A stretch of DNA of 64,000 bases, from assembly GCF_963921235.1 (NCBI RefSeq), contig NW_026948140.1:1-64000 (forward strand), written 5' to 3'. The position numbers and the translations under genes are program-made. Of this stretch, positions 1-64,000 are shown piece after piece. Position 1 is the first letter of the stretch; the number at the start of each line of letters is the position of its first letter. Below the pieces are notes generated by a model. The model made no database searches. It worked only from the letters and a program-made list of their open reading frames with translations, and had not been told where the DNA came from. The DNA is from Mobula hypostoma. Taxonomy: Eukaryota.

Positions 1-3000
1 GGACAGTTGGGTTGGACGAGGTGGACAGTTGGGTTGGACGAGGTGGACAGTTGGACGGGTTGGACAGGTGGACAGGTGGACAGTTGGGTTGGACGAGGTG
101 GACAGTTGGGTTGGACGAGGTGGACAGTTGGGTTGGACGAGGTGGACAGTGGGGTTGGACGAGGTGGACAGTTGGGTTGGACGAGGTGGACAGTTGGGTT
201 GGACGAGGTGGACAGTCAGGATGGACGAGGTGGACAGTTAGTTTGGACAAGGTGGACAGTTGGGTTGGACGAGGTGGACAGTTGGGTTGGACGAGGTGGA
301 CAGTTAGTTTGGACGAGGTGGACAGTTGGGTTGGACGAGGTGGACAGTTGGGTTGGACGAGGTGGACAGTGGGGTTGGACGAGGTGGACAGTTGGGTTGG
401 ACGAGGTGGACAGTGGGGTTGGACGAGGTGGACAGTGGGGTTGGACGAGGTGGACAGTTGGGTTGGACGAGGTGGACAGTTGGGTTGGACGAGGTGGACA
501 GTTGGGTTGGACGAGGTGGACAGTTGGGTTGGACGAGGTGGACAGTTGGGTTGGACGAGGTGGACAGTTGGGTTGGACGAGGTGGACAGTTAGTTTGGAC
601 GAGGTGGACAGTTGGGTTGGACGAGGTGGACAGTTGGGTTGGACGAGGTGGACAGTTGGGGTTGGACGAGGTGGACAGTTGGGTTGGACGAGGTGGACAG
701 TGGGGTTGGACGAGGTGGACAGTTGGGTTGGACGAGGTGGACAGTTGGGTTGGACGAGGTGGACAGTGGGGTTGGACGAGGTGGACAGTTGGGTTGGACG
801 AGGTGGACAGTGGGGTTGGACGAGGTGGACAGTTGGGTTGGACGAGGTGGACAGTTGGGTTGGACGAGGTGGACAGTTGGGTTGGACGAGGTGGACAGTT
901 GGGTTGGACGAGGTGGACAGTTAGGTTGGACGAGGTGGACAGTTGGGTTGGACGAGGTGGACAGTTGGGTTGGACAAGGTGGACAGTTGGGTTGGACGAG
1001 GTGGACAGTTGGGTTGGACGAGGTGGACAGTTAGTTTGGACGAGGTGGACAGTTGGGTTGGACGAGGTGGACAGTTGGGTTGGACGAGGTGGACAGTGGG
1101 GATGGACGAGGTGGACAGTTGGGTTGGACGAGGTGGACAGTTGGGTTGGACGAGGTGGACAGTTGGGTTGGACGAGGTGGACAGTGGGGTTGGACGAGGT
1201 GGACAGTTGGGTTGGACGAGGTGGACAGTTGGGTTGGACGAGGTGGACAGTTGGGTTGGACGAGGTGGACAGTTGGGTTGGACGAGGTGGACAGTTGGGT
1301 TGGACGAGGTGGACAGTTGGGTTGGACGAGGTGGACAGTCAGGATGGACGAGGTGGACAGTTGGGTTGGACGAGGTGGACAGTTGGGTTGGACGAGGTGG
1401 ACAGTGGGGTTGGACGCGGTGGACAGTTGGGTTGGACGCGGTGGACAGTTGGGTTGGACGAGGTGGACAGTGGGGTTGGACGAGGTGGACAGTTGGGTTG
1501 GACGAGGTGGACAGTGGGGTTGGACGAGGTGGACAGTTAGTTTGGAGAAGGTGGACAGTTAGTTTGGACAAGGTGGACAGTTGGGTTGGACGAGGTGGAC
1601 AGTTGGGTTGGACGAGGTGGACAGTGGGGTTGGACGAGGTGGACAGTTGGGTTGGACGAGGTGGACAGTTGGGTTGGATGAGGTGGACAGTTGGGATGGA
1701 TGAGGTAGGTGGTCAGGATGGATGAGGTGGGTAGGCAGTTGAGATGGACAAGGTAGATGGTCGGGATGGACAAGGTGGGAAGTCGGGTTGGATGAGGTGG
1801 ACAGTTGGGATGGATGAGGTAGGTGGTCAGGATGGATGAGGTGGGTAGGCAGTTGAGATGGACAAGGTAGATGGTCGGGATGGACAAGGTGGGCAGTCGG
1901 GTTGGATGAGGTGGGAAGTCAGTATGGATGAGGTGGACAGTTGGGATGGATGAGGTAGGTGGTCGGGATGGACAAGGTGGGCGGCCGGGTTGGATGAGGT
2001 AGGCAGTCCGGATGGATGAGGTCAGCAGTCGGGATATATGAGATGGATGGTTGGGATGGCCACGGTAGGTGGTCAGGATGGACATGCTGAACAGTCAGGA
2101 TAGACAAAGTGGGCAGTTGGGATCAACAAGGTGGACAGTCAAGTGGGATGAGGTCGACAGTCAGGAGGGACAAGTTGGATACTCAGGATGGCTGATGTGT
2201 GCAGTTGGGATGTACGATGTGAAGGGATGAGATAGGTGGTCAGGATGGATGAGGTGGACAATGGAGCTGGATGATGTGGCCGGTCAGGATGGACAAGGTG
2301 GGCAATTTGGTTGGTTGAGCTGGACAGCTGGAGTGGACGAGGTGGACAGTCAGGATGGACAAGGTGGACAGTTAGTTTGGGCAAGGTGGACAGTTGGGTT
2401 GGACGAGGTGGACAGTTGGGTTGGATGAGGTGGACAGTTAGTTTGGACGAGGTGGACAGTTGGGTTGGACGAGGTGGACAGTTGGGTTGGACGAGGTGGA
2501 CAGTGGGGTTGGACGAGGTGGACAGCCAGGATGGACGAGGTGGACAGTTAGTTTGGACAAGGTGGACAGTTGGGTTGGACGAGGTGGACAGTTGGGTTGG
2601 ACGAGGTGGACAGTGGGGTTGGATGAGGTGGACAGTTGGGTTGGACGAGGTGGACAGTGGGGTTGGATGAGGTGGACAGTTGGGTTGGACGAGGTGGACA
2701 GTCAGATGGACAAGGTGGACAGTTAGTTTGGACAAGGTGGACAGTAGGGTTGGACGAGGTGGACAGTTGGGTTGGACGAGGTGGACAGTTGGGTTGGACG
2801 AGGTGGACAGTTGGGTTGGACGAGGTGGACAGTTGGGTTGGACGAGGTGGACAGTTGGGTTGGACGAGGTGGACAGTTGGGTTGGACGAGGTGGACAGTT
2901 GGGTTGGACGAGGTGGACAGTTGGGTTGGACGAGGTGGACAGTGGGGTTGGACGAGGTGGACAGTTGGGTTGGACGAGGTGGACAGTGGGGTTGGACGAG

Positions 3001-6000
3001 GTGGACAGTTGGGTTGGACGAGGTGGACAGTTAGTTTGGACGAGGTGGACAGTTGGGTTGGACGAGGTGGACAGTTGGGTTGGACGAGGTGGACAGTGGG
3101 GTTGGACGAGGTGGACAGTTGGGTTGGACGAGGTGGACAGTTGGGTTGGACGAGGTGGACAGTGGGGTTGGACGAGGTGGACAGTTGGGTTGGACGAGGT
3201 GGACAGTCAGGTTGGACGAGGTGGACAGTTGGGTTGGACGAGGTGGACAGTTGGGTTGGACGAGGTGGACAGTTGGGTTGGACGAGGTGGACAGTTAGTT
3301 GGACGAGGTGGACAGTTGGGAGGTGGACAGTTAGGTTGGACAGGTGGACAGTTGGGTTGGACGAGGTGGACAGTTGGTTGGACGAGGTGGACAGTTGGGT
3401 TGGACGAGGTGGACAGTTGGGTTGGACGAGGTGGACAGTTGGGTTGGACGAGGTGGACAGTTGGGTTGGACGAGGTGGACAGTTGGGTTGGACAAGGTGG
3501 ACAGTTGGGTTGGACGAGGTGGACAGTTGGGTTGGACGAGGTGGACAGTCAGGATGGACGAGGTGGACAGTTAGTTTGGACGAGGTGGACAGTTGGGTTG
3601 GACGAGGTGGACAGTTGGGTTGGACGAGGTGGACAGTTAGTTTGGACGAGGTGGACAGTTGGGTTGGACGAGGTGGACAGTTGGGTTGGACGAGGTGGAC
3701 AGTGGGGTTGGACGAGGTGGACAGTTGGGTTGGACGAGGTGGACAGTTGGGTTGGACGAGGTGGACAGTTGGGTTGGACGAGGTGGACAGTCGGGTTGGA
3801 CGAGGTGGACAGTTGGGTTGGACGAGGTGGACAGTTGGGTTGGACGAGGTGGACAGTTGGGTTGGACGAGGTGGACAGTTGGGTTGGACGAGGTGGACAG
3901 TGGGGTTGGACGAGGTGGACAGTTAGTTTGGACAAGGTGGACAGTTAGTTTGGACAAGGTGGACAGTTGGGTTGGACGAGGTGGACAGTTGGGTTGGACG
4001 AGGTGGACAGTTGGGTTGGACGAGGTGGACAGTTGGGTTGGACGAGGTGGACAGTTGGGTTGGACGAGGTGGACAGTTGGGTTGGACGAGGTGGACAGTT
4101 GGGTTGGACGAGGTGGACAGTTGGGTTGGACGAGGTGGACAGTTGGGTTGGACGAGGTGGACAGTTGGGTTGGACGAGGTGGACAGTTGGGTTGGACGAG
4201 GTGGACAGTTGGGTTGGACGAGGTGGACAGGTTGGACGAGGTGGACAGTTGGGTTGGACGAGGTGGACAGTTGGGTTGGACGAGGTGGACAGTGGGGTTG
4301 GACGAGGTGGACAGTTGGGTTGGACGAGGTGGACAGTTGGGTTGGACGAGGTGGACAGTTGGGTTGGACGAGGTGGACAGTTGGGTTGGACGAGGTGGAC
4401 AGTTGGGTTGGACGAGGTGGACAGTTAGTTTGGACGAGGTGGACAGTTGGGTTGGACGAGGTGGACAGTTGGGTTGGACGAGGTGGACAGTGGGGTTGGA
4501 CGAGGTGGACAGTTGGGTTGGACGAGGTGGACAGTTGGGTTGGACGAGGTGGACAGTGGGGTTGGACGAGGTGGACAGTTGGGTTGGACGAGGTGGACAG
4601 TTGGGTTGGACGAGGTGGACAGTTAGTTTGGACGAGGTGGACAGTTGGGTTGGACGAGGTGGACAGTTGGGTTGGACGAGGTGGACAGTTGGGTTGGACG
4701 AGGTGGACAGTTGGGTTGGACGAGGTGGACAGTTGGGTTGGACGAGGTGGACAGTTGGGTTGGACGAGGTGGACAGTTGGGTTGGATGAGGTGGACAGTC
4801 AGGTTGGACGAGGTGGACAGTTGGTTGGACAAGGTGGACAGTTGGGTTGGACGAGGTGGACAGTTGGGTTGGACGAGGTGGACAGGTGGACAGGTGGACA
4901 GTTGGAGAGGTGGACAGTTGGGTTGGACGAGGTGGACAGTGGGGTTGGACGAGGTGGACAGTGTTGGACGAGGTGGACAGTTGGGTTGGACGAGGTGGAC
5001 AGTTGGGTTGGACGAGGTGGACAGTTGGGTTGGACCAGGTGGACAGTTGGGTTGGACGAGGTGGACAGTTGGGTTGGACGAGGTGGACAGTTAGTTTGGA
5101 CGAGGTGGACAGTTGGGTTGGACGAGGTGGACAGTTGGGTTGGACGAGGTGGACAGTTGGGTTGGACGAGGTGGACAGTTGGGTTGGACGAGGTGGACAG
5201 TTGGGTTGGACGAGGTGGACAGTTGGGTTGGACGAGGTGGACAGTGGGTTGGACGAGGTGGACAGTGGGTTGGACGAGGTGGACAGTTGGGTTGGACGAG
5301 GTGGACAGTTGGGTTGGACGAGGTGGACAGTTAGTTTGGACGAGGTGGACAGTTGGGTTGGACGAGGTGGACAGTTGGGTTGGACGAGGTGGACAGTGGG
5401 GTTGGACGAGGTGGACAGTTGGGTTGGACGAGGTGGACAGTTGGGTTGGACGAGGTGGACAGTTGGGTTGGACGAGGTGGACAGTTGGGTTGGACGAGGT
5501 GGACAGTGGGTTGGACGAGGTGGACAGTTGGGTTGGACGAGGTGGACAGTTGGGTTGGACGAGGTGGACAGTTGGGTTGGACGAGGTGGACAGTTGGGTT
5601 GGACGAGGTGGACAGTTAGTTTGGACGAGGTGGACAGTTGGGTTGGACGAGGTGGACAGTTGGGTTGGACGAGGTGGACAGTTGGGTTGGACGAGGTGGA
5701 CAGTGGGGTTGGACGAGGTGGACAGTTGGGTTGGACGAGGTGGACAGTTGGGTTGGACGAGGTGGACAGTTGGGTTGGACGAGGTGGACAGTGGGGTTGG
5801 ACGAGGTGGACAGTTGGGTTGGACGAGGTGGACAGTTGGGTTGGACGAGGTGGACAGTGGGTTGGACGAGGTGGAGGTAATGGGTGGACGAGGTGGACAG
5901 TTGGTTAGTTGGACGAGGTGGACAGTTGGGTTGGACGAGGTGGACAGTGGGGTTGGACGAGGTGGACAGTTGGGTTGGACGAGGTGGACAGTGGGGTTGG

Positions 6001-9000
6001 ACGAGGTGGACAGTTGGGTTGGACAAGGTGGACAGTTAGGTTGGACTAGGTGGACAGTTGGGTTGGACGAGGTGGACAGTTGGGTTGGACGAGGTGGACA
6101 GTTGGGTTGGACGAGGTGGACAGTGGGGTTGGACGAGGTGGACAGTTGGGGTTGGAGATGCAGGAGTTGGGTGGACGCGGTGGACAGATTGGGTTGGACG
6201 AGGTGGATGGTTGGACGAGGTGGAAGATCAGGTTGGACGAGGTGGACAGTGGGTTGGACGAGGTGGACAGTGATTTGGTTGGACGAGGTGGACAGTTGGG
6301 TTGGACGAGGTGGACAGTCAGGATGGACGAGGTGGACAGTTGGGTTGGACGAGGTGGACAGTTGGGTTGGACGAGGTGGACAGTTGGGTTGGACGAGGTG
6401 GACAGTTGGGTTGGACGAGGTGGACAGTTGGGTTGGACGAGGTGGACAGTTGGGTTGGACGAGGTGGACAGTTGGGTTGGACGAGGTGGACAGTTGGGTT
6501 GGACGAGGTGGACAGTTAGTTTGGACGAGGTGGACAGTTGGGTTGGACGAGGTGGACAGTTGGGTTGGACGAGGTGGACAGTTGGGTTGGACGAGGTGGA
6601 CAGTTGGGTTGGACGAGGTGGACAGTTGGGTTGGACGAGGTGGACAGTTGGGTTGGACGAAGTGGACAGTTGGGTTGGACGAGGTGGACAGTCAGATGGA
6701 CAAGGTGGACAGTTGGGTTGGACGAGGTGGACAGTTGGGTTGGACGAGGTGGACAGTTGGGTTGGACGAGGTGGACAGTTAGTTTGGACGAGGTGGACAG
6801 TTGGGTTGGACGAGGTGGACAGTTGGGTTGGACAAGGTGGACAGTGGGGAGGGAATAGGTAGGTAACTGGGATGGACGAGGTGGACAGTGGGGTTGGACG
6901 AGGTGGACAGTTGGGTTGGACGAGGTGGACAGTGGGGTTGGACGAGGTGGACAGTTGGGTTGGACGAGGTGGACAGTGGGGTTGGACGAGGTGGACAGTT
7001 GGGTTGGACGAGGTGGACAGTTGGGTTGGACGAGGTGGACAGTTGGGTTGGACGAGGTGGACAGTGGGGTTGGACGAGGTGGACAGTTGGGTTGGACGAG
7101 GTGGACAGTGGGGTTGGACGAGGTGGACAGTTGGGTTGGACGAGGTGGACAGTTGGGTTGGACGAGGTGGACAGTTGGGTTGGACGAGGTGGACAGTTAG
7201 TTTGGACGAGGTGGACAGTTGGGTTGGACGAGGTGGACAGTTGGGTTGGACGAGGTGGACAGTGGGGTTGGACGAGGTGGACAGTTGGGTTGGACGAGGT
7301 GGACAGTTGGGTTGGACGAGGTGGACAGTTGGGTTGGACGAGGTGGACAGTTGGGTTGGACGAGGTGGACAGTCAGGATGGACGAGGTGGACAGTTGGGT
7401 TGGACAAGGTGGACAGTTGGGTTGGACGAGGTGGACAGTTGGGTTGGACGAGGTGGACAGTTAGTTTAGACGAGGTGGACAGTTGGGTTGGACGAGGTGG
7501 ACAGTTGGGTTGGACGAGGTGGACAGTTGGGGTTGGACGAGGTGGACAGTTGGGTTGGACGAGGTGGACAGTGGGGTTGGACGAGGTGGACAGTTGGGTT
7601 GGACGAGGTGGACAGTGGGGTTGGACGAGGTGGACAGTTGGGTTGGACGAGGTGGACAGTTGGGTTGGACGAGGTGGACAGTTAGTTTGGACGAGGTGGA
7701 CAGTTGGGTTGGACGAGGTGGACAGTTGGGTTGGACGAGGTGGACAGTGGGGTTGGACGAGGTGGACAGTTGGGATGGACGAGGTGGACAGTTGGGTTGG
7801 ACGAGGTGGACAGTTGGGTTGGACGAGGTGGACAGTTGGGTTGGACGAGGTGGACAGTTGGGTTGGACGAGGTGGACAGTTGGGTTGGACGAGGTGGACA
7901 GTGGGGTTGGACGAGGTGGACAGTTGGGTTGGACGAGGTGGACAGTTGGGTTGGACGAGGTGGACAGTGGGTTTGGACGAGGTGGACAGTTGGGTTGGAC
8001 GAGGTGGACAGTTGGGTTGGACGAGGTGGACAGTTGGGTTGGACGAGGTGGACAGTTAGTTTGGACGAGGTGGACAGTTGGGTTGGACGAGGTGGACAGT
8101 GGGGTTGGACGAGGTGGACAGTTGGGTTGGACGAGGTGGACACAGTAGGTTGGACGAGGTGGACAGTTGGGTTGGACGAGGTGGACAGTTGGGTTGGACG
8201 AGGTGGACAGTGGGTTGGACGAGGTGGACAGTTGGGTTGGACGAGGTGGACAGTTGGGTTGGACGAGGTGGACAGTGGGGTTGGACGAGGTGGACAGTTG
8301 GGTTGGACGAGGTGGACAGTTGGGTTGGACGAGGTGGACAGTGGGGTTGGACGAGGTGGACAGTTGGGTTGGACGAGGTGGACAGTTGGGTTGGACGAGG
8401 TGGACAGTTGGGTTGGACGAGGTGGACAGTTGGTTGGACGGTGGACAGTGGGTTGGACGAGGTGGACAGTTGGGTTGGACGAGGTGGACAGTTGGGTTGG
8501 ACGAGGTGGACAGTTGGGTTGGACGAGGTGGACAGTTGGGTTGGACGAGGTGGACAGTTGGGTTGGACGAGGTGGACAGTTGGGTTGGACGAGGTGGACA
8601 GTTGGGTTGGACGAGGTGGACAGTTGGGTTGGATGAGGTGGACAGTTGGGATGGACAAGGTGGACAGTTAGTTTGGACAAGGTGGACAGTTGGGTTGGAC
8701 GAGGTGGACAGTTGGGTTGGACGAGGTGGACAGTTAGTTTGGACGAGGTGGACAGTTGGGTTGGACGAGGTGGACAGTTGGGTTGGACGAGGTGGACAGT
8801 TGGGTTGGACGAGGTGGACAGTTGGGATGGACGAGGTGGACAGTGGGGTTGGACGAGGTGGATTTGGACGAGGTGGCAGTCGGGTTGGATGAGGTGGGAA
8901 GTCAGTATGGATGAGGTGGACAGTTGGGATGGATGAGGTAGGTGGTCGGGATGGACAAGGTGGGCGGCCGGGTTGGATGAGGTAGGCAGTCCGGATGGAT

Positions 9001-12000
9001 GAGGTCAGCAGTCGGGATATATGAGATGGATGGTTGGGATGGCCACGGTAGGTGGTCAGGATGGACATGCTGAACAGTCAGGATAGACAAAGTGGGCAGT
9101 TGGGATCAACAAGGTGGACAGTCAAGTGGGATGAGGTCGACAGTCAGGAGGGACAAGTTGGATACTCAGGATGGCTGATGTGTGCAGTTGGGATGTACGA
9201 TGTGAAGGGATGAGATAGGTGGTCAGGATGGATGAGGTGGACAATGGAGCTGGATGATGTGGCCGGTCAGGATGGACAAGGTGGGCAATTTGGTTGGACG
9301 AGGTGGACAGTTGGGTTGGACGAGGTGGACAGTTGGGTTGGACGAGGTGGACAGTTAGTTTGGACGAGGTGGACAGTTGGGTTGGACGAGGTGGACAGTT
9401 GGGTTGGATGAGGTGGACAGTTGGGTTGGACGAGGTGGACAGTTGGGTTGGACGAGGTGGACAGTTGGGTTGGACGAGGTGGACAGTGGGGTTGGACGAG
9501 GTGGACAGTTGGGTTGGACGAGGTGGACAGTTGGGTTGGACGAGGTGGACAGTTGGGTTGGACGAGGTGGACAGTTGGGTTGGACGAGGTGGACAGTGGG
9601 GTTGGATGAGGTGGATAATTGGGTTGGACGAGGTGGACAGTGGGGTTGGACGAGGTGGACAGTTGGGTTGGACGAGGTGGACAGTTGGGTTGGAGGAGGT
9701 GGACAGTCAGATGGACAACGTGGACAGTTAGTTTGGACAAGGTGGACAGTTGGGTTGGACGAGGTGGACATTTGGGTTGGACGAGGTGGACAGTTAGTTT
9801 GGACGAGGTGGACAGTTGGGTTGGACGAGGTGGACAGTTGGGTTGGACAAGGTGGACAGTGGGGAGGGAATAGGTAGGTAACTGGGATGGACGAGGTGGA
9901 CAGTGGGGTTGGACGAGGTGGACAGTTGGGTTGGACGAGGTGGACAGTGGGGTTGGACGAGGTGGACAGTTGGGTTGGACGAGGTGGACAGTGGGGTTGG
10001 ACGAGGTGGACAGTTAGTTTGGACGAGGTGGACAGTTGGGTTGGACGAGGTGGACAGTTGGGTTGGACGAGGTGGACAGTGGGGTTGGACGAGGTGGACA
10101 GTCGGGTTGGACGAGGTGGACAGTCAGGATGGACGAGGTGGACAGTTGGGTTGGACAAGGTGGACAGTTGGGTTGGACGAGGTGGACAGTTGGGTTGGAC
10201 GAGGTGGACAGTTAGTTTGGACGAGGTGGACAGTTGGGTTGGACGAGGTGGACAGTTGGGTTGGACGAGGTGGACAGTGGGGTTGGACGCGGTGGACAGT
10301 TGGGTTGGACGTGGTGGACAGTTGGGTTGGACGAGGTGGACAGTGGGGTTGGACGAGGTGGACAGTTGGGTTGGACGAGGTGGACAGTTGGGTTGGATGA
10401 GGTGGACAGCCAGGATGGACAAGGTGGACAGTTAGTTTGGACAAGGTGGACAGTTGGGTTGGACGAGGTGGACAGTTAGTTTGGACGAGGTGGACAGTTG
10501 AGTTGGACGAGGTGGACAGTGGGGTTGGACGAGGTGGACAGTTAGTTTGGACGAGGTGGACAGTTGGGTTGGACGAGGTGGACAGTTGGGTTGGACGAGG
10601 TGGACAGTGGGGTTGGACGAGGTGGACAGTCGGGTTGGACGTGGTGGACAGTCAGGATGGACGAGGTGGACAGTTGGGTTGGACAAGGTGGACAGTTGGG
10701 TTGGACGAGGTGGACAGTTGGGTTGGACGAGGTGGACAGTGGGGTTGGACGCGGTGGACAGTTGGGTTGGACGCGGTGGACAGTGGGGTTGGACGAGGTG
10801 GACAGCCAGGATGGACGAGGTGGACAGTTAGTTTGGACAAGGTGGACAGTTGGGTTGGACGAGGTGGACAGTTGGGTTGGACGAGGTGGACAGTGGGGTT
10901 GGATGAGGTGGATAATTGGGTTGGACGAGGTGGACAGTGGGGTTGGACGAGGTGGACAGTTGGGTTGGACGAGGTGGACAGTTGGGTTGGACGAGGTGGA
11001 CAGTCAGATGGACAAGGTGGACAGTTAGTTTGGACAAGGTGGACAGTTGGGTTGGACGAGGTGGACAGTTGGGTTGGACGAGGTGGACAGTTAGTTTGGA
11101 CGAGGTGGATAGTTGAGTTGGACGAGGTGAACAGTTGGGTTGGACAAGGTGGACAGTGGGGAGGGACGAGGTGCCACCTGGGTTGGACGAGGTGGACAGT
11201 GGGGTTGGACGAGGTGGACAGTTGGGTTGGACGAGGTGGACAGTGGGGTTGGACGAGGTGGACAGTTGGGTTGGACGAGGTGGACAGTTGGGTTGGACGA
11301 GGTGGACAGTTAGTTTGGACGAGGTGGACAGTTGGGTTGGACGAGGTGGACAGTTGGGTTGGACGAGGTGGACAGTGAGGTTGGACGAGGTGGACAGTCG
11401 GGTTGGACGAGGTGGACAGTCAGGATGGACGAGGTGGACAGTTGGGTTGGACAAGGTGTACAGTTGTGTTGGACGAGGTGGACAGCTGGGTTGGACGACG
11501 TGGACAGTTAGTTTGGACGAGGTGGACAGTTGGGTTGGACGAGGTGGACAGTGGGGTTGGACGCGGTGGACAGTTGGGTTGGACGTGGTGGACAGTTGGG
11601 TTGGACGAGGTGGACAGTGGGGTTGGACGAGGTGGACAGTTGGGTTGGACGAGGTGGACAGTTGGGTTGGATGAGGTGGACAGTCAGGATGGACAAGGTG
11701 GACAGTTAGTTTGGACAAGGTGGACAGTTGGGTTGGACGAGGTGGACAGTTGGGTTGGACGAGGTGGACAGTTAGTTTGGACGAGGTGGACAGTTGAGTT
11801 GGACGAGTTGGACAGTTGGGTTGGACGAGGTGGACAGTGGGGAGGGAATAGGTAGGCAACTGGGATGGACGAGGTGGACAGTGGGGTTGGACGAGGTGGA
11901 CAGTTGGGTTGGACGAGGTGGGCAGTGGGGTTGGACGAGGTGGACAGTGGGGTTGGACGAGGTGGACAGTTGGGTTGGACGAGGTGGACAGTTGGGTTGG

Positions 12001-15000
12001 ACGAGGTGGACAGTGGGGTTGGACGAGGTGGACAGCCAGGATGGACGAGGTGGACAGTTAGTTTGGACAAGGTGGACAGTTGGGTTGGACGAGGTGGACA
12101 GTTGGGTTGGACGAGGTGGACAGTGGGGTTGGATGAGGTGGACAGTTGGGTTGGACGAGGTGGACAGTGGGGTTGGACGAGGTGGACAGTTGGGTTGGAC
12201 GAGGTGGACAGTTGGGTTGGAGGAGGTGGACAGTCAGATGGACAAGGTGGACAGTTAGTTTGGACAAGGTGGACAGTTGGGTTGGACGAGGTGGACAGTT
12301 GGGTTGGACGAGGTGGACAGTGGGGTTGGATGAGGTGGATAATTGGGTTGGACGAGGAGGACAGTGGGGTTGGACGAGGTGGACAGTTGGGTTGGACGAG
12401 GTGGACAGTTGGGTTGGAGGAGGTGGACAGTCAGATGGACAAGGTGGACAGTTAGTTTGGACAAGGTGGACAGTTGGGTTGGACGAGGTGGACAGTTGGG
12501 TTGGACGAGGTGGACAGTTAGTTTGGACGAGGTGGACAGTTGGGTTGGACGAGGTGGACAGTTGGGTTGGACAAGGTGGACAGTTGGGTTGGACGAGGTG
12601 GACAGTTGGGTTGGACGAGGTGGACAGTTGGGTTGGACGAGGTGGACAGTGGGGTTGGACGAGGTGGACAGTTGGGTTGGACGAGGTGGACAGTGGGGTT
12701 GGACGAGGTGGACAGTTGGGTTGGACGAGGTGGACAGTAGGGTTGGACGAGGTGGACAGTTAGTTTGTACGAGGTGGACAGTTGGGTTGGACGAGGTGGA
12801 CAGTTGGGTTGGACGAGGTGGACAGTGGGGTTGGACGAGGTGGACAGTCGGGTTGGACGAGGTGGACAGTCAGGATGGACGAGGTGGACAGTTGGGTTGG
12901 ACAAGGTGGACAGTTGTGTTGGACGAGGTGGACAGTTGGTTTGGACGACGTGGACAGTTAGTTTGGACGAGGTGGACAGTTGGGTTGGACGAGGTGGACA
13001 GTGGGGTTGGACGCGGTGGACAGTTGGGTTGGACGTGGTGGACAGTTGGGTTGGACGAGGTGGACAGTGGGGTTGGACGAGGTGGACAGTTGGGTTGGAC
13101 GAGGTGGACAGTTGGGTTGGATGAGGTGGACAGTCAGGATGGACAAGGTGGACAGTTAGTTTAGACAAGGTGGACAGTTGGGTTGGACGAGGTGGACAGT
13201 TGGGTTGGACGAGGTGGACAGTTAGTTTGGACGAGGTGGACAGTTGAGTTGGACGAGTTGGACAGTTGGGTTGGACGAGGTGGACAGTGGGGAGGGAATA
13301 GGTAGGCAACTGGGATGGACGAGGTGGACAGTGGGGTTGGACGAGGTGGACAGTTGGGTTGGACGAGGTGGGCAGTGGGGTTGGACGAGGTGGACAGTGG
13401 GGTTGGACGAGGTGGACAGTTGGGTTGGACGAGGTGGACAGTTGGGTTGGACGAGGTGGACAGTTAGTTTGGACGAGGTGGACAGTTGGGTTGGACGAGG
13501 TGGACAGTTGGGTTGGACGAGGTGGACAGTGGGGAGGGAATAGGTAGGCAACTGGGATGGACGAGGTGGACAGTGGGGTTGGACGAGGTGGACAGTTGGG
13601 TTGGACGAGGTGGACAGTGGGGTTGGACGAGGTGGACAGTGGGGTTGGACGAGGTGGACAGTTGGTTTGGACGAGGTGGACAGTGGGGTTGGACGAGGTG
13701 GACAGTTAGTTTGGACGAGGTGGACAGTTGGGTTGGACGAGGTGGACAGTTGGGTTGGACGAGGTGGACAGTGGGGTTGGACGAGGTGGACAGTCGGGTT
13801 GGACGAGGTGGACAGTCAGGATGGACGAGGTGGACAGTTGGGTTGGACAAGGTGGACAGTTGGGTTGGACGAGGTGGACAGTTAGTTTGGAGAAGGTGGA
13901 CAGTGGGGTTGGACGCGGTGGACATTTGGGTTGGACGCGGTGGACAGTTGGGTTGGACGAGGTGGACAGTGGGGTTGGACGAGGTGGACAGTTAGTTTGG
14001 AGAAGGTGGACAGTTAGTTTGGAGAAGGTGGACAGTTGGGTTGGACGAGGTGGACAGTTGGGTTGGACGAGGTCGACAGTTGGGTTGGATGAGGTGGACA
14101 GTCAGGATGGACAAGGTGGACAGTTAGTTTGGACAAGGTGGACAGTTGGGTTGGACGAGGTGGACAGTTGGGTTGGACGAGGTGGACAGTGGGGTTGGAC
14201 GAGGTGGACAGTTGGGTTGGACGAGGTGGGCAGTGGGGTTGGACGAGGTGGACAGTGGGCTTGGACGAGGTGGACAGTTGGGTTGGATGAGGTGGACAGT
14301 GGGGTTGGACGAGGTGGACAGTTGGGTTGGACGAGGTGGACAGTGGGGTTGGACGAGGTGGACAGTTAGTTTGGACAAGGTGGACAGTTAGTTTGGACAA
14401 GGTGGACAGTTGGGTTGGACGAGGTGGACAGTTGGGTTGGACGAGGTGGACAGTGGGGAGGGAATAAGTAGGGAACTGAGATTTACGAGGTGGACCGTGG
14501 GGTTGGTCGAGGTGGACCGTTGGGTTGGACGAGGTGGACAGTGGGGTTGGACGTGGTGGACAGTTGGGTTGGACGAGGCGGACAGTTGGGTTGGACGAGG
14601 TGGACAGTGGGGTTGGACGAGGTGGACAGTTAGTTTGGACGAGGTGGACAGTTGGGTTGGATGAGGTGGACAGTGGGGTTGGACGAGGTGGATAGTCGGG
14701 TTGTATGAGGTGGACAGTCAGGATGGACGAGCTGGACAGTTGGGTTGGACAAGGTGGACAGTTGGGTTGGACGAGGTGGACAGTTGGGTTGGACGAGGTG
14801 GACAGTTAGTTTGGACGAGGTGGACAGTTGGGTTGGACGAGGTGGACAGTGGGGTTGGACGCGGTGGACAGTTGGGTTGGATGTGGTGGACAGTTGGGTT
14901 GGACGATGTGGACAGTGGGGTTGGACGAGGTGGACAGTTGGGTTGGACGAGGTGGACATTGGGGTTGGACGAGGTGGACAGTGGGGTTGGATGAGGTTTA

Positions 15001-15100
15001 CAGTTGGGTTGGACGAGGTGGACAGTTGGGTTGGACGAGGTGGACAGTGGGGTTGGACGAGGTGGACAGTTGGCTTGGATGAGGTGGACTTTCGAGTTGG
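1..15100. repeat. Homogeneous 22-bp tandem satellite, consensus GGACGAGGTGGACAGTTGGGTT
   Basis: Hundreds of head-to-tail copies read directly. Recurrent variants are CAGTGGGGTT, CAGTTAGTTT, CAGTCAGGAT and GGACAAGG. The array runs off the window start. Confidence 0.99.
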
Positions 15101-15907
15101 ATTATGTGGTCGGTTGTGATGGATGAGTTGGGCAGTTGGGTTGGCGGAGTGACAAATTGAATGGATGAGGTGGTCAGTCAGTATGGAGGAAATAGGTGAT
15201 TAGGATGGACATTCGGGATAGATTATGTGTGTAGTTGGAAGAGACAAAGTGGACATTCGGGATGGACGAGGTAGGTGATCGAGTTGGAGAAGGTGGGTGG
15301 TCGGGATGGACAAGATATTCAGGATGGACTAGGTGGAAATTTGGAATGGTTGAAATAGGTAGTATGGACGAGATAATCAATTGGAATGCACGGCGTAGAT
15401 GGCTGAGATTGATGAGGTAGGCGGTCGGGATGGATGAGGTGGAGAGCCTGGATGGACGAGTAGGACAGTCACAAAAGAAGAGGTTGGCAGTGGGGATCCA
15501 CAAGGTGGACAGTCGTGAGGGAAGAGGTGGGCAGACTGGATGGATGACGTTGGCAGTTGGGATGTACGACATAAATGGTTGGAGGGGATGAGGTAGGCAG
15601 TTGGGATGGATGTGTTGGACAGTCAGGCTGGACAAGGTGAACAGTCAAGTTGGATGATGTGGCCGGTCAGAATAGACAAGGTGCACAGTTTAGGTGGTTG
15701 AGAGGGATGAGGTAGGTGGTTGGGATGGATGAGATGGACAGTCAAGTTGGATGACATGGCCAGTTGGGATGGATGAGGTGGGCATTAGGGGTGGACAAAT
15801 TGGACAGATGGAATGGATGAGTTGTACAGACAGAATTGAGGAAGTGGGCAGTCAGGATGGATGAGGTAGATGGTCAGGATGGATAAGGTGGACACTCGAG
15901 TTGGATA

Positions 15908-16590
15908 ACATAAGACCATAAGACCATAAGATATAGGAGCAGAAGTAGGCCATTCGGCCCATCGAGTCTGCTCTGTCATTCAATCATGGGCTGATCCAAT
16001 TCATCCAGTCATCCGAACTCCCCTGCCTTCTCCCCATACTGTTTGATGCCCTGGCTAATCAAGAACCTATCTATCTCTTCCTTAAATACATCCAATGACT
16101 TGGCCCCACAGCCACTTGTGGCAACAAATTCCACAGATCTACCACCTTCTGACTAAAGTAATTTCTCCGCATCTCAGTTCTAAATGAACAACCTTCAAAC
16201 CTGAAGTCATGCCCTCTTGTCCTAGACTCCCCTACATGGGAAAAAACTTTGTCATATCTAATCTGTTCAGGCCTTTTAACATTCAGAATTTTTCTATGAG
16301 ATCCAGAGAATACAGCCCAAGAGCTGCCAGATGTTCCTCTTACAGTAACCTATTCATTCCTGGAATCATTCTCGTGAATCTTCTGTGAACCCTCTCCAAT
16401 GTCAGGATATCCTTTCTAAAATAAGGAGCCCAAAACTGCACACAATACTCCAAGTGTGGTCTCACGAGTGCCTGATAGAGCCTCAACATCACATCCCTGC
16501 TCTTATATTCTATACCTCTAGAAATGAATGCCAACTTTGCATTCACCTTCTTCACCACTGACTCAACTGAGAGGTTAACATTTAGGGTAT
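15908..16590 (-). mobile_element. CR1 LINE 3' fragment (host of the next CR1; its last bases resume at 20042-20059)
   Basis: (CATAAGAC)n tail on +; minus-strand ORF2 C-terminus RPHLEYCVQFWAP...RRFTRMIPG; the coding sequence LVQDT|LNVNL continues at 20042-20059. Confidence 0.88.
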
Positions 16591-19500
16591 AAGACCATAA
16601 GACCATAAGACAAAGGAGCAGAAGTCGGCCATTTGGCCCATCAAGTCTGCCTCGCCATTTTATCATGAGCTGATCCATTCTCCCATTTAGTCGACTCCCC
16701 CGCCTTCACAACATAACCTTTGATGCCCTGGCTACTCAGATACCTATCAATCTCTGCCTTAAATACACCCAATGACTTGGCCTCCACTGCTGCCCGTGGC
16801 AACAAATTCCGTGTATTCACCACCCTCTGACTAACAAAATTTCTTCGCATTTCTGTTCTGAATGGGCGCCCTTCAATCCTTAAGTCATGCCCTCTCATAC
16901 TAGACTCCCCCATCATGGGAAACAACTTTCCCACATCCACTCTGTCCATGCCTTTCAACATTCGAAATGTTTCTATGAGGTCCCCCCTCATTCTTCTAAA
17001 CTCCAAGGAATACCGTCCAAGAGCGGACAAACGTTCCTCATATGTTAACCTTCTCATTCCCAGAATTATTCTAGTGAATCTTCTTTGTACCCTCTCCAAC
17101 GTCAGCACATCCTTTCTTAAATAAGGAGACCAAAGCTGCCCACAGTACTCCAAGTGAGGTCTCACCAGCACCTTATAGAGCCACAACATCACATCCCTGC
17201 TCCTAGACTCTATTCCTCTAGAAATGAATGCCAACATTGCATTCGCCTCCTTCACTACCGACTCAACCTGGAGGTTAACCTTAAGGGTATCCTGTACGAG
17301 GACTCCCAAGTCCCGTTGCATCTCCGAACTTTGAATTCTTTCTCCATTTAAATAATAGTCTGCCAGTTTATTATTTCTGCCAAAGTGCATAACCATACAC
17401 TTTCCAACATTGTACTTCATTTGCCACTTCTCTGCCCATTCTTCCAATATATCCAAGTCTCTCTGCAGACTCTCTGTTTCCTCAGCACTACCGGCCCCTC
17501 CACCTATCTTCGTATCATCAGCAAACTTAGCCATAAAGCCATCTATTCCATAATCCAAATCGTTGATGTACAATGTAAAAAGAAGCGGCCCCAACACAGA
17601 CCCCTGTGGAAAAACGGCAGCCAACCAGAATAGGATCCCTTTATTCCCACTCTCTGTTTCCTGCCAATCAGCCAACGCTCTATCCACGTATGTAACTTTC
17701 CCGTAATTCCATGGGCTCTTATTTTGTTAAGTAGCCTCATGTGTGGCACCTTGTCAAAGGCCTTCTGAAAATCCAAATGTACAACATTCATTACATCTCC
17801 CTTGTCTAGCCTACTGGTAATTTCCTCAAAAAATTGTAATAGGTTTGTCAGGCAGGATTTTCCTTTAAGGAATCCATGATGAGTTCTGCCTATCTTGTCA
17901 TATGCCTCCAGGTATTCTGTAACCTCATCCTTGATAATCGACTCCAACAACTTCCCAACCACCGGTGTCAAGCTAACAGGTCTATAATTTCCTTTTTGCT
18001 TCCTTGCCCCCTTCTTAAATAGCAGAGTGACATTTGCAATCTTCCAGTCCTCCGGAACTATGCCAGAACCTATCGACTTTTGAAAGATCATCGCTAATGC
18101 CACCGCAATCTCCACAACTACTTCCTTCAGAACACGTGGGTGCATTCTATTTGGTCCGGAAGATTTATCGACCTTTAGCCTATTCAGCTTCCTGAGTACT
18201 TTCTCTGTCGTAATTGTGACTGCGTACACTTCTCTTCCCTGCCGCCCTTGAGTGTCCAGTTTACTGCTGATGTCTTCCTCAGTGAAGACTGATGCAAAAT
18301 ACTCGTTCAGTTCCTCTGCCATCTCCTTATCTCCCATTACAATTTCTCCAGCGTCATTTTCTATCGGTCCTATGTCTACTGTCACCTGTCTTTTACTCTT
18401 TATGTACTTGAAAAAGCTTTTAGTATCCTCTTTGATATTATTTGCTAGCTTCCTTTCATAGTTAATCTTTTCCCTCTTAATGACCTTCTTGGTTTCCTTT
18501 TGTAAGGTTTTAAAATCTTCCCAATCCTCTGTCTTCCCACTAATTTTTGCTTCCTTGTATGCCCTCTCCTTTGCTTTAACTTTGGCTTTGACTTCTCTTG
18601 TCAACCACGGTTGCATCCTTTTTCCATTCGAAAATTTCTTCTTTTTTTGGAATATACCTGTCTTGCACTTCCTCACTTCTCGCATAAACTCCAGCCACTG
18701 CTGCTCTGCCGTCTTTCCTGCCAGTGTCCCTTTCCAGTCAACTTTGGCCAGTTCCTCTCCATTCCACTGTAATTTCCTTTACTCCATTGAAATACCAACA
18801 CATCAGATTTCGGCTTCTCTTTTTCAAATTTCACAGTGAACTCAATCATGTTATGATCACTGCTTCCTAAGGGTTCCTTCACCTCAATCTCTCTAATCAC
18901 CTCTGGTTCATTACACAATACCCAATCCCGTACAGCCGATCCCCTAGTGGGCTCAACAATAAGCTGTTCTAAAAACCCATCTCACAGACATTCTACAAAT
19001 TCTCTCTCTTGAGATCCAGTGCCGACCTGATTTTCCCAATCCACTCGCATGTTAAAATCCCCCACAATTATCATAACACTGCCCTTCTGACAAGCCTTTT
19101 CTATTTCCAGTTGTAATTTGTAGTCCACATCCCTGCAGCTGTTTGGAGGCCTATAAATAACTGCCATCAGGGTCCTTTTACCCCTGCTATTTCTTAGCTC
19201 AACCCATAAAGATTCTGCACCTTCCGATCCTATATCACTTCTTTCTAATGATTTAATATCATTTCTTAGCAATAAAGCCATGCCTTCCCTTCTGCCTACC
19301 TTCCTATCCTTCCGATACACCATGTATCCTTGGACGTTCAGCTCCCAGAGACATGCATCCTTCAGCCACGTCTCAGTGATGGCCACAATATCATACCTGC
19401 CAATCTGTAGCTGTACAACAAGATCATCCACCTTATTCCTTATGCTGCGTGCATTTAAGTACAACACCTTAAGACCAGTATTTGGTACTTTTCGCTTTGA

Positions 19501-20041
19501 TTTCACTGCAACTTTATTGCACTGCAACTCATCCCAATGGCTACAAATTTGCCCCATCACCTGCCTGTCTTTCCTGACATCTTTACTGCTCACTATCTTA
19601 GATTTATTTCTGTTTTCCCCTTTCCGCTCTGTCGTTCCGGTTCCCATCCCCCTGCCAAATTAGTTTAAACCCTCCCTAACAGCTCTATTAAACCTTCCCG
19701 CCAGGATATTGGTCCCCTTCGGGTTTAGGTGTAACCCGTCCTTTTTGAACACGTCATACTTCCCCCAGAAGAGATCCCAATGATCCAAGAATCTGAAGCC
19801 CTGCCCCCTGCACCAGTCTCTCAGCCACGCATTCATCTGCCTGATCCTACTATTCTTGTCCTGGCTAGCACATGGCACAGGTAGCAACCCCGAAATTACT
19901 ACCCTGGAGGTCCTGCTTCTCAGCTTCCCTCCTAACTCCCAGAAATCTCTCTTCAGGACCTCCTCATTTGTCCTATCTACATCATTGGTACCAACATGTA
20001 CCAAGACAATCGGCTGCTCACCCTCCCCCTTCGGATATTCA
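16591..20041 (-). mobile_element. Long 5'-truncated CR1 LINE (ORF1 esterase part, APE endonuclease, RT), frameshifted
   Basis: HVGTND...DGLHLN SGNH esterase (19660-20052); LNARSIRNK/ITETWL/GDFN APE (18982-19647); LDFQKAFDKV, PQGSVLGP and KFADD RT motifs; CATAAGAC tail. Confidence 0.95.
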
Positions 20042-23000
20042 GTATCTTGCACAAGGACTGAGTTGGTCGATGTGGCTGGTCAGGATGGATGAGGTGGACA
20101 GTTGGGGTGGACACATTGGACAGCTGGAATGGATGAGGTGGATGGTCAGTATGGAGGAAGTGGGCAATCGGCATTGGCAAGGTGGCCAGTTGGGACTGAT
20201 GAGGTGGACAGTTGAGTTGGACAGTGTGGCCACTTGGGATCGATGAGGTGGATGGTCAGAATGGAGGAAGTAGGCTGCCGGGATGGATGAGGTGGATGGT
20301 TGGGATGGACAAATGAGCAGTCAGGTTGGATAAAGTGGACAGAGGGAAGGGACTAGGTGGGAATGTAGGATGGATGAGGTGGACACTCATGCTGGATGAG
20401 GTGGTCAGTTAGAATGGGTGAGGTGGGCAGTCGGGTTGGATGTCAGGTCAGGATAGATGATGTGAACAGACAGGAGTGATAAGGTGGGCAGTCGATATAG
20501 ATAAAACGGACAGTTGAGATGGACAAGGTGGGCAGTTGGGTTAGACAAGGTAGGTGATTGGGAGGGATGAGTTGGACAGTCAGGTTGGACTAGGTGGGTG
20601 GTTGAGATGGATGAGGTGGGAGGTCAAGATGGACAAAGTGGGCAGTCAGGATGGATGAGGTGAAAAGTCAGATGGGATGTGGTGAACAGCCAGGATGGAT
20701 GATGTGGAGAGTCAGGATGGACGAGGTGGACCGATGGAATGGACAAGATGAACGGTTGGGATGGACGAGGTAAGCATTTGGGATCGGCAAATTGAACAGT
20801 CGGCATGGATGAGATGTGCAGTCGGCAAGAATAAGGTGGGCAGTCTAGAGGGACGTGGTGGAAGGTCGGGATGGAAGAGGTAGGCAGTCAGGATTGATGA
20901 GGAAGACATTTAAAATGGATGAGGTGGATAGTTGGCATGAACCAGGCAGGCAGTCAGGATGGACAAGGTGTGTGGTCAAGGTGGATGAGGTGAGCAGTCA
21001 GGAAGGATGTGGAGGACAGTTGGGAGGGATGAGGTGGACTGTTGGAATGTGGAATGGACAAGGTAGGCAGTCAGGATGGACAAGATGGACAGTTTGGAAG
21101 AGGTTGGCAGTTGGGATGGATAAGGTGGGTGGTCAGGAGGACAAGGTGGGCAGTCGGGATGGATCGGGGTGGGGCAGTTGTGATGGACAAGGTGGGCAGT
21201 CGGGATAGACAAGGTGGGCGGTCGAGATGGATGAGGGAACAATTGGGATGGATGGTGTGGGCAGTTGGGTTGGACAAAGTAGACATTTGGAATGGACGAA
21301 GTGAGCTGTTGGGATGGATGAAGTAAGCAGTTGGGAAGATGAGTGGAGAGTCATTGGATGATGTGGACAATCGGGATGGATAGCTAGAATAGACAAGCTG
21401 GATGGTTGGACTGGAAGAAGTGGGTGGTCAGGATAAAAAAGGTAGACATTTGGGGTGGCTGAGTCGAACAGTCAAGTGGGACAAGTTGGATGGTTGGGAT
21501 GGATGAGATGGGCAGTCTGGTTGGACGAGGTGGGCGGCTTGGATGGACAAAATTGGTGGTTAGGATGAATGAGATGGATTTTTGAGCTAGACGACGTGGA
21601 CAGTCAGGACAGATGAGGTGGATGGTCAGGGGGACGAGATGGGCAATCAAGATGAACAAGGTAAGTGGTTGGGATGGTTGAGGTATGTAGTCAGGATAAT
21701 TGAGGTGAACAATTGGGAGGTACATGTTGGATGGTCAAAGTGGATGGTGACTGGTCGGAATGGACAAGAGGGATGGTCGGGATGGGTGAGGTCAGCACTC
21801 GGGGTGGATGAGATGGACATTCAAAATGGACAAAGTGGAAGGTCGGGATGAAAGACACGAATGGTTGGGATGTACAACATGGATGGTCAGGAGAGACAAG
21901 GTGGGTGGTCGGAATGGATGAAGTGGACAGCTGGGATGAACGAGGTGGAAGGTTGGAAGGGAAGAGGTGGATAGTTGGGAGTGATAAGGTGGATGGTCAG
22001 GAGGGATGAGTTGGACAGTCAGGGAGGATGAGGTGAGTGGTCAGAATGGATGAGATAGACGGTTGCAATGGATGCCTTGGATAGTTGGGAAGGATGTGGT
22101 GGGGATTCAGGATAGACGAAGTGGACAGTGGAAGTGAAGTGGTTGGAGGTCGGTAGGAGAGATGTGGAGGACAGACAGGAGGGACGAGGTAGGTGGTTAG
22201 GATGGATGAGATGGATGGTCGGGATGGACGAAATCGGCAGCTGGGATGGACGAGGTGAACATTCAGGATGGACAAGTTTGGCGGTCAGAATGGAGAAGGT
22301 AGGCAGACAGGATGGACGTGTTTAGCAGTCAGGATTGAAGAGGTGAGCAGTCATGATCAACAATGTAGACAGTCAAGATGGATGAGGTGGACTGTTGAAA
22401 TAGACTAAGTGAATGGTTGGTATGGACGAGATGTATATTTGGGATGGATCAGGTGGATGGTTGGAATGGACAAAGTGGACAGTCGGTAGTCGGGAGTGAT
22501 GAGGTCGGGAGTCAAGATGGATGAGGTAGAAAGTCGGGATGGATGAGATGAGCAGTTGTTTTGAATGAATTGAACAGTCAGGATAGATGAGATAGACAGT
22601 TGGAAAGGATGAGGTTGGCAGTTGGGTTGGACGAGGTGGACAACAGTCTGTACAAGGTAGATGGTTGAGAGCGATGAAGTGGCAGTTGAGATGAATGAGG
22701 TGAAAAGTCAGGAAGGACGAGGTGGGTTGTCGGGTTGGATGAACTGGGCAGTCAGGGTGGAAGGTGGACGGTTGGGATGAACGAGGTGGACAGTCATGCT
22801 GGACGAAATGGGCAGTCAATTTGAATGAGTTGGGCTTTCAAGATGGATGAGGTGGACAGTCGTGAGCGATGAAGTGGACGGTTGGGATGTATGAAGTGGA
22901 TGGTCAGAATGGATGAGGTGGACGGTCAGGCTGAACCACTTGGACGGTTGGGATAATGAGGTCAGCAGTCAGGATGGACAAGGTGGATATTCATGCTGGA

Positions 23001-26000
23001 TGAGGTGAGCAGTTGGTATGAACAAGATGGATGGTCCAACTGGATGAGGTGGACCTTCAGGATGGACGATGTGAGCAGTCGGCAGAGGTGAGGTGGATAG
23101 TCTGGAGGGACATGGTGGGTGGTTGATTTTGGCAAGGTATGTGGTGGGAATGGACAATGTAGGCAGTCAGGATGAATGAGATGTGCGGTCGGGATGCATG
23201 AGGTGGGCAGTCAGGATGGACAAGAACCATCAGGAGAGACATGGAGGATGGTCAGGAGGGATGAGGTAGACCATCGGGATTGACAAGATGTACATTCAGC
23301 ATGGATGAGGAGAACGGTTGGGAGGGATGACGTGGAAGTGCAAGATATATGAATTGGATGTTCTGAATAGACAAGTAGACAATTGGAATAGTTGAGGTGG
23401 ACGATCAGGATGGATGACTTGGACAGTTGAGATGCATGAAGTGGGTGGTTGGGATGGACAAGGTGGAAAGTTGGCAGGGATGAGTTGGACAGTCCAAAAA
23501 AACAACATGGATGGTCGGGATGGGTGAGGTAGAGAGTCAGGATGGACGAGTCGGATGGTCAGGAGAGAAAGGTGAGCAGTTGAGATGGATGAGATGGGCA
23601 GTTGGGATGGACAAGATTGGTTGTCAGGTGTGATGAGGCAGAGAATCATGTTGGAAGATATGGTTAGTCAGGATAGACAAGATGGGTGGTTGGATTGGAT
23701 GATGGAGATGATTGGGATGGACAAGGTGGACAGTCATGCTGGACAAGGTGGGCAGCTGGAATGGATGAGGTGGACCTTCAGGATAGATGATGTGGGCAGC
23801 TGGGAAAGACGAAATGGAACATCTGGAGAGACATAGCGGGCATTCGATATCGGCAAGGTGTGAGGTTGGAATGGATGATGTAGAGGGTCAGGATAAACGA
23901 AGAGTGAGGTTGGGATGAATGAGGTGGACAGTCAGGATGGATGACTTGGACAGTTGTGATGGATAAGGTGGGAAATTGGGATGGACAAAGTGGACAGTTG
24001 GTACTCGGGAGTGACGAAATTGGTAGTTGAGATAGATGAGATGCGCAGTCAGGATGGACGAGGTGGGTGGTTGGGATGGACCAAGTGGGTGGTCGAGATG
24101 GACAAAATTGGCAGCTGGGATGGATGAGGTGGACATTCAGGATGGGCAAAGCTGGCGGTCAGAATGGAGAAGGTAGGTGGACAGGATGGATGTAGTAGGC
24201 ATTCAGGATTGATGATGATGTGGACAATCGCAATGGATGAGGTGGACTGTTGGGATTGATGAGATGTATATTCAGGATGGACGAGGAGAATGGTCAGGAG
24301 GGATGACGTGGAAGTATGGAATGTATGAGTTGGATGGTCTGAATAGACGAAGTAAACAGTTGGAATGGATGAGGTGGACGGTCAGGATGGATGACTTGGA
24401 CAAGTAGGAATGGATGAAGTGGAAAGTTAAGATGATGAGGTGGGCAGTCAGGATGGACGAGGAGGAGAATCTTGATCAATGAGGTGGACGGTTAGAAAGA
24501 ATGGGGTGGATGGTCAGGCTGAATGACTTGGACAGTTAGGATAATGAGGCCAGCAGTTGAGATGGATGAAATAGACATTCGTGAGTGACATGATTGGTAG
24601 TTGGGAAAGGTGAGGTGGACAGTCAGGAGAGACATAGTGGGCAGTAGATATTGACAAGGTATGTGGTGGGAATGGACAATGTAGGCAGTCAGGATGGACG
24701 AGAATGGTCAGGAGAGATGTGGAGGAAGGTCGGGAGGGACAAGGTGGACAGTTGGGAGGGACGAAGTGGGTAGTTGGGTGGTCGGAGGGACAAAGTTGGG
24801 AGTTGGGATGATGGGGTGGACATTCGGGATGGACAAGGAGGGTGGTCAGAATGGAGAAGGTAGCTGGATGGGATGGACAAGGTAAGCAGTCGGGATTGAT
24901 GAGGGGAGCAGTCACAATCGATGATATGAATGATCCAGATGAACGAGGTGGACAGTTGGAAGAGATGAGGCGGACAGTCAAGATGGACAACTTGGACAGT
25001 CGGTATGGAAGACGTGGAAGATGTGGATCAGGATGGACGAGGTGGACAGTTGGTTTGAATGAGGTGGGAAGTTGGGATGGACAAGGTGGACAATGAGACT
25101 GTATGAGCTGGATGGTCAGGAGGGACGAAGTGGCTAGTCAGGTTGGACAAGGTGGACAGTCGGGATGGACAAGGTGGGCAGTCAGGATGGACAAGTTGGG
25201 CAGAAAGGATGTTCGAGGTGAACATTCGGGAGAGACATGGAGAATGGTGGGGATGGATAGGGTGGGAAGTTGGGATGGATGAGGTGGGCAGTCAGATTGG
25301 ACAAGGAAGTTGGTCAGGAGGAATGACGTGGACAGTTAGGATGTACAAGGTGAATGGTCAGGAGGGACGAGGCAGGCTGTCAGGATGGACGAGCTGGACA
25401 GTTGGAATGAACAAGGTGGGTGGTTGGAATGGATGAGAAGTTCAGCCAGGATGCACGAGGGAGACCATTCCGAACGCACGAGGGAGATAATCCAGATGGA
25501 TGAGGTGGACAGAGGAAGTGCAGAGTTGGGTTGAATGAGGTTCAGAGTCAGGATAGACGTGGTGGACGGTTGGAATGGCTGAAGTAGACAATCGGGATGG
25601 AAAAAGTCGGCAGTCAGGATGGACTATGTGGATAATCAGACTTATGAAGTGGATGGCAGGGAGGGACGAAGTGGATGGTTGGGATGTATGAGCTGGAAGG
25701 TCGGAAAAGACGAGATGGGTAATCAGGATGGATGAGGGAGAAAGTCAGAATGGACAAGGTGAGTGGTCAGAATGGATGAGATGGACGGTCAGAATGGATG
25801 ACTTGGACAGTCAGAAATGACGAGGTCGATAGACAGGATGGATGAACTAGAAAGCTGGGATGGATGAGGTAGACAGTCATGCTGGATGAGTTAGGCAGTT
25901 GTTTTGAACGAGGTGGGCGGGCAGGAGGGATATTGTGCGTGGTCAATATCAACAAGGCGTGTTGTTGGAATGGGCAATGTGGGCAGTCAGGCTGAATGAG

Positions 26001-26696
26001 GTGTGCAGTCAGGATGGACAAGGTGAACAGTTGGGAGAGATGTGGAGGATGGTTGGGAGGGATGAGGTGGGCAGTTGGGACAGATTGGGTAGTCAGGATG
26101 AAATTGGAAGTTTGGATGGATGAGGTGGACATTCGGTATGGTCAAGGTGGCTGGGAAGAATAGAGAAGGTAGGTTGGTGAGATGGACGATGACGGCATTC
26201 AGGATTGATGAAGGGGGAAGTCAGGGTGGATGAGGTGGTAGGTGTGATGAACAGTTAACCATTGGGATATACAAGGTGGAAAGTTGGGAGGGACAAGGAG
26301 GGTAGTTGGGATGAACAAGTTGGGCTATCGACGATATGGATGATCCAGATAGATGAGGTGGACAGTCAGGATAGATGAGGTGCATATTCAGGATGGATGA
26401 GAAGGACGGTCAGGAGGGATGAAATTTACATACAGAACGTATGGGTTGGATAGTCGGAATGGACAAGGTTGTCAGTCAGAGTGGATAATGTGGATGATTG
26501 GGGTGGATGAAGTCGGCAGTTGGGATGGACGAGGTGAATGGTTAGAATGGATGAGGTGGACAATCAGACTGCATGAGGTGGACATTTGGGGGATATGAAG
26601 TGGATGGTTGGGTTGTACGAGGTGGAAAGTTGGCACAGACGAGGTGAACAGTCAGGTTGGATGAGATAGACAGTTGGGATAGAAGAGGTGAACAGT

Positions 26697-27491
26697 CATA
26701 GAAACATAGAAAGACTACAGCACAATACAGGCCCTTCGGCTCACAATGCTGTGCCAAACATGTATTTACTTTAGAAATTGCCTAGAATTACTCATAGCCC
26801 TCTATTTTTCTAAGCTCCATGTACCTATCCAGAAGTCTCTTAAAGGACCCTATTGTATCTGCTTCCACTACTGTTACCGGCCCCCCCGTTCCACGCACTC
26901 ACCACTCTCTGCATAAAAAACTTAACCCTAACATCTCCTCTGTACCTACTCCCCAGCACCTTAAAACTGTGCCCTCTCGTGTTAACCATTTCAGCCCTGG
27001 GAAAAAGCTGCTGACTATCCACACGATCAATGCCTCTCATCATCTTATACACCTCTATCAGGTCACCTCTCATCCTCCGTCGCTCCAAGGAGAAAAGGCC
27101 GAGTTCACTCAACCTATTCTCAGAAGGCATGCTCCCCAATCCAGGTAACATCCTTGTAAATCTCCTCTGCACCCTTCCTATAGTTTCCACATCGTTCCTG
27201 TAGTGAGGCGACCAGAACTGAGCACAGTACTCCAAGCGGGATCTGACCAGGGTCCTATATAGCTGCAACATTACCTCTCGGCTCCTAAACTCAATTGCAT
27301 GATTGATGAAGGCCAATACACCGTATGCCTTCTTAACCACAGAGTCAACCTGTGCAGCAGCTTTGAGTGTCCTATGGACTCAGACCCCAAGATTCCTCTG
27401 ATCCTCCACACTGCCAAGAGTCTTACCATTAATACTACATTCTGCCATCATATTTGACCTACTAAAATGAACCACCTCACACGTGTCTGGG
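26697..27491 (-). mobile_element. CR1 LINE 3' fragment inserted in degenerate satellite
   Basis: CATAGAAA tail; ORF 26840-27340 contains LEYCAQFWSPHY...RGDLIEVYK...TRGHS. Confidence 0.92.
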
Positions 27492-28135
27492 TGTCAGTCG
27501 TGCTGAATGAAGTGGGCAGTTGGTTTGAATGAGTTTGGCAGTCAGGATGGTTGAGGTGTACATTCGAGATGGACGAGGTGGACAGTCGGGAGGGACGAGT
27601 TCAGCGGTTGACATCAACAAGGTGGGTAATTGGGCTAGACATGGTAGGTGGTCGGGATGGACAAGATGTGCAGTTGTGATGGATGAGCTGGACTTTTGGA
27701 ATGGACAAGGTGAACAGTCAGGAAAAATGTGGAGGATGGTCAGGAGGGACAAGGTGGACAGTTGAGATGGACAAGGTAGACAGGAGGGATAATGTGGACA
27801 GATAGGATATACGAGTTTGATGCTCGTGTTGGACGAGGTGGATGGTCAAGTTGGATGAGGTGGGCAGCTGGTTTGGATGAGTTGGACAGCTGGAATGGAC
27901 AAGGTGGATGGTCAGAATGAAGGTAGTGGGTAGTCTGTATAGACCAGGTGGACAGTCGGGATTGACGAGGTGGAGGGTTGAGATCAATGAGGTGGATGGT
28001 CAAGATAAATGAGTTGTACAGTTGAAAGGAATGAGGATGGTAGTTGGGATGGATGAGGTGGACATTCATGCTGGGCAAGGCTTGCAGTCAGATTTGACGG
28101 GATAGATGAGTTAGGCAGTCAGGATGGACGATGTG

Positions 28136-30020
28136 TCACTAGCATAAGCTTTTGTCTGTAGAGGTAGTGGTGGAACTTCTTTTTCTCTGTCTAGACTAAG
28201 GGCCTTTCGATTGATCCGTGCTTAGTTGCATTCTGTGCTCATCAGTGATCTTGAAGCAAACGCAACTGGGCATTGAGACCCATCTTTCATAATGTGTGAT
28301 AAAACAGCTCTAATGCCATAATGGGATGTTTCACACATCAGTCTGATGGGCAGGGATGGGTATAATGGGTGAGCAGTTCTTTGGATGTTATTAGTCTTTT
28401 TCTTTCCTTGAATGCTTTTTCAGATCTTTCTAACCATTCCTACTTTGATCCTGTCTGCAACAGTGCATTCAATGGATGCTGCACTGTAGCAATGTTTGAG
28501 AAAAACTGGTGGTAGTAGTTTACAAAGCCCAAGTATGACCCAAAATGTGACACGCTTTCTGGTTTGGTTGCCTATATCACTCAATCTTCTCTTGTGACTT
28601 ATGTAAGCCATGTTTGTCAATGACATGTCCTTAATATGAGATGTCATCAAAGTAACATTGTGTTCCTGGGATATCTTGGAGCACTTGGTCCATTACTCTG
28701 TGGCAGATTACTGGTGCTGATGTGATGCCAAAGACAAGACTATTACACTGGAACAGTCCCTTGTGAGTGTTGATTGTGAGGAAATTCCTGCTTGACTCCT
28801 CAAACTCCATTTGCAGATAGACTTGTGACAAGTCAATTTTTCAGAACCTCTCCCCACCTGCTAAAGATGCCAAAATGTCTTCTATTCATGACAGAGGATA
28901 CTGCACAGTACGCAGCACTGGGCTGATGCTCACTTTGAGATCTCCACATATGTGAATGGCTCTGGCCTTTCCTTTCTTGATCATTTGGACAATGGCCCAA
29001 TCGCTCCACTCAGCTTTGGAGAGAATTCCAGATGCCTCTAAGCTCTGCAGTTCAGCATCCACTTTAGGACACAGTGCGTAAAGCACTGGACGCACTTTAT
29101 GGAATCTTGGTGTTGGTGCTTCATCCAGTTCAATTCTGGCCTTCATGTCTTTGAGTTTACCAATCCCCTTCTCAAACACCTTCTCATTAGCTCAAAGCAG
29201 CTGTGCGAGTCTCTGGTTAGTGCAACGATTTGAGTTGCTGTTGCCTGTTGGTGCCACACTGAGAGCTTTGACTGAGTGCCAGTCTAGATGGATTTTTCTC
29301 AAACATTCATGTCCAAGAAGTGTTGGCTCTCCACTTTTCAATACATAAAGCTCTAGCTGTTGTGTTTGGCCTCCATACATCTCATTTACTTTCAGTTTGC
29401 CTTTTGGAGACACTTTTTCACCTGTGTAAGTCTTTAGCATCACTGAGGTCTTCTTTAATGGTATCTTACAAAAAAGAGTATTGTAGTCAGCTTCTGGAAT
29501 TACGGACAAAGCTGTCCCTATATCCAGCTCCATTTTCAGTTTTACACCAGACCGAGCTATTGTGATCCAAATGATTTTGTGGTTTGCTTTAGTTATACTA
29601 CAGAGTCTAGACATGAGAGGTCACCTCTGTCAGACTCTGTGTTGTCTGATTCTGTTTTACATTCGGTAACTATGCATTTGCTTAGTTTTGTGTTTTAGAA
29701 TTGTCACTCGGTTCTGTTTTTTATCTGGCTTGCACATTCTCTCGATGTGACCTTGTCTGTGACACTTTCTGCAGACTTTTCCTTTGAACCAACAGTCATT
29801 TGCATCGTGGGACAATTTGCCACATCGATAACATCTTAGACTTTTTGCACCATTCAGGGTCATTCTGTGCGTTTTACATTCTAACCTCTTTTTCTGTAGT
29901 TCTACTGCATCCTTTGCGACAGTCTCTAATGATATTGCAATGGTCAATGCCCATTCTAAGGTTAGGTCTCTTTCGGATAGTAGACACTTTTGAGTGCTTT
30001 GACTATACATACCACGCACA
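28136..30020 (-). mobile_element. Ty3/Gypsy LTR retrotransposon gag-pol relic (two CCHC knuckles, Mag-like)
   Basis: Gag CYRCGKLSHDANDC..CRKCHRQGHIERMC; protease-like MELDIGTALSVI; RT fragments LTINTHKGLFQ..FGITSAP..YFDD; RNase H-like PVAFASRSL near 28250. Many stops and frameshifts; no LTRs seen. Confidence 0.88.
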
Positions 30021-30074
30021 AGTCTGTCCCTTTTATTGCTCTAAAAGAAATAGATCTATACATTACATTTCCTA

Positions 30075-30395
30075 TTGATGAGAGAGTCTAAGACCAGAGG
30101 GCACAGCCTCAGAATAGAGGAATGTCCTCTTAGAACAGAGATGAGGAGGAATTTCTTTATGCAAAGAGTGGTGAATCTGTGGAATTCTTTGCCACTGGCA
30201 GCTGTGCATGCCAAGTCTTTGGGTATATTTAAGGCAGAGGTTGATAGATTCTTGATTGGTCAGGGCATGAAGGAGTCCAGAGTGAAGGCAGGAGATTAGT
30301 GTGAGAGGAATATTGGGTCAGCCATGATGATATGGCAGAGCAGACTCGATGGGCCAAATGGCCTAATTATGCTCCTATATCTTATGGTCTTATGG
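30075..30395 (+). mobile_element. CR1 3' end
   Basis: SKTRGHSLRI..RRNFF..RVVNLWNSLP followed by a CTTATGGT tail. Confidence 0.88.
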
Positions 30396-30568
30396 TAACT
30401 GACTTTATTAAACTAGCAATAGATGAGTGTACCTCACAAAATATTCAGATTCTTCTCCAACCAAAAGACCTGGATGAACTATTTGATTCAAAATCTGCTG
30501 AAAATCAAGCATTCATGACTGGTAACCAATAAAGTTAGAAGAAGTCCAGGTATGATCTCTGGAAAGCT

Positions 30569-30995
30569 CGTCGTCGTTGTCGTGGCTATCCCTCGAGGTT
30601 GAGGGTGATGGTCTTTGTTCTGAAGAAGTGGCCCACAGAGTGAAGACACCTGTGCGTGTATTTGTTTAACGTGTACTTGATGTTGCACTCCAAGAAGCAC
30701 ACGATACTTCACAAATCAACCAACTGATTCCAATGGTATGGAAACCACAACGATTGGAGCCGATGGATCTGTTGCAGCCTTCATCCGCCTTCACAGCCGT
30801 TGAGTTCGAAGTAACTTCGTCTGCCTGTTCCACCGTTGAGGTCTTGGTTGGATTGTTCTTTGTCAGGGACCTCACTCTTGACCTTACCGCCATGGGTGAC
30901 CCTACCAGGAGCATAGCTCCACACGGCATCGCTCTGGGGATCACAGGACCAGACAAGCTTCTCCACCACGACAAGGTGACAATCCATGGAGAAGC
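30569..30995 (-). mobile_element. Short non-autonomous RTE-derived retroelement (427 bp) with 10-bp TSD
   Basis: TSD CTGGAAAGCT at 30559-30568 and 30996-31005; RTE-type 5' motif GTCACCTTGTCGTGGTGGAG; (GAC)n-like 3' tail. Confidence 0.8.
30849..30995 (-). ncRNA. Putative HDV-like self-cleaving ribozyme at the RTE element 5' end
   Basis: P1 GCUUCUCC/GGAGAAGC; P2 UGGAUUGU/ACAAUCCA; P3 ACC/GGU closing loop UUGUCGU; a CAAA segment shortly before the 3' strand of P2. P1.1 and P4 not confidently assigned. Confidence 0.55.
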
Positions 30996-31168
30996 CTGGA
31001 AAGCTATCTCACAGGCGAAGTGGCAATTCTGGACCAAACTTGAATCAACTTGATGCTCGACAGTTGTGGCAGGGCATCAACTATCACCTCTTATGAAGTT
31101 AAATCAAGTGACATGGGAGACAGTAGGGCTTCGCTTACGGTTGAGTTCAATACCTTCTATGGTTGCTT

Positions 31169-31678
31169 TAGAAACATAGAAAATAGGTGCAGGAGTAGGC
31201 CATTCGGCCCTTCGAGCCTGCACCGCCATTCAGTATGATCATGGCTGATCATCCAACTCAGAACCCTGTACCAGCCTTCCCTCCATACCCCCTGATCCCT
31301 TTAGCCACAAGGGCCATATCTAACTCCCTCTTAAATATAGCCAATGAACTGGCCTCAACTGTTTCCTGTGGCAGAGAATTCCACAGATTCACCACTCTCT
31401 GTGTGAAGAAGTTTTTCCTAATCTTGGTCCTAAAAGGCTTCCCCTTTATCCTCAGACTGTGACCCCTCGTTCTGGACTTCCTCAACATCGGGAACAATCT
31501 TCCTGCATCTAGCCTGTCCAATCCCTTTAGGATTTTATACGTTTCAATCAGATCCCCCCTCAGTCTTCTAAATTCCAATGAGTATAAGCCTAGTTCATCC
31601 AGTCTTTCATCATATGAAAGTCCTGCCATCCCAGGAATCAATCTGGTGAACCTTCTTTGTACTCCCTCTATGGCAAGG
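31169..31678 (-). mobile_element. CR1 3' end, same young subfamily as 56411-60451
   Basis: ORF 31258-31641 is nearly identical to the peptides encoded at 59970-60356; TAGAAACA tail. Confidence 0.93.
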
Positions 31679-31914
31679 TTGTCATAGAGGGACCATCAAA
31701 ACATGGAGGAACCATCATGAACTCCCACATCCCTGATGTTCATGTGATTTCAGTCTCTGATGCCGATGTACAAGCCGTCTTTAGAAGGGTGAGGTGAGGA
31801 CCTCTGTCGGTCAGAGTTGACCATGGATATTGTGTCTTAGCTGTCTAGATATGCAAGCTTGGGCAGTATGATATGGAGAACAAGCTGTTGCCCATGTAGC
31901 AAGCTCCCCCTCTT

Positions 31915-32310
31915 TAAAACTTAGAAGACTGAGTGGAGATTTGATAGGGGTATACAAAATTATGAGGGGTATAGATAGGGTAAATGCAAGCAGGCTTTTT
32001 CCACTGAGATTTTGTGGGACTACAACCAGAGGTCATGGGTTAAAGGTGAAAGATGATAAGTTTAAGGGAACATGAGGGGAAACTTTACTCAGAGGGACGT
32101 GAAAATTAGGACCGAACTGCCAGCACAAGTGGGACAGGCAAGCTGAATTTCAACATTTAAGTGAAGTTTGGATACGTACATGGATAGTAGGGGTATAGAG
32201 AGCTATGGTCCGGTGCAGGTCAATGGGAATAGGCAATTGAAATGATTTCAGCATGGTGTAAATGGGCTGAAGGGCCTGTTCTGTGCTGTGCTTCTCTCTG
32301 TCTCTATAAG
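31915..32310 (+). mobile_element. Old CR1 3' end
   Basis: Degenerate RRLxGDLI..YKIMRG..TRGH sequence and a CR1-like 3' UTR. Confidence 0.75.
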
Positions 32311-32490
32311 TATGATTAGCTTTAGATACTGAGAGCAAAGGTTTGGAGGTATGATTAGCATTTATGGTCAGATGTATGAGTGTCAATTATGATTGGAGTT
32401 ATGATCGGCAAATATGATCAGAAATATGATTGACAATTATGACCAGAGGTATGATTAGCAAATATGATTGGAGGTATGGTTGACAAGTTT
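32310..32490. repeat. Degenerate ~12-bp tandem repeat (TATGATnnnnnn) leading into an old CR1 RT fragment (to ~32940)
   Basis: TATGA recurs every ~12 nt and runs into GACAAGTTTGCAG (KFAD-like). Confidence 0.6.
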
Positions 32491-34259
32491 GCAGAGACAA
32501 GATCAATGGAAGTGTTGATAATCAGGCTACAGAGAGACTGATATTGATGTTTTGGTGAAATTGCAGATGAAGTTTAATGGTGATAAATGTAAGGTGATGC
32601 ATACTGCGAATAATAATGAGGCTGTATATCATGAATGAAGAGTCCCAGGGAGGACACTTGTGATTCCTGAAGGTAGAAGTAGATAACATTGTTAAAAAGG
32701 CACTTGGAATACTGCCTTTCATTAGCCAGAGCACTGAATACTAGAGCAGGAAGTTGTGCTCCAACGTTATCAAACCATGTTCGGAGCTCATTTGGAGTTC
32801 TGTATAGCTCTGGTCACCACACTGTAGGACAGATGTGAGCATGCTGGAAGGGCTGTAGTGGAAATTCCCCAGGATGTTGCCTGGGATGGAGCTGATCAGT
32901 TATGAGGAGAGACTGGATGGTCCGGGTCTGTTCCTAATCCAAAGTGTAGTGAGTACCAGGACTACACTGCTGGTGTTTGAGAAGAGTTCAGGCAGACAAA
33001 TGAGTTCCTTGGCCAGAGGTAGCTATGTTGGAAGTTAAGATTGATAAGGATGATGCCATAGGTTAGAATGACATGGCTAACAAATGTCCTGTTGTTTGTG
33101 CTCTATAAGACTTGAGTGGCTATGGCAGGATAACAAAGGATCTAATTCCCTACCCAGAGGTAGAATGTAGAGACACAGAGCAATACAGCACAGATACAGG
33201 CCCTTCAGCCTAACCATTCCGTGCCAACCATGGTGCCACCCAGCTGGTCCCAATTTCCAGCATTTGGCCCATATCTCTCCAAGTTCCTGCCCTCCATGTA
33301 CGTATCCAAGTGCTTTTTAAATGATACTTTTGTACTTCCCTCAACCACTTGCTCTGGCACTTTCAGATCCCATTTAAATCTTTCTCCTCATACCCTATTT
33401 CTATGCCCCTAGTTTTTGAACTTCCCTCCCTTGGGCAAAAAGACTGCTATCCTTCACCCTATCTATGTAATTGATAAAAGGATTATAGAGGATTAGAAGC
33501 ATGTGGATTGTACAGTACATCATGATTAAGGAACTGAAGTGTGCCAAGTTGCAAGCACAAAGGCCCAAATTGTGTGAAGAGCTAGAGGGTTAAATGACAG
33601 ATGACTGAGTAATACGATTATAAGATTAATTGTGATGTGGTGGACTCTTGCCAGCAATGTGAAGGCACTGTTTGAGGGTAATTGGAACAGTAAATGTCAG
33701 TCTTTCCAGAAAGGTCACACTGTGAGAATGAATAAATAAAAAAGCCCTCCACAGCAGATAATGCACAGAGAATTCAACAAACTGCTGTATAGTCAATGAA
33801 ATTACTCTGGTTCAACAACCTCTCTGGAGCCCGTTCCTTCTCTCCTGTTTATCAAGTGAATAGAAATTTTCCTCAGAATACAACAAAGCAACTCCACAGT
33901 GCATTGGTGGTCTGGAATATTACTCCCTCACTCTACAACTAAAGAATTAGCCCAACTCCCAGCAGCGTGACAAGACCGTCAGCCCTTTCCTTTGCAAGTT
34001 ACTGGAACCAATTCTATACAAGGAAAGACCGTTTTATACAGTTGAATACAGAAACCTCACCATAAATGAAAATTCCACAAACATGGTATCAATCATTTTG
34101 ATATCCACACCACATCCTGCCTTTCAGAATAATTAGCTTTCAGCTATACAGATGTAAGATGTATCAACATTCCATAAATATTATAGGCAAGAAGACGCAA
34201 GCATCTTTATCACAAGGTTAGTCCCACCATGGCCAATGGCCCCAGATACAGAGTTACTG

Positions 34260-34421
34260 TCATTGTTTCCCTGGTGATTCACATATGAAATTCTCTGGCA
34301 AATACCAACTGACTATGAGGACAAAGTTGCTCAGAACGATGGCAACAATGTTGAATGGCCGTGCTGTAGATCCATAATGCAGTGCTCCTTCCATGTCACC
34401 AACACATTTCTGATCTCCAGG
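34260..34421 (-). pseudogene. IFITM: Diverged IFITM/CD225-family terminal exon (exon 2); pseudo-exon or alternative last exon
   Basis: Acceptor ...TTTCTTTTAG (AG at 34422-34423), then PGDQKCVGDMEGALHYGSTARPFNIVAIVLSNFVLIVSWYLPENFICESPGKQ*. Aligns to IFITM exon 2 and to 48467-48637, but SRDRK has become PGDQK. Confidence 0.8.
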
Positions 34422-35091
34422 CTAAAAGAAAGTAAGTATAATCATGGCTGTGCTCCAAATAACATCACATGGAGTACTTTCTTCCCTCTTGTTGATAAAC
34501 ACTTGACCACTTCACACAGTAATTTCCACCTCAATACCAGAGTCACACAGAACGGAAACCAGCCCTATGGTCAAACAGATCCATGCTGACCAAAATTCTC
34601 ATACAAGTTAGTCCCATTTGCTTGTGTTTGACCCATATCCCTCTGAACCTTTCCTATCCATGTACCTGTCCAAATATCTTTGAAATATTGTTGTCACGCC
34701 TGTCTCAACCACATTCTGTGGCAACTGGTTCCACACACCATGGATTACTGATGAATTATTACATTTAAATGTCAGTTAATTCATTAAGAATTAAAACAAC
34801 AGTTGTCTGTATTTTAACCCAAAGACAACATTTTCTAAGTTGGCTAATAGCATTTAAAAATAATGTAAAGTTCACAGTCTTCAATGCCTTGGCAATTCAG
34901 CACAAGAGCAGGAGGAGCAGAACACTTGGCTCGCCATTAACTATAATCATTGCTGAAGATTGTGAGAGTTGTTGCTGCCTTCTCTCTATCAGGCAGTGTG
35001 TTGGAGATTTGAACTGCCATTTGGGTGAAATGCTGTTATTCAGACCCAACGTCCGCCACTTACCCTATGCTTTCAGATTTTATTTATATAT

Positions 35092-35380
35092 TTGTTTATT
35101 TATTGAGATACAGTGTGGAACAGGCCTTTCCAGCCCCTTGAGCCATGCCACCCAGCATTCCCCAATTTAATCCCAGCCTAATCACCAGACAATTTACTAT
35201 GACCAATTAACATACCAACCAGTATGTCTTTGGACTGTGGGAGGAAACTGGAGTACCCAGATGAAACCCACGAGGTCACGGAGAGAGTGTACAAACTCCT
35301 TACAGAGAGCAGTGGGAATTGAACCCAGGATGCCTGTACTGGAAAGCATTGTGCTAACCACTGTGCTACTGTGGCGTCCC
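35092..35380 (-). mobile_element. tRNA-derived SINE (V-SINE-like)
   Basis: Minus-strand A box TAGCACAGTGG and B box GGTTCAATTCC; V-domain-like GGAGTTTGTAC...GGTACTCCAGTTTCCTCCCACAGTCCAAAGAC. Confidence 0.82.
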
Positions 35381-35419
35381 AGTGAAGGTGAGTGGTGGAA
35401 AGGTTAGGGGAGAGGGCAA

Positions 35420-35508
35420 CACTCATAACACGCTGGAGGAACTCAGCAGGTCGGGCAGCATCCGTGGAAAAGATCGGTCGACGTTTCAGGCTGGAACCCT
35501 TCGTCAGG
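35420..35508 (-). mobile_element. Penelope-like element terminal fragment with hammerhead core
   Basis: Reverse complement reads CCTGACGAAGGGTTCCAGCCTGAAACGTCGAC...CCTGCTGAGTTCCTCCAGC, homologous to 40023-40110. Confidence 0.78.
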
Positions 35509-36025
35509 CTTTTTCCCAGGGCTGAAATGGCTAGCACAAGAGGGCACAGTTTTAAGTTGCTTGGAAGTAGGTACAGAGGAGATGTCAGGGGTAAGTTTTT
35601 TACACAGAGAGTGGTGAGTGCGTGGAATGGGCTGCCGGCAGCAGTGGTGGAGGCGGATACGATAGTGTCTTTTAAGAGACTCCTGGACAGGTACATGGAG
35701 CTTAGAAAAATAGAGGGCTATGGGTAACCCGAGGTAATTTCTAAGTAAGTACACGTTCGGCACAGCATTGTGGGCTGAAGGGTCTGTATTGTGCTGTAGG
35801 TTTTGTATGTTTTGATGTTTCTCTGTCAGAAAGTAGTGGGTGCCTGGAACGCATTGCCAGGGCTGACAGAAGCAGATATATTAGGAACATTTAAAAGAGT
35901 CTGAGATATTGATATGGATGTCAGCAAAATGGAGGATTATGGGCTGTGTAGGAGGGAAAGATTAGACAGACCATTGGATAAGTCTAAAAGTTCGGCACAA
36001 CATGGTGAGCCGAAGGGACTGTACT
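35509..36025 (+). mobile_element. Two CR1 3' ends in tandem
   Basis: LFPRAEMASTRGHSFK..RVVSAWNGLP plus 3' UTR to ~35822; a second, older copy at 35825-36025. Confidence 0.85.
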
Positions 36026-36206
36026 ATAATTTTCCAGCCTCATATAGGATGGAAACAACCGAGATATCCTTCCCCCCAGATTCCAGTTTCAGGTTTTACA
36101 GAGATTCAGCACCTCAGATGGTGCTGTTGCTGTTACTGTGCAGCATGAAATCAGCACAAAAACAAGATCTTTGGCCTACCATCTCTGTGCCGACCATGAT
36201 GCCTGC

Positions 36207-36817
36207 ACATGGTCCATATCCCTCCATCCCCCCATCTGTCTGCGCATGGTGCATATCCCTCCATTCCTCATCTGTCTGTACATGGTCCATATCCCTCCAA
36301 TCCCCCATCTCTCTGCGCATAATCCATATCCCTCCATTCCCCATCTGTCTGTGCATGATCCATATCCCTCCAATCCCCCATCTCTCTGCGCATAATCCAT
36401 ATCCCTCCATCCCCCCATCTGTCTGCGCATGGTGCATATCCCTCCATTCCTCATCTGTCTGTACATGGTCCATATCCCTCCAATCCCCCATCTCTCTGCG
36501 CATAATCCATATCCCTCCATTCCTCATCTGTCTGTACATGGTCCATATCCCTCCAATCCCCCATCTCTCTGTGCATAATCCATATCCCTCCATTCCCCAT
36601 CTGTCTGTGCATGATCCATATCCCTCCAATCCCTCATCTGTCTGTACATGGTCCATATCCCTCCAATCCCTCATCTGTCTGTACATGGTCCATATCCCTC
36701 CATCCCCTCATCTGTCTGTACATGGTCCATATCCCTCCAATCCCTCATCTGTCTGTACATGGTCCATATCCCTCCATCCCCTCATCTGTCTGTACATGGT
36801 CCATATCCCTCTATTCC
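36207..36817. repeat. 36-37-bp minisatellite (~16 copies), unit GGTCCATATCCCTCCAATCCCTCATCTGTCTGTACAT
   Basis: GTCCATAT recurs at 36651, 36688, 36725, 36762 and 36799 (37-nt period). Confidence 0.95.
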
Positions 36818-38948
36818 CAATCTCGTTGGACAGCAGCACAGATCCAGTAGGAGTGTTCCCACGCAGGTTTGGAGTGTGGCTTGAACAGCAACAGTTTTCA
36901 GCATGAGTCTTTGATAGGACAGCAGCGTAGATGCAATGGAACTATTCCCGCGTAGGGCCAGAGTGGCAATAGGAAAACCTAGTCTCCATAAAAGAGAGGT
37001 ATGGGTCGGTCATCATGGGAACAGTCATCCATAAGACCATAAAACACAGGAGCAGAATTAGGCCATTCAGCCCATCGAGTCTGCACCACTATTCCATCAT
37101 GGCTGGTCCAGAATCCCACTCAACAACATATACCTGCCTTCTTGTCATATCCTTTGATGCCCTGACTGATCAGGAAAAAACAACTTCTGCCTTAAATATA
37201 CCCATGGACTTGGCCTCCACCACAGTCTGTGGTAGAGCATTCCACAGATTTACTACTCTGGCTAAAAAAAAATTCCTCATTACATCTGTTCTAATCAGCC
37301 TTTAATTCTGATGCTGTGCCTTGTAATTCTGGATACCCCCACCAGAGGAAACATCCTCTCCATATCCACCCGATCTAGACCTTTCAACATTCAGTAGCTT
37401 TCAGTGAGGTTCCCCCACATTCTTATCAATTCCAGTGAGTACAGGCTCAAACCTGCCAAATGCTCCTCATATGTTAACCCCTTCTTTCCTGGAATCATCC
37501 TTGTGAACCTCCTCTGGACTCTCTCCAATGATATACTGTACGTCATAAAAAGCAGCAGTCCCAACATCAACCTTTGTGAAACTCCACTGGTAACCGGCAG
37601 CCAGCCAGAATAGGATCCCTTTATTCCCACTCTGTTTTCTGCCGATCAGCCAATGCTCCACCCATGCCAGTAACTTCATGTAATTCCATGGGCTCCTTGC
37701 CAAAGGCCTTCTGAAAATCCAACTACACCACATCCACTGCATTTCCTTTGTCTACCCTGCCTGTAATTTTCTCAAAAAATTGCAGTAGGTTAGTCAGGCA
37801 GGATTTTCCTTTCAGGAAACCATGCTGGCTTTGGCCTATTTTGTTATGTGCCTCCGTGTGCTCTATAATCTCATCCCTAACAATCGATCCCAACAACTTC
37901 CCAACCACTGATGTCAGGCTAACAGGTCTATAGTTTCCTTTCTGCTACCTCCCACTCTTCTGAAAAAGTAGAGTAACATTTACCATTTTCCAGTCATCAG
38001 GTACAATGGCAGAATCTATCGATTCTTGAAAGATCATTGTTAATGCCTCCACAATCTCTCCAGCAACTAACTTCAGAACCCAAGGGTGCATGCCATCAGG
38101 TCCAGGAGATTTATCCATCCTCAAACCATTAAGCTTCCTGAGCACCTTCTCAGTCGTAATTTTCACTGCACATACTTCACTTCCCTGACACTCTTGAATG
38201 TCCGGTATACTGCAGATGTCTTCCACTGTGAAGACTGATGCAAAATACACATTCAGTTCCTCTGCCATCTCTGCGCCTCTCATTACAATATCTCCAGTGT
38301 CATTTTCTATTGGTCTTATACCTACCCTCAACTCTCTTTATACCCTTTATATACTTAAAGGAGCTTTTAGTATCTTCTTTGATATTAGTCACCAACTTCC
38401 TTTCATAGTTTATCTCTTCCTTCCTAATGATCTTCTTAGTTTCCTTCTGCTAGTTTTTAAAATCTCCTCAATCTTCTATTTTCCCACTAGCTTTGGCTTC
38501 TTTGTGTGCCCTCTCTTTTGCTCTTACTATGCTCTGACTTCACTTGTCAGCCACAGTAGTAGCCTTCTTCCCTTTGAAAATTTCTTCTTATTTGGAATAT
38601 ATCTGTCTTGCACATCCCTCATTTTTCATAGAAACTCCGGTCATTGCTGCTCTGCTGTCCTTCCTGCAAGTGTCCCTTTCCAGTTAACTTCGACCAGTTC
38701 CCCTCTCATGCCATCGTATTTTCCTTTATTCCACTGAAATACTGACACATTGGAATTTAGTTTCTCCTTCTCAAATTTCAGAGTGAACTCGGTCATATTG
38801 TGATCACCGTTCCCTAAGGGCTTCTTAACCTTAAACTCTCTTATCACCTCCGGATCATTGCACAATACCCAATCCAGCACAGCCAATCCCCTAGTGGGCT
38901 CAACAGCAAGTTGTTCTAAAAAGCCATCCCTTAGACGTTCTACAGATT

Positions 38949-40150
38949 TTCTATTCCCTATTCCCAGTTCCTCCATCTCCGCCGCATCTGCTCCGAGGAC
39001 AAGGTTTTCCGTTCCAGGACATCTCAAATGTCCTCTTCCTTTAAGGATCGTGGTTTCCCTTCTGCTGTCATCAATGATGCCCTCACCCACATCTCCTCCA
39101 TTTCCCGCACTTCGGCTCTCACCCCATCCTCCCGCCACCACAACAGGGACAGAGTTCCCCTTGTCCTCACCTAACACCCCACTAGCCTCCTGATCCAACA
39201 CATTATCCTCCGCAACTTCCGCCACCTTCAACAGGACCCCACCACTAAGCACATCTTTCCCTTCCACCCCTTTCCGCCTTCTGCAGGGATCGGTCCCTCT
39301 GCGACTCCCTGGTCCACACGTCCCTCCCCACGGATCTCGCACCCAGCACTTATCCTTGTAAGTGTAAGTGCTACACCTGTCCCTACACCTCCTGTCTTGC
39401 CACCATTCAGGGCCCCAAACAGTCCTTCCAGGTGATGGCAACACTTCACTTGTGAGTCTGTTAGGGTTATCTATTGCATCCGGTGCTCCTGGTGCGGCCT
39501 CCTCTACATCGGTGAAACCCGACGGAGATTGGGGGACCGCTTCGTTGAGCACCTCCGCTCCGTCTACCACAACAGACAGGATCTCCCAGTAGCCACCCAC
39601 TTCAACTCTGCTTCCCACTCTCATTCAGATATGTCCATAAATGGCCTCCTCCACCACCATGATGGGACTAAACTCAGGTTGGAGGAGCAACACCTCATAT
39701 ACCGTCTAGGTAGTCTCCAGCCCCTTGGGATGAACATAGAATTCTCCAACTTCCGGTAATTCCCTCCCCCTCCCTTCCCCTATCCCTATGTCACTCTGCC
39801 CCCTCCCCAGCTGCCTATCACCTCCCTCATGGTCCCACCTCCTTCTACTACCCATTGTGTTTTCCCCTATTCTTTCTTCACCTTTCCTGCCTATCACCTC
39901 CCTGCCTCCCTTCCTCCACCCCTTTATCTTTCCCCTTACTGGTTTTTCACCTGGAACCTACCAGCCTTCTCCTTCCCACCCTCCCCCCACCTTCTTTATA
40001 GGGCCTCTGCCCCTTCCCTCTACAGTCCTGACGAAGGGTTCTGGCCCGAAACGTTGACTGATCGTTTCCACGGATGCTGCCCAACCTGCTGAGTTCCTCC
40101 AGTGTGTTGTGAGTGTTGCTTTGACCCCAGCATCTGCAGATTATATTGTG
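38949..40150 (+). mobile_element. Penelope-like element (GIY-YIG end plus terminal repeat), 5'-truncated
   Basis: YCIRCSWCGLLYIGETRRRLGDRFVEH GIY-YIG-like motif; pyrimidine-rich tract; 10-bp TSD TCTACAGATT at 38939-38948 and 40151-40160. Confidence 0.9.
40023..40060 (+). ncRNA. Minimal type I hammerhead ribozyme motif of the Penelope terminal repeat
   Basis: Stem I CAGTC/GACTG, core CTGACGA, stem II GGG..CCC, GAAAC, GTT triplet, palindromic AACGTT. Confidence 0.72.
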
Positions 40151-42232
40151 TCTACAGATTCTCTCTCTTGAGGTCCAGTACTGGCCTTGTTTTCCCAATC
40201 CACTTTCATGTTAAAATCCCCGACAATTATCATAACCTTGCCCTTCTGACACATCTTTTCTATCTCCTGCTGTCATTTGTAATCCACATCCTGGCTGCTG
40301 TTTGGAGGCCTGTATACAACTGCCATTAGGGTCCTTTTACCCTTGCCATTTCTTAACTCAACCCATAGAGACACTACACCTTCCGATCCTATGTTGTCCC
40401 TTTCTAATGATTTAATATTATTTCTTATACACAGGGCCACACCACCCCCTCTGCCTACTAACCTATCTTTCCGATACACCGTATATCCTTGGACGTTCAG
40501 CTCCCAATGGCAGCCATCCTTTAGCCAAGTTTCAGAGGTGACCACAATGTCATACTGGCCAATCTGTAGCTGAGTTTCAAGATCATCCACTTCATTTCTT
40601 ATTCTGTGTTCATTCAAATATAACACTTTCAGTCCAGTATTTGTTGCTTTCTATTTTAACCACATCACACCTCTATTGCCCTGTAACTGAGCCCACTGGC
40701 TGTGATTATGCCTCATCTCCTGCTTGCCCTCTCTATCACCTCTGTTGCACACTATCTTTGATTCATTTCTGTTATCCCCTTCCTCAGCCCTATCACTCAA
40801 TTTCCAATCCCCCTGCCAAATTAGTTCAAACCCTCCTGAACAGGTCTATTAAACCTGTCTGCTTGGATATTGGACCCCTTTGGGTTCAGGTGTATCCAGC
40901 CCTTTTTGTACAGGTCGTACCTCCCTCAGAAGAGGCCCCAATGATCCAGAAATCTGAAGCTCTGCCCCCTACACCAGCCTCTCAGCCACGCATTAATATA
41001 CCTGATCATGTTATTCTTGCACTCATTAGCATGTGGCACAGGCAACAATCCTGAGATTACTAGCCTGGAGGTTCTGCTCTTCACCTTCCTACCTAACTAC
41101 CCGAATTCTCTCTTCAGGACCTCCTCCCTTTTTCTACCTATGTCATTGGTACCAACATGTACCAAGGCTTCTGGCTGTTCACCCTCTTTCTTCAGAATAC
41201 TGTGCACCCAATCCAAGACATCCCAAACCCTGGCACCTAGGAGGCAACACACCATGCGAGTATCTCTATCAGGCTGACAGAACCTCCTGTCTGTTCCCCT
41301 CACTATGGAATTCCCTAAGACTACCGCATTTCTCATCTTCCCCTTTCCCGTCTGCACCACGGAACCAGGCTCAGTGCCAGAGACCAGATCACCGTAGTCA
41401 TCCTCTGTCAGGTCACAACCCTTAATAGCATCCAAAATGAGGTAACAAATACTGAGGGGCTTCTCTCTACTATCTGAGATCTTCCCATCCCTTCCCTGAC
41501 AGTCACCCACTTAACTAACTTCTGCAGCCTCGGGGCGACCAACACCCTGTAGCTCCTCTCTATCTCCTGCTCATTTTCCCTAATAAGCTGTAGGTCATCG
41601 AGCCGCAGTTCCAGATCCCCAATACTGTCTCTCAGGAGCCACAATTCGATACACCTGGTGCAAATGTGGCCATCTGGGAGACTGGAAGATTCCCAGGATT
41701 CCCACATCTGACACCTAGAGCAAAGTACAGAAATGCTTTCTATTCCTCAAAAAAATGCAGGGAAAAACTAAATCCACACACCCACTTACATCAGTGAAGC
41801 CTCCTTTCACTGAAGCCCGAATGAGCCAAAGCCTTACCACTCTGACTCAGCCCACTCCTTTGCTAACAGCTCTGCCAGGCAGTATCTCCTTTTAATGCCA
41901 GTGGTGCTGATAGTGGAGCTACTGGTCAGTAATCTTTAAGACAGGACACTTTACTTTACTTCTGGATTGAAATAATGATTCAAGGTTTCCTTGAAGCAGA
42001 TGAGGACAGCAGATGCTGAAGTGAGAGGTTGAATGTGTTAGCTATTTCAGGAGCTGTTCGATTTAAAGCTGAATTTCAGAACCTGTCCAGGGACTACAAC
42101 TAGAATATAAAGTAGAAGTTACTGTACAACTGCATAAAGCATTTGGCCACAGTGAAATATATATGTGATTCTTGTCAGCACGCTACAGGAAGGATGTGAT
42201 TGCAGTAGAGTGGGTACGGAAGAGATTCACTG

Positions 42233-44570
42233 ATAGCGTGTTTCCCAGTCTCTTTTTGCATACCACCCACCTGAAGCACTTTCATACTTCCCAACACCCC
42301 CATAAAGCACCATCATACTTGCCAACGGCCCTCTTGGACACAGTATATAGTGCTCCAGTCAATGTGAAAACATGTCTATTATATCCAACATGAGGGAAAT
42401 AATTCCACTTAATTTTTATTTGACTTTAAATCTAGCTTACACAGTGCCTGTATGCTGTACAACAGTTTTAATATCAATGTGATCCTTGAGATTGATGGTT
42501 TTAGCAAGAGTTGAAATATCGGGTTCAGTGACAGCAAAAGCCTTAAGTCCCCACACATAACAATATCTAAGTGGTTTCTGTTTTTTGTGAGTATGTGGTT
42601 CACTGCACTGAAGCCTCTTTCAACAAGGTAGGTGGATGGAAATGCAATGAAGAGCAGTTGTCTCTTCTCCAAAGACCAGGAAACTTCGTGACAGTGTAGC
42701 CACAAAGCACAAAAGCCAACATTTTTGAAAAGCACTTGTGCGTCTTCACCATTTTGATTTTCGATAGTTCCTTCTTGCAAGCTCTCTTCTTGTTCTTCTA
42801 CCTTGCAAAAAATGGGTTAATTACCCAGTCCTGAATTTGTAGATATTTCAAATCCTTGAATTGATTCTGAAAATTCTTCTTCAGTGACTGCGGGATAAGC
42901 AGTACTCTTGTAAATCACCATCTGTGAAAGAGTGTGCCATACTTCCATCTACAGAAACTGTGAGAACATTATTCTCCCAATAATTTCAAATTTTCCAATA
43001 AAATATACTTTTTGTCCGGATAAAATTGAAATTCTCATCTTGCAGTTTCATATCTAGAATGTTCATTTTGTCATACAGATGAGCTAGGTATGTCACATCT
43101 CCATGTAGATGTTTAATCTTGTTTCCCAAGCTCTTGCTCACTTTTGAGCAAAAATGCAACCACTGTACTAAAAAGATCAAAGAAATGTTTTAAGCAGCAG
43201 CCTTTTGACAGCCAACGCACATGCACATCAATGTGAAGAAGGAAGCACTCAAACTCTGTATCATTATCTTAACTGGCGAAATATTCTGCTATTTAATGGA
43301 TGAGGTTTAATTTTGATAATAGCAGATATTACAAGTCATGCTTGAAAAAAAATTGCTGGCTGAGTTTTTTGACTGTGAGCTGTTGATGATGAACGACACA
43401 ACGGATTGCAAATATACTTCAAATTACTTTTTTCATAAACACCACAAAACCATCATGGCGACCTGCCATATATGGTGTTCCATGTGTTGAACAAAAAATC
43501 ATGTTCCTAATGGGAATACTTTTATCCTCAATATACATTTTGAGCTAGTAGATTGATTCTCCTTTGATAATTGTTTTTAACTTTTTACAAAAGAGAATCT
43601 CTTCATAAACTTTTCCATTTTTATGCTATTAGCAATGCCTCTTGTCTTATATAGATGACTCATCCAGTTGTATCTCAAATTCTGTTTTTCATAGCTGTCT
43701 GCATAGTTGATACTCAATGTGTTCACTCATTTCATCAATACGACGAGTTACAGAGTTAAAGGAATTGATTTCAAAACACTGGTATCCATTTTGAGAACAA
43801 TGGCGAGCACTTCTGATACAGCAGTCATTATTAATCTTTCACCAATTGTATGAGATTTTCCACACTTTGCTATCATTTTAGAAATGTTATAAGAAGCAAT
43901 GAGATCACTGTCAAGGTAATTTCTTTTAGCTTTCTTGGCAAATGATGAATGTGTAATGCTTTTCAAATGCTTCTTTTATCTCCTGGAACTGATTAATACC
44001 ATAAGTAGCCTTTTCAGGGTGTCTTTTACGGAAGTGTTCCTGTAATCTTGATGGTTTCATGGCTCCATTAGATACTACAGTATTACAAATAAGACACACG
44101 GGGCATCGCTGGTCTTACAGGAACAGAATAAAACTATACTCCAGATATGTGACTGTTCTGATGCACTTTCTGTATTTGGTTTCTTAGCTGAATTATAATT
44201 CAAGGCTTCACCGTCTTCAGTATCTTAGAGATCCCGCTATACTTATTAATCTGTCATTAACAGGGCTAAATTGAAATAAAAAGTTAACATGAACTGGGAA
44301 TGCCTATCCATTGTTGATGACGACTGCAAGTTGTCATGGATGGAATGATGGTAGCAGCATGCAAAGGAACTGCAAGGCGAAGATGAGGATGATCACAACA
44401 GCAAAAATTACATTGACGAGGATTCAATGGGAATCTGAACACTAGTCAGGATAGAGCTACCTTTATAGTCATTTACACTATTCCAGTTAGTGTGATTGAC
44501 CAGTCACTATGTCTTATTATCCCCAAATATGGTACTTGACTGCACACGTGAAGCCGAGGTCGCTTTCAAC
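42233..44570 (-). mobile_element. hAT (Charlie/Buster-type) transposon relic
   Basis: Minus-strand fragments CLIC..MKPSRL..H (BED-like), KSHTIGERLI, RWLSKG and FPSTYLVERGFSAV (dimerisation domain). Many stops; ends approximate. Confidence 0.85.
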
Positions 44571-44583
44571 ACCTCGAGGAATC

Positions 44584-44775
44584 TCCCCCTCCCCCTCCCA
44601 CTTTCAAATCTCTTACTAGCTCTTCTTTCAGTTAGTCCTGACAAAGGGTCTTGGCCAGAAACGTCCACTGTATCTCTTCCTAGAGATGCTGCCTGGCCTG
44701 CTGCATTCACCAGCAACTTTTTTGTGTGTGCTTGAAATTCCAGCATCTGCAGATTTCCTCGTGTTTGTGTTTTTA
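44584..44775 (+). mobile_element. Penelope terminal fragment with 13-bp TSD
   Basis: ACCTCGAGGAATC at 44571-44583 and 44776-44788; degenerate hammerhead CTGACAAAGGG..GAAACGTC. Confidence 0.8.
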
Positions 44776-44966
44776 ACCTCGAGGAATCCTCGGGGTCAGC
44801 AGGTTCACTGATTGGCTCTATTTCAACGTTTGGTTCTGGCCAGACCTGTATCGTTGCACAACCTGTTTTCCGTAGATCTGTAGAAAAAGTTGAGAGGGTT
44901 TACGTGACTTACGAACTGTTAAATTGTGTGAGCTGGTTCCGTGCTGTGAGTCAAGGGGTACTGTTG

Positions 44967-45697
44967 AGGCTGATTTATACTTGTGCATCAAAGGTATGCT
45001 GTAAGTACGGCGTAGCTGCGTACCCTACGTTGTAACCTAATGCGCACCTCTCCCAAAATGTAACTACGCATCTCATCGACGCAGACCGAAACAACTGTGA
45101 TTGGTCCACTTGGTAGCATCGTATTTCCTCCTACGCTGAAATAGCTTCCCATTGGGCGACTGAAGGGCAGGGAAGGAACTCTGGCTGCAATGCTTTCCAT
45201 AAAGCTTTACAGACCTCCGAAATTATGGAGGACTCTGTGCTTGATGCCAGTTTGTAGCTAGCTGCTACAGCCTGTTGACTTCTACCCAAAGTTAAAACTC
45301 GAATGGTGATTGCCAGTCTCTGAGTATACTGTGCGTACATTGATGCGAAATAAATGGTTGGAGACGATGAACCAAATCGACAAATCTACATGCCGACATC
45401 CGAAAATTTTTGAAATGCGTTTCCTCGTCCATGTCTCTCAATGGCCGGACAAGCACAGAGAATTCACCCTCCTTCAGCTTCAGTCGCTATTGTTTGAAGT
45501 TTGAGTTTCTTCGCGTTGAGTTTCAACATGAAGAAACTCAGCACAGTGGCGTAGACACCGCACTGCCAACTAGCATTTCGGCGGTGAATTGCAGAGTGAC
45601 GCAAACTCACCAACACACAAGTATAAATGCTCACAACGGCGGAGCCCACTTTCGTAGGCTACGGAGTAAGCTAGTACATACAAGTATAAATCAGCCT
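44967..45697 (-). mobile_element. PIF/Harbinger internally deleted element (731 bp)
   Basis: TIR AGGCTGATTTATACTTGT / ACAAGTATAAATCAGCCT; flanks TTG / TTA; transposase remnant [26 protein letters not shown]. Confidence 0.85.
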
Positions 45698-45829
45698 TTA
45701 GGCACCCTGGTTGCTAATTCATGTATCCCTAATAATGTCTCCTTGGTTGGTAAGGTCGGATGAGATTGCCAAATTTCAGATAGTTATGAGGACAATTGCG
45801 CACGGCCTGCAGAGCTTGGTGTGCTCCAT

Positions 45830-46050
45830 TAAATCTGTGGAATTTGTTGCCATGAGCAGCTGTGGAGTCCAACTCATTGGGTGCATTTAAGGCAGAGATA
45901 GATAGGTTCTTGATTAACCAGAGCATCAAAGGGAACGGGGAGAGAGCAGGGGAGTGGGGATGACTGGAAGAATTGAATCAGCCCATGACTGAATGGTGAA
46001 GCAGAGATGAAGGGCTGAATGGCCCACTTCTGCTCCTATATCTTATGGTC
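45830..46050 (+). mobile_element. CR1 3' end
   Basis: NLWNLLP..FKAEIDRFL followed by a CTTATGGT tail. Confidence 0.82.
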
Positions 46051-46634
46051 GTATTAACAGTCGGGCAGGTCTCGTGCCTCAAGTTAAGATGCCACTTAGC
46101 ATAAGCCCCCTGAGAACGTTGAACCGCCCTCCCAACCCCGGGACACATAACTGACCCCATTGTCAATCACTGCACTCGGATGTTGGCTGGGATCAAATGT
46201 TTCAATTGTGAAGACAGACTAGATTGGCTTGGTTTGTTTTCCTCAGAGTGGAGGAGGCTGAGGGAGGTGCCTGATCTGAAGGACATAGATAGTAAGGATA
46301 GTGAGAACATTTCCCTCAAAATAGAGATGTTTAATATGTAGGGATGGGGGGCATAGGTTAGTCCGGATTAAGGGGATATTTTAAAAATTTGAAACAAATT
46401 GCCTGATACGCTGAAGGAGGGAGGTACTTTCTCAATATTAAAAAAGCTGCATCAGTGCATAAATCACTAAAGCAGAGGTCGTGGACTAAGTTCTGCCAAA
46501 TGGGGTCAGTGCAGATGGGTAGATAATGGCCAACAAACAACTTGTTTCTGTATCCCAGGCTTTGATACAGAAAGATGATTTTATGTTTCTCTCCACACAA
46601 CCAGTATTATGCAATTGTAATACATATCATTGCT

Positions 46635-46730
46635 TGTCTTGAGGAAGGGTCTCAGCCCAAAATGTCGATTATTTATTCCTCTCCATAGATGCTGCCTGAC
46701 CTGCTGACTTTCTCTTGCATTTTCTTTGTT
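46635..46730 (+). mobile_element. Degenerate Penelope terminal fragment
   Basis: GTCTTGAGGAAGGGTCTCAGCCCAAAATGTCGA...GATGCTGCCTGACCTGCTGA, homologous to 40025-40100. Confidence 0.6.
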
Positions 46731-47196
46731 ATGATGTTAAACCTTACTTGTAATTATCACCTGTTACCCAATGCAAGAACACACAGTACTACGGAAGATA
46801 AAGCAACTGTTTACTTGTAGCTCGCTACTGGAGAGAGAGCACACTTCTCGGGCACACATGGGATCCGTACCAGTTGTGGGGGGGGGGGGTGTCTCTCTCT
46901 CTCTCTCTCCACACACAGATACAAAATCCTTTTTTATATCCTTTCTGTCACGTAACAGGAAACAAATTTCCTCACTACCCCCACAGTCACGTGCCAACAG
47001 TAGTATTTTAAGACATGGAACCCTTGGTTGCTTTACTAGACTAAAGGTCATCAACCTCAGGAAATGTGCAGGATGAGATGGCCCCTCGCTTTTTCAACCG
47101 TAGTTTCACATTCATTTGGACTGTTTTACCACATCCCGTTCTGCAGGTGAGATAAGGCTTGTGAGTTCGTATCGAACCTTTGTCCATTCTAAGTTG

Positions 47197-47837
47197 GGAG
47201 GAAAAGATGGTGGCGCGACACAGCACGTGCGGCCGTTCCGAATGACATCGTATGTGTTAAATAGGGGCCGTGCGCAATCCTGATTTGATGGTGACAGCCG
47301 TGAGAAGCACAGAGGAACATCTGGAGAAACTCCTGAAATGCCCGCTTCGCTGCCGCTGCTCCTGTGCGATCGAGAATCTCCGGAGGTGAAGGCTCCAAAT
47401 CCTCGGCTTTGCCTATTGCCTGTTGCTGGGGTGGGGTCGAAGCGCTCAGCAGAGATGGTGCTCGGTGCTCGGTGTCGGAGGCTCGGAGTTTTCGGACGGA
47501 TTCGGAGTCGGACTGTGGTCAGATGCTTCCAGGATGCTGCATCGGCAAGCTTGTGGTGCTGGAAGTTCACCGTCTGCCTGAGATGATGGGACTCTCGAGA
47601 GACTTTGAGACTTTTTACCGTGCCATGGTCTGATCTTTATCAAATTACGGTATTGCTTTGCACTGTTGTAACTATATGTTACAATTATGTGGTTTTTGTC
47701 AGTTTTTCCAGTCGGTTTGTCATGTGTTTCTGTGATATCATTCTGGAGAAACAATGTCTCATTTCTTAATGCATGCCTTACTAAATGACAATAAAAGAGG
47801 ACTGTGTGTCCTCATAATCTAATCTAATCTAATCTAA
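47197..47837 (+). mobile_element. Non-autonomous non-LTR element with CpG-rich 5' part and (AATCT)n tail; family uncertain
   Basis: AAGATGGTGGCG start, CpG-rich body, AATAAA near 47790, TAATCTAATCTAATCT tail. Confidence 0.5.
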
Positions 47838-48249
47838 TTTATAGACCTAATTTACACAACAAAAAAAAATGCTTAGCTTAATCCTTGCAGTTTCGATCCA
47901 CAAAGCATAACATCTGCAAGGTTATCAGTCAGAACAGAACAAACAAAGATCTGTAGCAATTTTAACCTGTTATTCACAAGAGTCCAAAAATCATTTCCCG
48001 ACCCCTTTAACCCTTTAATATCTCAATCATGGACTTGAATTTAATGGTCTAATATCCTCAGTGACACCAATAAGTATTTTCACTCATATCTAGTTTTCAA
48101 TTCATGAGAACAAACTGATATTGTAACACACTCTTTGAGTTACCTCATTGAATTCTGAAAATCCATACAAATGGTGACACAAAAGCAAAAAGTAAATTCA
48201 AAAACCCAACCAGTAACCTCCAAGACTCCATAAATGTGTTTTCAATTAC

Positions 48250-48255
48250 TTTATT
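48250..48255 (-). promoter_or_regulatory. Candidate polyadenylation signal (AATAAA) of the IFITM gene
   Basis: TTTATT on +, about 210 nt downstream of the IFITM stop codon. Confidence 0.55.
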
Positions 48256-48466
48256 AATAACATCTAAGCCATATCTTGTCCCCAGTTTAAGGAAGAGATC
48301 TATATTGTTGCCAGTTGATTAAGTATATCAGGCCTCCATAGAGATTACAGACAAAGTAAGCAATAGTAAACAATGCATCAAGAAATTAAACAGCTCCATC
48401 ACAAGGATGCTCCTTCCATGGCCAATAAACTGCTGAGACCATCATGTCTCCTCCTGTGTATCTCCA

Positions 48467-48637
48467 TCAAAAATTCTTGGGGACATTCATCATGGCAACT
48501 GTTCCAGTAGCTACCAGTACAACGATGATTATGAAGAAAAGAACACCAATCACAGTGGCTGCAATATTGAGGGACCGTGCTGTAGATCCATAGTGCTGAG
48601 CTCCTTCGATGTCACCCACAACTTTGCGATCTCTAGA
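48467..48637 (-). CDS. IFITM: Interferon-induced transmembrane protein (IFITM/CD225/dispanin) family, terminal coding exon 2
   Basis: Acceptor TTTTTTCTATTAG (AG at 48638-48639), phase 0, then SRDRKVVGDIEGAQHYGSTARSLNIAATVIGVLFFIIIVVLVATGTVAMMNVPKNF*. Matches the IFITM exon-2 start SRDRK..GD..GA..Y.S.A..LNI plus a C-terminal TM helix. Exact paralogue not assignable. Confidence 0.93.
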   Translation of the reverse strand, partial: SRDRKVVGDIEGAQHYGSTARSLNIAATVIGVLFFIIIVVLVATGTVAMMNVPKNF

Positions 48638-49026
48638 CTAATAGAAAAAATATATAAATAAATATGCAAGCAGACCAAGACTACCACGTTAGTGATATCT
48701 AATTGGTGAGACAAGTTGGTAGTCTTTAGTGCAACTACCTCTTTTTATTTAAAATAACAGATTTGGAATCAGGTTTATTATCACTGGCATTTGTCATGAA
48801 ATTTGTTCATAAAATGCCACCAGCATAACTGTATTAATAAAATAGAGCACAGTCTTAAACCGGGGTATTACAATAAAATACACTATAAATTATAATAATA
48901 GATATATTTTAAAAATTAAGCAGAGCAAAAGCAGCAAAAAAAAGTGAGCTTGTGTTGATGGGTTCATTGTCCATTCAGAAATCTGATGCCACCGAGGAAG
49001 GGGACGGAAGTACATTTTATTTATTG

Positions 49027-49392
49027 AGTCCCTCCGTTGGTTAGCACCGACAATGGCTAATGCATTCCAGCTGTCCACGTGATACATAAGCCAGGACAGC
49101 TCGATATGGAGAGCAGGCCATTGCCCATGTAGTGGGCTCCCCATCTCATAAATCCAAAGGAACGGCAGGGACCAATAGAGTTTGGCACCAGCGGCATTGC
49201 AATAGTTGTCAGTCAGCATTGAACTCAACTTAGTCCTGTCTTAGGGACTCTAGCTCTGGAATGTTCCTCTGGGTTTATTCCCGAAGCCTTTCTTAGAAGT
49301 GGGTACAGCACAAAGCAGCAGAGGTTTGATATCAAAGTTTTCCATCTCCAAACTCAGCTGATGAGCACCATCTGCCCAAGGTGACTGGTTTT
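49027..49392 (-). mobile_element. RTE-like non-autonomous repeat (related fragment at ~31790-31912)
   Basis: Shares GATATGGAGA..TTGCCCATGTAG..GCTCCCC with 31870-31910; RTE-UTR-like GGAGATGGAAAACT on the minus strand. Confidence 0.45.
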
Positions 49393-50127
49393 AAGACAGT
49401 AAGATATAGGAACAGAATTAGGCTATTTGGCCGATCAAGTCTGCTCCACTATTTCATCATGGCTGATCAAATATTCTTCTCAGTCCCAAACTCCTGCCTT
49501 CTCCTCATATTCCTTCATGCCCTGACAAGAATTTATCAACCCTGCCTTAAATACACAGAATGACTTGGCCTCCACAGCTGCCTGTGGCAACAAATTCCAG
49601 CCTCTAGCTACAGAAATTGCACCATTCTAAAAGGATGCCCCTTTGTTCTGAAGCGGTGTCCTCTGGTCTTAATCAAGGCCTTTCACAATTTGATAGGTTT
49701 CAATTAGGTCACCCCACACTCTTCTGAATTCTGGTGATACAGTCCCGGATCCATCAAACACTCTTCATATGACAAGCCACTCATTCCTGAAATCATTTTC
49801 GGGAACCTCCTTTGAATCATCTCTAGTTTCAGCATATCCTTTCTGAAATAAGGGCCCAAAACTGCTCATCATACTCTAAGTGAGGCCTCACCAGTGCTTT
49901 ATAAAGTCTCAAAATTGCATCCTTGCTTTTATATTCTAGTCTTCTTGAAATGAATGCTAACATTGCATTTGCCTACCTCACCACAGACTCAGCCTGTAAA
50001 TTAACCTTCTGGGAGTCTTGCACAACAACTCCCCACTTAGATAATACTATTGCCCTTTTACCAAAATGCATCATACAATGGTGTATTCCATCTACCACTT
50101 TTTGCCAATTCTTCCAATTTGTCCAAA
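49393..50127 (-). mobile_element. Decayed CR1 3' fragment
   Basis: TAAGACAG/TAAGATAT tail and degenerate ORF2 C-terminus. Confidence 0.8.
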
Positions 50128-50379
50128 TCATAGAAACTTAGAAAACATACAGCACAATTCAGGCCCTTCGGCCCACAAAGCTGTGCTGAATATGTCCCTA
50201 CCTTAGAACTAACTAGGCTTTACCCATAGCCCTCTATTTTTCTAAGCTCCATGTAGCTATCCAGGAGTCTTTTAGAAGACCCTATCATTTCTGCCTCCAC
50301 CACCGCCCCCGGCAGCCCATTCCACGCACTCACCACTCTCTCTGTAAAAAACTTACCCCTGACATCTCCTCTGTACCTA

Positions 50380-51979
50380 CAAACCCCATTTCCAGAAAAG
50401 TTGGGATATTTTCCAAAATGCAATAAAAAAATCTGTGATATGTTAATTCATGTGAACCTTTATTTAACTGACAAAAGTACAAAGAAAAGATTTTTAATAG
50501 CTTTACTGACCAACTTAATTGTATTTTGTAAGCATACACAAATTTAGAATTTGATGGCTGCAACACACTCAACAAAAGTTGGGACAGAGGCATGTTTACC
50601 ATTGTGTTATATCACCTTTCCTTTTAATAACACTTTTTAATCGTTTTGGAACTGAGGATACTAATTGTAGTAGATTTGCAATTGGAAATTTTCTCCATTC
50701 TTGCTTGATATAAGACTTCAGCTGCTCAACAGTCCGTGGTCTCCGTTGTCTGATTCTCCTCTTCATGATGCGCCAGACATTTTCAGTAGGAGATAGATCT
50801 GGACTGGCAGCAGGCCAGTCAAGCACACGCACTCTGTGTCTACAGAGCCACGCTGTTGTATCCCGTGCAGAATGTGGTCTGGCATTGTCCTGCTGAAATA
50901 AGCATGGACGTCCCAGGAAGAGACGTCGCCTTGATGGCAACATATGTCTCTCTAAAATCCTAATATACGCCTCAGAGTCAATAGTACCTTCACATCCATG
51001 CAACTCACCCATGCCGTGGGCACTGATGCACCCCCACACCATCACAGATGCTGGCTTTTGCACCTTTCACTAATAACCATCTGGATGGCCGTTTTCATCT
51101 TTGGCACCGAGAATTCAACGCCCGTTTTTTCTGAAAACTAGCTGAAATGTGGACTCATCTGACCACAGCGCACGGTTCCACAGTCTTTCAGTCCATCTGA
51201 GATGAGCACGGGCCCAGAGGACTCGCCGGCATTTCTGCATATAGTTGATGTATGACTTCCTCCTTGCGTAATACAATTTCAAGTTGCATTTCTGGATGCA
51301 GTGACGGATTGTGTTGAGTGACAATGGTTTTCCGAAGTACTCCCGAGCCCAGGTGGCTAGAATTGTCACAGTAGCAAGACGGTTTCTTAGGCAGTGCCGC
51401 CTGAGGGCTCGAAGATCACGCGCATTCAACAGCGGTTTCCGACCTTGCCCTTTACGCACTGAGATATCTCTGAATTCTCTGAATCTTTTCACAATATTAT
51501 GTACTGTAGATGTTGAAAGACCTACATTCTCTGCAATCTTGCGTTGAGAAATGTTCCTTTTGAACTGACTAACAATTCTCTCATGAATTTTGGCACAAAG
51601 GGGTGAGCCACAACCCATCCTTGCTTGCAAAGACTGAGCCTTTGATGGATGCTACTTTTATACCCAGTCATGATACCTCACCTGCTACCAATTAGCCTGC
51701 TTAATGTGGAGTCTTCCAAACCGGTGTTACTTGAATATTCTGTGCACTTTTCAATCTTATTTTAACTCTGTCCTAACTTTTGTTGAGTGTGTTGCAGCCA
51801 TCAAATTCTAAATTTGTGTATGTTTACAAAATACAATTAAGTTGGTCAGTAAAACTGTTGAAAATCTTTTCCTTGTACTTTTGTCAGTTAAATAAAGGTT
51901 CACGTGAATTAACATATCACAGACTTTTGTTTTTATTGCATTTTGGAAAATGGCCCAACTTTTCTGGAAATGGGGTTTG
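50380..51979 (-). mobile_element. Complete-length Tc1 (DD34E) DNA transposon, 1600 bp, ~200-bp TIRs, TA TSD
   Basis: TA|CAAACCCCATTTCCAGAAAAGTTGGG ... CCCAACTTTTCTGGAAATGGGGTTTG|TA; inner AACAAAAGTTGGGACAG direct-repeat-like motif. Confidence 0.97.
50596..51630 (-). pseudogene. Tc1 transposase, single frame with three premature stops
   Basis: HTH N-terminus, WSDESTF, FQQDNARPH, WPAASPDLSPTENVW (34 residues between D and E); in-frame TGA, TAG, TGA between 51067 and 51117. Confidence 0.93.
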
Positions 51980-52210
51980 TACTTCCACGCACCTTAAAAC
52001 TATGCCCTCTCATGCTAGCCAATTCAGCCCTGGGGAAAAGCCTCTGACTATCCACACGATCAATGCCTCTTATTATCTTGTACACCTCTATCAAGTCACC
52101 TCTCATCCTCCGTCGCTCCAAGGAGAAAAGGCCGAGTTCACTCAACCTATTCTCATAAGGCATGCTCCCCAATCTAGGCAACATCCTTGTAAATCTCCTC
52201 TGCACCCTTT

Positions 52211-52636
52211 CTTGTAATACCATGGGCTCTTATCTTGGTAAGCAGCCTCATTTATGCCCCTTGTCAAAGAACTTCTAGAAGTCAAATATACAACATCAAC
52301 TGCATCCTCGTTATCTATCCTACTTGTAATCTCCTCAAAGAATTCCAACAGGTTCATCAGGCAGGATTCTCCCCTAAGGAAATCCTGCTGACTTTGTACT
52401 ATCTTGTCCTGTGTTACCAAGTACTCCATCTCCTCATCCGTAACAATTGACTCTCACATCTTACCAACCACTCAGGTCAGTCCAGCTAGTCTATAATTTC
52501 CTTTCTGCTGCCTTCCTCTTTTTTTAAAGAGTAGAGTAACGTTTACAATTTTCCAGTCCTCTGGCACTATGCCAGAGTCGAATGATTTTTGAAAGATCAT
52601 TTCTTATGCCACCACAATCTCTAAAACTACCTCTTT
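52211..52636 (-). mobile_element. CR1 RT fragment
   Basis: SCLMNLLEFFEEITSRID..AVDVVYL peptide. Confidence 0.8.
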
Positions 52637-52639
52637 CAG

Positions 52640-54375
52640 AATCAGATTTATTATCATCAGCATGTGTCATGAAATAAATTATAATAATAAATTACTGTAT
52701 ATGCATATTGAATAGATTAAAAATCATGCAAAATAACCAGAAATATATATTTAAAAAGTGCCGTAGTGTCCAAGGTTTCAAGTCCATTTAGGAATCGGAT
52801 GGCAGAGGGGAAGAAGCTGTTCCTGAATCGCTGAGTGTGAGCCTTCAGGCTTCTGTACCTCCTACCTGATGGTAACCTGATGAGAAGATTTACTAGAATG
52901 ATTCCGGGAATGAGAGGGTTAACATATGAGGAACGTTTGTCCGGTCTTGGACTGTATTCCTTGGAGTTTAGAAGAATGAGGGGGGACCTCATAGAAACAT
53001 TTCGAATGTTGAAAGGCATGGACAGAGTGGATGTGGGAAAGTTGTTTCCCATGATGGGGGAGTCTAGTATGAGAGGGCATGACTTAAGGATTGAAGGGCG
53101 CCCATTCAGAACAGAGATGCGAAGAAATTTTTTTAGCCAGAGGGTGGTGAATCTATGGAATTTGTTGCCACGGGCAGCAGTGGAGGCCAAGTCATTGGGT
53201 GTATTTAAGGCAGAGATTGATAGGTATCTAAGTAGCCAGGGCATCAAAGGTTATGGTGAGAAGGCGAGGGAGTGGGACTAAATGGGAGAATGGATCAGCT
53301 CGTGATAAAATAGCGGAGCAGACTTGATGGGCCAAATGGCTGACTTCTGCTCCTTTGTCTTATGGTAACAGTGAAAAAAGGGCATGCCCTGGGTGCTGGA
53401 GGTCCGTAATAATGAACGCTGCCTTTCTGAGACACCTCTCTTGAAGATGTCCTGGGTACTTTGTAGGCTCGAACCCAAGATGGAGCCGACTAACTCTACG
53501 ATCCTTGCAGCTTTTTTCAGTCTTGTGCAGTAGCACCCCTCCCCACCCACCAATACCAGACGGTGATGCAGCCTGTCAGAATGGTCTCCACGGTACATCT
53601 ATAGAAGGTTTTGAATGTATTTGTTGACATACTAAGTCTCTTCAGATTCCTAATGAAGTATAGCCACTATCCTGCCTTCTTTATAACTGCATCGATATGT
53701 TGGGGCCAGGTTAGATCCTCAGAGATCTTGACACTCAGGAACTTGAAACTGCTCACTCTTTTCAGTTCTGATCCCTTGATGAGGATTGATATGTGTTCCT
53801 TCTTCTTACCCTTCCTGAAGTGCATAATCAGCTCTTTCATCTTACTGACATTGAGTGCCAGCTTGTTGCTGTGACACCACTTCACTAATTGGCATATCTC
53901 GCTCCTGTACGCCGTCTTGTCACCATCTGAGAATCTATCAACAATGGTTGGATCATCAACAATTTATAGATGGTATTTGAGCTACGCGTAGCCACACAAT
54001 CACGTGTATATAGAGAGTAGAGCAGTGGGCTAAGCACACACCCTGAGGTGCACTAGTGTTGATCATCGAGGAGATGTTATCACCAATCCGCACAGATGGT
54101 GGTCTTCCGGTTAGGAAGTCAAGGATCCAATTGCAGAGGCAGGTACAGAGGCCCAGGTTCTGCAACTTCTCAATCAGGGTTGTGGGAATGGTATTAAATG
54201 CTGAGCTATAGTCGCTGAACAGCATCCTGTTATTTGTGTTGTCCAGGTTGTCTAAAGCTGTGTGAGGAGCCATCGAAATTGTTTCTGCCATTGATCTATT
54301 GTTGCGATAGGTAAATTGCAATGGCTCCAGGTCCTTGCTGAGGCAGGTGTTCAGTCTAGTCATGATCAAGGATAG
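52640..54375 (-). mobile_element. Rex1/Babar-like LINE 3' part (RT C-terminus), interrupted by CR1
   Basis: [41 protein letters not shown] and LPSGRRYRSL..TQRFRNSFFPSAIRFLN; AATCAGATT-type tail. Confidence 0.85.
52877..53366 (+). mobile_element. Young CR1 3' end, same subfamily as 16591-20041
   Basis: ORF 52880-53281 is nearly identical to the C-terminus of 16641-17687; ATGGTAAC is duplicated at 52869 and 53362. Confidence 0.92.
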
Positions 54376-54419
54376 AATCACCTTGTTGTGGGTGATTCTA
54401 TCCTCAATTACTACCTCAA

Positions 54420-56410
54420 AAAATTCTATCCTGGCAGAATGGCTCCAATAGCTTCCCTATTACTGCTGTACAACTGACAGCCTATAGTTTTTTGAATTAT
54501 CCCCTTTTGTCTTCTGGAACAAAGGAATGACATTTGTAATTCCTCAGTCCTGTGTCTCATTACCTGTTAGTGAGAATAGAATCATCTTTGTCAAGGCCCT
54601 AGCAATCTCCTGTCTTGCCTCTCTCAAGCCCTGAGATCCACCTTAATGCTTTTCAAAAGATCCAGCATCACCTCCTCTTGAGTGGAAACTGCCCTGGTAA
54701 TTTAACATGCCGCACGTTTATCTGTTTCTTCCATGTTACAGGGTAGTTGTTGTAGGTGATCTCAACTTGTGCAATAAAGTCTGGGACTCTGTATTACAAG
54801 AAATTTAGATGGGGCAGAATACATCCAAGGAGGTTTCCTAAATCGACATGTAGATTCTGCATCTAAAAGGGGAGCGATACGGGACCTGGTTTTGGGAAAT
54901 GAGCATGGCCAGGTGACTCTCCTTTCAGTAGAAGAACAGTTAGGGAACAGTGATCACAACTCCACAAATTTTAAAGTAGCTATGAATAGGGTAAAACTAC
55001 AAGACACAGGAGAAGAATTAGGCCATTCCCATCAAATCTGCTCCACCATTTCATCATGGTTGATTTATTATCCCTCTCAACCCCATTCTCCTGCCTTCTC
55101 ACTGTAACCTTTGATGCCTTTAGTAATCCAGAACCTACCAACCTCTGCTTTAAATATACTCAACCACTTAGCCCTCACAGCCATCTATGGCAATGAACTC
55201 CACAGACCTACCACCCTCCAGCTAAAGAAATTCCTCCTCATCTCTGTTCTAAATGGACATCCTCTATCCTGAGCCTGTGCCCTCTGGTCCCAGACCCACC
55301 CACTATAAGAAACATCTTCACATGCAACAAATACAGAATGCTGGAGGAACTCAGCAGGCCAGGCAACAGGAAAAGAGAAAACAGTCATCAGGACTGGTGA
55401 AAAAAGATAAGGTCAGAGTATGAAGGTGGGGGAGTGAAGAAAGAAATACAGGGTAGTAGATGATATGTGAGACTGGGGGAAGGGGATGGGAAGTCAATTT
55501 GTGGAAGAGATACAGGGCTGAAGAAGGGTATATCTGATGGGAGCAGACAGAATGCCATGGGAGAAAGGGAAGAGGGAGGAGCACCAAAGAGAGGTGATGG
55601 GCAGGTAAGGAGATAAGATGAGAGGGAGAAATGGGAATGGTGAAGGAGAGGGGGTGGGCATTACTGGAAGTTCGAGAAATCGATGTTCATGCTATCAGAT
55701 TGGAGGCTACCCAGACGGAATATAAGGTGTTGCTCCTCCAACTTGACTGTGCCCTCATCGCAGCAGTAGAGGAGGCCATGGACTGTGATGACGGAGTGGG
55801 AATGGGAAGTGGAAAAATAAAATGGGAGATCCCACTTTTGCTGGTGGATGGAGGATAGGTGCTCAGCGAACACATCCACTCTACCTAGGCCTTTCATTAT
55901 TCAATAGGTTTTAGTGAGATTCACCACCCCCCCCCTCCATTTCTGAACTCCAATGAGTATGGGGCCAGAGCCATCAAATGTTCCTCAATAGTTAACTCTT
56001 TCATTCCTGAGATCATTCTTGTGAAATTCCTCTGGACTTTCTATAGTTCCTGCACATCGTTGAGACCGTAAGTCATAGGAGCAGAATTAGGCCATTCACC
56101 CATCGAGTCTGGTCCACCATTCCCTCATAGCTGATCCCGGATCCCACTCCACTTTTCTTGATAAAGTGCCCAAAGCTGCTCACAATAATTATGGACCTTA
56201 TAGGAGAGTATTAAATTGGGAGAGGGCAAATCATGAAAGCATTAGGCAAGAACTAGGGAGAACTAATTGGAGCTGTTTCTGGGCAAGTCCACACCTGGCA
56301 TGTTGAGGGTGTTTCAAAAGCAACTGTACAAAGTACATAATAAGCATAGGCATGGACACAGAAAAGACATAGAAAATCTACAGCACAATACAGGTCCTTC
56401 AGCCCACAAT
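54420..56410. mobile_element. Mosaic of short CR1 fragments on both strands
   Basis: APE remnant LGNEHGQV..LGNSDHN (+) and several minus-strand 3' ends (about 55000-55320, 55870-56160, 56365-56410). Confidence 0.7.
55321..55868 (-). mobile_element. Penelope-like fragment
   Basis: AEHLSSI..HGLLYC..KLEEQHLIFRLGSLQ..MNIDFSNF matches 39529-39759; terminal CCTGCTGAGTTCCTCCAGC. Confidence 0.85.
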
Positions 56411-59400
56411 TGGTGTCGGATGTGGGAGGCCCTGGAGTCTCCAAGCCTCCCGGATGTCTACATCTGCGCCAAGTGCATCGAGATGCAGCTCCTAAGGGAC
56501 CGCGTTACGGAACTGGAGCTGCAGCTCGATGACCTTCGTCTGGTCAGGGAGAGTGAGGAGTTGATAGAGAGGAGTTGCAGGCAGGTGGTCACGCCGGGGC
56601 CACGGGAGGCAGACAAGTGGGTCACGGTTAGGAGGGGGAAGGGGAAGAGTCAGGTAATAGGGAGTACCCCGGTGGCTGTGCCCCTTAACAATAGGTATTC
56701 CTGGTTGAGTACTGTTGCGGGGGACAGCTTACCCGGGGGAAGCGACAGTGGCCGTGCCTCCGGCACAGAGTCTGGCCCTGTAGCTCAGAAGGGTAGGGCA
56801 AGGAAGAGGAGGGCAGTTGTGATAGGGGACTCGATAGTAAGGGGGTCAGATAGGCGATTCTGTGGACGCAGTCCAGAGACCCGGATGGTAGTTTGCCTCC
56901 CTGGTGCCAGGGTCTGGGATATTTCTGATCGTGTCCAAGATATCCTGAAGTGGGAGGGTGAGGAGCCAGAGGTCATGGTACATATAGGTACCAATGACAT
57001 AGGTAGGAAAAGAGATGAGTCCTGAAAGGAGAATATAGGGAGCTAGGAAGGGAGTTGAGAAAAAGGATCGCAAAGGTAGTAATCTCGGGATTACTGCCTG
57101 TGCCACGCGACAGTGAGAGAAGGAATGAGATAAGGTGGAGGATAAATGCGTGGCTGAGGGATTGGAGCAGGGGGCAGGGATTCAAGTTTTTTGGATCATT
57201 GGGACCTCTTTTGGCGCAGGCGTGACCTGTACAAAAAGGACGGGTTACACTTGAATCCTAGGGGGACCAATATCCTGGCAGGGAGATTAGCGAGGGCTAC
57301 TGAGGTGACTTTAAACTAGAATGGTTGGGGGGTGGGAATTAAATTAAAGAGGCTAGGCGTGAGGAGGTTAGTTCACAACAGGGGTATGGGAACCAGTGCA
57401 GAGAGACAGAGGGGTGTAAAGTGGGGGTAGAAGCAAAAAGTACTAAGGAGAAAAGTAAAAGTGGCAGGCCGACAAATCCAGGGCAAGCATTAAAAAGGGC
57501 CACTTTTCAACATAATTGTATAAGGGCTAAGAGAGTTGTAAAAGAGCGCCTGAAGGCTTTGTGTGTCAATGCAAGGAGCATTCGTAATAAGGTGGATGAA
57601 TTGAAAGTGCAGATTGTTATTAATGATTATGATATAGTTGGGATCACAGAGACATGGCTCCAGGGTGACCAAGGATGGGAGCTCAACGTTCAGGGATATT
57701 CAATGTTCAGGAGGGATAGACATGAAGGAAGGGTAGGTGGGGTGGCGTTGCTGGTTAAAGAAGAGATTAACGCAATAGAAAGGAAGGACATAAGCCGGGA
57801 AGATGTGGAATCGATATGGGTAGAGCTGCGTAACACTAAGGGGCAGAAGACGTTGGTGGGAGTTGTGTACAGGCCACCTAACAGTAGTAGTGAGGTCAGA
57901 GATGGTATTAAACAGGAAATTAGAAATGTGTGCAATAAAGGAACAGCAGTTATAATGGGTGACTTCAATCTACATGTAGATTGGCTGAACCAAATTGGTA
58001 AAGGTGCTGAGGAAGAGGATTTCTTGGAATGTATGCGGGATGGTTTTTTGAACCAACATGTTGAGGAACCAAGTAGAGAGCAGGCTATTCTGGACTGGGT
58101 TTTAAGCAATGAGGAAGGGTTAATTAGCAATCTTGTCGTGAGAAGCCCCTTGGGTAAGAGTGACCATAATATGGTGGAATTCTTCATTAATATGGAGAGT
58201 GACATAGCTAATTCAGAAACCAAGGTTCTGAACTTAAAGAGGGGTAACTTTGAAGGTATGAGACGTGAATTAGCTAAGATAGACTGGCAAATGACATTTA
58301 AAGGATTGACGGTGGATATGCAATGGCAAGCATTTAAAGGTTGCATGGATGAACTACAACAATTGTTCATCCCAGTTTGGCAAAAGAATAAATCAAGGAA
58401 GGTAGTGCACCTGTGGCTGACAAGAGAAATTAGGGATAGTATCAATTCCAAAGAAGAAGCATACAAATTAGCCAGAGAAAGTGGCTCACCTGAGGACTGG
58501 GAGAAATTCAGAGTTCAGCAGAGGAGGACAAAGGGCTTAGTTAGGAAGGGGAAAAAAGATTATGAGAGAAAACTGGCAGGGAACATAAAAACTGACTGTA
58601 AATGCTTTTATAGATATGTAAAAAGGAAAAGACTGGTAAAGACAAATGTAGGTCCCCTACAGACATAAACAGGTGAATTGATTATGGGGAGCAAGGACAT
58701 GGCAGACCAATTGAATAATTACTTTGGTTCTGTCTTCACTAAGGAGGACATAAATAATCTTCCAGAAATAGTAGGGGACAGAGGGTCCAGTGAGATGGAG
58801 GAACTGAGCGAAATACATGTTAGTAGGGAAGTGGTGTTAGGTAAATTGAAGAGATTGAAGGCAGATAAATCCCCAGGGCCAGATGGTCTGCATCCTAGAG
58901 TGCTTAAGGAAGTAGCCCAAGAAATAGTGGATGCATTAGTGATAATTTTTCAAAACTCGTTAGATTCTGGACTAGTTCCTGAGGATTGGAGGGTGGCTAA
59001 TGTAACCCCAATTTTTAAAAAAGGAGGGAGAGAGAAACCGGGGAATTATAGACCGGTTAGCCTAACGTCGGTGGTGGGGAAACTGCTGGAGTCAGTTATC
59101 AAAGGTGTGATAACAGCACATTTGGAAAGCAGTGAAATCATCGGACAAAGTCAGCATGGATTTATGAAAGGAAAATCATGTCTGACCAATCTCATAGAAT
59201 TTTTTGAGGATGTAACTAGTAGAGTGGATAGGGGAGAACCAGTAGATGTGGTATATTTGGATTTTCAAAAGGCTTTTGACAAGGTCCCACACAGGAGATT
59301 AGTGTGCAAACTTAAAGCACACGGTATTGGGGGTAAGGTATTGATGTGGATGGAGAATTGGTTAGCAGAATGGAAGCAAAGAGTGGGAATAAACGGGACC

Positions 59401-60451
59401 TTTTCAGAATGGCAGGCGGTGACTAGTGGGGTACCACAAGGCTCAGTGCTGGGACCCCAGTTGTTTACAATATATATTAATGACTTGGATGAGGGAATTA
59501 AATGCAGCATCTCCAAGTTTGCGGATGACACGAAGCTGGGTGGCAGTGTTAGCTGTGAGGAGGATGCTGAGAGGATGCAGAGTGACTTGGATTGGTTGGG
59601 TGAGTGGGCAAATTCATGGCAGATGCAATTTAATGTGGATAAATGTGAAGTTATCCACTTTGGTGGCAAAAATAGGAAAACAGATTATTATCTGAATGGT
59701 GGCCGATTAGGAAAAGGGGAGGTGCAACGAGACCTGGGTGTCATTATACACCAGTCATTGAAAGTGGGCATGCAGGTACAGCAGGTGGTGAAAAAGTCAA
59801 ATGGTATGCTGGCATTTATAGCGAGAGGATTCGAGTACAGGAGCAGGGAGGTACTACTGCAGTTGTACAAGGCCTTGGTGAAACCACACCTGGAGTATTG
59901 TGTGCAGCTTTGGTCCCCTAATCTGAGGAAAGACATCCCTGCCATAGAGGGAGTACAAAGAAGGTTCACCAGATTGATTCCTGGGATGGCAGGACTTTCA
60001 TATGAAGAAAGACTGGATGAACTGGGCTTGTACTCATTGGAATTTAGAAGATTGAGGGGGGATCTGATTGAAACGTATAAAATCCTAAAGGCATTGGACA
60101 GGTAGATGCAGGAAGATTGTTCCCGATGTTGGGGAAGTCCAGAACAAGGGGTCACAGTTTGAGGATAAAGGGGAAGCCTTTTAGGACCGAGATTAGGAAA
60201 AACTTCTTCACACAGAGAGTGGTGAATCTGTGGAATTCTCTGCCACAGGAAACAGTTGAGGCCAGTTCATTGGCTATATTTAAGAGGGAGTTAGATATGG
60301 CCCTTGTGGCTACGGGGATCAGCGGGTATGGAGGGAAGGCTGGGGCGGGGTTCTGAGTTGGATGATCAGCCATGATCATAATAAATGGCGGTGCAGGCTC
60401 GAAGGGCCGAATGGCCTACTCCTGCACCTATTTTCTATGTTTTCTATGTTT
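56411..60451 (+). mobile_element. Young near-complete CR1 LINE (ORF1 Cys motif/coiled coil plus SGNH esterase; ORF2 APE-RT)
   Basis: ORF1 ICAKCIEM..LELQLDDL, GDSIVRG, HIGTND. ORF2 57421-60356 is broken only by TAA at 58666 and a 1-bp frameshift near 60103. TTTCTATG tail; CAAT duplicated at 56407 and 60452 inside an older CR1 tail. Confidence 0.96.
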
Positions 60452-60539
60452 CAATGCTGTGCTGAACATGTACTTACTTTAGAAATTACCTATGGTAACC
60501 TATAGCCCTCTATTTTTCTGGTTAAAGAATTTTTAATAA

Positions 60540-61630
60540 AGGTAATTTTAATAAAGGCATGTTCTAATAAAAAGCAAGGACAAGGATGGAAAGATGAGGG
60601 AATCGATGAGGGAATCTTGGATGTCAAGGGGGTGGTGAATTTAGTCAAAGAGGAAAACATACGTAAGGTTTAGGAAGCTAAACTCAGACTGAGCCTTTAA
60701 TGATTATAATGATGCAAGAACTTGAGAAGGGGATTAGGTTAGCCAAGAGAGGCCATGAGTGGTCCTTGGCAAGTAGGATTAAAAAGAATCTCAAGGCATT
60801 CTAAACATATACCAAGAGTAAGAGATTAAGTAGGGAACAGTTAGGATCACCTAAGGATAAAGGAGGTAATATGTTCTTGCTGGTGGAGATGTTAAGTGAA
60901 GTCCTAAATGAGTACTGTTCATTGGTGTTTACTGAGGGGAAGGATGTTGAAGATAGGCAGATTGGTGTGGAACACTAATGCATTTTGAGATGGAAATAGC
61001 ATAGGATACACTGGCTGATTGGTAGGAGGCAGTGAGTGGGAATAAAAGGATCACAGTGAAGACTGATGCCACATACTTATTCAGTTCGTCCATTTACTTG
61101 TCCCCCATTACTACCACTCCGGAGTCATTTTCCGACAGTATGATATCTACTCTCACCTCCCTTTTTCTCTTTATATACATCTGAAAATACCTTCAGTATC
61201 TTTCTTGATATGGTTGGTTAGCTTATCTTCACATTTTATCTTGTCCCTCCCTATGGCTTGTTAGGTTGCCTTCTGTGGGTTTTTTAAAAACTACCCAATC
61301 CTCTAATTTCCCACTACTTTCTCTTCTTTTATATGGCTACACTTTTGCTTTTATGTTGGCTTTGACTTCCCTTGTTAGCCACAGTTGTGACATCCTTCCT
61401 TTAGAATACTACTACTTCTTTGGGATGCATCTATCTAACATTGCATTTGACTTCCACTCCACTGACTAAACCTGCAAATTAACCTTTGAGGAATCTTGCA
61501 CAAGGACTCCCAAGTCCTTTTCCAATTCAGATTTTTGAATTATCTCTCCATCTTGAAGGTAGTCTACCTTTTCATTCCTTCTACCGAAGTTCATGACCAT
61601 ACACTACCTGACACTGTATTCCGTCTGCCA
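60540..61630. mobile_element. Old CR1 ORF2 fragments on both strands
   Basis: Degenerate sequence homologous to the APE-RT linker of the other CR1 copies. Confidence 0.65.
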
Positions 61631-63502
61631 TGTCTGTGTTAGGAAAGTGTTTAATTGGAGTAAGGGGAAATATGAAGCTATGAGGCAAGAACTGGGAAGG
61701 ACAAATTGGGAACAAATGTTCTCGGGAAATGTACGGCAGAAATGTGGCAAATGTTCAGGGGATATTTGCTTGGCGTTCTGCATAGGTACGTTCCAATGAG
61801 ACAGGGAATGAATACTTTGCTTCAGTATTCACTACGGAAAAGGGTCTTGGCAATTATAGGGATGACTTACAGCGGACTGAAAAGTTTGAGCATATAGACA
61901 TTAAGAAAGAGGATGTGCCGGAGCTTTTAGAAAGCATCAGGTTGGGTAGGTCTCTGGGACTGGATGAGATGTACCAAGGGCTACTGTGGGAGGTGAGATA
62001 GGAAATTGCTGAGCCTCTGGCAATGATCTTTGCATCATCAATGGGGATAGGAGAGGTTCCGGAGGACTGGACGGTTACAGATGTTGTTCCCTTATTCAAG
62101 AAAGGGAATAAAGATAGCCCAGGAAATTATAGACCAGTGAGTCTTCAGTGATTGGTAAGTTGATGGAGAAGATCCTGACAGGCAGGACTTATGAACATTT
62201 GGAGAGACATAATATGATTAGGAATAGTCAGCATGGCTTTGTAAAAGGCAGGTTGTGCCTTACGAGCCTGATTGAATTTTTTGAGGATGCGACTAAACAC
62301 ATTGATGAAAGTAGAGCAGCAGATGCAGTGTATATGGATTTCAGCAAGGCATTTGATAAGGTACCCCATGCAAGGCTTATTGAGAAAGTAAGGAGGCATG
62401 GGATCCAAGGGGACCTTGCTTTGTGGATCCAGAATTGGTTTACGCACAGAAGGCAAAGAGTGGTTGTAGATGGGTCATATTCTGGATGGAGGATGGTGAC
62501 CAGTGGTGTGCCTCAGGGATCAGTTCTGGAACCCCTTCTCGTGGTGATTTTAATAAAAGTCCTGGATGAGGAAGTGAAGCGATGAGTTAGTAAATTTGCT
62601 GATGGCACAAATGATGGGGGTGTTGTGGGTAGTGTGGAGGGCTGTCAGAGATTACAGTGGAATATTGGTAGGATGCAAAACTGAGCTGAGAAGTGGCAGA
62701 TGTAGTTCAACCCAGATAGGTGTGAGGTGGTTCATTTTGGTAGGTCAAATATGATGGCAGAATATAGTATTAATGATAAGACTTTTGGCAGTGTGGAGGA
62801 TCAGAGGGATCTTGGGGTCTGAGCACAAAGGACACTCAAAGCTGCTGCGCAGGTTGACTCTGTGCTTAAGAAGGCGTACAGTGCATTGGCCTTCATCAAC
62901 CACGGGATTGAGTTTAAGAGCTGAGTGGTAATGTTACAGCTGTATAGGACCCTAGTCAGACTCCACCTGGAGTACTGTGCTCAGTTCTGATCACCTCACT
63001 ATAGGAAGGATGTGGAAACTATAGAAAGGGTGCAGAGGAGATTTACAAGGATGTTGCCTGAATTGGGGAGCATGTCTCATGAGAATAGGTTGAGTGAACT
63101 TGGACTTTTCCCTTTGTGCGGCGGAGGTGAGAGGTGACCTGATAGGTGTATAAGATGATGACAGGCATTGATTGTGTGGATAGTTAGAGGCTTTTTCCCA
63201 GGGCTGAATTGGCTAACAGGAGAGGGCACAGTTTTAAGGTGCTTGGAAGTAGGTACAGAGGCGATGTCAGGGATAAGTTTTTTTACGCAGAGAGTGGTGA
63301 GTGTATGGAACGGGCTGTCATAAATGGTGGTGGAGGCAGATACAATAGGGTCTTTTAAGAAACTCTTGGATATGTACATGGAGTTTAGAAAAATAGAGGG
63401 TTATGGGTAACCCTAGGTAATTTCTAAAGTAAGGGCATGTTTGGCACAGCATTGTGGGCTGAATGACCTTTATTGTGCTGTAGTTTTTCTATCTATGTTT
63501 CT
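61631..63502 (+). mobile_element. CR1 ORF2 3' half, decayed
   Basis: SQHGFVKGRLCLTSLIEFFE, MDFSKAFDKVPH, SGVPQGSVL; TTTCTAT tail at ~63490. Confidence 0.92.
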
Positions 63503-63985
63503 AAAATTGCAAATGTCACTCCATTTTCAAGAAGAGAGAGAGCCAGAAGAAAGGGAACTTCTGCCAGTCAGTCTGACCTCAATGGTTGAGAAAATATTCG
63601 TCAATGATTAAGGATAAGGTCTCAGGGTACTTCGAGGTTCATGATAAAATACGTCATGGTCAGCATATTTAGCAGACAAGGAGAGTCCTAACGGATTCTA
63701 CAGATAAGTTTAGAGCAAAAGGATTGCAAAGGACAACATTGGTCCTCTGGAAGATCAGAATTGTAATCCACATGTGGAGCCAAAATAGATGGGAGAGATC
63801 ACATAAATACATTTTTTTGCATCAGTATTTACTCAGGAGATAGACACAGAGTCTATAGAAGTGAGGTAAACCAGCATCAACTTACCAGATACTTCCTGCA
63901 TCCAGGCCTGATGAGCCAAAGCCTCCTACCCTAACACTGGTCCACTCACACAACGGCCACTCCACTTATCCCTACCATTGTTGGC
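63503..63985. mobile_element. Further CR1 fragments, including a 5'-UTR-like piece
   Basis: 63905-63960 GAGCCAAAGCCT..CCACTC resembles 41820-41860; RT-region remnants at 63505-63670. Confidence 0.55.
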
Positions 63986-64000
63986 AAATGCAGTGACCAA

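What the first reader, a model, noticed from the sequence alone, without database searches (positions are those of the whole stretch)
34260..48639. Two IFITM terminal exons 14 kb apart with no first exon between them: alternative last exons or orphan duplicate
Seen: two minus-strand phase-0 exons, each with an AG acceptor and each homologous to IFITM exon 2. Their 3' flanks are also homologous (ATCACAAGG..CCATGGCCAAT at ~34209 and ~48398). I found no exon 1 (WS..N..CCLGF..YSVK|GT) between them or upstream within the window. Known: IFITM genes usually have two coding exons split at K|SRDRK and expand in tandem. Inference: one upstream exon 1 could splice to either exon, giving antiviral IFITM isoforms with different TM/C-termini, which would be an unusual way to diversify this family. 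The simpler alternative is that the distal exon is a dead partial duplicate.
Basis: partly seen in the sequence, partly recalled or inferred. Interest (0 to 1): 0.72.

Follow-up and report, generated by a model that had tools for sequence, protein, structure and literature searches.

The report
Ray IFITM gene with decayed exon
A ray genome holds two copies, 14 kb apart, of the last exon of an IFITM-family membrane-protein gene: one is intact and likely the normal working exon, and the other is a damaged duplicate that is likely dead, so this is probably ordinary gene-duplication debris and not a new splicing trick.

Summary
Two minus-strand, phase-0 CD225 exons with TAG acceptors start at 48637 and 34421, and no IFITM exon 1 lies in the window. 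The two are not equivalent.

The proximal exon equals exon 2 of Mobula hypostoma XP_062895188.1 (56/56 aa). Contigs of three runs leave it exactly at the acceptor, as splicing would give.

The distal exon is an old genomic duplicate of about 400 nt: intron end, exon and 3' flank (E 6.5e-24). It has lost 7 of 24 conserved residues (real genes lose 0-2), including both otherwise invariant arginines of SRDRK. It has a likely 7-nt frameshift, a shortened hydrophobic tail, no AATAAA and dN/dS 0.55.

Verdict: a dead pseudo-exon behind an ordinary gene (about 0.84). A functional alternative last exon is not excluded (about 0.06): the acceptor is intact, and one run has an unresolved trace there.

The scan noted other IFITM copies 88 and 209 kb away, not this pair. 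A better lead: skate and electric-ray isoforms show duplicated alternative FIRST exons.

The parts
48467..48637 (-). Proximal exon 2, coding part (56 aa + TGA), IFITM / dispanin A2b-like; intact
   Evidence: identical to the end of XP_062895188.1; contigs of X7, X19, X9 cover it and leave the stretch at 48639
48638..48662 (-). Proximal 3' splice site (17 of 22 pyrimidines, TAG)
48250..48466 (-). Proximal 3' UTR ending in AATAAA at 48255-48250
   Evidence: X7 and X19 contig pieces stop at 48259 and 48270 (contigs cannot prove an end)
34260..34421 (-). Distal decayed exon-2 copy (53-aa open frame from the acceptor; SRDRK changed to PGDQK)
34422..34441 (-). Distal 3' splice site, still well formed (16 of 22 pyrimidines, TAG), like the proximal one
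   Evidence: last 25 nt, p=0.033; 102-nt ungapped block 34441-34340, 78%
34279..34310 (-). Likely 7-nt deletion near 34310; the older frame resumes at 34308 and stops at TGA 34281-34279
   Evidence: 15 of 27 nt, best of 25 offsets, p=0.018; protein-level p=0.21; 2 of 5 gap settings keep the main 7-nt block
34043..34259 (-). Decayed copy of the 3' UTR and of about 60 nt past the poly(A) signal; the AATAAA itself is gone
36203..36818 (.). 37-nt tandem repeat (16.8 copies) in the spacer
42400..44250 (-). Frameshifted transposase-like remnant (hAT label recalled), a large non-self-matching block of the spacer
   Evidence: no Pfam hit for the two ORFs sent

Best explanation
The exon at 48637 matches the last exon of an annotated ray IFITM (dispanin A2b-like) protein and is likely spliced to a first exon that lies right of the window, while the exon at 34421 is a damaged genomic copy of it that is likely a dead pseudo-exon. 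Shown: identity to the RefSeq protein, contigs that leave at the acceptor, the homologous block from intron end to 3' flank, and the lesions. Inferred: an old tandem duplication copied exon 2 with flanks (or a whole gene whose exon 1 was later lost). The copy was likely constrained for a time and then decayed, while transposons filled the 14-kb spacer. Transcripts would mostly end at the proximal poly(A) signal; any rare splice into the distal acceptor would give a predicted non-functional protein.
For: Proximal: 56/56 aa identical to XP_062895188.1 exon 2. Three of the four runs laid there list a contig that covers the exon up to 48639 and carries 172 (X7, 0 differences), 124 (X19) or 62 (X9) further letters that lie elsewhere; the fourth (X1) lists an unspliced piece 48614-48801. 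Distal: 17 of 37 codons changed before the indel, dN/dS 0.55. 7 of 24 positions that are at least 90% conserved in 17 distinct cartilaginous-fish sequences are changed, against 0-2 in each real gene; 11 distal residues occur in none of them. R2 and R4 are kept in 114 of 114 distinct homologues and both are lost. R2 sits ten residues before the second Gly of GxxxG, the spacing of IFITM3 R85 and G95; R85Q nearly abolishes antiviral activity (PMC11730294, passages; the mapping by spacing is my inference). Longest run free of D/E/K/R/N/Q/H/P is 9, against 18-30 in 22 cartilaginous-fish proteins. The profile match stops at residue 37 in the native frame. No AATAAA or ATTAAA in 33350-34270. Branch length 6.1 against a median of 0.13. 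IFITM pseudogenes are common: 112 in 27 genomes (PMC3499546, passages).
Against: The distal acceptor is well formed and the frame is open for 53 codons. GxxxG, the Tyr and 17 of 24 conserved positions are kept, and the piece still passes Pfam's cut-off. If all 31 nucleotide differences were neutral, 12.1 conserved positions should be lost; 7 or fewer has P=0.010, and the count fits only if about 18 of the 31 were neutral. The best 19-residue hydropathy is still 2.02; 5 of 131 real homologues score as low, and 2 of 131 have as short an uncharged run. The frameshift is only moderately supported (p=0.018 DNA, p=0.21 protein; three of five gap settings prefer another path). One run (X7) has a trace of cover inside 34385-34453 (mean depth 1.48) whose record was not listed, so it could be a rare spliced piece. 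X1 contigs run on past the proximal poly(A) signal to 47969 and further, so read-through may occur. The 114-of-114 count is biased, because homologues were collected by words shared with the query.
Confidence: 0.84

Rival explanations
1. Functional alternative last exon: one upstream exon 1 splices to either exon, and the distal form gives a 106-aa IFITM with a changed loop and a short tail, perhaps a decoy or damper of the main form.
For: No exon 1 between the two; same strand and phase; intact acceptor; open frame; more conserved residues kept than pure neutral decay predicts (P=0.010); unresolved trace in X7; alternative splicing of IFITM genes is documented in mammals (PMC11801718, section 10 read).
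Against: Loss of both invariant arginines and five more conserved residues; likely frameshift; no canonical poly(A) signal (only TATAAA at 34038). The X7 contig runs unbroken across the proximal junction, which suggests no competing exit of similar depth (inference; contigs drop rare forms). The three M. hypostoma proteins seen all end in intact exons.
Confidence: 0.06
2. The distal exon is the last exon of a separate, still active older paralogue whose own first exon lies beyond 64000, so that this gene straddles the proximal exon. A candidate partner is the second type of CD225 first exon seen in skate and Narcine X2 isoforms.
For: The distal copy looks old: 24/37 identical to skate proteins against 20/37 to its neighbour. 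A second, old exon-1 type exists in batoids. An unchecked scan note reports a spare exon-1 piece in an intron 88 kb away.
Against: The same lesions as above. In the three species where the second exon 1 is annotated, it joins the intact exon 2. No such exon lies in the 15.4 kb upstream of the proximal exon. The tree cannot place so long a branch.
Confidence: 0.05
3. 5'-truncated retrocopy: a spliced mRNA was reinserted, and the 'acceptor' is a decayed exon 1-exon 2 junction (a T-A-M-I-like word lies in frame just upstream).
For: Likeness upstream fades within about 20 nt (the nearer 94 nt beyond that: p=0.60); the in-frame word resembles the end of exon 1.
Against: An exon-1 DNA profile scores 12.3 bits there (shuffle p=0.28; 194 of 580 tiles score as high; positive controls at least 33.0). 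The last 25 nt match the proximal intron (p=0.033), and likeness continues past the poly(A) signal (p=0.022-0.030).
Confidence: 0.03

Closest known systems
Mobula hypostoma dispanin subfamily A member 2b-like, XP_062895188.1 (with paralogues XP_062895189.1 and XP_062895190.1; longest contig 729,289 for all three)
   Same: Proximal exon identical to its last 56 residues; same split after Lys.
   Different: No protein seen uses the distal exon (the last search is weak).
Duplicated IFITM pseudogenes under birth-and-death evolution (Zhang et al. 2012, PMC3499546; passages seen)
   Same: Tandem cluster, disrupted frame or lost transmembrane segment.
   Different: Here only exon 2 with flanks is detectable. 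Whether that survey covers cartilaginous fish was not checked in full.
Alternatively spliced bat IFITM (rsIFITMa/b; Mak et al. 2024, PMC11801718; passages and section 10 seen; author name recalled)
   Same: One IFITM gene giving two proteins by exon choice; 36% of 206 mammals show some IFITM alternative splicing.
   Different: That case is alternative FIRST exons with both forms expressed; here the spare exon is a last exon, damaged, with no junction shown.

Membership tests
IFITM / dispanin A (proximal exon) | CD225 domain, C-terminal half | tested here: met
   PF04505 44.3 bits, cut-off 27.1
IFITM / dispanin A (proximal exon) | Two coding exons, split after Lys before SRDRK | tested here: met
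   Matches the end of the 109-aa XP_062895188.1; contigs leave at the acceptor; exon 1 itself is outside the window and was not seen
IFITM / dispanin A (proximal exon) | Central Arg, GxxxG and C-terminal transmembrane helix | tested here: met
   (hydropathy 3.21, uncharged run 26)
IFITM / dispanin A (proximal exon) | Interferon induction and antiviral activity | not testable with these tools
   The promoter is outside the window; no assay
Functional IFITM (distal exon) | CD225 likeness | tested here: met
   29.5 bits
Functional IFITM (distal exon) | Invariant loop arginines (R85-equivalent by spacing) | tested here: not met
   R to G and R to Q; both kept in 114 of 114 homologues
Functional IFITM (distal exon) | GxxxG motif | tested here: met
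   GDMEG
Functional IFITM (distal exon) | Full C-terminal transmembrane helix | tested here: inconclusive
   Uncharged run 9 against 18-30; hydropathy 2.02, below all 22 cartilaginous-fish proteins but matched by 5 of 131 homologues
Alternative last exon | Own 3' splice site, same strand, no first exon between | tested here: met
Alternative last exon | Spliced transcripts into it | tested here: inconclusive
   Contigs only; one unlisted trace in X7
Alternative last exon | Own canonical poly(A) signal | tested here: not met
   No AATAAA or ATTAAA in 33350-34270; TATAAA at 34038
Alternative last exon | Conservation of the exon across related species | not testable with these tools
   No ray genomes are held
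Duplicated (unprocessed) pseudogene fragment | Copied intron-side and downstream genomic flank | tested here: met
   Modest support: p=0.033 acceptor, p=0.022-0.030 downstream, p=0.003 anchored upstream, though 2 of 192 real tiles score higher, likely through a shared repeat
Duplicated (unprocessed) pseudogene fragment | Disabling lesions and relaxed constraint | tested here: met
   dN/dS 0.55; 7 of 24 conserved positions lost; likely frameshift
Processed pseudogene | Fused exon 1-exon 2 junction | tested here: not met
Processed pseudogene | Target-site duplication and poly(A) tail | not tested
   Likeness continues past the poly(A) signal; no direct search for a duplication

The most novel reading that the evidence does not exclude
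The batoid IFITM locus is a cassette gene with duplicated CD225-coding first exons (annotated as isoforms in two skates and an electric ray) and duplicated last exons. The distal exon is used on stimulation to make an arginine-less, short-tailed isoform that oligomerises through its intact GxxxG and tunes the active form.
Probability: 0.06. Interest if true: 0.45.

Novelty: new member of a known kind. Interest (0 to 1): 0.1.

Why it matters
As it most likely stands, it matters little: one more IFITM pseudogene fragment beside an annotated gene, useful only for annotating the cluster and dating its duplications. If the distal exon were spliced in and conserved, it would be a way to vary the loop and tail of an antiviral protein that my searches did not find described. 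'IFITM' with 'alternative last exon' gave 3 papers, seen as listings only, none on this by title or abstract start. Searches for IFITM in cartilaginous fish gave no paper on the subject by title among those listed (9 of 9 listed; 10 of 132). The library lacks most subscription papers.

Tried and rejected
Own genome: none is held, so the DNA right of the window, and exon 1, could not be read.

Contigs on the distal stretch 33350-35400 (4 of the 22 listed runs): X1, X2 and X4 have no cover over 34247-34453. X7 has none over 34247-34384 and a trace in 34385-34453. Lack of cover in contigs proves nothing, tissues are unknown and 'RNA' is the tool's guess, so it is not used as evidence. The letters that run off at 48639 were not displayed, so their identity as exon 1 is inferred.

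Protein search with the distal peptide: no candidate. This is weak, since skate proteins that share an 11-residue word were not returned either.

Retrocopy idea from an in-frame T-A-M-I word: rejected. Far-intron likeness 34740-34920 to about 48785-48960 (p=0.028) is collinear but falls in a repeat, so it is given little weight. Likeness beyond about 33980 / 48100: none (p=0.83).

Tree of 20 exon-2 rows: the distal row is too long to place. PDB search: only weak hits, E 0.5 and 0.71, so R85 was mapped by spacing only. Rfam over 15000-64000: 0 hits. Pfam on 47 of 128 ORFs in 28000-64000: only transposon domains. ISRE-like scan: two matches (28967, 37933), no null, not used. Scan look-ups near, by sequence and in relatives: nothing. 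No structure or complex prediction was run. No supplements were opened.
Full report
What is there. The window is ray DNA of the genus Mobula or a close relative, judged from protein identity. It is dominated by a 22-nt satellite (1-15144, with decayed copies to about 28010) and by transposon remnants. Two minus-strand exons begin right after TAG acceptors at 48637 and 34421 and read 56 and 53 codons to a stop. Both match Pfam CD225 above its cut-off (44.3 and 29.5 bits). They are homologous: 80% over 92 nt, and one nhmmer match spans distal 34440-34043, with E 6.5e-24 and no third copy. No exon 1 is detectable by a protein HMM (best 7.2 bits against 72.5-85.0 for 14 training-set controls, partly cut from view) or by a DNA profile (best 19.9 against at least 33.0 for 40 decayed controls).

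The proximal exon is an ordinary gene end. It is identical to the last 56 residues of Mobula hypostoma XP_062895188.1 and differs by one residue from XP_062895190.1. Of 22 runs listed for this stretch, four were laid on it. X7 (0 differences in two pieces), X19 and X9, from three studies, each list a contig that covers the exon up to 48639 and carries 172, 124 or 62 more letters that lie elsewhere. X1 lists an unspliced piece across the acceptor. A break exactly at the acceptor is what splicing gives. That the extra letters are exon 1 is inferred, because they were not displayed, and the runs' RNA status is the tool's guess. An AATAAA lies at 48255-48250, next to where X7 and X19 pieces stop. 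Exon 1 is therefore likely more than 15.4 kb upstream, outside the window. Two unchecked notes of this scan place further IFITM copies with long introns 88 kb and 209 kb to the right.

The distal exon is damaged. Seventeen of the first 37 codons differ from the proximal copy; dS 0.53, dN 0.29, ratio 0.55. That is about what one constrained and one free branch would average (inference). Of 24 positions at least 90% conserved among 17 distinct cartilaginous-fish sequences, it has changed 7, while real genes change 0-2. Both arginines of SRDRK are kept in 114 of 114 distinct homologues (137 of 138 fetched proteins could be anchored; the set is biased towards the query's words), and both are lost here. 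By spacing to GxxxG, the first corresponds to IFITM3 R85, whose mutation nearly abolishes antiviral activity (PMC11730294, passages). After codon 37 the best register is a 7-nt deletion (15 of 27 nt, p=0.018), with the older frame ending in a stop at 34281-34279. Support at protein level is weak (p=0.21), and three of five gap settings choose another path, so the frameshift is likely, not shown. Either way the native frame stops matching the family after residue 37, and the uncharged run is 9 residues against 18-30. The poly(A) hexamer is gone.

Results against this reading. The acceptor is intact, the frame is open, and GxxxG and 17 conserved positions survive. A model in which all 31 differences are neutral is rejected (P=0.010), so the copy was probably constrained for part of its history, or many differences arose at tolerant sites on the proximal branch. 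Hydropathy of 2.02 could still allow a weak helix. X7 shows a trace of cover within 34385-34453 (mean depth 1.48) whose record was not listed; its size would fit a rare spliced piece as well as a chance or genomic match. X1 contigs extend past the proximal poly(A) signal.

Origin. A genomic duplication fits better than a retrocopy. The last 25 intron bases match (p=0.033), likeness runs about 60 nt past the poly(A) signal (p=0.022-0.030), and an exon-1 profile finds nothing upstream (p=0.28). Each flank test is modest. The copy looks old: it is closer to skate proteins (24/37) than to its neighbour (20/37) and keeps residues that Mobula and Hypanus genes have changed, though a tree cannot place it. 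Whether it was born without exon 1 or lost it cannot be told here.

Comparison with what is known. Vertebrate IFITM genes have two exons, expand in tandem and leave many pseudogenes (PMC3499546, passages). Alternative splicing of IFITM genes is known, with alternative first exons tested in horseshoe bats (PMC11801718, passages and section 10). I found no paper on IFITM alternative last exons or on ray IFITMs among the listings (listings only). The proximal exon passes the testable IFITM features. The distal exon fails the arginine and poly(A) tests for a working last exon and meets those for a duplicated pseudogene fragment.

A side result points the other way round. Database isoform pairs X1/X2 of Narcine bancroftii, Leucoraja erinacea and Amblyraja radiata share an identical exon 2 (3 of 3) but use two different first exons, each coding the N-terminal half of CD225. 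The three X2 exons group together, weakly (73/98 on 28 columns). These are gene-model predictions that I could not check against reads.

Verdict. An ordinary annotated IFITM exon 2 plus a likely dead duplicate (0.84); functional alternative last exon 0.06; straddling second gene 0.05; retrocopy 0.03. Interest 0.1; new member of a known kind.

Noticed in passing
Proteins P0005/P0006, P0010/P0066, P0011/P0068 (not in the window): Database isoforms X1/X2 of an electric ray and two skates share exon 2 but use two different CD225-coding first exons; the X2 exons group weakly (73/98). Possibly an old alternative-first-exon cassette in batoids.
   Followed up: partly
window 1-15144, decayed to about 28010: 22-nt satellite, 688 copies at 89% match, strongly G-skewed, followed by older decayed copies interrupted by repeats; the distal exon lies about 6 kb from its edge.
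   Followed up: no
window 42400-44250 (-): Frameshifted transposase-like remnant, hAT type by recalled motifs; no Pfam hit for the two ORFs sent, no terminal repeat found.
   Followed up: partly
window 57343-60105 (+): LINE ORF2 in two long consecutive ORFs (441 and 478 aa; endonuclease and reverse transcriptase). Its 3' part has a 96% inverted match at 31172-31683.
   Followed up: no
window 50596-51651 (-): Tc1/mariner-type remnant (DDE_3, HTH_Tnp_Tc3_2) between 168-nt inverted arms at 50422-50589 and 51766-51933, 94% complementary.
   Followed up: no
window 29192-30040 (-): Weak zinc-knuckle and aspartyl-protease hits below Pfam cut-offs; likely an LTR-retrotransposon remnant.
   Followed up: no
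window 47801-48144: Low-depth contigs of X7 and X19 match here with 14 and 12 differences, while X7 matches the exon with none; likely from a near-identical paralogous copy elsewhere.
   Followed up: no
window 32346-32486 and 36203-36818: Minisatellites of 25 nt (5.6 copies) and 37 nt (16.8 copies).
   Followed up: no
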